Assembly: GCF_988242995.1 (NCBI RefSeq) | Contig: NZ_OZ547043.1 | Strand: one strand, 5' to 3' | Length of the DNA stretch: 64,000 nucleotides | Shown: in pieces, positions 1 through 64,000 of the stretch | How the letters are laid out: the number at the start of each line of letters is the position of its first letter | Numbering within the stretch: position 1 is the stretch's first letter | Notes under the pieces: generated by a model | Told to the model about the DNA's origin: nothing | Databases searched by the model: none | The model's input: only the letters and a program-made list of their open reading frames with translations | Translations under genes and position numbers: made by a program

Positions 1-877
1 TAGTGATGCCGACTTTGGTATTGGCGGGCTTGCCAAGAACGCCCAGTTCGTCGCAGACCGTACGCCCATAGCAAGGGCCGCTGTTGACGTCCACTTCGAC
101 GTACATATCCTGGGTTTTAATGCCATCAGGGTTGATCAGATAACCGATGCAGGTGGCGTCGTGCACCGGGCCGCCAGCCAGGCCATAGTTTTCGAACTGG
201 GTTTTGAGAGTGAAGTTCATGATGTCGCTGAACAGCTCTCCGGCAGGGCCGCCTGCCCTTTCCATCCGAGCAATCACGTCCGGGGTGCAAACGGTCTGGT
301 TGGTGAGATCGAGGCCCATCATCACCAACGGAACGCCGGAGGTGAACACCACGCGTGCGGCTTCCGGGTCAGCAAAGATGTTGAACTCGGCAGATGGGGT
401 GAAGTTGCCAGTACCGTAAGCGCCGCCCATCAGCACAATTTCACGGATTTTCGGCAGGATCGCGGGTTGCATACGCATTGCCACCGCGATGTTTGAAAGT
501 GGGCCAACCGGCACCAGAGTGATATCGCCATCGCTTGCCATCAGGGTATCAATGATGTATTTCACCGCATGGGTACTTTCTGCCTGGCGGGTCAGCGGCT
601 CGAATACCGGGCCATCAAGTCCGGTTTCACCGTGAATATTATCGGCAACGATTTGTTGCCGCATAATGGGCTGAGGCATCCCCGCATAAACCGGAACATT
701 AATCTCCAGTTTCTGGCAAACATTCAGGCCATTAATTAATGTTTTATCAAGCGTCTGATTACCCGCCACAATGGTGATGCCTAATAAATCAATCACCGGA
801 TGTTTCGCGGCCATCATTATGGCAATAGCATCATCATGACCCGGATCACAATCCAGAATAATTTTTCTCTTTTCCAT
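1..877 (-). CDS. rihB: Pyrimidine-specific ribonucleoside hydrolase RihB (3-prime end runs off the window start)
   Basis: Reverse complement of 841-877 encodes [13 protein letters not shown], the RihB N-terminus as recalled; reading frame stays open to position 1; position fits K-12 synteny upstream of yeiL. Confidence 0.8.
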
Positions 878-1045
878 TGTTTATTTCCTCTGTTTCCAGT
901 TGCGTTATTTTTTCTACAGCAAAGAAAATTCGACCGGGCCGATGATTGAATCTTAACAACAGCGTAAGTATGCTAAATATGAGAAATCTCATAGCGGATA
1001 AACATCGTGAAAGAAATCCACAATAATGACCTTAAGCAGCAATTG

Positions 1046-1705
1046 ATGAGTGAATCTGCGTTTAAGGATTGCTTTTCAACGGATGTTTCAGCCGATACGC
1101 GGCTGTTTCATTTTTTAGCGCGTGACTACATTGTGCAGGAAGGGCAACAGCCGTCATGGCTGTTTTATCTGACGCGAGGCCGCGCCAGGCTTTACGCCAC
1201 GCTTGCTAATGGTCGCGTGTCGCTGATCGATTTCTTTGCCGCCCCCTGTTTTATTGGTGAGATTGAGTTAATCGATAAAGACCATGAACCGCGTGCGGTG
1301 CAGGCTATTGAAGAGTGTTGGTGCCTTGCGCTCCCTATGAAACATTACCGTCCGCTGTTATTAAACGACACACTATTTTTACGAAAACTCTGCGTTAGTT
1401 TAAGCCATAAAAATTATCGCAATATTGTTTCTTTAACTCAGAATCAATCATTTCCGTTAGTGAATCGCCTGGCAGCTTTTATATTACTCTCACAAGAAGG
1501 TGATCTTTATCACGAAAAACATACCCAGGCAGCAGAGTATTTAGGTGTTACTTATCGTCACTTGCTATATGTGATCGCTCAACTCATTCACGACGGTTTA
1601 TTAATTAAAAGTAAGAAAGGGTATTTAATTAAAAACAGAAAGCAGTTGTCAGGACTGGCGCTGGAGATGGACCCGGAGAATAAATTCTCCGGGATGATGC
1701 AGTAA
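1046..1705 (+). CDS. yeiL: CRP/FNR-family transcriptional regulator YeiL (Nsr)
   Basis: ORF track 1007-1705; internal Met at 1046 gives the recalled 219-aa length; synteny. Confidence 0.8.
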
Positions 1706-1728
1706 AAAATAATCTGCAATAGCGCGAT

Positions 1729-1767
1729 TGCCGGATGCAACGCTTAATAAGGCGTACATCCGGCAAT
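1729..1767. repeat. REP-like palindromic hairpin between convergent yeiL and psuT
   Basis: gccggatg ... catccggc inverted repeat seen in sequence. Confidence 0.5.
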
Positions 1768-1772
1768 GAAAC

Positions 1773-3023
1773 TCAAGCTAAACCAATAAAGAACCCGGCA
1801 ATGGTCGCGCTCATCAGGTTGGAAAGCGTTGCTGCTGCCAGCGCCCGTAAACCAAGCTGGGCGATTTCCGGAGCACGTTTTGGCGAAATAGCCGAAAATG
1901 CCCCAACGACAACACCGATAGAACCAAAGTTAGCAAAACCACAAAGCGCAAAGGAGATAATCGCAATGGTTTTCACTTCCAGCGTGCCGCCCGTTTGCAG
2001 GTATGGGGAGAAACTCAGGTAAGCGACAAATTCGTTAATCGCCAGTTTCTGCCCAATCAGGCTACCCGCAAGGTTGGCATCACTCCAGTCCACACCCATG
2101 ATCCACGCCAGCGGTGCCAGCACATAGCCAAAAATACTTTCCAGAGAGGCATTGGCGAAACCAAACCAGCCGCCAATTCCGCCGATAATGCCGTTGATCA
2201 GCGCAATAATTGCGACAAACGCCATTACCACCGTCGCTACACCAGCGGCGATTTTCAACCCGGTCATTGCCCCTGTAGCGGCGGCTTCAATAATGCTTTT
2301 TGGCGGCGTTTCGCTGAACGACAGATTTTCAAATGTGACCTGCGAAGGCTCGGTTGCCGGGCTAAGAATACGTGCAAACAAAATACCACCAGGGATCGCC
2401 ATCAGCGATGCCGCTAACAGGTAGTCAATTGGTACGCCCATTCCGGCATAACCAATCATCATCGAACCGGCAATGGACGCCATCCCGCTACAAATTGCCG
2501 TAAATAGCTCGTTGCGATTCATGCGATCGATAAACGGTTTTACGATCGCCGGGATCTCATTTTGCCCGAGGAAAATAGTGGTAACCGCAACAAAAGATTC
2601 GATTTTGCTGATGTTGAGGGCTTTCTGAAAAATACTGCCAAGAATGCGGATTAGCAGCCCCATCACGCCAATGTAGTACAGCAGGCTGATGAGCGCAGTG
2701 ACGAAGATAATCGCCGGGAGTACGCGAAAGGCGAAGATAAAGCCCGCGCCATCAAACAGGACATCCATTTTCGGCCCGACCAATGAACCAAAAATAAAGG
2801 CACTACCGGCATCACTGTAAGACATCACTTTATGAACGCCTAATGCCGCCTGCTCTACCGCCCATTTTCCTGGTGGAAAATAGAGCATGATGCCGCCAAT
2901 GGCGATTTGTAGCAGCAGCGCGGCTCCAACCGTGCGCAAACTGATGCTCTTTTTATTCACTGACAACAAAAATGCTATTGCCAGTAACACCACCATCCCC
3001 ACAACACTTCTCATTATATCCAT
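1773..3023 (-). CDS. psuT: Pseudouridine/nucleoside transporter (NupC family)
   Basis: 416-aa ORF, multi-pass hydrophobic, synteny with psuG/psuK. Confidence 0.85.
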   Translation of the reverse strand: MDIMRSVVGMVVLLAIAFLLSVNKKSISLRTVGAALLLQIAIGGIMLYFPPGKWAVEQAALGVHKVMSYSDAGSAFIFGSLVGPKMDVLFDGAGFIFAFRVLPAIIFVTALISLLYYIGVMGLLIRILGSIFQKALNISKIESFVAVTTIFLGQNEIPAIVKPFIDRMNRNELFTAICSGMASIAGSMMIGYAGMGVPIDYLLAASLMAIPGGILFARILSPATEPSQVTFENLSFSETPPKSIIEAAATGAMTGLKIAAGVATVVMAFVAIIALINGIIGGIGGWFGFANASLESIFGYVLAPLAWIMGVDWSDANLAGSLIGQKLAINEFVAYLSFSPYLQTGGTLEVKTIAIISFALCGFANFGSIGVVVGAFSAISPKRAPEIAQLGLRALAAATLSNLMSATIAGFFIGLA

Positions 3024-3116
3024 AATGATTTTCCCTTCATGCCAGTAAACCCGGCGTCAGCGCCAGGTTTTGGTATGTATGATCAGTACGGGCGACGGCT
3101 TTCTGCCCGTCAGAAA

Positions 3117-4055
3117 TTAACCCGCGAGACGCTGGTATTCTTTGGCAATTTCACTCGCCAGAATGGCGTTGTTGAACACCAGTTGGATGTTGGATTTCAG
3201 GCTGTCACCGCCAGTCAGTTCAGCAACACGAGCCAGCAGGAACGGTGTGCTTTCTTTACCAATAACGCCCTGCTCTTCGGCTTCTGCCACTGCCTGATCA
3301 ATCGCAGCGTTAATGGTCTGTTCCGGCATCGCAAACTGTTCCGGGATCGGGTTCGCTACCACGAGGCCACCGTTCAGCCCGCTTTGCCATTTCACCGCCA
3401 TTGCACGGGCAATTTCGCTGGCGCTGTCGAGACGAATGCTGACGTCAAACGGGCTGGTGCGGCAGAAAAACGCAGGCAGCGCTTTGGTCTGATAGCCAAT
3501 TAGTGGCACACCGAAGGTTTCTAAATATTCTGTTGTTAATCCTAAATCGAGAATAGATTTCGCCCCGGCACAAACAACGGTGACATTAGTATTTGCCAGT
3601 TCTTGCAAATCGGCAGAAATATCGAAGGTATGTTCCGCCCCGCGATGCACACCACCAATTCCCCCGGTGGCAAATACTTTAATTCCGGCAAGCGCCGCAA
3701 TAATCATCGTTGAAGCCACAGTGGTTGCGCCATTTTTTCCGGCGGCAACAACAAAAGGTAAATCGCGACGACTAACTTTGGTCACGTTATGCCCTTCGCG
3801 ACCCAGTAATTCAATTTCTTCTTTGCTTAAACCCACTTTCATCACGCCGCCAATAATGGCGATAGTGGCAGGTACAGCGCCCTGTTTACGAATAGTTTCT
3901 TCAACTTCAATTGCGGTCTGGGCATTTTGTGGGAACGGCATCCCGTGAGAAATAATGGTCGATTCCAGCGCCACAACCGGTTTTTTGTTTTTTAAAGCGT
4001 CCTGCACTTCCGGGGAAATTTGTAATAATTCAGGGGAAATTTTTAATTCAGACAT
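3117..4055 (-). CDS. psuG: Pseudouridine-5-phosphate glycosidase
   Basis: 312-aa ORF; synteny yeiN. Confidence 0.85.
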   Translation of the reverse strand: MSELKISPELLQISPEVQDALKNKKPVVALESTIISHGMPFPQNAQTAIEVEETIRKQGAVPATIAIIGGVMKVGLSKEEIELLGREGHNVTKVSRRDLPFVVAAGKNGATTVASTMIIAALAGIKVFATGGIGGVHRGAEHTFDISADLQELANTNVTVVCAGAKSILDLGLTTEYLETFGVPLIGYQTKALPAFFCRTSPFDVSIRLDSASEIARAMAVKWQSGLNGGLVVANPIPEQFAMPEQTINAAIDQAVAEAEEQGVIGKESTPFLLARVAELTGGDSLKSNIQLVFNNAILASEIAKEYQRLAG

Positions 4056-4984
4056 TCTGCGTTCTCCACTAACGATATAACGTTGGCAATCGATAAATCG
4101 GGGTTATTGGTGTATTCACAGGAGAGCGCCATTGACGAACATCCCTGTGCGAAACGAACAGATTCGGCAAACGGCATTCCGTCTACCCAACACGAAGCAA
4201 GTCCCGCCATCATGGCATCGCCCGCTCCGGTAACATTAATGACATTGGTTTTGATCGGCGCAGACCAACCATTTTCACCGCTGATATCACTGTAATAAAC
4301 GCCGTCGCCGCCCATGCTCAATACCAGTCGGTTCAGGCCATGTTGATGGAACCAGGCAGCAACTATTGCCACATCTTCACGCCCTGACAAAGCAATCCCA
4401 CTCAGGGTTTCCGCTTCAAGGCGGTTTGGCTTCAGGGTGTGGATCTGATTTAGACGGTCGCGCACTTTGACACATTTCCATGCCGAAACCGGATCGACAA
4501 ATACGGGTACGTTGGCGGCATTATCCAGAATCCATGCCAGTGCCTCTTCACTGATATTACAGTCCGCGACAATGACCTTTGCCCTCTGAATAAATTCACA
4601 GTGCTGTGCGAGATATTCAGCTGTAATAGCGTTGCTAATATTCATGTCATTTATAGCAACCAGCATTTCACCGGTATTATCGAGTAATGATAAATAGCTC
4701 GACGTATTTTCTCCCGGCACAATCAGGCATTTATCGACATAAACGCCAGATTGATTGGTTTGCGTTAGCAGCGATTGACCATAAAAATCACTGCCTACTG
4801 CGCTCAGTAGCCAGGCTTTGTTACCCAGCAACGCCAGGTTTTGTGCAATATTTCGCCCGACTCCACCAGGCGTAAATTTTATTTTACCTGGATTTGAATC
4901 CGCATAATTTAATGATTCATGTGAATATCCGGCGATATCAATATTCGCCGAACCTATAATTACGACATAATCCTTTTCGCGCAT
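4043..4984 (-). CDS. psuK: Pseudouridine kinase (PfkB family)
   Basis: 313-aa ORF with ribokinase-family GAGD motif; overlaps psuG by 13 nt. Confidence 0.85.
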   Translation of the reverse strand: MREKDYVVIIGSANIDIAGYSHESLNYADSNPGKIKFTPGGVGRNIAQNLALLGNKAWLLSAVGSDFYGQSLLTQTNQSGVYVDKCLIVPGENTSSYLSLLDNTGEMLVAINDMNISNAITAEYLAQHCEFIQRAKVIVADCNISEEALAWILDNAANVPVFVDPVSAWKCVKVRDRLNQIHTLKPNRLEAETLSGIALSGREDVAIVAAWFHQHGLNRLVLSMGGDGVYYSDISGENGWSAPIKTNVINVTGAGDAMMAGLASCWVDGMPFAESVRFAQGCSSMALSCEYTNNPDLSIANVISLVENAECLN

Positions 4985-5051
4985 AGCACGTCCTCTGGTA
5001 AAAAATTACCAACCCTGTCAATCCACAAGAATATAGATACTGCAAAGACGG

Positions 5052-5087
5052 TTTAAACATGTGTTCATATTTAAACATGTGCTCATA
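5052..5087. repeat. Tandem 18-bp direct repeat tttaaacatgtgYtcata x2 in psuK upstream region
   Basis: Seen directly in sequence; 17/18 identity between copies. Confidence 0.6.
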
Positions 5088-5366
5088 GTATGCATGTTTT
5101 ACGTAAAGTAAATTACCGCCAGAGAGGCAAAATGGGCAGATTTGAGCAGGCTCACAAAACGCGATTAAATGCCTGAATTATAAAAACGGGGAATTTGTGA
5201 CGGGATGCACAGAACAGGAACAATAAAAAAGGGCAGAAATTAATCTGCCCTTGAGGAAATAACCTTAGTGTTTGATGAAGGTTTCAGGTTTCTACTAAAA
5301 GATAAAACCATTTAAATTCATAAAATTACATTCACAAACCGGTCATTCTCTTTGCGCGCATCAAAT

Positions 5367-5395
5367 GTTACAGGGCAGGAAATTTCTGCCCTGTA
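5367..5395 (-). terminator. Rho-independent terminator downstream of fruA
   Basis: Perfect inverted repeat acagggcag..ctgccctgt just past the fruA stop. Confidence 0.7.
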
Positions 5396-5407
5396 ACACA
5401 CCTTTTA

Positions 5408-7099
5408 TTACGCTGCTTTCGCTACTGCGTCCACTTCCGGACGTTTCAGGAAGGCATAGGCCAGACCCGCCACCAGCGTACCGGCAATAATGGCTACCAG
5501 GTAACCCAGTACCGGCGTAATAGCGCCAGGGATCAGCAGAACAAACAGACCACCGTGCGGTGCCATCAGTTTCGCACCAATCGCCATTGAGATTGCGCCA
5601 GTCAGCGCCCCACCCACGATACAGCACGGCAGCACACGCATCGGATCACGAGCAGCAAACGGAATTGCACCTTCCGAAATGAAGCACAGTCCCAATACCA
5701 GAGCGGCTTTGCCACCTTCCTGCTGCGCTTTGTCGAATTTGCGACGCGCCACCATTGTTGCCAGGCCCATTGCCAGCGGTGGCACCATACCTGCCGCCAT
5801 AATCGCCGCCATCGGGCCATAGGTTTGAGTACTCAGCAGACCCACACCGAATGCGTACGCTGCTTTGTTTACCGGACCGCCCATGTCAGTACACATCATG
5901 CCACCGAGGATCGCCCCCAGCAGAACCGCATTCGCAGTCCCCATGGTCTGCAGCCAGTGAGTCAACCCTTCGAGAATGCCAGCAACCGGTTTACCGATCA
6001 GGTAGATCATCGCCAGACCGACCACCAGACTGGAAATTAGCGGAATGATCAGAATCGGTTTCAGCGCCTCCATACTCTGTGGCAGTTTCAATTGCGTACT
6101 GATTAACTTCGCAATGTAACCAGCCAGGAAGCCCGCAATAATACCGCCAATGAAGCCAGAACCAGTGCTGACCGCCAGCATACCGCCAATCAGACCCGGC
6201 GTGAGACCCGGACGATCGGCAATGGAGAAGGCAATATAACCTGCCAGTACCGGCACCATCAGCGCAAAGGCTGAACCACCACCAATCTGCATCAGCGCCG
6301 CTGCCAACGTACCCGGCTCTTTAAACGCTTCGATACCAAAAGCAAAAGAAAGCGCGATACACAGACCACCTGCAACGACCATCGGCAGCATGTAAGAGAC
6401 GCCCGTCAGCAAGTGACGATAAGCGCCTGCACTCTCTTTCTTACCTTCAGTGGTCGCCGTTTGAGCTTTGCCCGCCGGTTCATACGGCGTTGCTTCAGCA
6501 ACCGCTTTATCCAGTTCCTGCGCGGTTTTCTTCAGCGCCAGACCGGTAGAGGTGCGATACATCGGTTTACCAGCAAATTTCGCCAGATCCACTTCAATAT
6601 CTGCCGCCACAATCACCAGATCCGCTGCGGCTACTTCTTCAGGGGTGATTGCATTACCCGCGCCAACCGAACCACGGGTTTCAACTTTCACCCACCAGCC
6701 ACGTTTTTTCGCTTCGGTTTCAATGGCTTCAGCCGCCATAAAGGTGTGTGCTACGCCAGTCGGGCAAGCAGTCACCGCAACTACGCGTTTCGGACCGCTG
6801 GCGGCAACCGGTGCTGTCGCAGCGACCGGCGCAGTGTAAGGTTTTGCATGGCCTTTGGCTTCACTCAGGAACAGCTCAGGGTGCGCAACTGCCCGGGAAA
6901 TATCGCCCAGCCAAACATTTTTACCGTTCAGCGCGCTGTCGTTCGGGATGGAATCACCGAGAACAATCGCCATTTCAGCGTCGTTCGGATTGTCGATGAT
7001 TTCCAGTTTTGCTTTTCGCGCCGCCGCGCCCAGCAGGGTCTTCGCCATATAGGCGCGTGCCTGACCGAGATTAGCGTCAATAATCAGCAGCGTTTTCAT
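5408..7099 (-). CDS. fruA: PTS fructose-specific EIIB'BC component
   Basis: 563-aa ORF; fruBKA operon synteny. Confidence 0.9.
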   Translation of the reverse strand: MKTLLIIDANLGQARAYMAKTLLGAAARKAKLEIIDNPNDAEMAIVLGDSIPNDSALNGKNVWLGDISRAVAHPELFLSEAKGHAKPYTAPVAATAPVAASGPKRVVAVTACPTGVAHTFMAAEAIETEAKKRGWWVKVETRGSVGAGNAITPEEVAAADLVIVAADIEVDLAKFAGKPMYRTSTGLALKKTAQELDKAVAEATPYEPAGKAQTATTEGKKESAGAYRHLLTGVSYMLPMVVAGGLCIALSFAFGIEAFKEPGTLAAALMQIGGGSAFALMVPVLAGYIAFSIADRPGLTPGLIGGMLAVSTGSGFIGGIIAGFLAGYIAKLISTQLKLPQSMEALKPILIIPLISSLVVGLAMIYLIGKPVAGILEGLTHWLQTMGTANAVLLGAILGGMMCTDMGGPVNKAAYAFGVGLLSTQTYGPMAAIMAAGMVPPLAMGLATMVARRKFDKAQQEGGKAALVLGLCFISEGAIPFAARDPMRVLPCCIVGGALTGAISMAIGAKLMAPHGGLFVLLIPGAITPVLGYLVAIIAGTLVAGLAYAFLKRPEVDAVAKAA

Positions 7100-7115
7100 T
7101 ATGCCTCTCCTGCTG

Positions 7116-8054
7116 TCAGTTAAAAGGTTGTAAGTCGACGCGCGCCATCATTGCGGCCAACTGCGGACGATCGGTAATACCCACATTGCTTTGACTTACC
7201 GCCAGGGCTGCAACAGCTGTCGCCAGACGCAGTGTGTGTTCACTGGATTCACGCATCAGCAAGCCATAAATCAGGCCACCAACCATAGAATCCCCTGCGC
7301 CAACGGTGCTTACGACATCGACTGACGGTGGTTTGGCGATCCATTCGCCGGAGGCATTAACCCAAAGCGCGCCTTCGGCACCCAGTGAAATAACGACATG
7401 CGCGATACCTTGTTCACGCAGCGCATGCGCAGCTTCAATCACATCTTTCATTTCAGGCAGTTTACGGCCCGCCCAGATTTCCAGCTCGCGGCGGTTAGGT
7501 TTCACCAGCCACGGTGCCGCTTTCAAACCTGCCACTAACGCTTCACGGCTACTATCAAAGATAATGCAAGGACACTGACTACGCAGGCGAGTCATCCAGT
7601 CGGTGAACGCTTCCGGGCTGACGCCTGACGGTAAGCTTCCGCTGACACAGACCATATCGAACTGACCGAGCCAGCTCAGAGAATCAGTCACAAAGCGTTC
7701 CCAGTCGGCGGGGGTAACTTCAAAACCCGAGAAGTTGAAGTCGGTCACTTCGCCGTCTTTTTCCGTCAGCTTAACGTTAATTCGGGTGCGCCCCTGTACA
7801 ACCTGGAAACGGTTGGCAATGCCCAGCTCGCTGAACAGTTGCTGAAAACCATCCTGATTGTCTTTACCGAGGAAGCCGCCAACGGTGACATCAATTCCCA
7901 GGTCTTTTAATACTTTGGCCACGTTGATGCCTTTACCCGCCGCATGCAGACCGGTGGTTTTCACCAGGTTCACTTCGCCGCGTTCAATTTCCGGGCAGAA
8001 ACCAACAAGGTCATAAGCCGGATTAAGGGTGATAGTAGCAACACGTCTGCTCAT
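7116..8054 (-). CDS. fruK: 1-phosphofructokinase
   Basis: 312-aa ORF, PfkB family; synteny. Confidence 0.9.
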   Translation of the reverse strand: MSRRVATITLNPAYDLVGFCPEIERGEVNLVKTTGLHAAGKGINVAKVLKDLGIDVTVGGFLGKDNQDGFQQLFSELGIANRFQVVQGRTRINVKLTEKDGEVTDFNFSGFEVTPADWERFVTDSLSWLGQFDMVCVSGSLPSGVSPEAFTDWMTRLRSQCPCIIFDSSREALVAGLKAAPWLVKPNRRELEIWAGRKLPEMKDVIEAAHALREQGIAHVVISLGAEGALWVNASGEWIAKPPSVDVVSTVGAGDSMVGGLIYGLLMRESSEHTLRLATAVAALAVSQSNVGITDRPQLAAMMARVDLQPFN

Positions 8055-9184
8055 TATGCGCCCTCCCCAAGACCAGCAGCGATAGCGTCGCCGATTGCTT
8101 TCAGCGCCTGTTCAGCATCTGCACCCTGGGCGGTAAAGCGTAGGCGATGACCTTTCTTAACGCCAAGTGCCACAACTTTCATCAGACTACGTCCGTTTGC
8201 CGGTTTGCCGGTGCCATCAAGGTTTGTCACGGTAATATCACTGTTAAATTGTTTAATGGTATTGACCAGCATGGTACCTGGACGAGCATGCAGGCCGTGT
8301 TCATTGCGCACCACAAACTCCGCGCTTAACACGTCGTCGGTCGGCGCATCATCGCTGGTCAGCAACGCCAGCAACGTTGCCGCATCCGCTTTCAGCAAGC
8401 GGTCAGCTTTATTGTCGAGTAACAAATCAGCGAGACGCTTTAGAACCGCAATGGGCTGATCGTCATTCATCGCCACACTCACCAGCATGGCTGCCGTTTC
8501 GCCGTCCACATCAAAAGCATTTGCCGCACGGCTTACCGCAATCGCGCTACGCAGATTGCCTTCGGCACTATCGCTCAGCCAGATACCCTGTCCGAGGTTC
8601 AGCGGTTGTTCATTGATGGCTTTGGTGACGAAAGTGGCGTCAACTGCCCCCGCCTCTTTCAGACGAGCAGCGTTCAGCGCCTGAAGAGTCAGCAGATCGC
8701 TGGCGACGATATCCAGCGTCAGCATTTCGTTGTCGAGCTTCAGCTGCTCACTCTGCTTTTCGCCCATCAGCAATGCGCGAAGTTCTTCTGCTGTTGTTGC
8801 TGACTTCAGTTGTTCAGCAACGGAATCATCGCTCAGTACGTGGGTCAGCTGGCGTAGCAGGCCCAGATGTTCATCCGAGCTGGCAGCAATACCGATCGCC
8901 ACGTACGCTACCTGGCCGTCACCCCAGGTGACGCCTTCCGGGAACTGAAATACCTGAACGCCGGTTTTCAGCACCTGATCGCGGGTGTCGGTAGTGCCGT
9001 GTGGAATAGCAATACCATTGCCGAGGAACGTAGAGGTTTGCTGTTCGCGCGCCAGCATGCCATTGACGTAGCCTTCAGCTACATTACCGGCCTGCACCAG
9101 CGCCGCAGCGACCTGGCGAATCGCCTCTTCTTTGTCTCCGGCCTTTTCGCCCGGATGGATGTCCTGTACGGATAACTGGAACAT
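8054..9184 (-). CDS. fruB: PTS fructose-specific EIIA/FPr fusion protein
   Basis: 376-aa ORF; HPr-like C-terminal domain; synteny. Confidence 0.9.
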
Positions 9185-9270
9185 AGTTCTCCTCTCTTGC
9201 TGAATTGAAACGATTCAGCTTCTATGAGAAAAAAAGCGCCAACCTGGCTTAGGGTTAAAGACAAGATCGC

Positions 9271-9284
9271 GCTGAAACGTTTCA
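9271..9284. promoter_or_regulatory. Cra (FruR) operator in the fruB promoter region
   Basis: Palindrome gctgaaacgtttca matches the Cra consensus TGAAWC half-sites; lies 87 bp upstream of fruB start. Confidence 0.7.
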
Positions 9285-9551
9285 AGAAAGCATAATACTT
9301 CTGTTTCAGCACGCAAGGAAAGCCGTAAAGTTATGAGCAAAAGTTTGATGTGCTGCACAATTTTTTGTCATTTTTCCTAATTGCTGATGGGAAAATCCGT
9401 TATCAGCAATTTCATTTCAGCAGCGTCAGCAGCCAATCAGCAACAGTGAAATGGCATTTTGATTATTCGTGGCGCTTTTGATTTCGCTGTCTGTTTATTT
9501 TCTGACAAGCAGCGTAAACTCCGCGTCTTCCTCTTCCAGTGATCGACCAGC

Positions 9552-10733
9552 ATGCATAACTCCCCCGCAGTCTCCAGCGCGAAATCGTTTGATCTGACCT
9601 CGACGGCGTTTTTAATCGTTGCCTTTCTCACCGGTATTGCGGGCGCTCTGCAAACCCCGACACTCAGTATTTTTCTTACCGATGAAGTACATGCCCGTCC
9701 GGCGATGGTGGGATTCTTCTTTACCGGCAGCGCTGTCATTGGGATTCTGGTGAGTCAGTTTCTCGCCGGGCGCTCTGATAAGCGCGGCGATCGCAAATCG
9801 CTGATTGTCTTTTGCTGCCTGTTAGGCGTGCTGGCCTGCACTCTTTTTGCCTGGAATCGCAACTACTTTGTTTTGCTATTCGTTGGCGTCTTTCTTAGCA
9901 GCTTTGGCTCGACTGCTAACCCGCAAATGTTTGCCCTCGCCCGTGAACATGCTGACAAAACCGGACGTGAAGCGGTGATGTTCAGCTCTTTTTTACGCGC
10001 TCAGGTTTCACTGGCATGGGTCATTGGCCCGCCGCTGGCTTATGCCTTAGCGATGGGTTTCAGCTTTACAGTAATGTATCTGAGCGCAGCGGTAGCGTTT
10101 ATTGTTTGCGGCGTGATGGTGTGGCTGTTTTTACCGTCGATGCAAAAAGAACTTCCACTGGCGACCGGCACGGTTGAAGCGCCGCGCCGTAACCGTCGCG
10201 ATACGCTGCTGCTGTTTGTCATTTGTACATTGATGTGGGGCTCGAACAGCCTGTACATCATCAACATGCCGCTATTTATTATCAACGAACTGCATCTTCC
10301 CGAGAAACTGGCCGGTGTGATGATGGGAACCGCCGCCGGGCTGGAAATCCCGACCATGTTGATTGCCGGATATTTCGCCAAACGTCTGGGTAAGCGTTTC
10401 TTAATGCGCGTTGCTGCCGTGGGTGGCGTCTGTTTTTACGCAGGAATGCTGATGGCGCATTCACCTGTCATTCTGTTGGGCTTGCAGCTGCTTAATGCTA
10501 TTTTTATTGGCATTCTGGGCGGCATCGGGATGCTCTATTTTCAGGATTTGATGCCCGGTCAGGCAGGTTCAGCCACCACGCTCTATACCAACACGTCGCG
10601 CGTGGGCTGGATCATCGCAGGATCAGTGGCGGGCATCGTCGCCGAGATCTGGAATTATCACGCTGTGTTCTGGTTCGCGATGGTGATGATTATCGCCACT
10701 CTGTTTTGCTTACTGCGGATTAAAGATGTTTAA
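9552..10733 (+). CDS. setB: Sugar efflux transporter B (MFS)
   Basis: 393-aa ORF, MFS-like; synteny. Confidence 0.85.
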
Positions 10734-10984
10734 GGCGCGGTCAGCATTTCCAGATCGATAAGCCAGGTCATTGCCTGCTGACGCGAGTTACCGCACATTT
10801 CAGCGCTGGCTTGTAAGCCCGCACAAACTTTCGGTCGCAGTGGCGAGGTGAAAATTTTACAGCGTTGCTGTTCATCAAGCTGAATGCAGGGCGTATTGGC
10901 GGGCTTGCCATCTGGCATACCGGGAATAGGGCTGGAAATTGAAGGGGCAGTGCAACACGCCCCGCAACCCGGACGGCATTCCAT
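10730..10984 (-). CDS. yeiW: Cysteine-cluster protein YeiW (UPF0153)
   Basis: Internal Met of the 128-aa ORF gives the recalled 84-aa protein with CGACC/Cys-rich motif. Confidence 0.7.
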
Positions 10985-11138
10985 ACGTTGTTCTCTTAAG
11001 GTTAACCACCGGATTGATGAGCGCGCACAGTACCACCTTTTTTGCACCAGCAAAAGTGCGAATACCACTTGCCCGAAAGGCCCGTCGCGAGTACTTTGTC
11101 GCGATATTTTTGACATTTTCGACTACAGGAATTTTTCG

Positions 11139-11711
11139 ATGCCAAGAGCGAACGAAATTAAAAAAGGTATGGTACTGAATTACAACGGCAAACTGCTGCT
11201 GGTTAAGGACATTGATATTCAGTCGCCCACTGCCCGCGGTGCCGCTACGCTGTACAAAATGCGTTTTTCTGATGTCCGTACCGGGCTGAAAGTAGAAGAG
11301 CGTTTCAAAGGAGATGATATCGTTGACACCGTGACTCTGACCCGCCGTTACGTTGACTTCTCCTATGTCGATGGTAACGAATATGTCTTTATGGATAAAG
11401 AAGACTATACCCCGTATACCTTCACCAAAGATCAGATTGAAGAAGAGTTGCTGTTTATGCCAGAGGGCGGCATGCCGGACATGCAGGTGCTGACCTGGGA
11501 CGGTCAACTGCTGGCGCTTGAGCTGCCGCAGACCGTTGATCTGGAAATCGTTGAAACCGCACCTGGCATCAAAGGGGCATCTGCCAGCGCCCGTAACAAA
11601 CCGGCGACATTGAGCACTGGTCTGGTGATTCAGGTACCAGAATACTTAAGCCCGGGCGAAAAAATTCGTATCCATATCGAAGAACGCCGTTATATGGGGC
11701 GTGCTGACTAA
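11139..11711 (+). CDS. yeiP: Elongation factor P-like protein YeiP
   Basis: Internal start [18 protein letters not shown] gives the recalled 190-aa protein. Confidence 0.85.
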
Positions 11712-11933
11712 CTTCAGCCGCATGCAGAAAAGGGATAGCTCAGGCTGTCCCTTTTTTAATTTATTATACCAATCTTCTATTTTGCGCTTCCTGAACACCT
11801 TACGCCCGCAATATTCACTCGTTGATTGATCGCCCTCACACTTCATCGCATTAACAATCCAGACCAATTTCAATTGCTGTCATATAACTTTACACTGTCA
11901 TTGTTAATTAATCGTTACTAAGACGTGACTCCT

Positions 11934-13400
11934 ATGAATACAATCGCCTCCGTTACGCTCCCGCATCATGTACACGCTCCACGCTACGATCGCCAGCAGT
12001 TGCAATCACGTATCGTTCATTTTGGCTTTGGTGCCTTTCACCGCGCACATCAGGCATTACTGACCGATCGTGTGCTGAATGCCCAGGGCGGCGACTGGGG
12101 GATCTGTGAAATCAGCTTGTTCAGCGGCGATCAACTGATGAGCCAGCTCCGCGCACAGAACCATTTATATACCGTGCTGGAGAAAGGGGCGGACGGCAAT
12201 CAGGCGATAATTGTCGGTGCCGTTCACGAATGCCTGAATGCAAAACTGGATTCCTTAGCGGCAATTATTGAGAAATTTTGCGAGCCACAGGTGGCAATTG
12301 TTTCCCTGACGATTACCGAAAAAGGCTATTGTATTGACCCAGCCACCGGTGCACTCGACACCAGCAATCCGCGGATTATTCACGATCTACAAAACCCTGA
12401 AGAACCTCACTCCGCACCGGGTATTCTCGTCGAAGCACTGAAACGCCGCCGTGAGCGCGGCCTTACACCGTTTACCGTGCTCTCCTGCGACAATATTCCC
12501 GACAATGGCCATGTGGTGAAAAACGCGGTGCTGGGAATGGCAGAAAAACGTTCGCCAGAACTCGCCGGGTGGATAAAAGAACACGTCAGTTTTCCGGGAA
12601 CCATGGTCGACCGTATTGTTCCGGCAGCAACCGACGAATCACTGGCGGAAATCAGCCAGCATCTGGGGGTGAATGATCCCTGCGCGATTAGCTGCGAACC
12701 GTTTATCCAGTGGGTGGTGGAAGATAACTTCGTCGCTGGGCGTCCTGCCTGGGAAGTCGCAGGTGTACAAATGGTGAATGATGTCCTGCCATGGGAAGAG
12801 ATGAAACTGCGGATGCTTAATGGCAGCCACTCTTTTCTCGCTTATCTGGGTTACCTCTCAGGATTCGCGCACATCAGTGATTGCATGCAGGATCGCGCAT
12901 TTCGCCATGCCGCCAGAGCATTAATGCTGGATGAACAAGCGCCGACACTGCGAATTAAAGATGTCGATTTAACACAATATGCGGATAAGTTAATTGCACG
13001 TTTTGCTAACCCGGCGCTGAAACATAAGACCTGGCAAATCGCAATGGATGGTAGCCAGAAATTACCGCAACGCATGCTGGCAGGTATTCGCATACATCTG
13101 GGGCGCGAAACGGACTGGTCGATGCTGGCATTAGGCGTTGCAGGCTGGATGCGTTACGTCAGCGGCGTTGATGATGCCGGAAATGCCATTGATGTTCGCG
13201 ATCCGCTTAGCGATAAAATTCGCGAACTTGTTGCGGGCAGCAGCAGTGAACAACGCGTCACCGCCCTGCTTTCTCTGCGTGAAGTTTTCGGTGATGATCT
13301 GCCAGATAACCCGCATTTTGTGCAGGCCATCGAACAAGCCTGGCAACAAATCGTACAATTCGGCGCACATCAGGCGCTATTAAACACCCTCAAAATTTAA
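11934..13400 (+). CDS. yeiQ: Mannitol dehydrogenase-family oxidoreductase YeiQ
   Basis: 491-aa ORF; start chosen at MNTIAS to match the recalled 488-aa length; synteny. Confidence 0.8.
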   Translation: MNTIASVTLPHHVHAPRYDRQQLQSRIVHFGFGAFHRAHQALLTDRVLNAQGGDWGICEISLFSGDQLMSQLRAQNHLYTVLEKGADGNQAIIVGAVHECLNAKLDSLAAIIEKFCEPQVAIVSLTITEKGYCIDPATGALDTSNPRIIHDLQNPEEPHSAPGILVEALKRRRERGLTPFTVLSCDNIPDNGHVVKNAVLGMAEKRSPELAGWIKEHVSFPGTMVDRIVPAATDESLAEISQHLGVNDPCAISCEPFIQWVVEDNFVAGRPAWEVAGVQMVNDVLPWEEMKLRMLNGSHSFLAYLGYLSGFAHISDCMQDRAFRHAARALMLDEQAPTLRIKDVDLTQYADKLIARFANPALKHKTWQIAMDGSQKLPQRMLAGIRIHLGRETDWSMLALGVAGWMRYVSGVDDAGNAIDVRDPLSDKIRELVAGSSSEQRVTALLSLREVFGDDLPDNPHFVQAIEQAWQQIVQFGAHQALLNTLKI

Positions 13401-13517
13401 CGATTTCTGCGGTTAAAGCGGATGAAGCTCGCCTTCGTCCGCTCTCCCCTTCTCTTTTCTGCCTTTTTTAGCCAGGATTAACGCTCAGTTAACTTACCAG
13501 AGTATTGCGGAGCCGTT

Positions 13518-14504
13518 GTGACCAGGACCAACCTCATCACCGGTTTTCTCGGCAGCGGGAAAACCACGTCGATTCTTCATCTGTTAGCCCATAAAGATCC
13601 CAACGAAAAATGGGCGGTACTGGTTAATGAATTTGGGGAAGTCGGAATTGATGGTGCTTTGCTCGCCGATAGCGGCGCATTGCTGAAAGAGATCCCCGGC
13701 GGCTGCATGTGCTGCGTTAATGGTTTACCCATGCAGGTAGGGTTGAATACCTTACTGCGTCAGGGAAAACCAGACCGCTTGTTGATAGAACCGACCGGGC
13801 TGGGTCATCCGAAACAGATCCTCGATCTCTTAACCGCGCCAGTCTATGAACCGTGGATAGATCTGCGCGCCACCTTGTGCATTCTCGATCCACGCCTGCT
13901 GCTGGACGAAAAAAGCGCCAGCAATGAAAACTTCCGTGACCAGCTGGCTGCCGCAGACATTATTGTCGCCAATAAATCCGACCGTGCGACGCCCGAAAGT
14001 GAGCAAGCGCTACAGCGCTGGTGGCAGCAAAATGGTGGCGATCGACAATTAATTCACAGTGAGCATGGGAAAGTTGACGGTCATCTTCTGGATTTGCCGC
14101 GTCGCAATTTAGCCGAGTTGCCCGCCAGCGCCGCGCATTCTCATCAGCATGGCGTGAAAAAAGGGTTAGCAGCGTTAAGCCTGCCAGAGCATCAACGCTG
14201 GCGTCGCAGTCTGAACAGCGGGCAAGGATATCAGGCCTGCGGCTGGATATTCGACGCTGATACGGTATTCGACACCATTGGCATTCTGGAATGGGCGCGA
14301 CTTGCACCGGTAGAACGCGTCAAAGGCGTGCTGCGTATTCCCGAAGGGCTGGTGCGAATCAACCGTCAGGGCGATGACCTGCACATTGAAACGCAAAACG
14401 TTGCGCCACCGGACAGTCGTATTGAGCTGATTTCCAGCAGCGAAGCTGACTGGAATGCCTTGCAGAGCGCGCTGTTGAAGCTTCGTTTAGCGACTACCGC
14501 GTAA
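13518..14504 (+). CDS. yeiR: CobW/HypB-family zinc-binding GTPase YeiR
   Basis: 328-aa ORF with GFLGSGKTT P-loop and CxCC motif. Confidence 0.85.
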   Translation: MTRTNLITGFLGSGKTTSILHLLAHKDPNEKWAVLVNEFGEVGIDGALLADSGALLKEIPGGCMCCVNGLPMQVGLNTLLRQGKPDRLLIEPTGLGHPKQILDLLTAPVYEPWIDLRATLCILDPRLLLDEKSASNENFRDQLAAADIIVANKSDRATPESEQALQRWWQQNGGDRQLIHSEHGKVDGHLLDLPRRNLAELPASAAHSHQHGVKKGLAALSLPEHQRWRRSLNSGQGYQACGWIFDADTVFDTIGILEWARLAPVERVKGVLRIPEGLVRINRQGDDLHIETQNVAPPDSRIELISSSEADWNALQSALLKLRLATTA

Positions 14505-14542
14505 GGTTGCCTGCGTTTTTCAGTAAGATAATTAGAGAAAAT

Positions 14543-15256
14543 ATGATTAAAAATTTGCCGCAAATAGTGTTGTTGAATATTGTCGGCCTCGCGCTGTTTC
14601 TTTCCTGGTATATTCCCGTTAATCATGGATTCTGGTTGCCGATTGATGCGGATATTTTTTATTTCTTTAATCAGAAACTGGTCGAAAGTAAGGCCTTTTT
14701 GTGGCTGGTTGCATTGACCAACAATCGCGCTTTCGACGGTTGTTCTCTGCTGGCGATGGGAATGTTGATGCTGAGTTTCTGGCTGAAAGAAAACGCCCCT
14801 GGCAGACGACGTATCGTGATTATTGGTCTGGTCATGCTATTAACTGCAGTGGTATTAAACCAGCTGGGTCAGGCATTAATTCCTGTAAAACGGGCCAGCC
14901 CAACATTGACTTTTACCGATATTAACCGCGTCAGCGAACTGCTCTCTGTCCCCACGAAAGATGCCTCACGAGATAGCTTTCCCGGCGATCACGGCATGAT
15001 GCTGCTTATTTTTTCGGCATTCATGTGGCGTTATTTCGGCAAAGTTGCAGGCCTTATCGCCCTTATTATTTTTGTGGTTTTTGCATTTCCCAGAGTAATG
15101 ATTGGCGCACACTGGTTTACTGACATCATTGTCGGTTCGATGACCGTGATATTGATCGGTTTGCCCTGGGTGTTGCTGACGCCATTAAGTGATCGATTAA
15201 TCACCTTTTTTGACAAATCACTACCGGGAAAAAACAAACATTTCCAAAACAAATAA
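14543..15256 (+). CDS. lpxT: Lipid A 1-diphosphate synthase (undecaprenyl-PP phosphotransferase)
   Basis: Internal Met MIKNLPQIV gives the recalled 237-aa membrane protein; synteny yeiU. Confidence 0.8.
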   Translation: MIKNLPQIVLLNIVGLALFLSWYIPVNHGFWLPIDADIFYFFNQKLVESKAFLWLVALTNNRAFDGCSLLAMGMLMLSFWLKENAPGRRRIVIIGLVMLLTAVVLNQLGQALIPVKRASPTLTFTDINRVSELLSVPTKDASRDSFPGDHGMMLLIFSAFMWRYFGKVAGLIALIIFVVFAFPRVMIGAHWFTDIIVGSMTVILIGLPWVLLTPLSDRLITFFDKSLPGKNKHFQNK

Positions 15257-15667
15257 CTCACAGTAATTAACATCATCAGGGTTATTTTTATAGTGAGGAT
15301 AATCCTGATGATGCGCACCGTGCTTTCATCCATCGCGCGCAAAAATCATTCTCTAAGTAAATGAATGGATTGCATGCGTTTCACTCAATCGTACTTTAAT
15401 TGACCAATCCCGTTTATTAACTTTCTGTATCACTTTTTCTTATAAAAAATCATGTAAAACCGCTCGCCAAGACCGCACCAATCGGGTAATCTCGAACTCG
15501 TTTTGCCTCGGCGGTAGATTATCCTCACAGCATATAATTTTGTGCGTTAGTCCACAGATTTGGCCTTAAGGAATTGTTTCAACATGCCCAGGTAATTAGT
15601 CTCGTGTCGCTTGGCATTTTTTTATAACGATATTTGTCGTTAAGGACTTCAAGGGAAAACAAACAAC

Positions 15668-16234
15668 ATGGTCAAATCTCAACCGATTTTGAGATATATC
15701 TTGCGCGGGATCCCCGCGATTGCAGTAGCGGTTCTGCTTTCTGCATGTAGTGCAAATAACACCGCAAAGAATATGCATCCTGAGACACGTGCAGTGGGTA
15801 GTGAAACATCATCACTGCAAGCTTCTCAGGATGAATTTGAAAACCTGGTTCGTAATGTCGACGTAAAATCGCGAATTATGGATCAGTATGCTGACTGGAA
15901 AGGCGTACGCTATCGTCTGGGCGGCAGCACTAAAAAAGGTATCGATTGTTCTGGTTTCGTACAGCGTACATTCCGTGAGCAATTTGGCTTAGAACTTCCG
16001 CGTTCGACTTACGAACAGCAGGAAATGGGTAAATCTGTTTCCCGCAGTAATTTGCGTACGGGTGATTTAGTTCTGTTCCGTGCCGGTTCAACGGGACGCC
16101 ATGTCGGTATTTATATCGGCAACAATCAGTTTGTCCATGCTTCCACCAGCAGTGGTGTTATTATTTCCAGCATGAATGAACCGTACTGGAAGAAGCGTTA
16201 CAACGAAGCACGCCGGGTTCTCAGCCGCAGCTAA
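15668..16234 (+). CDS. mepS: Murein DD-endopeptidase MepS (NlpC/P60 lipoprotein)
   Basis: 188-aa ORF with lipobox LSAC and NlpC/P60 domain. Confidence 0.9.
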
Positions 16235-16280
16235 TAAACCGTTTGGATGCAATCCCTTGGCTATCCTGACGAGTTAACTG

Positions 16281-16308
16281 AAAGCACTGCTTAGGCAGTG
16301 CTTTTTTG
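16281..16308 (+). terminator. Rho-independent terminator after mepS
   Basis: Hairpin agcactgc-ttag-gcagtgct followed by a T-run. Confidence 0.75.
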
Positions 16309-16414
16309 TTTTCATTCATCAGAGAAAATGATGTTTCCGCGTCTTGATCTAGGCTATAGTCCGGTCATTGTTATCTTTTAAATGTTGTCGTAATTTCAGG
16401 AAATTAACGGAATC

Positions 16415-17971
16415 ATGTTCATACGCGCTCCCAATTCTGGACGTAAGCTCCTGCTTACCTGCATTGTTGCAGGCGTGATGATTGCGATACTGGTGAGCTG
16501 CCTTCAGTTTTTAGTGGCCTGGCATAAGCACGAAGTCAAATACGACACACTGATTACCGACGTACAAAAGTATCTCGATACCTATTTTGCCGACCTGAAA
16601 TCCACTACTGACCGGCTCCAGCCGCTGACCTTAGATACCTGCCAGCAGGCTAACCCCGAACTGACTGCCCGCGCGGCGTTTAGCATGAATGTCCGTACGT
16701 TTGTGCTGGTAAAAGATAAAAAAACATTCTGTTCATCTGCGACTGGTGAGATGGACATTCCACTCAATGAATTGATTCCGGCGCTCGACATTAATAAAAA
16801 CGTCGATATGGCGATCTTACCCGGCACGCCGATGGTGCCGAACAAACCCGCAATCGTCATTTGGTATCGCAACCCGTTGTTGAAAAATAGCGGCGTCTTT
16901 GCCGCGCTGAATCTCAACCTGACGCCTTCACTCTTTTATAGTTCACGGCAGGAAGATTACGATGGCGTCGCCCTCATTATTGGCAATACTGCGCTATCTA
17001 CCTTTTCTTCACGTTTGATGAACGTTAATGAATTAACCGACATGCCAGTCCGTGAAACTAAAATTGCGGGCATTCCTCTGACCGTTCGGCTTTATGCGGA
17101 TGACTGGACATGGAACGATGTGTGGTACGCATTTTTACTGGGCGGCATGAGTGGAACTGTCGTTGGCCTGCTTTGCTATTACCTGATGAGCGTACGTATG
17201 CGCCCCGGCAGAGAAATCATGACCGCCATCAAGCGCGAACAATTTTACGTGGCGTATCAACCGGTGGTGGATACACAAGCTTTGCGGGTAACGGGCCTGG
17301 AAGTACTGCTACGCTGGCGGCATCCTGTAGCGGGAGAAATTCCCCCGGATGCCTTCATTAACTTTGCCGAATCGCAAAAGATGATTGTGCCGCTGACTCA
17401 GCACCTGTTTGAGTTAATTGCCCGCGATGCCGCAGAATTAGAAAAAGTACTGCCGGTAGGCGTCAAATTTGGCATTAACATTGCGCCGGACCATCTGCAC
17501 AGCGAAAGCTTTAAAGCTGATATCCAGAAACTGCTCACTTCCCTGCCCGCTCACCATTTCCAGATTGTGCTGGAAATTACCGAGCGCGATATGCTGAAAG
17601 AGCAAGAAGCCACACAACTCTTCGCCTGGCTGCACTCGGTCGGCGTAGAAATTGCTATTGATGACTTCGGTACCGGGCACAGCGCGCTTATCTACCTTGA
17701 GCGTTTTACGCTCGATTATCTGAAAATTGACCGTGGATTTATCAACGCCATCGGTACGGAAACGATCACTTCACCCGTACTTGACGCGGTGCTGACGCTG
17801 GCGAAACGCCTCAATATGCTGACGGTTGCTGAAGGGGTCGAAACGCCGGAACAGGCGCGATGGCTAAGCGAACGCGGCGTTAATTTCATGCAAGGCTACT
17901 GGATTAGTCGCCCGTTACCGCTGGACGATTTTGTCCGCTGGCTGAAGAAACCGTATACGCCGCAGTGGTAA
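16415..17971 (+). CDS. pdeN: c-di-GMP phosphodiesterase PdeN (Rtn), CSS-motif plus EAL domain
   Basis: 518-aa ORF; EAL-domain motifs; synteny. Confidence 0.85.
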   Translation: MFIRAPNSGRKLLLTCIVAGVMIAILVSCLQFLVAWHKHEVKYDTLITDVQKYLDTYFADLKSTTDRLQPLTLDTCQQANPELTARAAFSMNVRTFVLVKDKKTFCSSATGEMDIPLNELIPALDINKNVDMAILPGTPMVPNKPAIVIWYRNPLLKNSGVFAALNLNLTPSLFYSSRQEDYDGVALIIGNTALSTFSSRLMNVNELTDMPVRETKIAGIPLTVRLYADDWTWNDVWYAFLLGGMSGTVVGLLCYYLMSVRMRPGREIMTAIKREQFYVAYQPVVDTQALRVTGLEVLLRWRHPVAGEIPPDAFINFAESQKMIVPLTQHLFELIARDAAELEKVLPVGVKFGINIAPDHLHSESFKADIQKLLTSLPAHHFQIVLEITERDMLKEQEATQLFAWLHSVGVEIAIDDFGTGHSALIYLERFTLDYLKIDRGFINAIGTETITSPVLDAVLTLAKRLNMLTVAEGVETPEQARWLSERGVNFMQGYWISRPLPLDDFVRWLKKPYTPQW

Positions 17972-18046
17972 GGTGTGCTTACGTCCCTTATTATTCATAG
18001 TGAAAGCATGCCGGATTGCGGCTAATGATGAGTAAAAGGAAATCCG

Positions 18047-19867
18047 TTGCAGATGATTGTGCGCATACTGCTGCTGTTTATCGCTCTGTTCACCTTCGGT
18101 GCGCAGGCGCAGGCTATCAAGGAAAGCTATGCCTTTGCCGTGCTGGGCGAACCCCGGTACGCGTTTAATTTCAACCATTTTGATTATGTGAACCCCGCGG
18201 CGCCAAAAGGTGGGCAGATAACGTTGTCAGCCCTCGGCACCTTCGATAATTTCAACCGCTATGCACTGCGCGGCAACCCGGGCGCACGCACCGAGCAGCT
18301 GTACGACACGCTATTTACGACTTCCGATGACGAACCAGGCAGTTATTACCCGCTGATTGCTGAAAGCGCACGCTATGCTGACGATTATTCCTGGGTGGAG
18401 GTCGCTATTAATCCGCGCGCCCGTTTTCATGATGGTTCTCCCATTACTGCCCGCGATGTAGAGTTTACTTTTCAAAAATTTATGACCGAAGGCGTGCCGC
18501 AATTTCGTCTGGTCTACAAAGGCACCACCGTCAAAGCCATTGCGCCGTTAACCGTGCGCATTGAGTTAGCTAAACCCGGCAAAGAAGATATGCTGAGTCT
18601 GTTTTCGCTGCCGGTATTTCCAGAAAAGTACTGGAAGAATCACAAACTTAGCGACCCGCTCGCCACGCCTCCGCTTGCCAGTGGTCCGTACCGAATTACG
18701 TCCTGGAAAATGGGGCAAAATATTGTCTATTCCCGCGTGAAAGATTACTGGGCAGCAAACTTACCGGTAAACCGTGGACGCTGGAATTTCGACACCATTC
18801 GCTACGATTATTACCTCGATGATAATGTCGCCTTTGAAGCGTTTAAAGCCGGTGCCTTTGATTTGCGTATGGAAAACGACGCCAAAAACTGGGCCACGCG
18901 CTATACCGGTAAAAATTTCGATAAAAAATACATCATCAAAGATGAGCAAAAGAACGAATCAGCCCAGGATACGCGCTGGCTGGCGTTTAATATCCAACGT
19001 CCGGTATTCAGCGATCGCCGGGTGCGGGAAGCAATCACTCTCGCCTTTGACTTTGAATGGATGAACAAAGCGTTGTTTTACAATGCCTGGAGTCGCACGA
19101 ACAGTTATTTTCAGAATACCGAATACGCGGCCAGAAATTACCCCGACGCCGCGGAGCTGGTGCTTCTGGCACCAATGAAAAAAGATCTACCGCCAGAAGT
19201 CTTCACGCAAATCTACCAGCCGCCGGTATCCAAAGGCGATGGCTACGATCGTGACAACCTGTTAAAAGCCGACAAACTTCTCAACGAAGCGGGCTGGGTG
19301 CTGAAGGGTCAGCAACGCGTAAATGCCACAACGGGTCAGCCGCTCAGCTTTGAGTTATTGCTACCTTCGAGCAGCAATAGTCAGTGGGTATTGCCGTTCC
19401 AGCACAGCCTGCAACGGCTGGGTATCAACATGGACATTCGCAAAGTGGATAACTCGCAAATCACCAACCGCATGCGCAGTCGCGACTATGACATGATGCC
19501 GCGCCTATGGCGGGCGATGCCGTGGCCCAGTTCCGATTTACAGATTTCCTGGTCATCGGAATATATCAATTCCACTTATAATGCCCCCGGCGTGCAAAGT
19601 CCGGTTATCGACTCGCTGATCAACCAAATTATTGCCGCGCAGGGAAATAAAGAAAAATTACTGCCGTTGGGGCGAGCACTGGATCGCGTATTAACGTGGA
19701 ATTATTACATGCTGCCAATGTGGTACATGGCGGAAGACCGTCTCGCCTGGTGGGATAAATTCTCCCAACCCGCTGTACGCCCTGTTTACAGCCTGGGTAT
19801 CGATACCTGGTGGTATGACGTTAATAAAGCGGCCAAACTGCCGTCAGCCAGACAACAGGGAGAGTAG
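18047..19867 (+). CDS. yejA: ABC transporter periplasmic peptide-binding protein YejA
   Basis: 606-aa ORF with signal peptide; yejABEF synteny. Confidence 0.85.
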
Positions 19868-20962
19868 ATGGGCGCTTATCTGATTCGCCGTCTGTTGCTG
19901 GTGATCCCAACGTTATGGGCGATTATCACTATCAACTTTTTCATCGTGCAAATTGCGCCTGGCGGTCCGGTCGACCAGGCCATCGCCGCCATTGAGTTTG
20001 GTAATGCCGGAGTATTACCCGGCGCAGGCGGTGAAGGTGTTCGCGCCAGCCATGCGCAAACGGGCGTCGGCAATATCAGCGACAGTAATTACCGTGGCGG
20101 ACGCGGATTAGATCCAGAAGTGATCGCCGAGATCACTCATCGCTACGGTTTCGATAAGCCGATCCACGAACGTTACTTCAAAATGCTCTGGGACTACATC
20201 CGCTTTGATTTTGGCGATAGCCTGTTTCGCAGCGCCTCGGTGCTGACGCTGATTAAAGACAGTCTGCCGGTTTCCATCACCCTCGGATTGTGGAGCACGC
20301 TGATTATCTATCTGGTGTCGATTCCGTTAGGCATTCGCAAAGCTGTTTATAATGGGAGCCGCTTTGACGTCTGGAGTAGCGCATTTATCATCATCGGCTA
20401 CGCCATTCCGGCCTTTTTGTTTGCCATCCTGCTGATTGTCTTCTTCGCGGGCGGCAGCTATTTCGACCTGTTCCCTCTACGCGGCCTGGTTTCCGCTAAC
20501 TTTGATTCGCTGCCGTGGTATCAGAAAATCACCGATTATCTGTGGCATATCACGCTGCCGGTGCTGGCGACAGTGATTGGCGGCTTTGCGGCGCTGACCA
20601 TGCTGACAAAAAACTCATTCCTTGATGAAGTGCGCAAGCAATACGTGGTGACCGCCCGTGCGAAAGGGGTAAGTGAAAAAAATATTCTCTGGAAACATGT
20701 GTTCCGCAACGCCATGCTGCTGGTGATTGCCGGTTTTCCGGCGACGTTTATCAGCATGTTTTTTACCGGCTCGCTGCTGATTGAAGTAATGTTTTCGCTC
20801 AATGGTCTTGGCTTACTGGGCTACGAAGCGACCGTCTCGCGCGATTATCCTGTAATGTTTGGTACTTTGTATATTTTCACCCTGATTGGCCTGCTGCTGA
20901 ATATTGTCAGTGATATCAGCTATACGCTGGTCGATCCGCGTATAGATTTTGAGGGACGTTAA
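19868..20962 (+). CDS. yejB: ABC transporter permease YejB
   Basis: 364-aa ORF; synteny. Confidence 0.85.
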
Positions 20963-21987
20963 TGTCGCGACTCAGCCCCGTCAATCAGGCCCGTTGGGCG
21001 CGTTTTCGTCATAACCGTCGCGGCTACTGGTCGTTATGGATTTTCCTCGTCTTGTTTGGTTTGAGTTTGTGTTCTGAACTTATCGCCAACGATAAACCGT
21101 TGCTGGTGCGTTATGACGGCAGTTGGTATTTCCCGTTGTTGAAAAACTACAGCGAAAGCGATTTTGGCGGTCCGCTGGCAAGTCAGGCTGATTATCAGGA
21201 CCCGTGGCTGAAACAACGGCTGGAAAATAACGGCTGGGTACTGTGGGCACCGATTCGCTTTGGCGCTACCAGTATCAACTTTTCTACCGACAAGCCCTTC
21301 CCCTCCCCACCCTCCCGGCAAAACTGGCTGGGAACGGATGCCAATGGCGGCGATGTGCTGGCACGTATTCTCTATGGCACGCGGATCTCAGTTCTGTTTG
21401 GCCTGATGCTGACCCTCTGCTCCAGCGTGATGGGCGTGCTGGCGGGGGCGCTACAAGGCTATTACGGCGGTAAAGTCGATCTCTGGGGGCAACGTTTTAT
21501 TGAAGTATGGTCGGGGATGCCGACGCTGTTTTTGATTATTTTACTTTCCAGCGTCGTACAGCCTAACTTCTGGTGGCTGCTGGCAATTACCGTCTTGTTT
21601 GGCTGGATGAGTCTGGTCGGCGTGGTGCGGGCGGAGTTTTTACGTACCCGTAATTTCGACTACATCCGCGCGGCGCAGGCGCTTGGCGTCAGCGATCGCA
21701 GTATCATCCTGCGTCATATGTTGCCAAATGCCATGGTCGCTACCCTCACCTTTTTACCGTTTATTTTATGTAGTTCGATAACCACCCTGACCTCACTCGA
21801 TTTCCTCGGCTTCGGTCTGCCGCTCGGTTCACCGTCACTCGGCGAACTGCTGTTACAAGGGAAAAATAACCTTCAGGCCCCGTGGCTTGGGATCACCGCC
21901 TTCTTGTCGGTGGCGATATTGTTGTCTTTGCTGATCTTTATTGGTGAAGCCGTCCGCGACGCATTTGATCCTAATAAGGCGGTGTAG
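20962..21987 (+). CDS. yejE: ABC transporter permease YejE
   Basis: 341-aa ORF; synteny. Confidence 0.85.
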   Translation: MSRLSPVNQARWARFRHNRRGYWSLWIFLVLFGLSLCSELIANDKPLLVRYDGSWYFPLLKNYSESDFGGPLASQADYQDPWLKQRLENNGWVLWAPIRFGATSINFSTDKPFPSPPSRQNWLGTDANGGDVLARILYGTRISVLFGLMLTLCSSVMGVLAGALQGYYGGKVDLWGQRFIEVWSGMPTLFLIILLSSVVQPNFWWLLAITVLFGWMSLVGVVRAEFLRTRNFDYIRAAQALGVSDRSIILRHMLPNAMVATLTFLPFILCSSITTLTSLDFLGFGLPLGSPSLGELLLQGKNNLQAPWLGITAFLSVAILLSLLIFIGEAVRDAFDPNKAV

Positions 21988-21988
21988 C

Positions 21989-23578
21989 ATGACGCAAACT
22001 CTGTTAGCGATTGAAAATTTGTCGGTGGGTTTTCGCCATCAGCAAACCGTACGTACAGTAGTCAATGATGTTTCACTTCAGATTGAGGCTGGCGAAACGC
22101 TGGCGCTGGTGGGTGAGTCAGGTTCAGGCAAAAGCGTTACCGCGCTGTCAATTTTACGCCTGCTCCCTTCCCCGCCGGTTGAATATCTCTCCGGCGATAT
22201 TCGTTTTCATGGCGAATCGCTGCTTCATGCCAGCGATCAAACGTTGCGCGGTGTACGCGGTAATAAGATCGCCATGATTTTTCAGGAGCCGATGGTGTCA
22301 TTAAATCCATTGCATACCCTGGAAAAACAGCTTTATGAAGTGCTTTCACTCCACCGCGGGATGCGTCGGGAAGCGGCTCGTGGCGAAATTCTTAACTGCC
22401 TTGATCGCGTCGGTATCCGCCAGGCGGCAAAACGGCTGACAGATTATCCGCATCAGCTCTCCGGCGGCGAACGCCAGCGGGTGATGATTGCGATGGCGCT
22501 GTTAACGCGACCGGAATTATTAATTGCCGATGAACCAACCACCGCACTGGACGTCTCTGTCCAGGCGCAGATTTTACAGCTGTTGCGCGAACTGCAAGGC
22601 GAGCTGAATATGGGCATGCTGTTTATTACTCATAACCTCAGCATTGTCAGAAAACTGGCCCATCGCGTGGCGGTAATGCAAAACGGTCGCTGTGTCGAGC
22701 AAAATAACGCCGCTACGCTATTTGCCTCACCCACTCATCCTTACACACAAAAGTTACTCAACAGTGAACCGTCAGGCGACCCGGTGCCATTGCCAGAACC
22801 TGCCTCAACGTTGCTGAATGTTGAACAGCTTCAGGTTGCCTTCCCCATTCGCAAAGGGATTTTGAAGCGCATTGTGGATCATAATGTGGTGGTGAAAAAC
22901 ATCAGTTTTACGCTACGAGCGGGTGAAACACTGGGTTTAGTGGGCGAGTCCGGTTCCGGGAAAAGCACGACGGGACTGGCGCTGCTGCGACTGATTAATT
23001 CTCAGGGCAGCATCATCTTTGACGGTCAGCCACTGCAAAATTTAAATCGCCGCCAGCTGTTACCTATTCGTCATCGCATTCAGGTGGTATTTCAGGATCC
23101 AAACTCCTCGCTCAACCCACGACTCAACGTTTTGCAGATTATTGAGGAAGGCTTACGGGTTCACCAGCCGACGCTTTCTGCCGCACAACGCGAACAACAA
23201 GTGATAGCCGTGATGCATGAAGTGGGATTAGATCCTGAAACACGCCACCGTTATCCGGCGGAGTTCTCTGGTGGTCAGCGGCAACGTATTGCGATTGCCA
23301 GGGCGTTAATTCTTAAGCCCTCGCTGATCATTCTTGATGAACCAACATCATCGCTCGACAAAACGGTACAGGCGCAAATATTGACGCTATTGAAATCATT
23401 GCAACAGAAGCATCAATTGGCCTATTTGTTTATCAGTCACGATTTGCACGTTGTCCGCGCGTTATGTCATCAGGTTATCGTACTGCGACAAGGGGAAGTA
23501 GTGGAACAAGGACCGTGCGCGCGCGTGTTTGCCGCACCGCAGCAGGAGTATACGCGTCAGCTACTGGCGTTGAGCTGA
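21989..23578 (+). CDS. yejF: ABC transporter ATPase YejF (two ATP-binding domains)
   Basis: Internal Met [11 protein letters not shown] gives the recalled 529-aa protein; two Walker A motifs GESGSGKS. Confidence 0.85.
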
Positions 23579-23581
23579 CGC

Positions 23582-23926
23582 TTAAAAAGGATTGTAGTTT
23601 GAAAAGGGTTCGGCAATTGCCACACCAAAATTTTTCAATCGGCATGTTGCTGCAAACTCGTCCTGGCGATTTACAAACAGGCACGGCTCACCTTCACACT
23701 CCAGCACCGAGCATGGAACTTCGATGTCGCTTAACGCCTGGCTTAGTTTGTACATCACCGACCATGCATTATCACCATCCGGGCTAAGCAATTTAAGCGC
23801 CACCAGGCTGTTGTCACCGCACGGTCCATTTTGCGGAATCGGTTCAACCTTCGAACCTGCGAAACCAGCAGACCAGCGATAGTTCTGCGGCAGTCGATGG
23901 ACGATTGAGAGTTGTAATGAAGTCAC
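23582..23926 (-). CDS. yejG: Uncharacterized protein YejG
   Basis: 114-aa ORF; synteny. Confidence 0.75.
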
Positions 23927-24258
23927 TTATTTTCCCCGGAAGCACATTTACTTCACAATTTGTTCACATCAATTTTAACACATCATCAACAATCCGTCTT
24001 TATACAGATCGTAAAGATTGATGCCTCGCCAGCGTGGCCTCTATGGCTCTGATTTAAATAATATCTGCGGGCGTGGTCACGTTTGCGGGGCTATATGTAC
24101 CCGTTTCTGCGATCTAACTCAACCTTTTTAACTACAATGATGTGACTTTTTACATAAATTGATTTTACATAAAATAAACATATATCGGGGGAATGATGGA
24201 TTTGTGGTTGACATGCATCAACAAAGGAAGCCTTTTAGCTTCCTCGTTGTGCAATAGA

Positions 24259-41023: not shown

Positions 41024-43615
41024 TCAGAACGACCAGACCACACCCGCCTGAGTATTCCACGGTGATTCTACCCCTGCGCCATTGCCATAACTGACTGACA
41101 AATGACCGCTTAACGTCGGGGTAAACGATGACCTTATCCCAGCCTGATAAACGCCACGGGTTCCAGCCACATCATTATTAAATTTGCCATCGTCATTAAC
41201 TTTCACCTGGTTAGAATCGGCGTATTCCTGACGCACGGCGGCTTTCAGCCAGGGTTCCAGCGTCGTACCGTTTTGCAGGTCCATGTGATAGCTTACCGCC
41301 GTTCCCGCTTCAGCGCGTAATATCCGGGTATTTCCCACATCCGCGCGCATGCCGTTTGATAACGTGTAGTCCTGACCATCTGTGGTAAAGCCGGTAAAGG
41401 CCAGATAGGGTCTAACACTCCACAATCCGTCAACCCAACGGAACCCGCTCTCAACATGAGCACCCGCGCCGTTACTATTGTAATCGCCAAACGCTGTTGC
41501 CCCATTACTCATCTTGCCATGGATGGTGTTGGCAAAACGGTCAACTTTCACCACCCCATCAACATAGGCACCGTTCTGATGCTCCCAACCGGCATAAGCC
41601 CCCAGGGTGTAGCTATCGACATTGCCTTTGCCGCCGCGATCAAAACCAATATCAGAATGAGAGTAACCAAAGAACAAGCCGCGAATTGTACTGCTTTCTT
41701 CACGGGAGAAACGGCTATCGATACCGAGCGTCAGCCCCGTCAATGTTTGCTCAAAGCCAGCTCCCGCATCAGTGGTCACGTTGTTGCGGGTGTTAATTGC
41801 CGAACTCCACATCGCCGTATCGTAATTAACGCCTTTTACGCTACCAAGACGCTCACGCACGGTGTCCAGTTCTGCATCAAATACCAGCGGTTGTGCTGCC
41901 GCCATATTCAGCATATCAGTGGTTGAAGGGGTAATTTGCGCGCGATTCTCTGCGAGGCTCCAGCTATGGTTGCCATTATCCAGCAAGGTATATTCATACG
42001 TACCGATATCAACAACGCCTCCGGCATTGCCCAACGTAAATGCAGCATCACCGCCGCCCGTTGTTACCAGTGTAAGGCTATCACCTGCTGCCGGGCTGGC
42101 ACCGGTGTCCGTAACGAATATTTTGAAATCACCTGTTGCCTGACCGGTGACGTTGAGCTGATCGCTCTGATGATTAGCCATATCGGTACGCATATAAAAA
42201 TTGCCGTTTCCCGATAGGGTATTGGTGGTCAACGTAGTGAAATTTTCCGCACTTGCCGTCACAGATGAACGAGTCACTGGCTCAGCCATCATAATCACAT
42301 TTGCGCCAGACATCGCAAGGTTGGCTAAGTTGAGGCGAGTGTTTTGGTTCGTCGTAGTGATATCGGCAATGATGGTCCATGCGCTATTTTCGAGCGAAAC
42401 ATCCGCTTTGCTGGTATCCACGGCTCCATGCGTTCTAAAAGAAGCGCCCTCAGAAACCACTACCTTACCCACCAACATAGCGGGTGCATAATTTATTTGC
42501 GGCTTCATGACCTCAAGAATGCCATCATTCCCTCTGACTGAAACGTTAACCATCGTGCCAGCCCAGACATTAGCGCGGCCATTGTTGATAACCATATTTT
42601 CAGAGATGGCTTTAGAGGAATACGTTATACTTCCATTCTGATCTGATCGACCGAGATCATATACCGCATTTGCCTGCACTCTCGTACCAGTATCCTTTCC
42701 CAGCGATTGCATAGTGGCATGCTCATCAAGGATAGTGTCAATGGCCTGCGTGTCCTCCATAACAATAAGCCCGGAACCATCATCCAGCTCATAATTTTTT
42801 GACACGCCATCTTTTATACTAAATTGGCCTTTACTGTTTGTACCACTCACTTCCAGCGCATTCGTTGAGACAATTAATTTTCCGCCTGCTTTTTTATCAA
42901 CGCCAGTTGCAGTCCCGCCATCCATAACCTCCAGTAAGCCGCCACTATCCACAGTGGTATTATAAGCGAAGTCATTTTCTTCAACTCGCAAACTTCCGCC
43001 GTTTTCCAACAGCATATTATTAGCAATACCATCCTTGATATCGAACTGACCGAGACGGTTTGTTCCGAATACCTCCATGGCCCGGGTGGTTGTTTTAATC
43101 GCACCGCCTGCTTTCTGATCTACCGCAAATGCTAATCCCCCCTCTTTAACCTCCAGTAATCCTCCCTTTTCGATAGCGGCAAAGACGGTAATCCCATCTT
43201 TTTCAATAATTAAGCGCCCGCCTTTAATGGTAGTATCATTCGCTGCGCCATAAACCTGTAGCACACCATTATTGAGGGTAGTCTGGTTTGCCGCGCCACC
43301 CATTTGAACAATTTGATAACCATCATTTAATACTGAGTATTCTGCGGTGCCATTCATTTCAATGTACTGATACCCGCCGTTAATTTCAGTATTACTACTT
43401 ATACCAAATTCTTTAATATGCTGTTCTCCGCCAGGATTGATTTTCGTATTATTGGCGGTCCCATAAACCAGCTGGATATCTTTTTCCAGGACAACACCAT
43501 CAACTGTCTCACCATACTCAACTGTTGATGCCAATGCTATGGGTGAATATAACGCTGTAGCCACCAGAACAGATATTGCGGAACGACAAAGAGAAACAGA
43601 ACCAGATTGATGCAT
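41024..43615 (-). CDS. yejO: Autotransporter adhesin YejO, apparently intact
   Basis: 863-aa ORF; N-terminal signal-like segment; repetitive passenger; C-terminus ...AGVVWSF typical of autotransporter beta-barrel. Confidence 0.8.
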   Translation of the reverse strand: MHQSGSVSLCRSAISVLVATALYSPIALASTVEYGETVDGVVLEKDIQLVYGTANNTKINPGGEQHIKEFGISSNTEINGGYQYIEMNGTAEYSVLNDGYQIVQMGGAANQTTLNNGVLQVYGAANDTTIKGGRLIIEKDGITVFAAIEKGGLLEVKEGGLAFAVDQKAGGAIKTTTRAMEVFGTNRLGQFDIKDGIANNMLLENGGSLRVEENDFAYNTTVDSGGLLEVMDGGTATGVDKKAGGKLIVSTNALEVSGTNSKGQFSIKDGVSKNYELDDGSGLIVMEDTQAIDTILDEHATMQSLGKDTGTRVQANAVYDLGRSDQNGSITYSSKAISENMVINNGRANVWAGTMVNVSVRGNDGILEVMKPQINYAPAMLVGKVVVSEGASFRTHGAVDTSKADVSLENSAWTIIADITTTNQNTRLNLANLAMSGANVIMMAEPVTRSSVTASAENFTTLTTNTLSGNGNFYMRTDMANHQSDQLNVTGQATGDFKIFVTDTGASPAAGDSLTLVTTGGGDAAFTLGNAGGVVDIGTYEYTLLDNGNHSWSLAENRAQITPSTTDMLNMAAAQPLVFDAELDTVRERLGSVKGVNYDTAMWSSAINTRNNVTTDAGAGFEQTLTGLTLGIDSRFSREESSTIRGLFFGYSHSDIGFDRGGKGNVDSYTLGAYAGWEHQNGAYVDGVVKVDRFANTIHGKMSNGATAFGDYNSNGAGAHVESGFRWVDGLWSVRPYLAFTGFTTDGQDYTLSNGMRADVGNTRILRAEAGTAVSYHMDLQNGTTLEPWLKAAVRQEYADSNQVKVNDDGKFNNDVAGTRGVYQAGIRSSFTPTLSGHLSVSYGNGAGVESPWNTQAGVVWSF

Positions 43616-43934
43616 TGAGCTTTCATCCTATGAAATTAATTGCTGTTAAAAGCATTGGGTAAAGAAAATACCCATAGCTCCATACCCGGAGTCAGTTTTT
43701 AAAAACTGTTTAAAGAAATGCACAAGTATTGTGATTGATTTTTTAGTTGTTTTTCTTGATGAGAAGCTGATGCAAAATTCCGTCTTTATAATGAAAATGA
43801 TGCCAAAGCGAACGACAAGGTTGTAGTTTTCACTACATGTCCATACATAAAATGGGGTAACATTCACGTGCCTGGTAGCGTTACCAACGCTACGCTCAAA
43901 CATAATGATTCTAATAAAACCTCAGGAGACTACT

Positions 43935-44582
43935 ATGCCTGAAGCAACGCCTTTTCAGGTGATGATTGTGGATGATCATCCACTTATGCGACGCGGTGTT
44001 CGTCAGTTACTGGAGCTTGATCCTGGCTTTGAAGTGGTCGCCGAAGCGGGCGACGGCGCGAGCGCGATCGATCTGGCGAATAGACTGGATATCGACGTGA
44101 TCTTGCTGGATCTCAATATGAAAGGTATGAGTGGCCTGGATACCCTCAATGCCTTGCGCAGGGATGGCGTTACCGCGCAAATTATTATCCTGACTGTATC
44201 AGATGCCTCCAGCGATGTCTTTGCGCTGATAGACGCAGGCGCAGACGGTTATCTGTTGAAAGATAGCGACCCGGAAGTGTTGCTGGAAGCGATTCGTGCC
44301 GGAGCGAAAGGCAGCAAAGTCTTTAGCGAACGCGTCAATCAGTACTTACGTGAACGTGAAATGTTTGGCGCGGAAGAAGATCCCTTCAGCGTGCTGACGG
44401 AGCGCGAGCTGGATGTTCTGCACGAGCTGGCACAGGGGCTGTCAAATAAACAGATTGCCTCGGTGTTGAATATTTCCGAGCAGACAGTAAAAGTACACAT
44501 TCGCAATCTGCTGCGTAAACTCAATGTCCGCTCACGCGTGGCGGCCACCATTCTGTTCCTGCAACAACGCGGGGCACAATAA
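43935..44582 (+). CDS. narP: Nitrate/nitrite response regulator NarP
   Basis: Internal Met MPEATPFQVMIVDDHPLMRRG gives the recalled 215-aa protein; receiver plus LuxR-type HTH. Confidence 0.9.
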   Translation: MPEATPFQVMIVDDHPLMRRGVRQLLELDPGFEVVAEAGDGASAIDLANRLDIDVILLDLNMKGMSGLDTLNALRRDGVTAQIIILTVSDASSDVFALIDAGADGYLLKDSDPEVLLEAIRAGAKGSKVFSERVNQYLREREMFGAEEDPFSVLTERELDVLHELAQGLSNKQIASVLNISEQTVKVHIRNLLRKLNVRSRVAATILFLQQRGAQ

Positions 44583-44616
44583 AAATAGCCCGATGGCATC
44601 ACCATCGGGCCTCTTT

Positions 44617-45669
44617 TTATTTACTCTCCTGCGGCGACAAATGTTGCATCGCCTGCGCGATACTACGTTCAATCACTGCACGGCGAGTATCGTTGGCAGG
44701 TAAGAGTTTCAACATCATCTCCCACGCGGCAACCGCTTCGCCAAATCGCTGCTGCTCAAAGGCATTAAACGCATACATGCTTAACACACGGATATTGCTA
44801 TGGTCCGTTCTCACCAACTGGCGTAGCAGTTCACCACCGAGGCGGTTGTCGTTGGGATCAGATGAACGTGTCAACGCTTCAGCGTATCCGAGCGCCGCAT
44901 CACTGTTCTTCGGATCGAGGCGATATGCAGTAGCGTATGCATCGGTGGCAATACTGGCGTTACCCAGCGCCATGCCAACGCGGCCCAACATAATCCAGCC
45001 TTCTATATCTCCCGGATTTTTTTGCAGTTGAGTACGCATCCCCAGCGCCAGGCGCGACATCTCTTCTTCGTTGAGCGGATCGGCTTTCGGATCCAGCGCC
45101 CTGTCCAGTAACGCCGGAGCCTGTGCCGTGGCCTGCTGCCAGATTTTCACCTGCTGATAATTGCCCGTCTGGTAGTAGCTGACGCCAGCCACAATTAACG
45201 CCACCACAATACCCGGCAGATAAACAATATATCCGGCACGCTTACCTTCCGGCACGCTTTGTTCAGGAAACGCGTCCGGCACCACGCGTACCCGACGCCG
45301 CGAGCGGGCGTATATGACCCAACCGCCAATGCCAATAGCCACTACCGGAAGCACCCACAGCAGCATGGTCAGCGGCGTTAACGGCGGATCGTAAGTGACG
45401 AAGTTGCCGTAACGCGCCACCATATAATCGACAATCTCTTTTTTACTTTTACCTTCCTGCATCAGTTCATACACTTTCTGGCGCAGGTCGGTGGCAATCA
45501 TCGAGTTGGAATCGGCAATGCTGTTGTTCTGGCATTTCGGGCAGCGTAGTTCTTCAGTGAGTTGCCGGAACTGCTGCTCCTGCGCTTCATCCTTAAACTG
45601 CAACACGTCGATGGTCGCCAGCGCTGAGCCGGAGATCATCAGCATCAGCACGCCCAATAAAAACCTCAT
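44617..45669 (-). CDS. ccmH: Cytochrome c-type biogenesis protein CcmH
   Basis: 350-aa ORF with LRCPKCQN motif and TPR-like C-terminus; synteny. Confidence 0.9.
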   Translation of the reverse strand: MRFLLGVLMLMISGSALATIDVLQFKDEAQEQQFRQLTEELRCPKCQNNSIADSNSMIATDLRQKVYELMQEGKSKKEIVDYMVARYGNFVTYDPPLTPLTMLLWVLPVVAIGIGGWVIYARSRRRVRVVPDAFPEQSVPEGKRAGYIVYLPGIVVALIVAGVSYYQTGNYQQVKIWQQATAQAPALLDRALDPKADPLNEEEMSRLALGMRTQLQKNPGDIEGWIMLGRVGMALGNASIATDAYATAYRLDPKNSDAALGYAEALTRSSDPNDNRLGGELLRQLVRTDHSNIRVLSMYAFNAFEQQRFGEAVAAWEMMLKLLPANDTRRAVIERSIAQAMQHLSPQESK

Positions 45670-46223
45670 TGTGCGGCCTCCTTACTGTATTTCTCCCACA
45701 GCGGCTTGATCTCTTCTTCCCAGACGCGAGGATTGAGATCGCCCGCATGGCGATAGCGAATGATGCCGTTGCCGTCGATGAGGAACGTTTCTGGCGCGCC
45801 ATAGACACCGAGATCCAGTCCTAACATGCCGTCGCCATCAAACAGGCTTAGTGCGTAAGGATTGCCCAGCTCTTTCAGCCAGCTGATTGCCTTCTGGCGA
45901 TCGTCTTTATAGTTCATGCCGACCACGCGGATGCCCTGCGCAGAAAGCTGATTCAGATATTGATGTTCCGCACGGCAGGTCGGACACCAGGTCGCCCAGA
46001 CGTTAAGCAGCACTGGTTTGCCCTGAGTCAGCACATCCGCCTGATAAAACTGCCCCGGATTGTCCAGTGATTCGAGGCGAAACTTCGGCACCGGCTTGCC
46101 AATGAGCGCCGATTCCAGATTGGTCGGATCATCCCCTTCGGCATTACGCGCCAGCTGCCACAGTAGCGCCGCGGCAATCGCCAGGAAGATAATCAACGGA
46201 ATTAACAATACTTTGCGCTTCAT
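45666..46223 (-). CDS. ccmG: Thiol:disulfide interchange protein CcmG (DsbE)
   Basis: 185-aa ORF with WCPTC motif. Confidence 0.9.
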   Translation of the reverse strand: MKRKVLLIPLIIFLAIAAALLWQLARNAEGDDPTNLESALIGKPVPKFRLESLDNPGQFYQADVLTQGKPVLLNVWATWCPTCRAEHQYLNQLSAQGIRVVGMNYKDDRQKAISWLKELGNPYALSLFDGDGMLGLDLGVYGAPETFLIDGNGIIRYRHAGDLNPRVWEEEIKPLWEKYSKEAAQ

Positions 46224-48163
46224 ACAGCCTCCGGCGCAGTTTTTTGCGGACTCACGCGCTTACGATAGCGAGGATCAAACAGACACAGCAGTCCGCCCAA
46301 CGCCATCATCAGCCCGCCCGCCCAAATCCAGCGAACAAACGGTTTGTAGTAAAGACGCACAGCCCACGCGCCGTTTTCCAGCTCTTCACCGAGCGCGGCG
46401 TACAGGTCACGCGTGATGCCACCGTCAATCGCCGCTTCGGTCATCATCGACCCGGCAGTGTTGTAATAACGTTTTTCCGCATACAGCACTGTTTCCGGCT
46501 TGCCATCGCGCGTTACGCCGATAGTCGCCACACCGCCACGCCAGTTCGGACCAGTCACCTCTTTGACATCACGGAAAGTGAAGCGATATTCATGAATATC
46601 GACGCTATCGCCGGACTTCATGCGCACATCACGCTCAACGCTATAGTTCTGACTAAAAGCAATGCCAACAATTGTCACTGCCAGCCCCAGGTGAGCCGCC
46701 ACCATTCCCCAATAACTGAAGGTGGTTTTCGTACCGCGTGAAATACGCAGCGCAGCTTCCGCAATTGCCAGCACCGCAATCCAGCAGGCCATTGCCAGGC
46801 CGAGCACCGTCATCGCCACAACTTTGCTTTCGAACAGCCACGGCAACAGCAGAGACAGCACCAGCGTAGAGATAAAGGCGAAAATCAATAAATTGCGGAT
46901 CTTACGTGGGCGATCGCGCCCCCAGCGCACCAGAGGACCGACACCAAGCAGTAGCGCAAACGGCACCATCAGCCAGGTAAACATGGTGTTGAAGAACGGT
47001 TCGCCAATCGAAATACTGCCCAGTCCCAGTTGCTTGTGCACCAGCGGCAGCAACGTCCCCAGCAACACCACCAGCATCGCGGCGACCAGCAAAACGTTGT
47101 TCGCTAACAGCAAAGATTCCCGCGACCACAGTGCATTGTTTACGCGTGAGCGAACTTTGTGTCCACGCGCGGCAAAAAGCAGCAGCGAACCGCCAATCAC
47201 CAGCACCATAAAGGCGAGGATAAACATACCGCGTGCCGGATCAGACGCAAACGCGTGTACCGATACCAGTACGCCGGAACGCACCAGGAAAGTCCCCAGC
47301 AGACACAACGAGAAGGCACTGATTGCCAGCAGTAATGTCCACGCTTTGAAGCTGGCGCGTTGTTCAGTGACCGCCAGTGAGTGCATCAGCGCAGTCCCCA
47401 CCAGCCACGGCATAAACGAGGCGTTTTCTACCGGATCCCAGAACCACCAGCCACCCCAGCCGAGTTCGTAATAGGCCCATGCGGAACCAAGCACAATGCC
47501 GAGCGTCAGGAAAATCCACGCTGCCAGCGTCCACGGACGAGTAAAACGCGCATAAGTGCTGTCCAGACGCCCACTCAACAAAGAAGCAATGGCGAAAGCA
47601 AACGCCACCGAGAAACCGACGTACCCCATATAGAGCAGAGGCGGATGGAAGATCAGCCCCGGATCCTGCAACAGCGGGTTAAGATCGCGCCCTTCAATCG
47701 GGAAATTCGGCAGCGTGCGTGAGAATGGGTTAGAGGTAAATAGAATGAACAGCAAAAAGCCGACACTGACCATCCCCATTATCGCCAGTACGCGGGCCAC
47801 AATATCCAGCGGAATACGCTGACTAAAAATCGCCACCGCAAAGGTCCAGCCGCTCATCAGCAGCACCCACAGCAGCAGTGAGCCTTCATGTGCGCCCCAG
47901 GTAGCCGCCACGCGATACCACACCGGAAGCTGGGTATTGGAGTTGCTGGCAACATAGGTGACGGTAAAGTCGTTGACCACGAAGGCATTGACCAGTACCA
48001 GAAATGCGCCAGCCACAGACATAAACAGCAGCCAGGCAAACAAGCGGGAAGACGCCATCATGCGCGCATCTCCGCGCGCTACGCCCCATAGCGGATACAC
48101 GGACAGCAGCAGCGCAATTCCTAGCGCCAGGCACAGCAGCCCGTTACCAATTTCCGGCATCAT
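46220..48163 (-). CDS. ccmF: Cytochrome c heme lyase subunit CcmF
   Basis: 647-aa polytopic ORF; synteny. Confidence 0.9.
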
Positions 48164-48639
48164 GATGCTGGGTCCTTATAAACACTCGCCGGGCGACGGT
48201 GGTTAGCTTCCATCGCTTTCTCAACTTCTGGCGGCGTGTAGTTTTCATCATGTTTCGCCAGCACTTCTTTCGCGAGGATAAGATTGCCTTTTTCCAGCTC
48301 GCCCTGCACCACAACGCCCTGCCCTTCACGGAACAGATCCGGCAAAATGCCTTCGTAAGAAACATCCACTGAGCCTTCAGCATCGTAAATGGTGAAGGTC
48401 ACTTTCAGCGAATTGGGATCGCGCTGCACGCTACCCGGCATCACCATCCCGCCAACGCGCAGACGCTGACCGACTTCCGGCATCTGCTGAGTTTCACGCT
48501 TGCCGTAGAGAATTTCCCCCGGCGTATAAAAGAGATCGATATTCGAGCGCAGCGCATACAGCACCAGACCGATGGTCAGCGCCAAACCTGCCAACACAGC
48601 ACAGGCAATCCACAAGCGGTTTTTACGGCGAATATTCAT
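48160..48639 (-). CDS. ccmE: Heme chaperone CcmE
   Basis: 159-aa ORF; synteny. Confidence 0.9.
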
Positions 48640-48845
48640 GCAGCCTCCTGCTGTTGCGCAGCACGTAAACGCGCCTCACGCGCCCGCTGTTGCGCCACAC
48701 CACGCAGAATTGCGCGATGCTGCATCACCGAGTGCACGACCAAAACCACCAGCGGAATAACGGTCATCACCACCGCCAGCCAGACAAAAAAGGCGTAACC
48801 GCCCATTGCGAAAAATTCATTCCAGGAAGCAAATGCAGGGGTCAT
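48636..48845 (-). CDS. ccmD: Heme exporter protein CcmD
   Basis: 69-aa ORF; synteny. Confidence 0.85.
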
Positions 48846-49579
48846 TTACGGCCTCTTTTCAGTATCAGTTCACTCACCCACGGACGGCGTTTTTCCATCA
48901 GCAAAATTAAATTACGCATCCGCATCAGCGTCAGCGTGGCAGACAGCAGCAAGAAGCCAAAAATCGACCAGCGCAGCGGCGAACGCATCGCCGGATCGAT
49001 ACTTTGCTGCATTCGCGTTGATCCCTGATGCAGGGTGTTCCACCACTCCACGGAGTAATGAATAATCGGCAGATTCACCACGCCAATCAGCACCAGGATA
49101 CCTGCCGCACGGCCCGCCAGACGGCGGTCGTCGAAGGCGTGCCACAGGGCAATTACACCAACATACAGAAACAGCAGCACCAGTTCAGAAGTCAGGCGTG
49201 CGTCCCATACCCACCAAGTGCCCCACATCGGTTTTCCCCATGCAGAGCCGGTAACCAGGGCAATAAAGGTAAACACGGCACCAATGGGGGCCATCGCCGC
49301 CACCGCCAGGTTGGCCATTTTCATCTGCCAGACAAGGCCAATAAACGCCGCCACCGCCATTGATGCATAAATGCCCATCGACCAGATCGCCGCAGGCACA
49401 TGCAGGTAGATAATGCGGTAGCTATTTCCCTGCTGATAATCAGCCGGAGCAAAGCCGAATCCCCAGATCCAGCCAACGGTAAGCACGACCACACTGGCAA
49501 TTGCCAGCCACGGTATAAACCAGCCACAGATTTGATACAGCCGTGGTGGGATCGCCAGTTGATGCAGTGTTTTCCACAT
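48842..49579 (-). CDS. ccmC: Heme exporter protein CcmC
   Basis: Internal Met MWKTLHQLAIPPRLYQ gives the recalled 245-aa protein. Confidence 0.85.
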   Translation of the reverse strand: MWKTLHQLAIPPRLYQICGWFIPWLAIASVVVLTVGWIWGFGFAPADYQQGNSYRIIYLHVPAAIWSMGIYASMAVAAFIGLVWQMKMANLAVAAMAPIGAVFTFIALVTGSAWGKPMWGTWWVWDARLTSELVLLFLYVGVIALWHAFDDRRLAGRAAGILVLIGVVNLPIIHYSVEWWNTLHQGSTRMQQSIDPAMRSPLRWSIFGFLLLSATLTLMRMRNLILLMEKRRPWVSELILKRGRK

Positions 49580-49620
49580 AGTTTCGATACCAGACTCGAA
49601 CAAAAATCAGTAATCCAGCG

Positions 49621-50283
49621 TTATTGAATGCTGATTCGTAACGCTGCCGCCGTCGCAAAAGGACTTAATGTCGCGGTGCCTGCCAGCAACGCGCCTAAAA
49701 TTGCCAGATACCCGTCAACGGGCAAATGCATGGAAGCCGCGTCCATCGCGGCGGTGGCAAAGATGAGTAATGGGATAGTCAGCGGTAACACCAGTATGCT
49801 GAGCAGCACACCACCGCGCTTAAGTCCCACTGTCAGCGCCACGCCCGGTGCACCGAGAAAGCCAAGCGTAGGCGTTCCCAGCAGCAGCGTCAGCGCCATC
49901 ACTTGCCAGCCATAAACATCCATTCCCAGTAGCATTGCTACCAGTGGCGAAAGGATGAGTAACGGCAGACCGGTTACCATCCAGTGCGCCATCACCTTCG
50001 CCAGCACAACGGCGGGCAAGGGTAACGGCAACAACATCAATTGTTCAAGACTGCCGTCCTGCAAATCGTCACGGAACAGTCGTTCCAGCGCCAGCAAGGA
50101 TGAAAGCAGCGCAGCAACCCAGATAATGCCCGGTGCAATACGCGCCAGCAGTTGCGGCTCCGGACCGATACTGAGCGGAAAAAGGGTAATGACAATCAGG
50201 AAGAACCACAGCGGGTTGGCGATTTCGGCACTATGGCGAAACGCTACGCGCAGCTCAAGACGGAAAATGCGCCAGAACATCAT
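49621..50283 (-). CDS. ccmB: Heme exporter permease CcmB
   Basis: 220-aa ORF; synteny. Confidence 0.9.
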
Positions 50284-50903
50284 GCGGCCCTCGTTTGCGT
50301 CAGTGAAATGCGGCGAATTTTACTTTCAGCAACGTTGAGCGGCTGGTGGGTAGTCAGAATCACAATCCCCCCCTGCTCCGTATGCTGCGCCATACGCTGG
50401 GTCAGACGATCGACGCCGTTAACGTCAATCGCGGTAAAAGGCTCGTCGAGGATCCATAACGTGGCACGGGTCAGCCACAGACGCGCTAAAGCGACGCGGC
50501 GTTGTTGCCCGGCAGAAAGTTGATTTACCGGAATATCTTCGAATCCGGCAAGCCCGGCCTGCGCCAGGGCTTCCAGACATTGTGCGGTATCGCCATCGCG
50601 ATGATAAAAGTGCAGATTTTCTAACGCCGTCAGCCGGGTTTTGATCCCCGGCTGATGGCCTATCCATAACAGGTTTTGATGGTAGCTGTCGCGTACCTGA
50701 TGCAAGGGCTGCCCTTGCCAGAGAACGTCTCCCGCATCAGGGCGAGACAACCCCGTCAGCAAACGGAGAAGCGTTGTCTTCCCCGCGCCGTTGCTACCGG
50801 TGATTTGTACCCACTCTCCTGCGTTCAGCGTAAATGACAAGCCACTAAATAAGGTTCGTTCATCCCGCTCGCAAAGTAACTCTCTGGCTTCAAGCATACC
50901 CAC
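50280..50903 (-). CDS. ccmA: Heme exporter ATP-binding protein CcmA
   Basis: 207-aa ORF with Walker [10 protein letters not shown]. Confidence 0.9.
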
Positions 50904-50915
50904 GCAATAACCCTG

Positions 50916-51518
50916 TTAAAAACCTGGCTCGACTTCGCGCATATCGGGCAGCTTGTGCGCTATCCCTTTATGGCAATCAATACAGGTTTGCCCATCTTTC
51001 ACCGCCTGGTCATGCATCTTCGCGGCAACCGATTTCTGGGCGGTTGTATCCATATACTCGAAGTTGTGACAGTTACGGCACTCCTGCGAGTTATTGTCCT
51101 TCATGCGCCGCCACTCATTCTGTGCCATCGTCAGGCGATGAGCTTCAAATTTCTGCGGCGTGTCAATAACGCCAAAAATTTTACCATACAGCTCTTTACT
51201 TGCTTTGAGCTTGCGTATCATCTTCGGCACAAACTCGTGCGGAACGTGACAATCCGGACAGGTCGCACGGACGCCGCTACGGTTGTTGTAGTGCACGGAA
51301 TCCATGTATTCCTGATACACCGTGTTACGCATTTCGTGGCAGCTAATGCAGAACTCTTCGGTATTGGCTTTTTCCATCCCGGTGTTAAAGCCGCCCCAGA
51401 AGACGATGCCGCCAACAAAGCCGATCAACAGCAGCGTCCCCAGCGCCAGACGGCTGGGGGTACGCCACCATTTCCACAGGCGCTTAATCAGACCAGGCTT
51501 ACGGTCAGAATTTCCCAT
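50916..51518 (-). CDS. napC: Tetraheme cytochrome c NapC
   Basis: 200-aa ORF with four CxxCH motifs. Confidence 0.9.
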   Translation of the reverse strand: MGNSDRKPGLIKRLWKWWRTPSRLALGTLLLIGFVGGIVFWGGFNTGMEKANTEEFCISCHEMRNTVYQEYMDSVHYNNRSGVRATCPDCHVPHEFVPKMIRKLKASKELYGKIFGVIDTPQKFEAHRLTMAQNEWRRMKDNNSQECRNCHNFEYMDTTAQKSVAAKMHDQAVKDGQTCIDCHKGIAHKLPDMREVEPGF

Positions 51519-51527
51519 AATAACCTC

Positions 51528-51977
51528 TTATTTCCCGTAACCTTTTGACGGGGTAAAGGTATTCCCCACGATTGGCGCGGTATCAGCCTGCGGCACGTGA
51601 CATTGCAGACAGAAGTAACGACGTGGAGCCACTTCCGCGCCCACTTTGCCGTCGCTGTCCATAAAGTGAGTAGGACTGATGCGCGGCGCGCCAGTGGTGC
51701 GATAGCTTTCGACACCGTGGCACTGCAAGCAGCGGTTGGTATTGGTCGTTACCTGATAACCTTCAACGCTATGCGGGATCATTGGCGGCTGATTCACATA
51801 GTTCAGCGGCATCCGATCCTGCTCTTTTGGCATCCGAATGGCCCCTTCCTGCGTCCCGGATACTTCCGGCGACTGGCTAAAATCGACGCCATTAGCCGCC
51901 CAAACCGCGCCGCTCACCACCAGGGCCAGCATCGCCGTCCATTGACACAGCGCTTTCTTCAGGTCATGGCTTTTCAT
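51528..51977 (-). CDS. napB: Diheme cytochrome c NapB
   Basis: Internal Met [13 protein letters not shown] gives the recalled 149-aa protein; two CxxCH motifs. Confidence 0.85.
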   Translation of the reverse strand: MKSHDLKKALCQWTAMLALVVSGAVWAANGVDFSQSPEVSGTQEGAIRMPKEQDRMPLNYVNQPPMIPHSVEGYQVTTNTNRCLQCHGVESYRTTGAPRISPTHFMDSDGKVGAEVAPRRYFCLQCHVPQADTAPIVGNTFTPSKGYGK

Positions 51978-52837
51978 GATTTCGCTCCCGAACTCCATCG
52001 TGTAGTTATTGTAAATACATCCTCAGAACAGACATCCACGCAGCGACCGCACGTCATGCAATCGCGGCTGGTGACCTGCACCGGGCTTTGTTCATCCAGC
52101 ACCGGGGCACGTAGCACATGCGGTTCCGGGCAAACATGAAAACAATCCATACAGCGGTTACATTTCTGCCGATCGGTGGCCGCAACGGTAATGACACCTT
52201 TGCTACCCAGCACGCCATACAGCGCGCCAACCGGACAAATGTGCCCGCACCAGCCGTGTTCAACGACCAGTAGATCAAATAAAAACAGCGCGAGAATAAG
52301 CAGCGCGCCGCTGCCGAATCCCATTACCAGACTGCGCCCCATCAGGGAAACGGGGTTGATCCATTCCCAGATGAGCGTGCCGGTTAAGGCCGATCCCAGC
52401 AGAATGACCACCAACAGCACGTAGCGAATGTGGCGAGGGATCGTCGCAGACTGATTGAGATCAAAGCGCCTGCGTAACCAGTTTGCTAAGTCGGTAATCG
52501 GGTTCAGCGGGCAGACCCAGCTGCAAAATAATCGCTTTCCTGCCAGGGCGTAGAGCACGGTGATAATCACCGCACCGGTCAACGCCACCATGGCAGGCAG
52601 ATGACCGCTGGCAAGACTTTGCAGCGTCATCAGCGGATCGGTCAGCGGAACGGTGTCGAATAACAGGCTACTGCTGTAGTTGCCGTGCAAAATCCACACA
52701 CCAAACCACGGACCGCTCAAAAACATCCCCAGCACGAAGAACTGACAAAGGCGACGTAACACCAGCCAACGGTGACTGCGCCACCAGCCTTTTTTCTCCA
52801 GCGCCTCGCGCCCGGCGTCACGTTTACGATTTGCCAT
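51974..52837 (-). CDS. napH: Ferredoxin-type membrane protein NapH
   Basis: 287-aa ORF; Cys clusters; synteny. Confidence 0.9.
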
Positions 52838-53519
52838 TGTTCCCCTCCAGCCAGCCGAAGCGGTAATGGTGACCTAACTCCCCTTTCGCCAGTGACAGCG
52901 GTAACACCTTGATTGCCGGTTGTTCCAGCACGCACACTTTTTCGCACTTACCGCAGCCGGTACAGGCGTCGCTGTGAACCGTCGGCAGAAAGCGGGCGTG
53001 CTTACCGGTACGCGTGTTGCGCTCCAGCTCCAGGGTGATGGCCTCATCAATTTTCGGGCATTCGCGATAACAAACATCGCAGCGCAGCCCCTGAAAGTTG
53101 AGACAGTTTTCCTGGTCCACCAGCACCGCCAGCCCCATCCGCGCGTCGTCGATCGATTCGATCTCACGATCCAGCGCTCCGCTCGGGCACACTTTGGCGC
53201 ACGGAATGTCCTCACACATTTCGCAAGGAATATCCCGTGCGACAAAATATGGCGTGCCCGCCGACAGACCAGAGGCCAGCGTCGCCAGTTTTAAGGTGTC
53301 GTAAGGGCACGCCTGAACACACTGACCGCAACGCACACAGGCACTGGCAAAGGCGTTCTCGTTTATGGCTCCGGGCGGGCGCAACCGCACGCCAGATGCG
53401 CGTGCGGTTTGCTGTTGTAACCCCAGCGCCACACCCACGGCAGCCAGCCCGCCAGCTGTGCGAACGACATCGCGCAGAAAGCGGCGGCGACCATTTTGAG
53501 GTTTCGCTGACCGGGACAT
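52824..53519 (-). CDS. napG: Ferredoxin-type protein NapG
   Basis: 231-aa ORF with Tat-like signal and 4Fe-4S CxxCxxCxxxCP motifs. Confidence 0.9.
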
Positions 53520-53525
53520 AATGGC

Positions 53526-56012
53526 TTACACCTTCTCCAGTTTGACCGCGCACTTCTTGAAGTCCGTCTCTTTCGAGAGCGGATCGGTCGCATCCAGCGT
53601 CAGTTTGTTAACCAGCTGTGCGGCGTCGAAGAACGGCATGTACACCAGGCCCTGCGGCGGACGGTTACGACCGCGCGTTTCGACAATCGAGATCACTTCG
53701 CCACGGCGAGAAACCACTTTCACTTTGTCGCCACGGCGCAGATCGCGCGCTTTCGCATCCAACGGGTGAATAAACAGGACCGCTTCCGGGAAGGCACGGT
53801 GCAGTTCCGGTACACGGCGAGTCATACTGCCGGTATGCCAGTGCTCCAGGACGCGTCCGGTAGAGAGCCACAGGTCGTACTCTTCATCCGGTGCCTCCGC
53901 CGCCGGTTCGAACGGCAGCGCGAAGATCACCGCTTTGCCATCCGGTTTACCGTAGAACTTGTAGCCTTCGCCCGCTTTCACGTACGGGTCGTTACCTTCG
54001 CTGTAACGCCACTGCGTTTCTTTACCGTTCACCACCGGCCAGCGCAGACCGCGCGCTTTGTGGTAGTCATCGAACGGTGCCAGATCGTGACCGTGACCGC
54101 GACCAAACCATGCGTACTCTTCGAATAGCCCTTTTTGCAGATAGAAGCCCAGCTCGCGGGATTCATCGTTCAGCTGATCTTCCGCCAGTTCGGATACCGG
54201 GAATTTGCTCACTTCGGGGGTGGCATACAGCACTTCGTACAGCGTTTTGCCACGCAGTTCCGGTTTCTTCGCCAGCAGATCTTCCGGCCATACTTCTTCA
54301 GTTTTGAAGCGGCGGGAGAACTGGACTAACTGCCAGAGATCCGATCTCGCTTCGCCCGGTGCCTGTACCTGCTGACGCCAGAACTGAGTACGGCGTTCGG
54401 CGTTACCGTAAGCGCCCTCTTTCTCTACCCACATTGCGGTCGGCAGGATCAAGTCGGCGGCCAGCGCACTGACTGTCGGATACGGATCGGAGACGATGAT
54501 GAAGTTGCGCGGATCGCGCCAGCCCGGCATACGCTCTTCATTGATGTTCGGCCCGGCCTGCATGTTGTTGGTACACATGGTCCAGTAAACATTCAGCTTG
54601 CCGTCTTTCAGTGCACGGTCTTGTGCCACCGCGTGCAGACCGATTTTCGCCGGAATGGTGCCGCTCGGGATATTCCACTTCTTCTCGCAGATATCACGGT
54701 GTTTTTCGTTGGTCACCACCATATCCGCAGGCAGACGGTGAGCAAAAGTGCCCACTTCACGCGCAGTACCACACGCGGAAGGCTGCCCGGTCAGGGAGAA
54801 CGGACCGCAACCCGGCTGGGAAATTTTGCCGGTCAGCAGGTGCAGGTTGTAGACCAGGTTGTTGGCCCACACGCCGCGCGTGTGCTGGTTGAAGCCCATC
54901 GTCCAGTAGGAGATGACTTTCTTGTTCGGATCGGCGTACAGCTGCGCCAGTTGTTCTAACTGGTCTTTCGGCACGCCGGTCATTTCAGCGGTTTTTTCCA
55001 GCGTATACTCAGCAACGAAGGCTTTGTAATCTTCAAAGCTCATCGGTTCGGAGGCGTCAGAACCTGGATTCTTCGCTGCTTTTTCCAGCGGATGGGTCGG
55101 ACGTAAACCGTAGCCGATGTCCGTCGCCCCTTTGCGCAGGTTAACGTGTTTACTAAAGAAGTCCTGATTTATCGCATTGTTTTGAATGATATAGTTGGCG
55201 ATGTAGTTCAGGATCACCAGGTCAGATTGCGGCGTAAAGATGATGCCGTTATCCGCCAGCTCGAAGCTACGATGCTGGTAGGTAGAAAGCACCGCCACGG
55301 TGACGTTCTGGTTGGAGAGACGACGGTTAGTGATGCGCGACCAGAGGATCGGGTGCATCTCCGCCATGTTTGCGCCCCACAGCACAAACGCGTCAGCCTG
55401 CTCGATGTCGTCATAGCAGCCCATCGGCTCATCCATACCAAAGGTACGCATAAAGCCAACTACCGCCGACGCCATACAGTGACGCGCGTTCGGGTCGATG
55501 TTGTTCGAACGGAATCCCGCTTTAAACAGCTTGGACGCGGCATAACCTTCCCAGATAGTCCACTGACCAGAACCGAACATACCGATCGATTCTGGCCCTT
55601 TTTCTTTCAGGGCGGTTTTGAATTTCTCTTCCATCACATCGAAGGCCTGATCCCAGGTGATTGGGGTAAACTCGCCTTCTTTGTCATATTTACCGTTTTT
55701 CATACGCAGAAGCGGCTGCGTCAAACGGTCTTTACCGTACATGATTTTGGGCAGGAAATAGCCCTTAATGCAGTTCAGACCACGGTTAACCGGTGCGTCC
55801 GGGTCGCCCTGACAGGCCACCACACGCCCCTGCTGCGTTCCGACCAGAACGCCGCAACCAGTACCGCAGAAACGGCACGGCGCTTTATCCCATTTAATGG
55901 CTTCCTGCTGACCAACAACGGCGCGGGCAACGCCCGGCACGCTGAGACCGGCAGCCGCCGCAGCGGCCGCAACGGCGTTAGCTTTCATAAAGCTACGACG
56001 ACTGAGTTTCAT
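53526..56012 (-). CDS. napA: Periplasmic nitrate reductase catalytic subunit NapA
   Basis: 828-aa ORF with twin-arginine signal SRRSFMK. Confidence 0.9.
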
Positions 56013-56272
56013 GGTGTTTCCTCACCTTGCTCTTCCTGCTGGTGATAAACCAGCGACACCGCCAGCACGCCCTCTACGTTGCGTACTGACTCAATGATTT
56101 GGATCAGCGTTTCGCTGTCTTCTGCTTCCACCACCACAATCAACTGACCGCTCGGCGCGTCGCTGACAGCAACTTCACAGCCGGGAAAGGCGTTCAGTTG
56201 GGTGCTGATGTCTGAAATTCGTTCGCTTTTGGCCTGCACGACCAGGCTGCAAACTTGCCAGTTAGTGTGCAT
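56009..56272 (-). CDS. napD: NapA chaperone NapD
   Basis: 87-aa ORF; synteny. Confidence 0.9.
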
Positions 56273-56756
56273 GGAGATACTCCGCAGTTATGGCTGATAC
56301 CGGACAGCTGGCTGCACATGCTCCACATCCGTTGCAAAGTTGGCTATTAAGTTGCGGCTGGTAGATCCCGGAGAGCGTCGGGCGAAAGATAATTGCCATT
56401 GGCTCACAGCTATCCTGACAGCGGCGGCATTCAACTGACTGATACGCCAGGCACGCGTCCCCAATGGTGAACTGCAAATCCCAGGCCCTGGTGTGGCGCG
56501 GAGAAAATAGCGATTCGGGGCAAGCCTGCGCGCAGGCGTAACAGAAGCTGCACTCGTTATTTTTGAAGTTAACGCTCGGATAGCCGCCCGCGCCGCGTTG
56601 CAGAATGTTGTTTTCACAAGCATTAATACAGGCGTCGCAGCGGGTGCAATGGGTCAGAAAATGAGATTCATCACCGGACCAGGGCGGACGGATACCGTTA
56701 CTGGCTTTGCGCCAGCGACCAGTGAGTATGCCCCGACGGGATGCATCAATCTTCAC
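56262..56756 (-). CDS. napF: Ferredoxin-type protein NapF
   Basis: 164-aa ORF with multiple 4Fe-4S Cys clusters. Confidence 0.9.
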   Translation of the reverse strand: MKIDASRRGILTGRWRKASNGIRPPWSGDESHFLTHCTRCDACINACENNILQRGAGGYPSVNFKNNECSFCYACAQACPESLFSPRHTRAWDLQFTIGDACLAYQSVECRRCQDSCEPMAIIFRPTLSGIYQPQLNSQLCNGCGACAASCPVSAITAEYLHAH

Positions 56757-56869
56757 ATTGACCTTCCATCATTAACGCGCTCTGAAAATTGAGAGCGACC
56801 AAATAAACCGCATAATTAATAAGCCATTTTTATAGCCGCTAAGATATTAAAGGATGTGTCAAAGATGCA

Positions 56870-56885
56870 TACCCCGATCGGGGTA
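56870..56885. promoter_or_regulatory. NarP/NarL 7-2-7 heptamer pair in the napF promoter
   Basis: Perfect palindrome taccccgatcggggta; TACYYMT heptamers in 7-2-7 arrangement upstream of napF. Confidence 0.75.
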
Positions 56886-56890
56886 AAACC

Positions 56891-56904
56891 TGTAGCAGGA
56901 TCAA
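56891..56904. promoter_or_regulatory. Candidate FNR site in the napF promoter
   Basis: TTGATcctgCTACA on the napF strand, centred 20 bp upstream of the NarP site centre. Confidence 0.5.
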
Positions 56905-57161
56905 AAGAGTGGCGGGAAGCGTGGCAAAAACGGGCTTTTGCTCACATTTCAAATGGTTATAAACATATTTATATAGCGATTAATTCACCAGAAATATTTC
57001 TGTTGGTTTGCTCTCTCATCAGAATTTAACACTAAAAGAGCAGGTAAAATTATCTGAATGTTCTTTAAGTTATTCATAAAGCAAATTAATAAATCTGATG
57101 AATATGTTAACCTTCAGCGACATCATCGGTGAAAACCTATAAATGAAGAAGGAAAGCAAAA

Positions 57162-57650
57162 ATGAAGACCATTCTACCTGCAGTATTGTTTGCCGCTTTC
57201 GCCACCACCTCCGCCTGGGCGGCAGAGAGCGTCCAGCCACTGGAAAAAATCGCGCCTTATCCGCAAGCTGAAAAAGGCATGAAGCGTCAGGTGATTCAGT
57301 TAACCCCGCAAGAAGATGAATCTACCCTGAAAGTAGAACTGTTAATCGGTCAGACGCTGGAAGTCGATTGCAATTTGCATCGTCTCGGCGGGAAGCTGGA
57401 AAGCAAAACGCTGGAAGGCTGGGGCTATGATTATTATGTCTTTGATAAAGTCAGTTCCCCGGTTTCGACGATGATGGCCTGCCCGGATGGCAAGAAAGAG
57501 AAGAAATTTGTCACAGCGTATTTGGGTGATGCCGGAATGCTGCGTTACAACAGCAAGCTGCCGATCGTGGTGTATACGCCAGACAATGTGGATGTGAAAT
57601 ACCGCATCTGGAAGGCGGAAGAGAAAATTGACAACGCGGTAGTTCGCTAA
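57162..57650 (+). CDS. eco: Ecotin (periplasmic serine protease inhibitor)
   Basis: 162-aa ORF with signal peptide; sequence recognised. Confidence 0.9.
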
Positions 57651-57669
57651 ACTGCCGTGAAGTGCTCCA

Positions 57670-57795
57670 CCCCGTAGGTCAGATAAGGCGGTTACGCCGC
57701 ATCCGATCTAACGCCCAAGCCGGTTGCCTGATAAGACGCTGGCGCGTCTTATCTGCATACGCCACATCCGGCATACCATGCCGGATGTGGCACAT
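57670..57795. repeat. REP/BIME cluster between eco and mqo
   Basis: Palindromes cctgataagacgctggcgcgtcttatc and gccacatccggcat..atgccggatgtggc. Confidence 0.7.
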
Positions 57796-57797
57796 CA

Positions 57798-59456
<1,659 letters not shown>

Positions 59457-59661
59457 TTACTTTTAGTCGCTTTATTGCAGGTGAGATTTGCGCGGCATCA
59501 ACGGTAACACTTAAGTAACAACATTTAAATAATGTTTATAAATTATATTCTAATTTTAGAAACATTATAATTTCATTGATTAATTATAGGGTTATTAGAA
59601 ATGAAGGGATTTTTAGCATATTGACCTGGCGGCAGCAGTCCGCCAGGTCAGCGTCGTAATA

Positions 59662-61305
59662 TTATGCCGTCCGGGCAACGGCATCACGCGAAGCGGCATC
59701 GCGCTCTTCGCCCGTCAGCTCGCTAAGTTGCCCGTTGCGCATTTCCAGCAGGCGGTCGGCGTGGATAAAGTAATGATCATCATGACTGATGGCGAAAATA
59801 GTTTTACCCATCTCCTGCATCAGCGGCAGCAACACCTGATAAAACTCACGACGGAAGTGTGGGTCCTGATCCGCCGCCCATTCATCCAGCAGGATAATAT
59901 CGCGTTCTTCTGCCAGCGCCAGCAACAGCGCGACGCGTTTTTTCTGCCCTTTCGATAACTTCAGGTTAACAATACGCCCGTTGCTTAACTCAAGCTTATG
60001 AGCCATTTTCAGTTGCGCCAGCCACTTCTCAATCAGTTGCGGGTTAGCGGGTTGACCCTCCGGCCCCAGCAGTTGATCGAACAGCCAGACATCGGTAAAC
60101 ACTGCCGAAAACAGTTTGCGATAATCTTCCGGTTGTTCGCCGCTGACAGGGTTGCCATCCAGCAAGATTTCGCCGCTTTGTGGCTGATACAAGCCCGTCA
60201 GCAACATCGCCAGCGTCGATTTTCCACTACCGTTGCCACCAATCAGAAACAGCAGTTCACCACGTTTGATGGTGAGGTTAATCGGCCCAACGGAAAACGC
60301 GTTATCCTGATAAGCAAACGTCACGTTACGCAGCTCCAGCGTTTGCCAGTTGGGAAACGCCTGCGGGCGCGGAAACTCTGCTTTGAAAGGCGCGAGCGCG
60401 AATTTTTTCAGCTTGTTAAACGCCACGTGCGCCGTCAGCAGCGTCGGCAATGCGCCAACCGCCGAAAGCAGCGGCGTACGCAGGAATAACAGCGTCAACG
60501 AATAGGTCGCAGCAACGTTGGTATCAGCCCAACCGAGACTGTTCGCCATCCAGAACACCAGGCCGATAGCGCCCAGCATCATGATGTTTGACCAGTTCAC
60601 GGCACTAAGATGGAAGGTGTCTGCGCGGATAATATGATGGCGATACTCTTGCGCATCAGGAATGTAGAGGTTGTTAAACACATACTCGGCGCGTTCACGG
60701 TTCAGAGTCAGCTCTTTGCGCCCTTCGAGTACGGTTTGAAAATCCGTGTACAGCTTATCTTCGGTTTCACGCAGGGTCGCCATATGTTTGTACACCCGCG
60801 CCACCAGTATAAAACCACCCCAGATGGTGACTGCCATCCAGATAGCCGTTACCAGCAACATTTTGCCCGACAGCATCCACAAATACGCCGCTGAACCGAT
60901 AGTGAGAATGATCCCCTGCACCAGTTCCGGCAGACGCACAAAAGCAATGGTGATATTGCGCACATCGCTGGTTAATCCCGCCAGCAACGAGGCGCTACCG
61001 AGTTGTTCAATGCGCTCGACGTGAGTATCGAGAATCCGCTTGATAAATTCACTACGCAGTCGGTAAACGAAGTGATGCCCCAAAGTGGTGAGCGCCAGTT
61101 GCGATCCGAGAGTGACGGCCATCAACAGCAGCAATAACCCCAGAAACTCCGGCAATACCAGCAGACTGGTATCCGCCGTTTCGATAAGGCGCTGATTGAT
61201 AAAAGCAATTAAGCCAATGCCTAATGCCGCACTGGCGAGGCTTAGCGCCATCACACTGATAAATGGCCAGCGATACTGCCGCCAGACAAGTACAAGAAGT
61301 TCCAT
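59662..61305 (-). CDS. yojI: ABC transporter (permease-ATPase fusion) YojI
   Basis: 547-aa ORF with TM domain and Walker [10 protein letters not shown]. Confidence 0.85.
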
Positions 61306-61380
61306 GCAGAAAACCCGGACAATGAATTACAGCCCGCAGTTTAAACATCTTCGTGCGCACAGCAATAATAATTCTTATTT

Positions 61381-62031
61381 TTATTCTTTTTTACCTGCCT
61401 GACGGAATGTCAGGTTGTAGCGGCAGTCGGTGGTGAGTGGATGAAACCCCGCTTTCAACGGTTGAATGCCATGATAAAACAGCCGCGATTCACCGCCCCA
61501 TACCACCACATCGCCATGTTCCAACAACAAACGTTTTAGCGGATCATTTCGTTTCAGGCCGCCAAATTGAAAAATCGCGGGTAAGCCCAGAGAAACAGAA
61601 ACAATCGGCGCGCGCAGATCCGGTTCGTCTTTATCCTGATGCAGCGACAGTTTCGCGCCAGGAGCGTAGCGGTTGATAAGACAAGCATCTGGCTGGAAAT
61701 CTGGATAGCCCGCCGCCGTAGCCGCACGTTGACATAAATTATGAAAACTCTGCGGCATGGCGGGCCACGGTTTATTTGTTTGCGGATCAATGGGCGAATA
61801 GAGATAACCTTGCCGATGGGTCGTCCAGCCCAGATGCCCACAGTTGGTCATCGCCACCGACATGGTATATCCGCCTGGAGTGACCATCTGGCGAAACGGC
61901 GACTGGCTGGCAACGTCATTAATATCGCGGATCAGTTGCTCCGCAGCGTTAAAAGCAAAACGCCGTAAAATTACCGCACCAGCCGCCAGTGGCTCTTGCC
62001 ACGGTTCAGCATCGGCAAACAGATCCAACAT
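61381..62031 (-). CDS. alkB: Alpha-ketoglutarate-dependent dioxygenase AlkB
   Basis: 216-aa ORF; ada-alkB operon synteny. Confidence 0.9.
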   Translation of the reverse strand: MLDLFADAEPWQEPLAAGAVILRRFAFNAAEQLIRDINDVASQSPFRQMVTPGGYTMSVAMTNCGHLGWTTHRQGYLYSPIDPQTNKPWPAMPQSFHNLCQRAATAAGYPDFQPDACLINRYAPGAKLSLHQDKDEPDLRAPIVSVSLGLPAIFQFGGLKRNDPLKRLLLEHGDVVVWGGESRLFYHGIQPLKAGFHPLTTDCRYNLTFRQAGKKE

Positions 62032-63095
62032 TACCTCTCCTCATTCTCAGCTTCGCGGCGCAGCAGTTGCGCTTTACGCGACACGCCCCAGCGGTAACCG
62101 GAAAGTGTGCCATCACCACGGACCACCCGATGACAGGGTATTATGATAGCCAGCTTGTTGGCGGCACAGGCGCTGGCAACGGCCCGTACCGCTTTCGGTT
62201 TGCCGATGGCGTTAGCCAGTTGCTGATAACTGACGGTTTCACCGCAAGGTATCGTGCGCAGTGCCTGCCAGACTTGTTGCTGAAAAGCAGTGCCGCGAAT
62301 ATCCAGCGGTAACGTCAGCGGCGTATCGCGTTGATTGAGGCTGGCGATCACGTCACGCACATGTTGTTGAAACGTCAAATCGGCAGGCGCGTTGTCGGCA
62401 GCGGGAAACATCTGCTGCAACTCGCTGATTAATGTCGCGTCATCATCGCCCAGCAATATCGCGCAAATCCCCCGCTCGCTTTCAGCCACCAGGCAACGGC
62501 CCAGTTCACAATCAGCCAGCGCATAACGCACAGCCAGATTTTCACCTCCGTGACGAAACTGTTTAGCCGTCATGCCCAACGTTTCGTCGGCTTTACGGTA
62601 GTAACTGCTGCTGTCGGGGAATCCAGCGTTAAGAATAGATGTAGTCACGCTCTCCCCTTTCGCCAGCGAGTCGCGTAAACGGCGAGCACGCCATGCCTGT
62701 TGCCAGGCTTTCGGCGTCATTCCGGTAGTCGCTTTAAACAATCGATGCAAATGGAACGGACTCATCGCCACCTGGTCAGCTAAGGCTTCCAGCGTTACAG
62801 GCGTTTCCTGTTCCAGCAGTCGGCAGGCGTGGGTAATTTTATCAAGGCGATGTTGCTGGGCATTGGCTTTATCTGGCTGACAACGTTTGCAGGGGCGAAA
62901 GCCAGCGGCAAGCGCCTCGCTGGCATCCGTATAGAAAGAAACGTTTTCCCGCAAGGCATGTCTGGCGCGGCAAGACGGACGGCAAAAGATACCCGTGGTG
63001 CGCACGGCGAAAACGAATTCGCCGTCGGCGTTCGGGTCGCGTGCTAAGACAGATTGCCAGCGTTGATCGTCAGTTAAGCGTGTGGCGTTTTTCAT
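62031..63095 (-). CDS. ada: Bifunctional regulator/methyltransferase Ada
   Basis: 354-aa ORF with N-terminal Cys cluster and C-terminal PCHRV active site. Confidence 0.9.
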   Translation of the reverse strand: MKNATRLTDDQRWQSVLARDPNADGEFVFAVRTTGIFCRPSCRARHALRENVSFYTDASEALAAGFRPCKRCQPDKANAQQHRLDKITHACRLLEQETPVTLEALADQVAMSPFHLHRLFKATTGMTPKAWQQAWRARRLRDSLAKGESVTTSILNAGFPDSSSYYRKADETLGMTAKQFRHGGENLAVRYALADCELGRCLVAESERGICAILLGDDDATLISELQQMFPAADNAPADLTFQQHVRDVIASLNQRDTPLTLPLDIRGTAFQQQVWQALRTIPCGETVSYQQLANAIGKPKAVRAVASACAANKLAIIIPCHRVVRGDGTLSGYRWGVSRKAQLLRREAENEER

Positions 63096-63168
63096 AATCA
63101 GCTCCCTGGTTAAGGATAGCCTTTAGTCTGTCCGGTCACCATCACACAAAAACCAACAATCTTGCGCT

Positions 63169-64000
63169 TTAATTTTTTTCGCTCACCAGGAAGCTTTTAA
63201 ACTGCGGCGACATCCAGGTTTTAAAGCTATCGCCCTCTTTGGTGATCATATAAACCGCCAGCCCTTCCCGGCGAACAACCTCTTTGGCTTTCTCTGGCCC
63301 GAGCACCATCAAACCTGTATCCCAGGCGTCGGCTTCCAGCGCCGTCGGTGCAATCACCGTCACGGACACCAGATTATGCTCGATAGGTCGTCCGGTTTGC
63401 GGATCGATAACATGAGAAAGGCGTTTGCCGTCCAGTTCGTAATAGTTGCGGTAGCTGCCGGAGGTGCTGATACCGTGGCCGTTGATATCCACCACCGCCT
63501 GAACTGCGTTTTCTTTATCGGTTGGTTTTTGAATCGCCACTCGCCACGGCTGGCCTTCACCGTTCATACCACGGCTGTTCAGCGCCCCGCCCACCGACAC
63601 CAGGTAGCGAGAAATACCTTCCTGCTCCATCAAGCGTGCCAGATGATCGGCGGCATAGCCTTCGCCGACGGTGGAGAGATCGACATATAAATCCGGAAGA
63701 TCTTTTTGCAGGTACTGCTGATGATACTGATTGATGACAGTCAGGTGCTGTAAGCCGGTTTTGGCTTTCATTGCATCAATTTGTTCCTGGCTCGGAATTT
63801 GTACTGGTTGTTGTTCCGGGCCAAAGCCCCACAGATTCACCAGCGGCCCAACAGTAATATCCATCGCGCCATCGGTCTTTGCGCCAATACGTAGCGAGGT
63901 GGTGACGATATCGGCCATCGCTTCACTTACCGGCCACGGTGTCAGACTTTGCGAGTCGTTAAAGCGCATCAGCGCAGAGTCTTTTTTATAGGTCGAAAGC
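63169..64000 (-). CDS. apbE: FAD:protein FMN transferase ApbE (5-prime end runs off the window end)
   Basis: Reading frame is open to the window end; synteny next to ada. Confidence 0.75.
   Translation of the reverse strand, partial: LSTYKKDSALMRFNDSQSLTPWPVSEAMADIVTTSLRIGAKTDGAMDITVGPLVNLWGFGPEQQPVQIPSQEQIDAMKAKTGLQHLTVINQYHQQYLQKDLPDLYVDLSTVGEGYAADHLARLMEQEGISRYLVSVGGALNSRGMNGEGQPWRVAIQKPTDKENAVQAVVDINGHGISTSGSYRNYYELDGKRLSHVIDPQTGRPIEHNLVSVTVIAPTALEADAWDTGLMVLGPEKAKEVVRREGLAVYMITKEGDSFKTWMSPQFKSFLVSEKN

Follow-up and report, generated by a model that had tools for sequence, protein, structure and literature searches.

A conserved pair of adjacent 12-bp palindromes upstream of the pseudouridine operon psuKGT of Escherichia coli, with YeiI as candidate repressor

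NagC and Mlc of E. coli combine a winged helix with a sugar-kinase-fold sensor and, acting with CRP, repress operons of catabolism or uptake from paired operators. In the trigger-enzyme repressors BirA, NadR and PutA, the enzyme domain senses a pathway metabolite and controls the attached helix-turn-helix (HTH), and PurR of Bacillus subtilis consists of a winged helix and an inactive phosphoribosyltransferase fold. Pseudouridine is among the most abundant modified nucleosides and its catabolic enzymes PsuK and PsuG are known. On the control of psuKGT nothing was found in the literature searched, which held neither a psuK regulator nor a function for YeiI (curated RegPrecise and RegulonDB predictions were outside the scope of that search). 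Set beside these systems, the psuKGT control region analysed here is an ordinary type of element, and it draws attention to a family of regulators not yet characterised.

Two directly adjacent 18-mers, TTTAAACATGTGTTCATA (5052-5069) and TTTAAACATGTGCTCATA (5070-5087), are present in the window, which is the whole stretch of 64,000 nucleotides analysed, and are identical at 17/18 positions. TRF gave a period of 18, 2.0 copies and a score of 65 for this repeat, and only five tandem repeats in the 64-kb window, this one included, reached a score of at least 50, which excludes a chance match. The repeat lies 68-103 bp upstream of the ATG of the minus-strand psuK ORF and is separated from the end of fruA (5408) by two terminator-like hairpins. 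An earlier sequence-only reading had reported a tandem 18-bp direct repeat about 70 bp before psuK and after the fruA terminator, without an assigned regulator site, and each of these points was confirmed; no such site was found in the literature searched or in the RefSeq annotation. The repeat is with high confidence a real, conserved and functional-looking element, and sequence comparison explains it best as two operators side by side rather than as a promoter duplication.

Each unit holds a 12-bp palindrome, RAACA-YR-TGTTY, and the two palindromes, named box 1 and box 2, have a centre-to-centre distance of 18 bp (Table 1). The ACATGT previously pointed out in each unit is present in both and is incidental, since the box centre is CACATG, CATGTG, CATATG or CACGTG depending on the taxon; the conserved feature is the 12-bp palindrome. 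C4 and G9 of the motif are invariant in 23/23 boxes from at least 13 taxa, and A5, T10 and T11 are nearly invariant. Scored with a weight matrix, boxes 1 and 2 were by far the top tandem pair in the window (score 31.5). A second exact GAACACATGTTT at 20693-20704 lies within a long coding ORF (19868-20962) and was treated as chance.

Table 1. Positions of the features of the psuKGT control region in the window.
Feature	Position	Strand	Remark
2 x 18-bp tandem repeat	5052..5087	.	Unit = one box with a 3-bp flank on each side
Box 1, core GAGCACATGTTT	5073..5084	-	Promoter-proximal; centre at ~+1 of the inferred promoter
Box 2, core GAACACATGTTT	5055..5066	-	Centred 18 bp downstream of box 1, at ~+19
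Inferred -10 hexamer TACTAT	5085..5090	-	Ends exactly where box 1 starts
Inferred -35 hexamer TTTACT	5107..5112	-	16 nt upstream of TACTAT
CRP-like site TGTGAGCCTGCTCAAA	5141..5156	-	Centre 70 bp upstream of box 1 centre, ~-70.5
Distal CRP-like site TGTGCATCCCGTCACA	5196..5211	-	55 bp upstream of the 5141..5156 site
Intrinsic-terminator-like hairpin with T-run	5229..5252	-	Upstream limit of the psuK control region
Terminator-like hairpin	5366-5398		Between fruA end and repeat
Leader hairpin UGGUAA-UUUU-UUACCA	4996..5011	-	Immediately 5' of Shine-Dalgarno AGAGGA
Controlled operon	1773..4984	-	psuK 4043-4984, psuG 3117-4055, psuT 1773-3023

An alignment was made of the sequences preceding psuK in Escherichia spp., E. 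albertii, Citrobacter, Buttiauxella and a Raoultella MAG. The position and core of box 1 are kept in 13 sequences from Escherichia, Citrobacter, Buttiauxella and Raoultella, and also in Pluralibacter and Affinibrenneria. GAACA and TG of box 2 are invariant in the alignment, as is an ATTTAC block, and the CRP-like site is conserved as TTGTGA-N6-TCAnATCT. From this site through box 2, 0 indels were found in 13/13 sequences; the stretch after box 2 is variable in both sequence and length. The two-box layout precedes the pseudouridine operons of eleven genera in all, namely Escherichia, Citrobacter, Buttiauxella, Raoultella, Pluralibacter and Affinibrenneria as well as Yersinia, Serratia, Pasteurella, Shewanella and Aliivibrio. 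All Enterobacterales share with Pasteurella a box spacing of 18 bp, against 19 bp in Shewanella and Aliivibrio. The part of the sequence-only reading that took the repeat for an operator or promoter element is thereby borne out on the operator side, as different genera keep the cores, their 18-bp spacing and the interval to the CRP-like site in the manner of an operator pair.

A weight matrix trained on boxes of the Escherichia/Citrobacter clade only was used to scan nine independent loci of 13-17 kb, with spacings of 17-20 allowed. The best tandem pair lay directly upstream of the first psu gene, with a spacing of 18-19, in 7/9 loci (Yersinia, Serratia, Pasteurella, Shewanella, Aliivibrio, Affinibrenneria and Pluralibacter). 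Shuffled sequences reached the observed tandem score in 0-1 of 300 cases for six of these seven and in 14/300 for Pasteurella. No clear tandem pair was found by the matrix in the Xenorhabdus locus, and the Burkholderiaceae MAG failed the test with a weak tandem pair, its best single box lying at -14 from the start codon. In operons of the fused type, 3 nt separate the end of box 2 from the ATG, which suits a repressor and is incompatible with an upstream activator site.

Several observations were made on these fused loci. The called start of HTH-psuK in Yersinia and Serratia (MFKNKQVS...; L015:8001-8027 and L016:8001-8027) places the ATG inside box 1, and every other homologue starts at the second Met (MTSREK); the called start is probably 9 codons too far upstream. 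The N-terminal MREK of PsuK was considered as a remnant of the fused M(TS)REK and not relied on, the distance from box 2 to the ATG being 70 nt in E. coli versus 3 nt. Yersinia, Serratia and Xenorhabdus carry an extra extended palindrome, ACCAAACA-NN-TGTTTGGT, 225-290 bp upstream of the HTH-psuK start (L015:7749-7768, L016 ~7742-7762 and L017 ~7712-7729) and ~72 bp past a CRP-like site, which could be a distal looping operator or part of a second promoter.

A -10-like hexamer (TACTAT, TATTAT, TATAAA or TATATA) ends at box 1 or at most 2-3 nt from it in the sequences anchored on box 1. TAYTAT is common to the genera with unfused psuK, and the same place is taken by TATAAA / TATATA in Serratia and Affinibrenneria. 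In Escherichia, Citrobacter, Pluralibacter, Affinibrenneria, Yersinia and Serratia, box 1 is preceded by TTTACT at a distance of 28-30 nt; Xenorhabdus, without tandem boxes, also has TTTACT ahead of the start codon. Each of the two hexamers of this putative promoter matches the consensus at 4/6 positions, and neither was called by a consensus scan. With this promoter, transcription would start near 5078, inside box 1, and the leader would be ~94 nt long. On the evidence of the conserved -35-like and -10-like hexamers, the repeat probably lies on the transcription start and early leader and not upstream of the promoter. The promoter model would explain why the interval between the CRP-like site and box 2 is strictly kept and why the sequence beyond box 2 is free to vary. 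The consensus scan proposes instead a downstream promoter, TTTAAA-16-TATATT, which is conserved in type A E. coli (defined below) only; if this were the real promoter, the boxes would be centred at ~-37 and ~-55, and activation in E. coli would be possible. Consensus promoter scans of four other loci gave matches no more numerous than in shuffles.

The CRP-like site at ~-70.5 would be close to -71.5, an established class I position. Outside Escherichia the distal CRP-like site was not found; it occurs in E. coli types A and B and in E. albertii, and the gap between the two sites, 55 bp in the window, is 52 bp in type B and E. albertii. This spacing recalls the CytR-controlled nucleoside promoters; a conserved CytR half-site between the two CRP-like sites was not seen. 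Farther upstream, the hairpin at 5229-5252 is conserved also in Buttiauxella. It shares the stem AGGGCAG...CTGCCCT with the hairpin at 5366-5398 (a 12-nt exact complementary match), and in the ~110 nt enclosed by the two, K-12 and the window show several differences. The first of the two is without a good T-run, the second is a strong terminator, and 0 Rfam families were matched.

Downstream of the boxes, the arms of the leader hairpin change from GGTAA/TTACC in E. coli type A to GGCAA/TTGCC in type B and Citrobacter, a compensatory change read by eye, with a U-G intermediate in E. albertii. RNAalifold recovered no structure for this hairpin from a MAFFT alignment in which the arms were mis-registered. 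The hairpin may affect translation or mRNA stability. Its reading as a sigma-54 promoter (TGGCAA-N5-TTGCC) was rejected, as E. coli type A no longer has the -12 GC and transcription would begin at the Shine-Dalgarno sequence and ATG. An Rfam scan of 4900-5500 gave best matches of 12.9-22.4 bits against gathering thresholds of 43-100 (E 0.5-0.8). Within the operon, a 21-bp tandem repeat at 4008-4047 (1.9 copies, 89% match) spans the overlap of the psuK end and the psuG start and presumably gives PsuG a short duplicated peptide at its N-terminus.

The distribution of the repeat within E. coli was analysed with a 60-bp query centred on it in 5,426 complete genomes. The query was matched in 4,219 genomes (type A), of which 4,214 gave full-length and 3,280 identical matches, and the two-copy state was present in 4,214/4,219. 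K-12 MG1655 is the same as the window over the 190 bp next to psuK and shows 13 differences in the distal 250 bp. The duplication, for which comparison with K-12 and other strains had been suggested as a check, is therefore not strain-specific. The same search found psuK in 4,217 genomes, with an identity of at least 99% in only 19, indicating that the control region, identical over 60 bp in 3,280 genomes, is more uniform than psuK. In the two SNP variants examined (strains F070 and O111:H8 7-55), the changed bases were all outside the 12-bp cores.

A diverged haplotype resembling that of E. albertii (type B) is present in the remaining 1,200 genomes, for example in the B2 strains Nissle 1917, NC101 and ATCC 11775; it keeps both boxes, and its PsuK is 88% identical. 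The type B boxes, GAACATGTGTTT and GAACACGTGCTC, are positioned as in type A, and their units are alike at 13/18 positions. E. coli thus has psuK and its control region in two haplotypes that have diverged deeply (L026:15405-15860 of FDAARGOS_1292 versus 4985-5410 of the window), and these are not distributed along species boundaries, which suggests introgression or old polymorphism.

Type A E. coli has a unit identity of 17/18, shared only by the closely related E. whittamii and Escherichia sp. E1V33, and the identity is 8-13/18 elsewhere. Unit 2 of type A matches unit 1 of type B at 16/18 positions, versus 13/18 for its positional counterpart, unit 2 of type B. The simplest reading of these identities is that a copy of unit 1 replaced unit 2 in type A with the spacing unchanged, and TCTAAT, which follows box 2 in other taxa, would have been lost from type A through the same replacement. 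A recent doubling is not supported: the two-site layout is ancient, and only the near-identical flanks of the K-12-type haplotype are derived. In strain UC4316 (GCF_057005375.1; NZ_CM168047.1, L022:1434-1560), the only one examined of five partial matches, an exact 18-bp deletion has reduced the two units to one, indicating that the repeat can still recombine. UC4316 is a lambda-Red-engineered derivative of STEC UC4224; PMC13340028 describes the strain, not its 18-bp collapse.

Every psu locus with the two-box layout, like all nine loci scanned, encodes a protein with HTH_24 and PfkB domains, either as the fused first gene of the operon (HTH-PsuK) or as a neighbour (YeiI). The HTH-PfkB gene is the first of HTH-psuK/psuG(/psuT) in Yersinia, Serratia, Xenorhabdus, Pasteurella, Shewanella, Aliivibrio and the Burkholderiaceae MAG, and a convergent yeiI directly follows psuKGT in Citrobacter, Buttiauxella, Pluralibacter and Affinibrenneria. 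In E. coli, psuKGT is separated from yeiI by yeiL, rihB and nupX, which are absent from those four genera; yeiL is intact in the window, to which its pseudogene annotation in strain CFSAN018748 does not apply. E. coli YeiI (b2160) is a putative sugar kinase in the 2026 RefSeq record and is referred to as a protein of unknown function in recent papers. It matches Pfam HTH_24 at residues 1-48 (E = 1.7e-11), followed by PfkB. Its AlphaFold model (pLDDT 90.8) consists of three helices and a wing and then a PfkB fold, which in the model superposes on E. coli PsuK with a TM of 0.96. PDB matches begin at YeiI residue ~54; no solved structure covering the YeiI HTH and no characterised or solved wHTH-PfkB member was found.

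Identity to E. coli PsuK is 53-59% for the fused proteins of Yersinia, Serratia, Xenorhabdus and Pasteurella, 41-45% for those of Shewanella and Aliivibrio, and 38% for E. coli YeiI. The recognition helix ISRSxVAxHIMxL is nearly invariant across the HTH-PfkB family, matching the invariant DNA core of the boxes. Asn143 and Lys170 are key for pseudouridine affinity and Ser30 for the substrate-induced conformational change (PMC9061257); all three are kept in YeiI and all other family members. The catalytic motifs NXXE and GAGD are both kept in PsuK and the fused forms, and in the YeiI clade the Asn of NXXE is replaced by T/S and GAGD by GADD or GADE. YeiI would accordingly combine a DNA-binding domain with a pseudouridine-kinase copy that has become disabled. 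The weight-matrix scan found no comparable boxes upstream of nfo-yeiI, nupX, rihB and yeiL in K-12, and the nfo-yeiI upstream region, having no matching box, gives no sign that yeiI would be autoregulated in E. coli.

The yeiI gene was found in 5,422/5,426 genomes as two allele classes, one of at least 95% identity in 3,362 genomes and one of ~81% nucleotide identity in 2,060. Proteins of the two classes (L014:3701-4789 of K-12 versus L025:9001-10089) are 86% identical, yet residues 297-362 are identical, which gives yeiI the appearance of a recombination mosaic. The recognition helix does not differ between the classes. The ~81% class outnumbers the 1,200 type B genomes, and one strain examined pairs an ~81% yeiI with a K-12-type psuK.

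We consider it fairly probable that the boxes are YeiI operators placed on the start of a CRP-assisted promoter, with pseudouridine relieving the repression. For its parts, the domain make-up of YeiI and the association of the motif with HTH-PfkB genes lead us to propose with moderate confidence that YeiI binds the boxes, and relief by pseudouridine is plausible from the retained substrate residues. YeiI dimers would sit with their N-terminal winged helix-turn-helix on each 12-bp palindrome. The boxes would directly follow the weak promoter TTTACT-16-TACTAT and cover ~+1 and ~+19, and CRP-cAMP at the ~-70.5 site would aid RNA polymerase. With both boxes occupied, YeiI would block initiation or early elongation. 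Pseudouridine, or possibly its 5'-phosphate, would bind the kinase-like domain, alter the dimer and free the DNA, such that psuKGT would be made only with the substrate present and better carbon sources absent. One point against this model is that, at a spacing of 18 bp, the two dimers would face different sides of the helix, an uncommon arrangement for cooperative binding.

The ancestral form may have been a fused HTH-PsuK as the first gene of the operon, an arrangement that Yersinia, Serratia, Pasteurella, Shewanella and Aliivibrio retain. The fused form would have split, in the Escherichia/Citrobacter lineage, into an enzyme-only PsuK and a regulator-only YeiI, and in most E. coli unit 2 would later have been overwritten by the unit 1 copy, giving the near-perfect repeat. 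More tentatively, and with a little less than even confidence, we propose that wHTH-PfkB proteins are metabolite-sensing regulators derived from pseudouridine kinase, in which a dual enzyme and repressor was duplicated into PsuK and a dead sensor-repressor, YeiI. In most Gammaproteobacteria examined, the first enzyme of the pathway would then be the repressor of its own operon, with DNA binding coupled to substrate binding or turnover, and the catalytically dead YeiI would still be reading the ancestral two-box operator.

The boxes could alternatively be operators of another protein (YeiL, CytR with CRP, or an unlinked factor) with YeiI uninvolved, which we regard as unlikely. [quoted passage not shown] They are moreover kept in the Citrobacter, Buttiauxella, Pluralibacter and Affinibrenneria loci without yeiL, rihB and nupX, and YeiL was rejected as the binder because the boxes persist where yeiL is absent. 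CytR-controlled nucleoside promoters have two CRP sites ~53 bp apart, with the CytR operator, TGCAA / GTTGCATT repeats, between them. The Escherichia CRP-like pair is similarly 52-55 bp apart, but its second site is confined to Escherichia, the pair lies upstream of the boxes instead of flanking them, and the half-site TGCAA is not conserved in or beside the boxes, CATGCAT of E. coli being CACGCTT in Citrobacter. The motifs of CytR, ArgR, NadR, LacI-type regulators, KdgR and FabR were rejected for mismatches in core, spacing or gene context. The motif also accompanies HTH-PfkB genes into Pasteurellaceae, Vibrionaceae and Shewanella, which argues against this alternative; gene neighbourhood is correlative, and an unlinked factor could be the reader of the motif.

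That the repeat acts as RNA, through a leader hairpin affecting stability, termination or translation, is very unlikely in our estimate. The boxes are transcribed if the proposed start is right, the repeat of the window folds into an 11-bp hairpin (GUUUAAAUAUG/CAUGUUUAAAC; loop AACA, in the minus-strand transcript of 5055-5084), and the 110-nt leader folds better than shuffles (z = -2.86). The 11-bp hairpin, however, needs the near-identical units of type A and cannot be formed by type B or other genera, a 5-bp arm with a 2-nt centre is unable to fold alone, and an Rfam match is absent. C4 and G9 are fixed in all 23 boxes without compensatory changes, which is the signature of protein-DNA recognition and not of a helix. 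The 11-bp hairpin may be a side effect of homogenisation, with some effect of its own in K-12-type strains. We see hardly any chance that the repeat is a functionless product of neutral slippage kept by descent. Its 17/18 identity and perfect adjacency resemble replication slippage, unit 2 of type A resembles a unit 1 copy, and UC4316 has collapsed to one copy by an exact 18-bp deletion. Against this, the boxes stay 18-19 bp apart in eleven genera even at a unit identity of 8-13/18, all but five of the type A genomes retain two copies, the SNPs of F070 and O111:H8 7-55 spare the cores, and the region is more uniform than the adjoining coding sequence.

An anonymous repeat has thereby become a defined 12-bp motif with a candidate regulator, YeiI, a likely effector and a promoter model. 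If the proposal is true, a function would be assigned to the E. coli y-gene yeiI, and a new family of enzyme-derived regulators would extend across Gammaproteobacteria with at least one Betaproteobacterial member, providing a clean natural case of trigger-enzyme subfunctionalisation. A pseudouridine-responsive switch would also be of practical interest, given the engineering of E. coli for pseudouridine production. If YeiI is not the binder, the boxes still form a strongly conserved regulatory site, one that some other factor would have to read.

By analogy, the psuK element would function as operator pairs ordinarily do in catabolic promoters assisted by CRP. The E. coli ROK repressors NagC and Mlc are like the proposed YeiI in logic, and true kinase paralogues exist; their sensor fold, however, is ASKHA/ROK, whereas that of YeiI is the ribokinase (PfkB) fold, with Pfam HTH_24 and PfkB and not ROK. 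NagC operators are 23 bp long, far apart and joined by DNA looping, in contrast to the 12-bp palindromes of psuK, 18 bp apart. The fused HTH-PsuK, with its catalytic motifs all kept, may be both enzyme and regulator like BirA, and YeiI with its degenerate motifs resembles B. subtilis PurR, although BirA, NadR, PutA and PurR differ from wHTH-PfkB proteins in folds, ligands and operator architectures. A lac-type control region would share with psuK a class I CRP site at a face-aligned distance upstream (-61.5 in lac, ~-70.5 inferred for psuK) and a repressor site covering +1 to +30, the psuK positions again being those of the proposed promoter. The lac region, however, has one 21-bp operator with distant auxiliaries where psuK has two short adjacent palindromes, and the lac repressor belongs to the LacI family whereas the proposed psuK repressor does not. 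The ARG boxes of ArgR are also paired 18-bp units, each an imperfect palindrome, and the psuK units match 13-14/18 of the ARG-box consensus. ARG boxes, however, are 2-3 bp apart with a period of 20-21 and a core of TGAAT-N4-ATTCA, whereas psuK units abut with a period of 18-19 in all taxa and a core of AACA-NN-TGTT, and arginine genes are not linked to them.

Follow-up and report, generated by a model that had tools for sequence, protein, structure and literature searches.

A Conserved Cra Operator Pair and an Intrinsic Terminator in the fruB Leader of Escherichia coli

Introduction

The divergent spacer between fruB and setB carries a short palindrome of the type bound by Cra (FruR), and this raises the question whether the palindrome is the operator through which the fructose operon is repressed, and whether other elements of the fruB leader may share in the control. 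The operon, fruBKA, is the founding target of Cra (PMC11157272, PMC5888115).

The locus has been analyzed here in a window of 64,000 nucleotides (contig NZ_OZ547043.1 of NCBI RefSeq assembly GCF_988242995.1), to the whole length of which all positions refer. In this window, the spacer of the E. coli chromosome between the two genes is 367 bp long (9185–9551), and the genes and other features of the locus are collected in Table 1. The strain is not K-12: three of 391 spacer positions, one of them 9220, differ from a K-12-like genome. The 801 bases around the palindrome match 5417 of 5426 complete E. coli genomes, in every case on the chromosome.

Table 1. Genes and regulatory features around the fruB leader, in window coordinates.
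Feature	Position	Strand	Description and basis
fruA	5408–7099	minus	after fruK; RefSeq annotation
fruK	7116–8054	minus	after fruB; RefSeq annotation
fruB	8054–9184	minus	first gene of the fruBKA operon; open reading frames and RefSeq annotation
Predicted leader helix	9190–9230	minus	UUCUC (9230..9226) pairs with the Shine-Dalgarno GAGGA (9194..9190); alifold consensus
O2 (fruBdistal) Cra operator	9206–9219 (core 9206–9217)		GCTGAATCGTTTCA on the fruB-sense strand; published match and conservation
Intrinsic terminator	9228–9272	minus	hairpin 9272..9236, U7 9235..9229, 3′ end at C 9228
O1 (fruBproximal) Cra (FruR) operator	9271–9284		identical to the published operator and to the O-cra consensus; conserved
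Putative fruB promoter	9289–9316	minus	−35 TTGCGT (9316..9311), 16-nt spacer, −10 TATGCT (9294..9289)
CRP-box-like site	9344–9359 (centre 9351.5)		fruB-sense TGTGC-AGCACA-TCAAA; conserved island
setB	9552–10733	plus	open reading frames and RefSeq annotation

The Operator O1 and Its Identity

The sequence at 9271–9284 is GCTGAAACGTTTCA, or gctgaaacgtttca when written with the palindrome centre, and it lies 87–100 nt upstream of the fruB ATG. An initial annotation of the DNA had called it a perfect TGAAAC/GTTTCA palindrome; this holds for the 12-mer at 9273–9284 (TGAAACGTTTCA) and not for the whole 14-mer, as the GC flank (9271–9272) has no counterpart on the other side. In the 64 kb the exact 14-mer is found a single time, against no occurrence in 100 dinucleotide-preserving shuffles, and its analytical expectation is about 5e-4 occurrences. 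When up to two mismatches to the 14-mer are allowed, the sole further site in the 64 kb is GCTGAATCGTTTCA, on the minus strand at 9206–9219. Similarly, zero-mismatch matches to the relaxed core TGAAWCGWTTCA are found in the window only at 9206–9217 and 9273–9284, and with two mismatches there are five matches elsewhere, which is the chance level (seven found against 10.1 expected).

The natural Cra operator “fruBproximal” is given as TTCTTGAAACGTTTCAGC in Table 1 of PMC11157272, where it is reproduced from Ramseier et al. (1993), and this is the exact reverse complement of window positions 9271–9288. The fruBproximal sequence served there as the Cra operator in biolayer interferometry and AFM (PMC11157272). 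The consensus O-cra in the same table is GCTGAAACGTTTCA, to which the window 14-mer corresponds at 14 of 14 positions. O1 also agrees with the Cra consensus GCTGAAnCGnTTCA and its palindromic TGAAAC/GTTTCA half-sites; elsewhere the consensus is written as TGAAAC-GTTTCA (PMC8088597) or, from ChIP-exo and RegPrecise, as gcTGAAtCGaTTCAgc (PMC5888115).

The initial annotation had placed a Cra-consensus site in the fruB-setB divergent spacer and taken it for the repression site of the fructose operon. The location is borne out by the open reading frames and the RefSeq annotation, the consensus match is complete, and the role is supported by the identity with the published operator. The comparison with published fruB operators that it proposed ends in identity with fruBproximal, so that the refuting case, a mapped site elsewhere and none at this sequence, does not hold. 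It was also correct in regarding the site as a confirmation rather than a novelty: O1 is the Cra operator of fruBKA already described, and nothing new.

The Second Operator and the Conservation of the Pair

The single operator noted in the initial annotation is real, but a second one was missed: O2, or fruBdistal, whose core centre (9211.5) lies 67 bp from that of O1 (9278.5). The published fruBdistal, GAGGCTGAATCGTTTCAA in the same Table 1 after Ramseier et al. (1993) (PMC11157272), is the reverse complement of window positions 9203–9220 except for position 9220. This position adjoins O2; the window has a T there, K-12 and BL21 a C, and the GAG versus GAA difference in the flank from the published oligonucleotide is due to this T/C polymorphism. 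The polymorphism divides the complete E. coli genomes into rough halves, with the window allele context carried by 2583 of 5417; a 40-bp query for O2 matched only these 2583 genomes because the polymorphism breaks the megablast seed.

Both operators are conserved in sequence, position, and spacing. Within E. coli, O1 is exact in at least 5404 of the 5417 complete genomes holding the locus (at least 99.8%), as counted with a 40-bp query in which every 28-mer seed was forced to span O1, and the O2 core is exact in at least 5375 of the 5417 (more than 99%), as counted with a 30-bp query that spans the core and is shifted off position 9220. Beyond the species, loci were fetched by FruB with one genome per species, yielding 80 Enterobacteriaceae loci with 80–99% protein identity. 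The O1 core is present in 80 of 80 of these other species at −98 to −103 from the fruB ATG, and the O2 core likewise in 80 of 80 at −31 to −37, with a spacing between the two of 66–68 bp throughout. Variation of O1 is limited to the first T, in six species, and that of O2 to the two central W positions, as the Cra consensus permits. In the profile of 81 sequences, 13 of the 14 positions of O1 are at least 97.5% identical, and the bases on either side drop to 10–60%.

Promoter, CRP Site, and Mode of Repression

Upstream of O1 in the fruB sense, the conserved sequence cTTGcgt is followed at a distance of 16–17 nt by a second hexamer, TATGCT in Escherichia and AAGACT in most of the other genera, and the last T, at 9288, never varies; CTTG of the −35 element is also invariant in 81 sequences. 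A sigma-70 consensus promoter scan of 9100–9620 returned no promoter, and the assignment of the promoter is therefore based on the conserved hexamers only. From their placement, the fruB transcription start is predicted near 9280–9285, which is either the promoter-side border of O1 or a few bases into the operator. In the supplements of the SMRT-Cappable-seq data fruB is absent, and those of the Term-seq data contain no coordinate near the predicted start. The description of O1 as lying upstream of fruB is thus right with respect to the ATG and not with respect to the promoter, as O1 would be in the leader, at or just downstream of the transcription start. This placement is in line with a report on enteric bacteria, in which the FruR sites lie downstream of the fru transcription start and fructose-1-phosphate releases the protein (PMC7897506).

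Farther upstream, an AAnTGTGC-N6-TCnAA island is kept in 81 sequences. A single CRP site in the fruBKA-setB spacer activates both genes (PMC3105977), and a CRP site has been placed about 60 nt ahead of the start of fruB transcription (PMC8088597). The reported site is probably the conserved island centred at 9351.5.

O1 is almost certainly the promoter-proximal Cra operator of E. coli fruBKA that represses the operon without fructose. In the proposed mechanism, a Cra dimer would occupy the O1 palindrome in the absence of fructose, at or just downstream of the start, and hinder RNA polymerase, and a second dimer would sit on O2, 67 bp further down the leader. On fructose, transport by fruBA would produce fructose-1-phosphate, which would bind Cra and lower its affinity to DNA, and the operon would be induced. 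Cra binding, repression, and induction by fructose-1-phosphate are drawn here from the literature, to which the present analysis adds the sequence identity, the non-chance occurrence, and the conservation of the site. The position relative to the start, and hence the occlusion mechanism, is predicted from the sequence. Copies of OfruB inserted in synthetic promoters do repress them (PMC9948231), and looping by Cra at fruB has been put forward as a hypothesis only (PMC11157272). A caveat for pure occlusion is a very abundant short leader RNA detected by Term-seq in LB with no added fructose (PMC7815308), so that either initiation would not be fully blocked or the RNA would be very stable.

An Intrinsic Terminator between the Operators

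The 51 bp between O1 and O2 encode a hairpin and a U7 tract, and the base of the stem is built from the GC flank of O1. The region 9228–9272 is an intrinsic terminator in the fruB leader, a little-noticed element that is more interesting than the operator. The supplements of the Term-seq study map a minus-strand 3′ end to MG1655 position 2263539 (PMC7815308), which lies 44 nt ahead of the fruB ATG and corresponds exactly to window position 9228. In the two conditions this end collected 218,310 and 431,335 reads; its Rho score is 0.26 (“No”), and as an intrinsic terminator it is scored 9.6 (PMC7815308). The “characterized element” column is empty for it, and fruB does not appear in the main text (PMC7815308). 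No Rfam family matches the fruB leader at E-values up to 10, and literature searches on the fruB leader or 5′ UTR found no paper discussing the terminator. A simple terminator scan of 9100–9620 missed it, as its stem is interrupted.

The leader segment starting from the GC flank of O1 forms a hairpin in all 81 sequences, which comprise 73 distinct hairpin sequences, with free energies of −10.4 to −21.7 kcal/mol (median −14.5) against −7.2 ± 2.8 for shuffled sequences. The E. coli hairpin (−14.2 kcal/mol) is directly followed by U7, and at least six U are found within 8 nt after the hairpin in 62 of the 81 sequences. Furthermore, compensatory changes are observed in three of the six pairs of the base helix (52 alignment cells), where the pair states are C-G/U-A/U-G in 31/26/21 cells, C-G/U-A in 43/22, and A-U/G-C in 63/4. 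The covariation score of 0.187 exceeds those of the shuffled (0.125; 0 of 500 reach 0.187) and slid (at most 0.087) controls, and the G-U wobbles in the helix fit the fruB-sense RNA only.

The consensus fold of the leader has two helices, which are compatible and not alternatives. In the second helix, the UUCUC in which the U tract of the terminator ends is predicted to pair with the Shine-Dalgarno sequence, and a GCUGA/UCAGC hairpin that O2 and an invariant TTCAGC at 9199–9204 can form would be enclosed in it. One pair of the UUCUC-GAGGA helix changes from U-A to A-U in seven species, and the remaining pairs are invariant. The minimum-energy fold of the E. coli leader has the same pairing, with a z-score of only −1.8. 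We hold with weak to moderate confidence that the end of the U tract may mask the Shine-Dalgarno sequence by this pairing. As for a regulated attenuator or a riboswitch, no alternative antiterminator, leader peptide, or ligand-binding fold is evident in the leader.

It is possible, although we would rather doubt it, that the operators and the leader terminator form one composite switch in which most transcripts are stopped before the ATG. O2 is 8 bp beyond the mapped 3′ end, and Cra bound there might be a roadblock by which termination is raised. A different possibility is that the abundant leader RNA (about 55 nt) might serve as a regulatory small RNA.

A small ORF on the plus strand at 9224–9295 (MRKKAPTWLRVKDKIALKRFKKA), antisense to the leader, was considered as the cause of a conserved CTCAT and rejected: its length varies from 7 to 53 aa between species, and its anchoring start motif ATGAGAAAAAA is missing in 34 of the 81 sequences, so that it is not conserved.

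The Published 67-bp Deletion

A 67-bp deletion recurrent in laboratory evolution of BL21(DE3) has been described as the loss of a Cra binding site, with fru expression raised more than 2-fold (PMC10101011). The deleted sequence (TGAAACGATTCAGCC...GATCGCGC) corresponds to window 9206–9272, which spans one operator period exactly, with the 7-bp direct repeat TGAAACG at its borders. The deletion keeps a perfect 12-bp core at the position of O1, and takes away the GC flank, O2, the entire terminator, and the anti-Shine-Dalgarno segment. Because it spans the terminator and the anti-Shine-Dalgarno segment, its effect would not be assignable to Cra alone. In addition, as the operon is derepressed with a core operator left in place, O1 alone, once the GC flank, O2, and the structured leader are gone, is insufficient for full repression.

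Alternative Explanations

Short palindromes do occur by chance, and the two-mismatch core matches elsewhere in the window are at the level expected from it. The probability that the palindrome is a functionless chance occurrence is nevertheless negligible: the shuffles never produce the 14-mer, a second zero-mismatch core stands 67 bp off in the same spacer, and the presence of both operators in 80 of 80 species and in more than 99% of E. coli genomes refutes it. Another possibility is that O1 is bound mainly by a different regulator of the LacI/GalR family. The PurR operator has a central AAACGTTT in its box core, and the centre of O1 resembles it. The outer TGAA/TTCA and the GC flank, however, follow the Cra pattern, and the sequence as a whole is the Cra consensus. 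Main binding by PurR or the like is therefore highly improbable, the more so in the context of a fructose operon and with published Cra binding assays having used the same sequence (PMC11157272).

The near-invariance of 9271–9284 might in part come from a role at the RNA level, where these positions form the 5′ end of the leader and their GC flank the base of the stem. In the conserved hairpin the two flank bases, G9272 and C9271, are paired with C9236 and G9237, the corresponding alignment columns (25–26 with 61–62) contain 64 G-C plus 12 G-U cells and 77 C-G cells, and the short leader RNA exists and is abundant by Term-seq (PMC7815308). Such a contribution is still rather unlikely, because the stem uses only two of the 14 operator positions and the 12-bp core, which the consensus structure leaves unpaired, is conserved best of all; moreover, the half-sites of O2 are equally conserved, with variation at the two central W positions only, as in the Cra pattern. 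For the GC flank itself, conservation could be due partly to the RNA stem rather than to Cra. O1 might also be a shared operator that regulates the divergent setB, since it sits in the common 367-bp spacer, from which both CRP (PMC3105977) and FlhDC (PMC9962212) are reported to act on the two genes, and across which half-site-like GCTGA pentamers are enriched (nine against about 1.8 expected). We regard this as distinctly unlikely, as O1 is 268 bp from the setB ATG, beyond the fruB promoter and the CRP site, Cra control of setB is not reported in the literature cited here, and setB is absent from the main text of the ChIP-exo study (PMC5888115).

Other Features of the Spacer and the Window

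The pentamer GCTGA, the outer part of the Cra half-site, has nine copies in 9185–9551 when both strands are counted, where about 1.8 are expected from the window background and about 0.6 from composition shuffles, and there are 6–10 copies in all of the 80 other species. One copy belongs to a GCTGAAAC half-site at 9303–9310, between the putative −35 and −10 elements of fruB, and another is the conserved GCTGACGnnGCTGAA at 9413–9430. An inverted repeat, TTGCTGAT-N11-ATCAGCAA, is located at 9381–9407, upstream of the fruB promoter; its arms change jointly in other genera (GCTGACGC-N7-GCGTCAGC), where a run of T frequently comes after it on the fruB-sense strand. The repeat may be a hairpin, or an operator close to the setB promoter.

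Outside the spacer, a full-length Rfam match to the C4 antisense RNA (RF01695; 76 bits against a gathering threshold of 45) is found at 34388–34475 on the plus strand, antisense to the 5′ part of the autotransporter gene yejO (32079–34670, minus strand) and near a tRNA-Pro gene (31901–31977). The L25 ribosomal protein leader (Rfam RF03131) is at 28160–28185 on the plus strand, just ahead of rplY (28207–28491), as expected.

Comparison with Known Systems

The closest counterparts are the fruB operators of E. coli and Salmonella (Ramseier et al., 1993, as given in PMC11157272): as far as they are reproduced in that source, O1 is identical and in the same gene context, and O2 is identical save for the flank at 9220, so that what the window carries is this known element in a further E. 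coli strain. The lac operon, with its O1 and auxiliary operators, is likewise controlled by a member of the LacI/GalR family whose affinity for DNA is reduced by an inducer, and its palindromic operator at the transcription start, with another one farther downstream, has a counterpart in the arrangement predicted for fru. The fru operators differ from it in that they are 67 bp apart, that is, about 6.4 helical turns and not obviously in phase, and in that the DNA between them encodes a terminator hairpin, which lac does not have.

In Vibrio cholerae, fruB is controlled by FruR of the same regulator family through a similar palindrome, TGAATC-GATTCA, also in a fructose operon with an upstream CRP site (PMC7897506, PMC8088597). 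[quoted passage not shown] With the 5′ UTR terminators and attenuators of E. coli found by Term-seq (PMC7815308), the fruB leader shares the hairpin, the U7 tract, a Rho-independent 3′ end, and high read numbers; it differs from these elements in that a repressor operator stands on either side of its terminator and in the predicted pairing of its U tract with the Shine-Dalgarno sequence.

Implications

O1 itself merely confirms that the window contains the E. coli fru locus, and what the initial annotation recognized is a textbook site. The wider relevance comes from the extensive use of Cra and fruB, both as a model for allostery in the LacI/GalR family and as a part for biosensors of glycolytic flux. 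If the operators and the terminator do form a composite switch, the published phenotypes of “Cra-site deletion” would partly be terminator phenotypes. If much of the tight off-state is due to the leader terminator and to masking of the Shine-Dalgarno sequence, operator-deletion experiments, among them the 67-bp deletion, would need to be read again, and biosensor designs that copy the operators alone would also be affected.

Follow-up and report, generated by a model that had tools for sequence, protein, structure and literature searches.

The yejO locus and the neighbouring satellite island

The window, by which we mean the whole 64-kb stretch of DNA that was analysed, carries an intact yejO coding sequence between narP and a phage-satellite island (Table 1). 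An uninterrupted open reading frame of 863 amino acids had been described at this position in an earlier note on the same DNA, and the ORF list confirms it exactly. On the opposite strand, the six-frame ORF list contains only short overlapping frames of 93–156 aa. The gene is called “autotransporter YejO” by PGAP, with the same length and frame, in the genomes GMF054 and LH13-b. Beyond narP, the ORF list and annotated relatives place ccmH, dsbE, and then the remaining ccm-nap cluster. The gene order narP–yejO–tRNA-Pro–yejM is shared by the window, in which the island lies between yejO and tRNA-Pro, and by GMF054, K-12-like records, and LH13-b. Synteny and the 97.4% nucleotide identity to the IS5-free K-12 gene support the identification of this gene as yejO. 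Most genomes, GMF054 among them, have approximately 100 bp between the yejO stop codon and tRNA-Pro, which is followed by yejM. Elsewhere in the window, rplY is preceded by an L25 ribosomal-protein leader (Rfam RF03131; 28160–28185, + strand), as expected for E. coli.

Table 1. Features of the yejO region, in window coordinates.
Feature	Position	Strand	Evidence or remark
yejM	30066–31826		far side of tRNA-Pro and island from yejO
tRNA-Pro (GGG), island integration site	31901–31977	+	ARAGORN and Rfam
P4/PICI-like satellite island, 8.9 kb	31980–40924	+	junctions against GMF054 empty site; gene content
A-run/stem/T-run hairpin, bidirectional terminator-like	40932–40962	.	terminator scan; 62 nt past yejO stop
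yejO coding sequence, intact	41024–43615	-	863 codons plus stop, ATG start; ORF list
Predicted beta-barrel translocator, aa 602–863, ending in ...VVWSF beta-signal	41027–41812	-	Pfam PF03797, TIGR01414
Codon 568, Met here, Val in seven other alleles	41912–41914	-	allele comparison; passenger–barrel linker
Pertactin-like domain, C-terminal end of passenger, aa 431–555	41951–42325	-	Pfam PF03212
Predicted passenger beta-helix, AIDA-type repeats, aa ~48–295	42731–43474	-	Pfam, NCBIfam, and PDB sequence matches
Predicted Sec signal peptide, codons 1–29	43529–43615	-	sequence inspection and hydropathy profile
Unoccupied TTAT target site (IS5 site of K-12)	43549–43552	-	alignment with K-12-like locus
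yejO–narP divergent intergenic region, putative PyejO	43616–43934	.	319 bp
narP	43935–44582	divergent from yejO	start from PGAP annotation of near-identical genomes

The mobile island that was said to adjoin yejO is real. It is inserted at the 3' end of tRNA-Pro (GGG), separate from yejO. Set against the empty site of GMF054, the att core is ctctcgtgccgaccaaa at 31963–31979 and ctctcgtg--gaccaaa at 40910–40924. The island encodes a tyrosine integrase, an AlpA-type regulator, Ash- and Icd-like proteins, a DUF4222 protein, a DUF927 primase-type protein, SSB, a ProQ/FinO protein, a PerC protein, and a PmgG-like head-morphogenesis protein. It is a P4/PICI-like phage satellite and not an insertion sequence (IS), and at least 80% of it is present in only 52 of 5,426 complete E. 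coli genomes.

Several further observations concern the island itself. A C4 antisense RNA (Rfam RF01695, 76 bits; 34388–34475, + strand) overlaps the Ash-family ORF (34110–34706) and immediately precedes the Icd-like ORF, an arrangement within the satellite that resembles a P1/P7-style c4-icd-ant immunity module. The last ORF (40088–40684, + strand, 198 aa), a “hypothetical protein” in RefSeq, matches PHROG 1114, “PmgG-like head morphogenesis”, at 9e-60, and its product may hinder or hijack helper-phage capsid assembly. Pfam returned no match for the two small ORFs of 69 and 198 aa, and PADLOC no defence-system match among the cargo ORFs. Two non-coding stretches of the island, at 37365–37496 and 39658–39721, contain short repeats built on CTTGTCCCACC / GGGACAAGTTA, in direct and inverted copies, which may function as iterons or in regulation.

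This tRNA-Pro is a hotspot of integration. The exact yejO allele of the window occurs in three settings: beside the island, beside an empty site, and beside a different element that carries Terminase_2, AlpA, a Y1 transposase, and a group II intron maturase. For this reason we rejected a tie between the island and the state of yejO. Such a linkage is also countered by LH13-b, in which a 99.9% identical island lies beside a different, K-12-type yejO allele, 97.4% identical to that of the window. The terminator-like hairpin lies between the right end of the island and yejO, and its sequence is also found at the empty site of GMF054; with this hairpin retained there, yejO and its terminator are both untouched. 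The island probably integrated at tRNA-Pro independently, downstream of the yejO terminator, and leaves the gene unaltered.

Domain architecture and predicted export of YejO

Matches to Pfam, NCBIfam, and PDB sequences mark the predicted protein as a classical (type Va) autotransporter that is complete and belongs with the AIDA-I-like adhesins, with three Pfam families spanning it from end to end. The domain check proposed in the earlier note thus recovered both the beta-barrel and the pertactin-like passenger. The N-terminus, MHQSGSVSLCRSAISVLVATALYSPIALA followed by STVEYG, had been described as signal-peptide-like, and its inspection agrees: a basic R11 is followed by a hydrophobic core at residues ~12–26 and an A-L-A motif, after which cleavage is predicted, before S30.

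The N-terminal part of the passenger consists of AIDA-type repeats and includes an internal repeat of ~74 aa. Pfam PF16168 (AIDA) scores 171.7 bits (3.2e-51), and the NCBIfam model of the heptosylation-target strand-loop-strand repeat, TIGR04415, exceeds its cut-off of 30 with 66.5 bits, over three stretches; YejO thus contains the repeats that are expected of a glycosylated SAAT adhesin of the AIDA-I/TibA type. In the PDB sequence search, residues 48–295 match Ag43 (4kh3, 1.7e-29), and the N-terminal passenger also matches Ag43 7koh and TibA 4q1q, with Ag43 and TibA matches ranging from 1e-27 to 4e-37. Toward the C-terminal end of the passenger, Pfam PF03212 (Pertactin) scores 152.2 bits (7.5e-45), and pertactin itself (1dab) is matched at 5.1e-18.

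The C-terminus, for which a canonical autotransporter ending had been noted, reads ...AGVVWSF, with a terminal aromatic residue as in a beta-signal for BAM. The Pfam Autotransporter beta-domain (PF03797) covers residues 602–841 at 2.5e-45 (155.6 bits, cut-off 26), and the NCBIfam autotransporter barrel domain, TIGR01414, scores 373 bits (1.7e-111, cut-off 16). Among PDB sequences, Vag8 (7akv) aligns with residues 384–862, that is, with the C-terminal passenger and the barrel (4.2e-36), and the BrkA barrel (3qq2) matches residues 582–863 (5.8e-19).

YejO shares the type Va architecture, the AIDA-type strand-loop-strand repeats, and the predicted beta-helix passenger with the self-associating autotransporter adhesins Ag43, AIDA-I, and TibA. 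Nevertheless, it falls far under the equivalog cut-offs of the first two, reaching 133.4 bits for Ag43/Cah (NF033177) and 77.4 bits for AIDA-I (NF033176), with 1200 bits required in each case, and these scores led us to reject YejO as an orthologue of Ag43 or AIDA-I. Compared with these adhesins, its passenger is shorter and its gene has no adjoining heptosyltransferase gene; neither a heptosyltransferase of the aah/tibC type nor a glycosyltransferase was found beside yejO, whose neighbours are narP, the terminator, the island, and tRNA-Pro. With pertactin, BrkA, and Vag8 of Bordetella, YejO shares the pertactin-like C-terminal passenger, the linker, and the predicted 12-stranded barrel, whereas the N-terminal passenger and the biology differ, and the similarity is limited to the level of domains.

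By analogy with this family, the 29-residue signal peptide would direct the precursor to Sec. The last ~260 residues would form a 12-stranded outer-membrane barrel, inserted by BAM, and probably TAM, and recognized through the terminal ...VVWSF signal. A linker helix (residues ~556–600) would fill the barrel pore, while the passenger of ~525 residues would be threaded outward, its right-handed beta-helix folding from the pertactin-like C-terminal end. The AIDA-repeat beta-helix would remain at the cell surface, where it would probably serve in adhesion or aggregation. Its display there is thus a prediction from the family, as are the adhesin role and each step of the secretion route, from Sec and BAM/TAM to threading and beta-helix folding.

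The IS5 lesion of K-12 and the state of yejO across E. coli

As stated in the earlier note, yejO of K-12 is a pseudogene disrupted by IS5. The K-12 gene is reported to carry this element (PMC11005336), and in K-12-like records an “IS5-like element IS5 family transposase” divides the yejO match, with the gene flagged as a pseudogene whose N-terminus is missing. Alignment and junction parsing of one K-12-like locus (L002) placed the 1,195-bp IS5 after nucleotide 67 of the ORF, in codon 23 and within the signal peptide, bordered by a TTAT duplication. Once IS5 and a single TTAT copy are excised, the frame is again a clean 863 codons, which makes IS5 the sole lesion of K-12 yejO. With both removed, the K-12 gene (b2190), at the same locus, shows 97.4% nucleotide identity and 25 amino acid differences over the 863 codons; it differs from the window in being interrupted by an IS5 oriented like the gene (PMC11677980), which the window lacks.

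In the window, the sequence ...GCGTTATATTCACCC... is continuous across the IS5 site and contains no insert, so the alignment with the K-12 junctions reads through uninterrupted and the gene is not of the K-12 yejO::IS5 type. The statement that no IS lies nearby was likewise upheld: no IS5 terminal repeat was found in the whole 64-kb window with three mismatches allowed. Accordingly, we rejected an IS hidden in the gene. In the nearly identical region of LH13-b, no transposase is annotated within 4 kb. We also compared the gene with full-length homologues for a frameshift or truncation, either of which would have contradicted the earlier reading, and found none, the gene having 863 codons as in seven other alleles. 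The K-12 state is best described as a lineage-specific lesion, an IS5 in the signal-peptide codons, that the window strain probably never acquired.

An intact frame could in principle be an assembly artefact, for example through the collapse of an IS copy out of the sequence. Apart from the general possibility that exists for repeats in short-read assemblies, nothing points to this, and the target site is read through with neither a duplication nor a scar, the identical protein is found on 75 independent contigs, and the window contains no IS5 end anywhere. We regard the chance of such an artefact as practically negligible.

Megablast searches detected yejO in 5,421 of 5,426 complete E. coli genomes, always on the chromosome. 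The K-12 yejO/IS5 junction, scored as present when at least 80% of a 160-nt probe across it was covered, occurs in 357 of the 5,426 genomes (6.6%), and a 160-nt probe across the uninterrupted target site found that site in 5,015. To determine the state of the whole gene, we drew two evenly spaced samples of 40 and 60 records down the full-gene megablast ranking. A single-piece yejO of exact length was present in 24 and 38 of them, respectively, i.e., in 62 of 100 (~60%), a count based on length and single-piece alignment that nonsense point mutations would escape. A full-length, uninterrupted yejO is the majority state in E. coli, and K-12 is the exception. The earlier note had implied that an intact yejO is noteworthy, and these counts do not support this implication.

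The other sampled records revealed many independent lesions of yejO, the K-12 IS5 among them. IS3-family insertions were seen in two records (H146 and H150), and one record (H154) carries an extra base. Single-nucleotide indels occur in strain 10205 (nucleotide 421) and in an O111:H8 genome (nucleotide 2270), both annotated as frameshifted. A 222-bp in-frame deletion, spanning codons 168–242, drops one copy of the ~74-aa internal repeat; it is present in ~5% of the sampled genomes, where the gene is still annotated as open. Genomes of the ST131 type have lost roughly 1.7 kb of yejO, leaving 30–36% of the gene, annotated as a pseudogene, in agreement with the reported absence of yejO from ST131 (PMC5654935). 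In some niches at least, E. coli can therefore do without the gene.

Selection on yejO and its expression

The yejO of the window has 97.2–99.96% nucleotide identity to seven other alleles over all 863 codons. Its top RefSeq match, in GMF054, is displayed by BLAST as 100.0% identical, the actual difference being one nucleotide and one amino acid. The encoded protein (WP_123004980.1) is the product of the same gene, with the same length and domain order, and V568M, caused by the nucleotide at 41914, is all that separates the two. The YejO of LH13-b (WP_000554226.1), a K-12-type allele, also has the same length and domain order and is 25 residues apart. The exact protein of the window (P0003) is found on 75 public contigs, and its 90%-identity cluster comprises 16,859 members; in both cases, the name given is “autotransporter YejO”. 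Among the eight full-length alleles, dN/dS (Nei-Gojobori) is 0.09–0.29, in the passenger and in the barrel alike, which indicates that yejO is under purifying selection and is not a relic. The open frame, together with purifying selection, suggests that YejO is likely a functional protein.

A functional protein could nonetheless have been lost recently through a subtle lesion that does not show in the ORF, with the lineage-specific V568M, in the pore-spanning linker, as one candidate. Among the eight alleles compared, methionine at codon 568 is found only in that of the window, and yejO has been repeatedly inactivated in other lineages. On the other hand, the replacement of valine by methionine is conservative, all YejO domains score at full length, and the allele is established, being found on 75 contigs in differing contexts. 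The presence of the exact protein on so many contigs also shows that V568M is not a sequencing error. Since the change is conservative and recurs on these public contigs, it is probably neutral, even though it is specific to this lineage and lies in a linker expected inside the pore, and we consider a recent loss of function by such a lesion very improbable.

A weightier alternative is that the ORF is intact and yet cryptic, i.e., that in most or even all conditions it is not transcribed, for instance because a nucleoid protein silences its AT-rich 5' region, and that no YejO is made. Among the autotransporter adhesins of E. coli, several are not expressed in laboratory culture. A simple scan of 40800–44000 found no match to the sigma-70 consensus in the 319-bp yejO–narP region. 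The 5' part of yejO and the sequence upstream of it have a GC content of 0.41–0.45, the most AT-rich of the neighbourhood, whereas the flanking ccm genes reach 0.55; such AT-richness is typical of surface-protein genes that are silenced. Over 335 aligned bases upstream of the start codon, only 2 SNPs separate the window from K-12, so the promoter is probably the same as that of K-12, namely the weak or uncharacterised “PyejO” named in PMC11677980. Across the 3,376 K-12 RNA-seq data sets of one compendium, yejO stands in 4,501st place of the ordering listed, near the bottom (PMC10392735).

These K-12 expression data, however, derive from a gene that is interrupted. The dN/dS values of 0.09–0.29 across alleles further argue that the protein is selected for, and hence that it must be made under some conditions. 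The papers found on yejO together with H-NS concern IS transposition only, and we found no paper that ties H-NS specifically to the silencing of yejO. Weighing both sides, we put the odds that yejO is cryptic at somewhat below even. A functional study of YejO as an autotransporter or adhesin was not found in the searchable literature, and in most of the papers found a K-12 delta-yejO strain serves as a proxy for the wild type. The yejO–narP region is also filled by an 85-aa ORF (43646–43903, - strand), which is unannotated in the RefSeq records examined and probably spurious.

The island offers a further conceivable influence on expression. It lies 100 bp from the 3' end of yejO, all of its genes run in that direction, and they include those for the PerC-family transcriptional activator (38575–38859) and the ProQ/FinO RNA chaperone (38219–38578). 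The island might thus switch on a silent yejO in trans, or damp the gene by antisense read-through. We judge either effect highly improbable; if it were true, display of YejO would depend on carriage of the satellite.

Overall, the reading we favour, with a probability of about 0.9, is that the window carries an ordinary, ancestral-type intact allele of an E. coli core-locus gene encoding a classical type Va autotransporter. Intact yejO is already known and already annotated, and it is the common state of the gene. With thousands of similar alleles in public genomes, the window offers nothing beyond them as far as yejO is concerned. K-12, in turn, is an atypical reference for this gene, which in most E. 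coli is open and under selective constraint.

Follow-up and report, generated by a model that had tools for sequence, protein, structure and literature searches.

The nap and ccm genes

The window analysed here, a stretch of 64,000 nucleotides from contig NZ_OZ547043.1 (RefSeq assembly GCF_988242995.1), carries on its minus strand, between positions 44617 and 56756, fifteen intact genes in the order napF-D-A-G-H-B-C-ccmA-B-C-D-E-F-G-H, which we identify with a probability of about 0.96 as the aeg-46.5 transcription unit of Escherichia coli, napFDAGHBC-ccmABCDEFGH. The order was obtained by transferring the annotations of E. coli 7/2 and K-12, and independently with profile HMMs. The boundaries proposed in an earlier, sequence-only reading are exact, since the ccmH stop codon ends at 44617 and the GTG start of napF begins at 56756. 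The same reading had counted 17 genes; the actual number is seven nap plus eight ccm genes, 15 in all, and no extra gene is annotated or detectable within the unit. Fourteen of the proteins score above curated NCBIfam equivalog or subfamily cut-offs, CcmH passes Pfam in its fused CcmH+TPR form, and all the cofactor motifs searched for in the Nap and Ccm proteins are present. Below, profile scores are given in bits against the cut-off of the model.

The nap genes encode the periplasmic nitrate reductase. The first of them, napF (56262..56756), starts with GTG and encodes a ferredoxin-type protein of 164 residues (TIGR00402 equivalog, 248 against 102) which contains three CxxCxxCxxxC motifs plus one more CxxC and does not differ from the K-12 protein. 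It is followed by napD (56009..56272; 87 residues; NF007840 equivalog, 166 against 113), encoding the chaperone that binds the signal peptide of NapA, and by napA (53526..56012; 828 residues; TIGR01706 equivalog, 1654 against 931), encoding the catalytic molybdoenzyme subunit with a Tat motif SRRSFMK at residues 4-10 and the CxxCxxxC motif CRFCGTGC at residue 46. The next two genes, napG (52824..53519; 231 residues; NF007012 equivalog, 416 against 269) and napH (51974..52837; 287 residues; NF007013 equivalog, 470 against 234), specify two further ferredoxin-type proteins, the former with a Tat-like RRRF motif and Cys clusters, the latter being the quinol dehydrogenase ferredoxin subunit. Finally, napB (51528..51977; 149 residues; NF008609 equivalog, 328 against 230) encodes the dihaem cytochrome c subunit with two CxxCH motifs, and napC (50916..51518; 200 residues; NF007906 equivalog, 463 against 349) the tetrahaem quinol dehydrogenase with four. 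The Tat and 4Fe-4S Cys motifs of NapA, the presence of NapD, NapB, NapC and NapF/G/H, and the gene order are all those of an E. coli-type napFDAGHBC cluster.

The ccm genes specify the System I pathway of cytochrome c maturation. In it, haem is handled and released by the CcmABCD complex and chaperoned by CcmE, CcmF/H acts as the haem lyase, and CcmG is the thioredoxin-like reductant. The ABC ATPase gene ccmA (50280..50903; 207 residues; NF010061 equivalog, 332 against 195) starts with GTG, and its product has a Walker A motif (GSNGAGKT) and an ABC signature (LSAGQ), while a simple pattern for Walker B gave no match in CcmA. The membrane subunit is encoded by ccmB (49621..50283; 220 residues; TIGR01190 equivalog, 317 against 156), and the haem-handling membrane protein, with the WWD motif WGTWWVWD at residue 119, by ccmC (48842..49579; 245 residues; TIGR01191, 282 against 186). 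The short ccmD gene (48636..48845; 69 residues) was recognised by TIGR03141 (67 against 26) and Pfam PF04995. The periplasmic chaperone gene ccmE (48160..48639; 159 residues; NF009635 equivalog, 318 against 264) encodes LAKHDE at residues 127-132, including the haem-binding His130, and the haem lyase subunit gene ccmF (46220..48163; 647 residues; TIGR00353, 1014 against 569) a second WWD motif, WGGWWFWD, at residue 236. The thiol:disulfide oxidoreductase gene ccmG, also named dsbE (45666..46223; 185 residues; NF011941 equivalog, 422 against 359), specifies CPTC at residue 80, and ccmH (44617..45669; 350 residues) a fusion of CcmH (Pfam, 170 bits) with a CcmI-like TPR part (TPR_CcmH_CycH, 204 bits), with CPKC at residue 43. 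CcmA-D with the WWD motif of CcmC, His130 of CcmE, the WWD motif of CcmF, the CxxC motifs of CcmG and CcmH, and the CcmH-TPR fusion are all features of the System I of E. coli.

The sequence-only reading had regarded this as the known nap-ccm organisation and had named the K-12 annotation as the comparison by which to check it. The K-12 aeg-46.5 locus (b2208-b2194) indeed has the same 15 genes with the same order, lengths and 14 junction distances, and the base-for-base alignment over 12,140 bp contains zero indels and 229 substitutions (98.1% identity). These are mostly synonymous, and only 10 of the 4,028 encoded residues are changed, from which it follows that every frame is under purifying selection. 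Frameshifts or insertions breaking the operon had been put forward as what would speak against it, and neither these nor internal stops occur between 44617 and 56756. Of 5,426 complete E. coli genomes searched by megablast, 5,417 contain the 12,140 bp locus at 95-99% identity or better, annotated as napF...ccmH, and the E. coli ccm genes have been described as belonging with nap to the aeg-46.5 operon (PMC10937671, PMC3893208). There is no evidence against the identity of the locus, which is an ordinary, well-known and already described E. coli operon. Next to the operon, the neighbouring yejO gene is intact in the window and IS5-disrupted in K-12. From ccmH to narP the window has a spacer of 34 bp with a single terminator hairpin; in K-12 this spacer measures 210 bp and holds the hairpin twice, with REP-like repeats in between.

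Control region, terminator and probable extent of the transcription unit

Upstream from napF, on the same strand, lies a control region (56840..56980) with a -10-like TAATAT within 56840-56853, a NarP/NarL-like 7-2-7 palindrome TACCCCGATCGGGGTA at 56870-56885, an FNR-like site TTGATCCTGCTACA at 56891-56904 and a ModE-like site at 56955-56980. These motifs would correspond to the FNR, NarP and ModE sites reported in the papers of Stewart and Darwin. The FNR-like and NarP/NarL-like sites are 20 bp apart. In the alignment with K-12 the core holding all four motifs is identical, the three differing positions being located further upstream and between the motifs, and the FNR half-site, the NarP palindrome and the -10 region are kept in Escherichia, Citrobacter, Enterobacter and Leclercia. 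At the other end, an apparently bidirectional intrinsic terminator (44587..44611) is common to ccmH (stop at 44617) and the convergent narP gene (stop at 44582). This hairpin has the top terminator-like score on both strands, with 11 and 9 pairs, 7 of them G-C, followed by T-runs. The other terminator-like sites, 22 compared with 15 +/- 3.6 expected, are weak, those inside the unit being close in number to expectation, so that at the sequence level the genes form a single unit with no strong internal terminator and one terminator after ccmH. Transcription would then start at an activator-dependent napF promoter, the one with the FNR-like and NarP/NarL-like sites, and end at the hairpin shared with narP.

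The ccm part might instead be driven mainly by a promoter of its own located inside napC or napB, which would make nap and ccm two separately transcribed adjacent operons. That ccm was ancestrally a stand-alone operon follows from the 59 non-fused gammaproteobacterial loci whose upstream sequence is long enough to judge, none of which has a nap gene ahead of ccmA. Stand-alone ccmABCDEFGH(I) operons are found in Vibrio, Aeromonas, Pasteurellaceae, Shewanella, Serratia, Rahnella and others, where the ccm genes have the same order as in the window, although many of these operons seem to have ccmH and ccmI as two genes, as judged from the roughly 450-530 nt that separate ccmG from the TPR-domain match. 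Among the species compared, only a small group of Enterobacteriaceae has nap and ccm fused. The GTG start and weak Shine-Dalgarno sequence of ccmA (duplex -3.3 kcal/mol), behind a 12-nt spacer, could also be read in favour of separate operons, and a weak internal ccm promoter was reportedly described by Tanapongpipat et al. in 1998. Yet a scan with the sigma-70 consensus detected no similar site on the minus strand of the unit, and in each of the six fused species napC is only 12-20 nt away from ccmA, a gap in which no terminator-like hairpin was found. The literature moreover regards the unit as one anaerobically activated operon, and we consider two operons improbable. In Vibrio natriegens ccm is likewise a stand-alone operon (PMC10937671).

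Distances between the genes

The 14 junction distances, in nt and with negative values for overlaps, are -11 (napF/D), -4 (napD/A), +6 (napA/G), -14 (napG/H), -4 (napH/B) and +9 (napB/C) in the nap part, +12 between napC and ccmA, and -4 (ccmA/B), +41 (ccmB/C) and five times -4 (ccmC/D, D/E, E/F, F/G and G/H) in the ccm part. Ten of the 14 junctions overlap, eight of them as ATGA, and the remaining four are spacers, in line with the earlier statement that most junctions overlap by 4 to 14 nt; all eight junctions it had listed as examples do so. The overlap frequency exceeds the E. coli background. Nine of the 14 junctions fall in the class from -8 to +6, to which 707 of 2,987 unidirectional pairs in E. 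coli belong (PMC10666635; binomial p = 0.0014), and the overlap frequency of 10/14 compares with 4/30 for co-directional pairs on either side of the operon in this window (Fisher p = 2.5e-4). When only closely spaced pairs from these flanks are taken (4/11), the excess is not significant (p = 0.09).

The distances recur in the five other species with the nap-ccm fusion. In four of these loci 11 of the 14 junctions are identical and only the napC/ccmA and ccmB/ccmC spacers vary; outlying values are -83 for napF/napD in Leclercia, and +132 for napH/napB and +79 for ccmC/ccmD in Citrobacter youngae. The ccm distances were also compared among 80 gammaproteobacterial species, in which starts were assigned heuristically as the start nearest to the extrapolated N-terminus, making individual distances approximate. 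The -4 overlap was found in 57 of 78 species for ccmD/E, in 42 of 68 for ccmE/F and in 36 of 66 for ccmG/H, while ccmB/ccmC had a 4-nt overlap in none of 79 species and a spacer above 20 nt in 50. Stand-alone ccm operons share with the window both the short overlaps at ccmC/D, D/E, E/F, F/G and G/H and the ccmB/C spacer.

Some overlaps could in principle be annotation artefacts, the true starts being located downstream and the genes merely abutting or spaced. There is material for such a view: ccmB and ccmF open with ATGATG, where use of the second ATG would give -1 and not -4, ccmH has four more start candidates within 10 codons, TTG codons are present at +8 in ccmE and +5 in ccmG, and napB has an alternative ATG 7 codons upstream, the K-12 annotation using the 149-residue form. 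Even the second ATG of ccmB and ccmF would, however, overlap the preceding stop by 1 nt, and the alternative at +8 in napA would remove the Tat motif. In napD, napH and ccmD no start other than the annotated one is plausible; in napD, whose start overlaps napF by 11 nt, the next in-frame start is 11 codons downstream, and the annotated start of napH is the sole in-frame candidate near its position. Full-length profile matches begin at residue 1 in NapD, NapB, NapC, CcmE and CcmG, and other genera recover the same start positions. Since the annotated start is the first or only candidate in most of the ORFs, the overlaps do not appear to result from the choice of starts, and an artefact is very improbable.

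Probable translational coupling at the overlaps

The sequence-only reading had called the overlaps consistent with translational coupling, and in exactly that wording the claim holds. Stop and start codons overlap or nearly abut at eight junctions with -4 and at one each with -11, -14 and +6, and we find it reasonable to infer from these arrangements that the overlapping nap-ccm junctions are coupled. A literature search found no paper testing coupling for nap or ccm. On other native E. coli pairs termination-reinitiation at -4 overlaps has been demonstrated (PMC6728339, PMC10666635): four of five such pairs were coupled in this way, the fifth, bioBF, being initiated de novo (PMC6728339). [quoted passage not shown] Coupling weakens sharply as the distance grows and is overrepresented among subunits of heteromeric complexes (PMC6728339, PMC10666635). 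A ribosome ending the upstream gene at an overlapping junction would most likely reinitiate on the downstream start, and this would tie together the output of subunits of the same complex, above all in the unbroken chain ccmC-D-E-F-G-H. The 6-nt spacer in front of napG falls inside the distance class treated as predictive of reinitiation (PMC10666635). For napC, ccmA and especially ccmC, with spacers of 9, 12 and 41 nt, independent initiation is more likely.

Alternatively, the overlaps may be by-products of genome compaction and drift of starts and stops, with every cistron initiated at its own Shine-Dalgarno sequence and ATGA simply being the most accessible abutment of two adjacent frames. 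Recognisable Shine-Dalgarno complementarity is indeed present at nearly all overlapped starts; most have a usable one of their own, with duplexes from -5.8 to the -12.1 kcal/mol of ccmH, the strongest in the operon, and independent initiation is thus possible there. It also fits this explanation that no distance is commoner than -4 in the E. coli genome as a whole, that one of the five native pairs is initiated de novo, and that enrichment over the close flank pairs is not significant. Compaction by itself would, on the other hand, not readily account for the same -4 overlaps across genera and orders where protein identity is down to 55-60%, for their concentration between subunits of the same complex, or for the maintenance of ccmB/ccmC as a spacer, which suggests selection on the distances, and four of the five E. 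coli pairs tested were coupled. We regard compaction without coupling as a minority possibility, though the most serious of the alternatives, and retain coupling as the reasonable reading of the overlaps.

A more speculative extension, to which we give somewhat less credence still, is that the ccm half consists of two translational modules kept across Gammaproteobacteria, namely ccmA-ccmB and a reinitiation chain ccmC-D-E-F-G-H, the output of the chain being set by a single weak independent initiation at ccmC, whose Shine-Dalgarno duplex is only -3.0 kcal/mol. If true, the ratio of the CcmAB release ATPase to the haem-handling proteins CcmCDE/FGH would be controlled at the ccmB-ccmC spacer.

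The value of the locus to the analysis is that of a positive control only, a textbook operon having been recognised from raw sequence with exact boundaries and a wrong gene count. The comparative results, namely that the ccm overlaps are kept across Gammaproteobacteria and that ccmB/ccmC is kept as a spacer, are modest and mostly confirm the literature. By joining ccm to nap, the arrangement would make the capacity for haem attachment available at the very time when NapB and NapC, both c-type cytochromes, are being synthesised; that the locus links synthesis of the periplasmic nitrate reductase to the machinery that its cytochrome subunits need for haem attachment is established biology.

Gene content and integrity of the operon

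The minus strand of the window carries an unbroken run of open reading frames from 56756 down to 44617 (ORF listing, 43500-58000). By the annotation of E. coli 7/2 and K-12 MG1655 it comprises 15 CDSs, in the order napF, napD, napA, napG, napH, napB, napC, ccmA, ccmB, ccmC, ccmD, ccmE, ccmF, ccmG (dsbE) and ccmH, flanked by the convergent narP on one side and the divergent yojO/eco on the other. A sequence-only reading had counted seventeen genes, which is a miscount of seven nap plus eight ccm genes. All 15 frames are open, have a length divisible by three and contain one stop, which is terminal; the start codon is GTG in napF and ccmA and ATG in the other 13 genes. By megablast the 12,140-bp operon was matched in 5,425 of the 5,426 complete E. 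coli genomes, with at least 80% of the query covered at one place in 5,417 of the 5,426, always with a napF...ccmH annotation, and the top identity was 99.1% (E. coli 7/2).

The alignment with K-12 extends over the full operon length with zero indels and 229 substitutions (98.1% identity), and since these change just 10 of the 4,028 residues, every gene carries the signature of purifying selection. The frameshifts or insertions that the sequence-only reading had named as evidence against its view are absent from the 15 open frames and the indel-free alignment, and the comparison with K-12 shows no structural difference within the unit, so that its claim of the known organisation holds. The unit is the aeg-46.5 operon of K-12, here in a different E. 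coli lineage; the two are structurally alike, with the structural differences lying outside the unit, and nothing in it is novel.

The products of napF, napD, napA, napG, napH, napB, napC, ccmA to ccmF and ccmG (DsbE/CcmG) all scored above the curated NCBIfam cut-offs. For CcmH nothing in NCBIfam rose above threshold, the sole match being a sub-threshold NrfF; Pfam places a CcmH domain at its N-terminus and TPR_CcmH_CycH at its C-terminus, and judged by sequence it is the fused CcmH/CcmI protein usually seen in E. coli. NapA has a Tat motif (SRRSFMK) and a CxxCxxxC cluster, NapG an RRRF motif, and NapF, NapG and NapH carry ferredoxin-type Cys clusters, while two CxxCH motifs are present in NapB and four in NapC. 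Among the Ccm proteins we found Walker A and the ABC signature in CcmA, a WWD motif each in CcmC and CcmF, His130 within LAKHDE in CcmE, CPTC in CcmG and CPKC in CcmH.

Divergence from E. coli 7/2 is mosaic, with a single difference in the first 3.5 kb (44617-48100: ccmH, ccmG and most of ccmF) and 114 in the other 8.6 kb (48100-56756), a pattern that points to recombination with a breakpoint close to where ccmF and ccmE meet. Beyond narP, yejO (41024-43615, minus strand) is an intact 863-aa autotransporter ORF, as in E. coli 7/2, whereas IS5 (IS5K) interrupts it in K-12 and makes it a pseudogene there; the window therefore does not derive from K-12. An 85-aa ATG ORF spanning nearly all of the yejO-narP gap (43646-43903, minus strand) has zero Pfam matches, is unannotated in both E. 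coli 7/2 and K-12, and probably arose by chance. Two plus-strand ORFs, of 299 aa antisense in napA (55146-56045) and of 249 aa antisense in ccmF (46722-47471), were set aside as ordinary open frames on the antisense strand.

Predicted control region and terminator

Upstream of napF the window holds an FNR-like site (TTGATCCTGCTACA, 56891-56904), a perfect 7-2-7 palindrome (TACCCCGATCGGGGTA, 56870-56885) with its centre exactly 20 bp downstream of that of the FNR-like site, and a -10-like TAATAT; a ModE-like site (56955-56980) lies upstream of all three. The core of this control region, including all four motifs, is identical to that of K-12, and the FNR half-site, the palindrome and the -10 region appear as phylogenetic footprints in 6/6 species with a nap-ccm fusion. 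We take the sites to be a putative FNR site at -64.5 and a putative NarP/NarL site at -44.5, in line with what Darwin et al. (1998) and Stewart et al. (2003, 2009) reportedly described for the napF promoter. In a sigma-70 consensus scan, no minus-strand position within the operon or ahead of it resembled a promoter, as would be expected if the promoter depends on activators. The scan is uninformative on any internal ccm promoter; a weak one reportedly drives ccm as well (Tanapongpipat et al. 1998). At gathering thresholds, Rfam matched zero RNA families in 43000-58500.

The 34-bp stop-to-stop gap between ccmH and narP (44583-44616) is occupied by one bidirectional terminator hairpin (44587-44611), which is G+C-rich, has T-runs on both strands and is the strongest terminator-like site of the region on either strand. 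Transcription would proceed from the region upstream of napF, with its FNR-like and NarP/NarL-like sites, and the unit would end at this hairpin. The corresponding K-12 spacer differs in being 210 bp long (3149-3358 of the K-12 locus, L002) and in having REP-like palindromes between two hairpin copies (GCCCGATGG...ATCGGGC), which looks like a REP/BIME insertion with hairpin duplication.

On the opposite strand, the YojO CDS ("uncharacterized protein", 54 aa; 56865-57029, plus strand) lies wholly within the napF control region and overlaps the palindrome, the FNR-like site and the ModE-like site. This overlap raises the question whether its conservation is due to regulatory DNA and not to the protein.

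Junction distances and translational coupling

Counting overlaps as negative, the distances between neighbouring genes are -11 nt for napF/D, -4 for napD/A, +6 for napA/G, -14 for napG/H, -4 for napH/B, +9 for napB/C, +12 for napC/ccmA, -4 for ccmA/B, +41 for ccmB/C and -4 for each of ccmC/D, ccmD/E, ccmE/F, ccmF/G and ccmG/H. Ten of the 14 junctions thus overlap, eight of them as ATGA, and both the range of 4 to 14 nt and all eight example overlaps of the sequence-only reading agree with the computed distances. The overlaps are not an artefact of start choice, since for most genes the annotated start is the first or sole in-frame candidate, napA would lose its Tat motif if the next candidate were used, and ccmB and ccmF open with ATGATG, where even the second ATG shares 1 nt with the preceding stop.

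Nine of the 14 junctions lie between -8 and +6, compared with 707 of 2,987 (24%) E. coli unidirectional pairs (PMC10666635; binomial p = 0.0014). Among 30 co-directional pairs elsewhere in the window's gene neighbourhood four overlap, and the distance is -4 in none of them; Fisher tests give p = 2.5e-4 for overlaps of any length and p = 1.7e-5 for -4 overlaps. Against the closely spaced neighbourhood pairs alone (4/11 overlapping) the excess falls short of significance (p = 0.09). The overlap richness is therefore unusual relative to genes at large and moderate relative to tight operons.

The sequence-only reading took the overlaps as consistent with translational coupling, an interpretation that is supported here with coupling as the inferred mechanism: a ribosome stopping on the upstream gene would reinitiate at the overlapping downstream start. 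Termination-reinitiation was demonstrated for four of five native E. coli pairs with -4 overlaps (PMC6728339); its efficiency is down by 40-80% at +14 nt and near zero at +38 nt, and the -8 to +10 class is taken as predictive of it (PMC10666635). By these distances the genes that may be coupled are napD, napA, napH, napB and ccmB, together with the chain ccmD-E-F-G-H, while napG, whose +6 spacer falls inside the -8 to +10 class, could use either mode. Independent initiation is most strongly expected for ccmC, which has a +41 spacer and a Shine-Dalgarno of -3.0 kcal/mol. It is also probable for ccmA (+12, GTG start, Shine-Dalgarno -3.3 kcal/mol) and napC (+9). The +9 and +12 spacers, two of the operon's four, belong to a "+9 to +12" class specific to E. 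coli, which has been ascribed to independent initiation from a Shine-Dalgarno within the spacer (PMC10666635). At most overlapped starts a usable Shine-Dalgarno (-5.8 to -12.1 kcal/mol) lies within the upstream gene, which fits independent initiation and reinitiation alike, as the latter usually requires one. A literature search for experiments testing coupling directly in these genes came up empty. We put the chance that coupling is at work at most -4 junctions at roughly two in three.

Conservation of the junctions in Gammaproteobacteria

A CcmC scan of species-representative genomes gave 80 gammaproteobacterial loci (L005-L084), each with flanks of at most 10 kb, in which orthologues of all 15 proteins were placed by tblastn; starts were assigned heuristically as the start codon nearest the extrapolated N-terminus. 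The nap-ccm fusion occurs in six loci only (E. coli, E. albertii, Citrobacter werkmanii, C. youngae, Enterobacter sp. BIGb0383 and Leclercia adecarboxylata), and each of the other 59 loci whose sequence upstream of ccmA exceeds 7 kb lacks nap there, in agreement with the contrast drawn between the E. coli aeg-46.5 operon and the separate ccm operon of Vibrio natriegens (PMC10937671). C. werkmanii has two ccm loci (L007, L013), one nap-fused with a CcmC 93% identical to that of the window, and one stand-alone with 80% identity, in which ccmH/ccmI appears to be split. In Pectobacterium (L022, L023; ~16300-20700) ccm is followed by napA and napB in the opposite orientation, a linkage different from the head-to-tail fusion in Escherichia.

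The ccmB-ccmC spacer (49580-49620 in the window) ranges from -1 to 216 nt across the loci, with unrelated sequences; it contains REP-like palindromes in an Enterobacter sp. (L008) and a terminator-like hairpin in Haemophilus haemolyticus, and GTGAGCA about 10 nt upstream of the ccmC start is common to many non-Escherichia Enterobacterales.

Within the fused group the nap distances are the same (-11, -4, +6 or +5, -14, -4, +9), followed from napC/ccmA on by +12 to +20, -4, +40 to +103 and five times -4; the outliers, on heuristic starts, are napF/napD at -83 in Leclercia and napH/napB at +132 and ccmC/ccmD at +79 in C. youngae. Across the survey the distance is -4 in 57/78 loci for ccmD/E, 42/68 for ccmE/F, 36/66 for ccmG/H and 32/66 for ccmF/G, and -4 or -1 in 37/79 for ccmC/D and 38/79 for ccmA/B, while ccmB/C is never -4 and exceeds 20 nt in 50/79. 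This recurrence indicates that the overlaps and the one long spacer are old and conserved, which points to selection on the junction distances.

Follow-up and report, generated by a model that had tools for sequence, protein, structure and literature searches.

Positions 56870-56904 of the 64,000-nucleotide stretch of DNA analyzed here (hereafter, the window) contain a perfect palindrome with a TTGAT motif close by. An initial annotation, made from the letters of the sequence, had read these elements as the NarP/NarL and FNR sites of a napF promoter. The question that this locus raises is whether it is the control region of the napFDAGHBC-ccmABCDEFGH operon of E. coli, and whether that region is in the same state as in E. 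coli K-12. Direct examination established the sequences of the two sites, their spacing, their identity to K-12, their conservation in E. coli and three other genera, and the presence of an intact narP gene.

Identity of the locus

The window is a segment of the E. coli chromosome that is collinear with K-12 MG1655 from approximately 2.254 to 2.310 Mb, and the region 56600-57300 is 100% identical to strain M217 and approximately 98% identical to most strains. Downstream of the two sites lies a 164-aa open reading frame (ORF) on the minus strand at 56262..56756, with a GTG start at 56756. It is followed by ORFs of 87 aa and then 828 aa, and the RefSeq annotation of matching E. coli records identifies the three as napF, napD, and napA. 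These belong to a complete napFDAGHBC-ccmABCDEFGH cluster (44617..56756, minus strand) located downstream of the promoter and ending with ccmH (44617-45669, minus strand). The initial annotation had also placed narP nearby, and the response regulator gene is indeed found at 43935-44582 on the plus strand, where it is intact and encodes 215 aa, 214 of which are identical to those of K-12. The gene order around the promoter is eco-yojO-napFDAGHBC-ccmA-H-narP, and the eco-yojO-napF flanks are the same as in K-12.

When the napF-eco intergenic region was aligned with that of K-12 MG1655, the two were identical base for base, with 0 differences from about -126 (numbered from the napF start discussed below) to the napF start codon. 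The K-12 difference closest to the promoter is an A-to-G SNP at 56964, inside the spacer of a ModE palindrome. Further upstream towards eco there are a few SNPs and short indels, while the segment that holds the FNR site, the NarP site, and the core promoter is unchanged. Almost certainly, then, this locus is the region that controls the napFDAGHBC-ccmABCDEFGH operon of E. coli, and its state is that of K-12. It is the well-studied, textbook promoter of napF, and as such it is already known and ordinary. Since K-12 is the strain in which the napF promoter was dissected and the sequence is identical, the published K-12 results apply directly.

The window also departs from K-12 elsewhere: it has an island at proL, its yejO is intact, and there are several indels. 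The approximately 8.9 kb at 31980-40909 are absent from K-12 and directly follow the tRNA-Pro(GGG) gene proL (31901-31977). They encode a tyrosine integrase, an Ash-family protein, DUF4222, a DUF927 protein that we take to be primase-like, SSB, a ProQ/FinO protein, and PerC, and a C4 antisense RNA (Rfam) lies within them at 34388-34475. This insert resembles a P4-like satellite or integrative element. Nothing interrupts the autotransporter gene yejO, at about 40910-44400; the K-12 copy has an IS5 insertion. Relative to K-12, about 150 bp are missing at 44586-44610 (between narP and ccmH), as are about 350-450 bp at 57647-57753 (between eco and mqo), and these stretches are probably REP/BIME-type intergenic repeats present only in K-12. 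Two further observations are a secondary match of 1757-3041 to the K-12 nupX region at 80% identity, which is nucleoside-transporter paralogy (psuT/nupX), and an ordinary L25 ribosomal protein leader (Rfam) upstream of rplY at 28160-28185 on the plus strand.

The activator sites and the core promoter

The sequence TACCCCGATCGGGGTA occupies 56870-56885, where the plus strand reads taccccgatcggggta. It is a perfect 16-bp palindrome that parses as the 7-2-7 site TACCCCG-AT-CGGGGTA, with two inverted heptamers whose arms are perfectly complementary and lie exactly 2 bp apart. Against the NarL/NarP consensus TACYYMT, both heptamers match at all positions but the seventh (6 of 7), where G replaces T, for a total of 12/14. 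Its center, at 56877.5, would be -44.5 if transcription starts at 56833. The napF gene is one of four with a documented NarL/NarP 7-2-7 site (PMC2718512), and its position has been given as -40 to -49 relative to the napF start (PMC4549865). In K-12, FNR and phospho-NarP induce napF, phospho-NarL represses it by blocking NarP binding, expression is at its maximum at low nitrate, and a napF fragment spanning -85..+19 is enough for NarP-dependent control (PMC9262595).

The FNR site is TTGAT-CCTG-CTACA (TTGATCCTGCTACA, read on the napF strand from 56904 to 56891), and its center at 56897.5 would correspond to -64.5 from the same start. Compared with TTGAT-N4-ATCAA it scores 7/10, with a perfect 5' half and a 3' half (CTACA) that matches at 2 of 5 positions, and it is absent from the results of a 2-mismatch consensus search of the window. 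Center to center, the NarP and FNR sites are spaced exactly 20 bp apart; together they occupy the interval from 114 to 148 bp upstream of the napF start codon (GTG, 56756). Thus, the coordinates, strand, and spacing given in the initial annotation for the heptamer pair and for the FNR-like site upstream of it were all correct on reading both strands.

We compared the occurrence of these elements in the window with chance expectation, using first-order Markov simulations of the window for the 7-2-7 repeats. The palindromic 16-mer is unique in the window, even allowing 3 mismatches. Perfect 7-2-7 inverted repeats number 12 (4.7 ± 2.2 expected) and perfect 16-bp palindromes number 7 (1.4 expected), while matches of at least 12/14 to TACYYMT-NN-AKRRGTA number 2 (2.5 expected). 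Likewise, FNR-like sites of at least 7/10, that is, as good as the one at napF, number 320 (245 expected). A 7-2-7 site of at least 12/14 paired with an FNR site of at least 7/10 at a 20-bp center spacing occurs once in the window, at this locus. This paired arrangement is expected 0.017 times per 64-kb window and was seen in 1.6% of 1000 simulated windows. The statistics are weak for the single elements; the paired arrangement is more than chance. The decisive evidence is nevertheless the identity to K-12 and the cross-species conservation described below, not the statistics. The other six perfect 16-bp palindromes are at 26203, 28638, 33464, 43693, 43968, and 46585; the one at 43693 (CAGTTTTTAAAAACTG) is just upstream of narP, and the one at 43968 (GTGGATGATCATCCAC) is in the narP start region.

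The predicted center of the FNR site corresponds to 2303638.5 in NC_000913.3. Taking the offset between U00096.2 and NC_000913.3 to be approximately 1976 bp, as we presume, the center would be at about 2301662 in the U00096.2 numbering. A K-12 FNR ChIP-seq peak assigned to napF/yojO has, in that numbering, a summit at 2301675, or at 2301669 according to a second table (PMC3688515). The summit therefore lies approximately 6-12 bp from the predicted center, a distance that uses the presumed offset, which the 'within proL' row of the same ChIP-seq table bounds to 1915-1991. For napF, a supplementary table on expression lists the value 0.37 in a column of unconfirmed meaning (PMC3688515).

The initial annotation had held that the two sites reproduce the known napF promoter arrangement and imply a start near 56833. 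The arrangement is supported by the K-12 identity from about -126 and by the literature position of the 7-2-7 site. Darwin & Stewart in 1995, Darwin et al. in 1998, and Stewart et al. in 2003 are said to have placed FNR at -64.5 and NarP/NarL at -44.5 at napF, and the 2003 work reportedly described two overlapping napF promoters with starts approximately 3 nt apart. From arithmetic on the site centers and the K-12 mapping, the P1 start would be the A at 56833 on the minus strand (2303574 in NC_000913.3), giving a 77-nt 5' UTR. On the basis of the 2003 study, TATCTT is probably the -10 of P1 and TAATAT that of P2. On this assignment, the -10 of P1, the main, FNR/NarP-dependent promoter, would lie at 56841..56846 on the minus strand (-13..-8 from 56833), and that of the overlapping upstream promoter P2 at 56844..56849, offset by 3 bp, with a start that would be near 56836. 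A start at 56833 is consistent with TATCTT at -13..-8, with the ModE palindrome at -133.5, and with the FNR ChIP-seq summit. A simple sigma-70 scan found no consensus sigma-70 promoter on the napF strand, as expected of an activator-dependent promoter that lacks a -35 element.

Between the NarP site and the -10 is a block, TGCATCTTTGACACATCCTTTAA (56847-56869, minus strand, -36..-14), in which 16 of 23 positions are invariant in the species comparison described below, which exceeds the needs of a spacer. The nap operon is activated by ModE and repressed by IscR (PMC8139620), and this block may hold the reported IscR site or contacts with RNA polymerase or an activator. By eye, an IscR type-2 motif over the -10 region matches at about 6 of 9 defining positions of the consensus. 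We also considered an NsrR half-site, because ATGCATCTT, which lies within this block beside the palindrome, resembles AANATGCATTT, and rejected it: 2-mismatch matches in the window number 73 against 93 expected, which is at or below chance.

Two further elements lie upstream of the FNR site. The first is a ModE palindrome, GCTATATA-N6-TTTATAAC, at 56956..56977 on the minus strand, whose predicted center is -133.5 and whose spacer carries the one SNP relative to K-12. McNicholas & Gunsalus in 2002 reportedly located the ModE site at this same -133.5 position. The G at 56964 is common to strain EcPF16 and E. albertii, and the A of K-12 may be the derived state. The second is a Crp-like block, AAATGTGAGCAAAAGCCCGTTT, with a TGTGA half-site, at 56928..56949 on the minus strand. 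It is centered near -105.5, its mean identity is 0.86, and it hardly varies among E. coli, E. albertii, and Citrobacter. Stewart et al. 2009 are credited, in a paper that cites them, with a Crp site lying upstream of those for Fnr and NarP, and the block at about -105.5 is a candidate for it. The second overlapping -10, the ModE and Crp sites, and an ORF, yojO, that spans both activator sites are elements that the initial annotation did not list.

Conservation and competing explanations

Of 5426 complete E. coli genomes, 5421 have the napF control region. Among these 5421, the 35-bp block at 56870-56904 is exact in 4965 (92%), 455 show a single mismatch, and one genome carries a divergent version. 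Among the variants sampled, O157 strains have TACCTCG, in which heptamer position 5 is still Y, and EcPF16 has CCACA in the weak 3' FNR half. Strain MFDS1006657 carries a foreign-looking allele in which the sequence beyond about -75 is heavily diverged and the FNR spacer and 3' half are changed to CCGA-CAACA; the palindrome and TTGAT are nonetheless exact. The exactness of the block in 92% of E. coli indicates that the same circuit has probably been under sustained selection.

To extend the comparison across genera, we used a protein-anchored scan of representative genomes, which yielded 7 useful orthologous napF loci among the matches listed. These came from E. coli (representative L009), E. 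albertii, four Citrobacter, and Leclercia adecarboxylata, and 270 bp upstream of napF were aligned and scored per element. No Salmonella napF locus was among the matches listed, and NapF is absent in Salmonella according to a review (PMC8139620). In the 7-species alignment there are no indels between -71 and -8. TTGAT is invariant at 5 of 5 positions, GGGGTA and TATCTT at 6 of 6 each, and TACCCC at 5 of 6, as is TAATAT, which reads AAATAT in Citrobacter and Leclercia. The FNR 3' half is invariant at 3 of 5 positions (CTACA, CAACA, or CTACT) and the NarP center at 2 of 4. The corresponding values are 1 of 7 for the interval -7..-1 and 1 of 33 for the sequence upstream of the ModE site. Heptamer positions 1-6 are kept across genera and the variation falls at position 7; with O157 strains included, the departures from the perfect palindrome are at position 5 or 7. 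The conserved unit therefore appears to be TACCYC-N4-GGGGTA together with TTGAT at a fixed spacing. Neither perfect symmetry nor the 3' FNR half would belong to that unit, and the perfect palindrome would be a feature of most E. coli and not of the family.

The palindrome might instead be conserved as an RNA hairpin or terminator, or as yojO coding sequence, on either strand. The palindrome does fold, with a 6-bp GC-rich stem (-10.2 and -10.7 kcal/mol, z -2.6 and -2.2). However, a T-run after the hairpin is absent on both strands, and a terminator scan makes no call. In addition, two Citrobacter have TACCCCAATTGGGGTA, a symmetric double change at position 7 of both arms (G..C to A..T). This fits a site for a dimeric protein and is not predicted by a hairpin, because the bases concerned would be in the loop, where RNA needs no symmetry. 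As for coding sequence, RefSeq annotates the small ORF yojO at 56865..57029 on the plus strand, overlapping both the NarP and FNR sites. Aimed into it is a sigma-70-like promoter, TTGAGA-16-CATAAT (56789-56816, plus strand, 10/12 match), which lies within the napF 5' UTR and, facing away from napF, is directed through the activator sites. Shimada et al. 2014 list these hexamers as an RpoD-holoenzyme 'constitutive promoter' for yojO, bound by RpoD in vitro. Yet in E. albertii the ORF is truncated, with a length of 31 aa; nothing comparable was detected in Citrobacter, in Leclercia, or in the E. coli representative L009, while the sites are still conserved there. Moreover, the O157 variant is non-synonymous in the yojO frame (Gly-to-Glu) and stays inside the NarL consensus. 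Given that the ORF is not conserved outside E. coli and that the O157 change is non-synonymous, coding constraint cannot explain the conservation. The gene is probably not a conserved protein-coding gene but an annotation artefact over conserved regulatory DNA, and we regard conservation as RNA structure or coding sequence as very improbable.

Another explanation grants that the cis elements are intact and supposes that altered fnr, narQ, or narX/narL genes change the regulation, such that the site acts mainly via NarL or not at all. Of the regulators, narP alone lies within the window, and the window differs from K-12 at the proL island, at yejO, and at several indels. Against this, NarP differs from that of K-12 at 1 of 215 residues, and 92% of E. 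coli genomes carry exactly this promoter block. The fnr and nar regulators are core E. coli genes. We therefore give such altered regulation very little credence. The initial annotation had concluded that anaerobic and nitrate control of the operon is intact; this stands for the cis elements and for narP and goes too far for the circuit as a whole, since fnr, narQ, and narXL are outside the 64-kb window.

The least credible explanation is that the palindrome and TTGAT arose by chance in an AT-rich intergenic region and have no regulatory role. It can draw on the abundance of perfect repeats, palindromes, and FNR-like sites in the window and on the unremarkable number of 12/14 matches. Against it stand the rarity of the joint arrangement, core positions and spacing that are invariant over four genera while the flanks diverge, the identity to the experimentally dissected K-12 promoter, and the K-12 FNR ChIP-seq peak on the site; the conservation and the K-12 evidence effectively refute it.

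A separate idea is that the opposite-strand promoter drives an antisense 'yojO' transcript through the NarP and FNR sites and thereby contributes to napF control. We consider this unlikely. If it were true, control of napF would also involve transcriptional interference, or bound activators acting as roadblocks. By eye, the TTGAGA and CATAAT hexamers are only weakly kept in Citrobacter. In a weaker variant of this idea, Dam methylation at GATC sites may make binding methylation-sensitive. GATC sites occur in both activator sites, at 56876-56879 (the center of the NarP palindrome) and at 56899-56902 (within TTGATC). The C after TTGAT is invariant in the 7 species, and Leclercia and three of the four Citrobacter no longer have the GATC at the NarP center (they read AATT, GATT, or CATT).

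Proposed regulation and related promoters

Returning to the reading of the locus as a canonical napF promoter, we propose the following mechanism, in which protein binding, activation, competition, and the start site are transferred from the literature on the identical K-12 sequence. During anaerobiosis, an FNR dimer would bind TTGATCCTGCTACA, centered at -64.5. When nitrate or nitrite is present, NarQ would phosphorylate NarP, and a NarP dimer would bind the 7-2-7 site centered at -44.5. The NarP site is two helical turns downstream of the FNR site, which would put both proteins on the same face of the DNA. Together, FNR and NarP would recruit RNA polymerase to a promoter without a usable -35 element, with TATCTT as its -10 and a start near 56833. 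At high nitrate, phospho-NarL would dominate and bind the same 7-2-7 site, where, as a poor activator, it would compete with NarP, and this competition would confine nap expression to low nitrate. The ModE (-133.5) and Crp (about -105) sites would contribute molybdate and carbon-source inputs, respectively. With a canonical promoter and an intact narP, the genes for periplasmic nitrate reductase and cytochrome c maturation should, as in K-12, be induced under anaerobic conditions when nitrate is low. That the strain has both is of little importance beyond annotation.

The closest known system is the K-12 napF (aeg-46.5) control region itself, which has the same 7-2-7 site, FNR site, 20-bp spacing, overlapping -10s, ModE palindrome, and Crp-like block. 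This region is said to have been studied by Choe & Reznikoff in 1993, Darwin & Stewart in 1995, Darwin et al. in 1998, Stewart et al. in 2003 and 2009, and McNicholas & Gunsalus in 2002. At the E. coli nrfA and nirB promoters, FNR binds at -41.5 and the 7-2-7 site lies further upstream. The order is reversed at napF, where the response-regulator site is proximal (-44.5) and the FNR site is distal (-64.5), and NarL at napF antagonizes NarP rather than activating. The yeaR promoter of E. coli is FNR-independent. Both nrfA and nirB likewise combine an FNR site with a NarL/NarP 7-2-7 site and are grouped among the documented 7-2-7 sites (PMC2718512). The 7-2-7 site of yeaR is at -38 to -47, at nearly the same distance from the start as that of napF, and the NarL C-terminal domain alone fully activates napF and partially activates yeaR (PMC4549865). 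The napF promoter of Haemophilus influenzae is a further relative (Stewart & Bledsoe 2005, as described in a citing paper). Closer to E. coli, the napF promoters of E. albertii, Citrobacter, and Leclercia adecarboxylata, the last of which is without the ModE and Crp-like blocks, all have TTGAT, TACCYC-N4-GGGGTA, and TATCTT at unchanged spacing.

Follow-up and report, generated by a model that had tools for sequence, protein, structure and literature searches.

REP/BIME palindromes in three convergent intergenic gaps of an Escherichia coli genome segment and a single BIME-2-type unit between eco and mqo

The gap between the convergent genes eco and mqo carries a series of palindromes and raises the question of whether these belong to the known REP/BIME family of E. 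coli or represent a structure of another kind, and which role they might play for the two adjoining transcripts. We addressed this question in a stretch of DNA of 64,000 nucleotides, which is called the window in the following. An initial annotation had recorded classical REP-type palindromes at three sites of the window, between eco and mqo (57670-57795), after rplY and between yeiL and psuT, and had regarded them as expected elements that should not be mistaken for novel structure.

Genomic setting and the REP unit between eco and mqo

In several E. coli strains from swine, for example K_EC180, the stretch 57300-58100 around the eco-mqo gap is found with 100% identity, while K-12 MG1655 shows 95.7%; hence, the window belongs to E. 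coli but not to K-12. The genes that border the three sites were taken from ORF calls and from the RefSeq annotation of matching records.

57162-57650, + strand, eco
57798-59444, - strand, mqo, stop codon at 57798-57800
stop codon at 28489-28491, + strand, rplY
28630-29637, - strand, yejK, stop codon at 28630-28632
1007-1705, + strand, yeiL
1773-3023, - strand, psuT, stop codon at 1773-1775

All three sites are extragenic and lie in the gaps of the convergent pairs eco/mqo, rplY/yejK and yeiL/psuT. The convergent setting assumed in the initial annotation is confirmed for each gap by ORF calls and annotation, and folds and inverted repeats place a palindrome at each of its three positions. A motif scan of the whole 64 kb found no REP beyond these sites. 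A 64-aa GTG open reading frame (57662-57856), which crosses the REPs into the 3' end of mqo, was taken as spurious. In the K-12 RefSeq annotation REP repeat_region features were looked for and none is listed, also not in the control region 5000-6500, in which GenBank annotates REP1; since the control region is likewise devoid of a REP feature, the missing annotation in K-12 RefSeq is uninformative.

The window also contains an island of approximately 9 kb (~31978-41000) after the tRNA-Pro(GGG) gene at 31901-31977. According to the annotation of matching records, its genes code, among others, for an integrase, a DUF927 protein, ProQ/FinO and SSB. Two Rfam matches (34287-34363 and 34388-34475) were obtained, for C4 antisense RNA with 76 bits and for an isrK-like RNA with 47 bits. 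At least 80% of the region 31900-43000 is found in just 49 of 5426 E. coli genomes, and K_EC180, which equals the window in the eco-mqo region, lacks the island. It has the appearance of a small integrative element of the satellite type at proL.

The eco-mqo gap comprises 147 nt and folds into three successive hairpins on either strand, with free energies of -68.5 and -73.5 kcal/mol for the two strands (z = -6.1 and -5.8); none of 200 dinucleotide shuffles of the gap folded as stably. The following features are distinguished.

57674-57707, + strand, Y-type REP in the 'REP' orientation, left half of a single BIME-2-type unit
57708-57725, strand not assigned, short linker that joins the Y and Z2 REPs head to head and has 2 bp less than the linker of other one-unit strains
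57726-57761, + strand, inverted Z2-type REP whose head GCCTGAT is on the left side, last and degenerate unit of the array
57761-57791, strand not assigned, perfect 14-bp hairpin with a 3-nt loop, inverted repeat 57761-57774 / 57778-57791

The Y copy was compared with the Y consensus GCCGGATGCGGCGTGAACGCCTTATCCGGCCTAC, as quoted in PMC12306157. As control, the entire 64-kb window was subjected to 100 dinucleotide shuffles, and the best match of every shuffle was recorded. The shuffles gave best matches with 10-14 mismatches (mean 13.2), the best in any of them being 24/34, while 57674-57707 agrees with the reverse complement of the consensus at 28/34 positions (6 mismatches). The consensus search proposed in the initial annotation was thereby successful for this copy and likewise for the REP at 28577-28610 (31/34). 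The Y REP keeps the 5' GTAG at 57674-57677 on the + strand, and the stem mismatch is present as an AA/GC internal loop in both Y copies of the window (57674-57707 and 28577-28610). The eco-mqo copy has its homologues in the Y copies of the K-12 array, and its stem differs from that of other one-unit strains by a G-to-A change resulting in an A-C mismatch. In an alignment with EC22, O157:H7 and ST131, the linker sequence CCGACATCT is changed to CCGATCT solely in the window allele.

The Z2 copy is more degenerate and owes its identity as a REP to its homology with the K-12 array: it matches the K-12 Z2 units of the locus at 27/36 positions (9 mismatches, shuffles at least 11). It contains a perfect 10-nt inverted repeat (57730-57739 / 57744-57753), and its stem mismatch is gone, because GATGCGACGC of other one-unit strains is replaced by GATAAGACGC, which pairs perfectly with GCGTCTTATC. 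The tail reads CTGCATAC in place of CAGGCCTAC, that is CATAC instead of CCTAC, whereby CTAC is lost. TTATCAG followed by CATAC, and not TTATCAGGCCTAC, forms the end of the last Z2 copy in all E. coli strains that were examined; the cryptic-clade Escherichia sp. E1V33 retains the canonical CAGGCCTAC tail in its last Z2 copy. In strain 4750, which is ST131-like, a 10-bp deletion aligned to window positions 57740-57755 removes the 3' arm of Z2 and leaves the terminal hairpin intact.

BIME-2 elements have been defined by y and z2 REPs in inverse orientation, a short linker, and tandem copies varying between strains (PMC3333891). The layout is found at eco-mqo, where Y (57674-57707) and Z2 (57726-57761) stand head to head across a linker of 18 nt, but the window contains exactly one unit instead of a tandem series. 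Judged from its sequence, the pair of Y and Z2 is one BIME-2-type unit. The initial annotation was to be given up if similarity to REPs was missing; for the Y and Z2 copies, compared with the REP consensus and with the K-12 array REP161, such similarity was found.

Copy-number variation of the REP161 array

In K-12, the eco-mqo gap has a length of 714 bp; it is made up of six 113-bp units in tandem, with the terminal hairpin after the last one. Within each unit a Y REP (GTAGGTCGGATAAGGCGGTTACGCCGCATCCGAC) is followed, after a short linker, by a Z2 REP in inverse orientation (TGCCTGATGCGACGCTGGCGCGTCTTATCAGGCCTAC), and the array is annotated as REP161 (Harris et al. 2026, supplement). The number of units was derived from how far the matched places extend in a spread sample of 60 genomes, which was ranked and not random and is rich in K-12 derivatives, so that the following counts are not population frequencies.

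span 793-805 bp, 1 unit, 38 genomes
span 1029-1031 bp, 3 units, 3 genomes
span 1142-1144 bp, 4 units, 2 genomes
span 1241-1257 bp, about 5 units, 2 genomes
span 1368-1370 bp, 6 units, 13 genomes
span 1483 bp, 7 units, 1 genome
partial match, no unit count, 1 genome

The sequences of nine fetched loci confirm the presence of 1, 3, 4, 5, 6 and 7 units, and differences in tandem BIME copy number between strains have been described before (PMC3333891). Strain gb37, which is recorded as 'laboratory experiment' and has K-12-like coordinates, shows a span of 4 BIME units compared to 6 in MG1655; either two 113-bp units were lost on a laboratory time scale or the repeat was collapsed in the assembly. 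For annotators of non-K-12 strains, eco-mqo is a copy-number-variable BIME-2 locus (1 to 7 x 113 bp), and due to the variable number of units the gap length as well as the Rfam naRNA4 matches differ between strains.

These Rfam matches lead to another interpretation, in which the eco-mqo unit is a gene for a naRNA4-type small nucleoid-associated RNA that binds HU and condenses the chromosome. The window positions 57677-57757 match RF02564 (naRNA4) along the entire model (positions 1-77) with 46.4 bits (E = 8.7e-7), all six K-12 units exceed the gathering score of 59.5 (61.9-76 bits), and REP325 RNAs have been reported to bind HU (PMC4550694). However, the window match stays below the gathering score, and no promoter-like site was found in or near the eco-mqo gap. 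Moreover, RF02564 merely models one Y+Z2 BIME-2 unit, that of REP325, hence a match to it shows BIME-2 homology and not naRNA function. A preprint from 2026, among whose authors is Adhya, the senior author of the original report, describes no measurable nucleoid compaction by REP325/naRNA4 and assigns it to the local 3'-UTR elements. Therefore, a naRNA4-type gene at eco-mqo is very unlikely; this interpretation adds nothing past BIME-2 homology, and the proposed nucleoid role itself is disputed by the 2026 preprint.

Hairpins outside the BIME-2 unit and the other two gaps

The right-hand palindrome of the eco-mqo gap (57761-57791) differs from the two REPs. It ends 6 nt from the mqo stop, and the stem in mqo sense begins 2-6 nt past this stop. 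In eco sense the hairpin is formed by 14 perfect pairs (-27.8 kcal/mol), in mqo sense by 18-20 pairs including two G-U (-29.5 kcal/mol). A T-run was sought on either side of it and none was found; the terminator scan of the whole eco-mqo gap likewise returned no terminator-like site and no T-run flanking any of the hairpins, hence intrinsic terminators of the canonical type are not seen there. The hairpin is present at the mqo locus in 5414 of 5426 genomes, and with a median of 2 places per genome at E<=10 it is a single-locus element and not a dispersed repeat. The REP head motif GCCGGATG occurs on both of its strands, and the hairpin is REP-like in that motif only. It was considered as a REP, since its arms resemble the head and tail halves of REPs (15/18), but its score of 12 lies inside the range of the shuffles, which have a maximum of 13-15, and it was therefore not filed as such. 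An exact-pattern scan across all species (one genome per species) gave 5 matches, one of them at mqo of Escherichia sp. E1V33, and the other four, in unrelated bacteria, were taken as chance matches of a palindromic pattern. At this exact-pattern stringency the hairpin is not a dispersed family; owing to the exact pattern, the scan says little on the conservation of the hairpin. The label of classical REP, which had been given to the whole of 57670-57795, consequently applies to Y and Z2 and has to be withdrawn for this single-locus hairpin.

The K-12 orthologue of the hairpin (2305063-2305108) is contained as row 365 in Table 16 of the preprint by Harris et al. (2026), which lists bidirectional terminators, for the convergent pair eco:mqo. 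The row gives an 18-nt stem, a 3-nt loop, -33.4 kcal/mol, REP161 and an overlap of 9, and the terminators of the table come from reference 47 of the preprint (Harris et al. 2026). Refolding of K-12 2305063-2305108 reproduces the value of -33.4 kcal/mol. Reference 47 is presumably the SEnd-seq study of Ju, Li and Liu (Nat Microbiol, 2019). From other rows, the last column of Table 16 was read as the number of nucleotides that overlap with an annotated REP, and on this reading the K-12 hairpin lies essentially outside REP161, with an overlap of 9 nt. In K-12, the 3' ends of the eco and mqo transcripts overlap on the mqo-proximal hairpin (Harris et al. 2026).

Variants of the locus were seen in the K-12-like strains ATCC 8739, PSS-16, HeN100 and 2017.04.03CC. 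In these strains CC is inserted into the left arm of the hairpin next to mqo (GCCACATCCCCGGCAT), which leads to a bulge in the stem, and their last Z2 copy also shows the perfect-stem variant GATAAGACGC, as in the window.

The site between rplY and yejK consists of two separate elements.

28512-28536, + strand, intrinsic terminator of rplY, a GC hairpin with T-run and flanking A-run, upstream of the REP
28577-28610, + strand, single Y-type REP, 31/34 to the Y consensus with 3 mismatches

The REP folds as a single hairpin (-21.9 kcal/mol, z = -5.2), is identical in K-12, and carries GCAG at 28577-28580 in the position of GTAG, likewise in K-12. Its stem shows the compensated variant CCAGAT/ATCTGG. 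The terminator scan matched 28518-28530 followed by TTTTTTG, which is the sole canonical terminator near the rplY-yejK REP; the list of bidirectional terminators contains its K-12 orthologue (2282816-2282846) under rplY:yejK and places no REP within it (Harris et al. 2026, supplement). The REP described in the initial annotation as lying after rplY does exist, but it is situated beyond the T-run terminator of rplY itself, by approximately 45 nt, and adjoins the end of yejK at a distance of 19 nt from the stop codon. Due to this position it is functionally more a 3'-end element of yejK. Based on its place between REP158 and REP160, it is presumably REP159. A naRNA4-like match at 28580-28662 (38.4 bits) was inspected for a second REP and discarded, because its second half is a palindrome in the coding end of yejK; this palindrome (GCCGCCGGACGTCCGGCGC, 28636-28662, within the 3' coding end) is not a REP. 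Upstream of rplY, the Rfam L25 ribosomal protein leader (RF03131) was found as expected at 28160-28185 with 46.9 bits, above its gathering score.

In the gap between yeiL and psuT one element was identified.

1727-1767, strand not assigned, REP-derived palindrome, orthologue of REP158, ending 5 nt from the psuT stop

It forms a single hairpin (-25.4 / -27.1 kcal/mol, z about -5) with the head GCCGGATG on both arms, at 1730 (+) and 1757 (-). In the window the allele forms a palindrome of the head/head type, TTGCCGGATG...CATCCGGCAA, and its local score of 11 to the Y consensus is not significant compared to the shuffle maximum of 13-15. The K-12-type allele GCCGGATGCAACGCTTAATACGTTTTATCCGGTCTAC is a canonical REP with a local score of 17, and REP158 is named for psuT/yeiL (Harris et al. 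2026, supplement). Judged from identity bands, each of the two alleles occurs in roughly half of the sampled genomes. The designation as classical REP is hence correct with regard to the orthology to REP158, but the window carries a variant allele, which fails the consensus search alone. In some strains, for instance O121:H19 FWSEC0006 (~220-345 of the fetched locus), an insertion of ~127 bp stands beside the hairpin, corresponding to window position ~1712, and the yeiL-psuT span is 428-430 bp with the insertion versus 301 bp. The inserted sequence (GTGAATCCCCAGGAGCTTACATAAGTAAGTGACTGGGGTGAGCG...) resembles an ERIC/IRU element.

With the three gaps described, the explanation can be weighed that the palindromes have nothing to do with REPs and are either common Rho-independent terminators or inverted repeats that arose by chance. 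It would be in line with the position of all sites at gene 3' ends and with the scores of the mqo-proximal and yeiL-psuT hairpins, which are not significant against the Y consensus. However, a T-run follows none of the hairpins, and the sole canonical terminator nearby is the separate rplY hairpin. Furthermore, matches of 31/34 and 28/34 were never reached in shuffles, and there is base-for-base homology to the REP161 array of K-12 and homology to REP158. For the Y and Z2 REPs this explanation is refuted, and as a whole it is extremely improbable.

Proposed function and comparison with known elements

Collectively, we consider it highly probable (roughly 0.9) that the elements are members of the REP/BIME family in three convergent gaps, which act most likely as RNA stem-loops at transcript 3' ends. 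According to the literature on such elements, the hairpins would be transcribed as 3' ends of the converging mRNAs and would fold into stable stem-loops, which might block 3'-to-5' exonucleases and/or promote a partial, largely Rho- or hairpin-dependent termination. Each transcript would then end in the gap rather than running antisense into its neighbour. REPs are known to be co-transcribed with the upstream gene, to stop 3'-to-5' exonucleases and to be able to act as partial Rho-dependent terminators, and REP325 in its operon is both a partial Rho-dependent terminator and a stabiliser of the upstream mRNA. The literature counts 355 annotated REP elements with about 584-697 units; approximately 60% of REPs sit between convergent genes, about 30% of the convergent gaps have one, and convergent pairs containing a REP correlate with higher expression of both genes. 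Moreover, 78 REPs lie within mapped bidirectional terminators, the eco:mqo row among them (Harris et al. 2026). These terminators and the overlap of 3' ends were mapped in K-12 with its six units, while the window strain has one unit. Since the hairpins lack a U-tract, the mapped 3' ends could also be exonuclease stops and not termination sites, and according to the preprint the effects of REPs depend widely on context, and terminal REPs do not in general alter how long an mRNA persists (Harris et al. 2026).

The distance to the stop codon might be of importance as well. REPs less than 16 nt from a stop codon are reported to lower translation via ribosome stalling (Liang et al. 2015, as cited in PMC12306157). 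The mqo-proximal hairpin (2-6 nt) and the yeiL-psuT hairpin (5 nt from the psuT stop) lie within this distance, and the Y REPs lie outside of it, with a distance of 22-23 nt to eco for one and of 19 nt to yejK for the other. As its stem begins 2-6 nt past the mqo stop, the mqo-proximal hairpin might be a ribosome-stalling element. It could even be a dedicated regulator, namely a bidirectional terminator without U-tract and/or a ribosome-staller that lowers Mqo, with the number of BIME units tuning eco and mqo; this proposal is improbable enough to be called speculative. If true, the variable BIME number would adjust the expression of eco and mqo in a manner that differs among E. coli lineages. 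A literature search for a link between mqo and REPs returned nothing relevant.

At the DNA level, Y/Z2 pairs are in addition known as substrates of TnpA-REP/RAYT and as preferred gyrase sites. This role, along with unequal recombination or slippage of the 113-bp units, would account for the range of 1-7 copies. In a stricter version, the elements matter mainly as DNA, that is as gyrase site and transposase substrate with selfish or architectural character and with no role for eco/mqo expression. BIME-2 elements contain more gyrase cleavage sites than expected, with a preference for Y REPs (PMC6379681). The REP-associated transposase TnpA-REP requires GTAG and the stem mismatch for binding and cleavage and cleaves a paired inverted REP (PMC3333891); the Y copy of the window has both features, and the number of units varies from 1 to 7 between strains. 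However, only one unit is present in the window, its Z2 partner possesses neither GTAG nor the stem mismatch, its CTAC being lost, and the preference of gyrase was demonstrated on part of the multi-copy BIME-2 elements, with eco-mqo not among the named loci (PMC6379681). Given the Z2 copy without mismatch and CTAC, the GCAG of the rplY-yejK REP and the yeiL-psuT palindrome without tail, a RAYT-dependent activity is doubtful for those copies. A DNA-level role is also compatible with a role at the RNA level and does not exclude it. An exclusive role as DNA is thus conceivable but on balance unlikely, and a function as 3'-end stem-loops is preferred.

All elements are of a known kind at known loci; the REPs are already catalogued as REP/BIME, and the mqo-proximal hairpin is a known hairpin of the terminator type. 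The view of the initial annotation that they are ordinary for E. coli and nothing novel is borne out by the K-12 orthologues of the eco-mqo and yeiL-psuT sites, which are named REP161 and REP158 in a published supplement. The one-unit allele, its eroded canonical features and the rearranged REP158 are strain variation of known elements. For genome annotation, which makes the outcome mainly bookkeeping, the palindromes should be masked as REP/BIME and not be reported as new structured RNAs. Eroded or rearranged alleles such as the one-unit Z2 and the yeiL-psuT palindrome are missed by a consensus search alone and are identified by comparison of the orthologous loci.

The closest known system is REP161 of K-12, which occupies the same locus with the same flanks and is homologous base for base in Y, linker and Z2; the truncated tail of the last Z2 and the terminal hairpin are shared as well. 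It differs by its size, with 12 palindromic units in 6 tandem 113-bp repeats over 714 bp in K-12 and one unit in 147 bp in the window, and the window allele is further distinguished by the 2-bp linker deletion, the G-to-A change in the Y stem and the repair of the Z2 mismatch to a perfect stem. The bidirectional terminator eco:mqo of K-12 agrees with the window hairpin in the loop and in the 14 core pairs. Its stem comprises 18 Watson-Crick pairs, whereas that of the window has 14 in eco sense and 18-20 with two G-U in mqo sense, and the mapping of 3' ends refers to K-12. REP158 of K-12 shares the gap, the left arm and the loop start (TTGCCGGATGCAACGCTTAATA) with the window; it possesses the tail arm TTATCCGG-CTAC (TCTAC), whereas in the window the sequence from the loop to the psuT stop is replaced and contains no such tail. 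Finally, REP325/naRNA4 (RF02564), the BIME-2 array of yjdM-yjdN, has the same Y+Z2 unit architecture as eco-mqo, but it is found at a different locus between tandem genes, whereas the eco-mqo unit is placed between convergent genes, is present as a single copy and scores below the gathering threshold.
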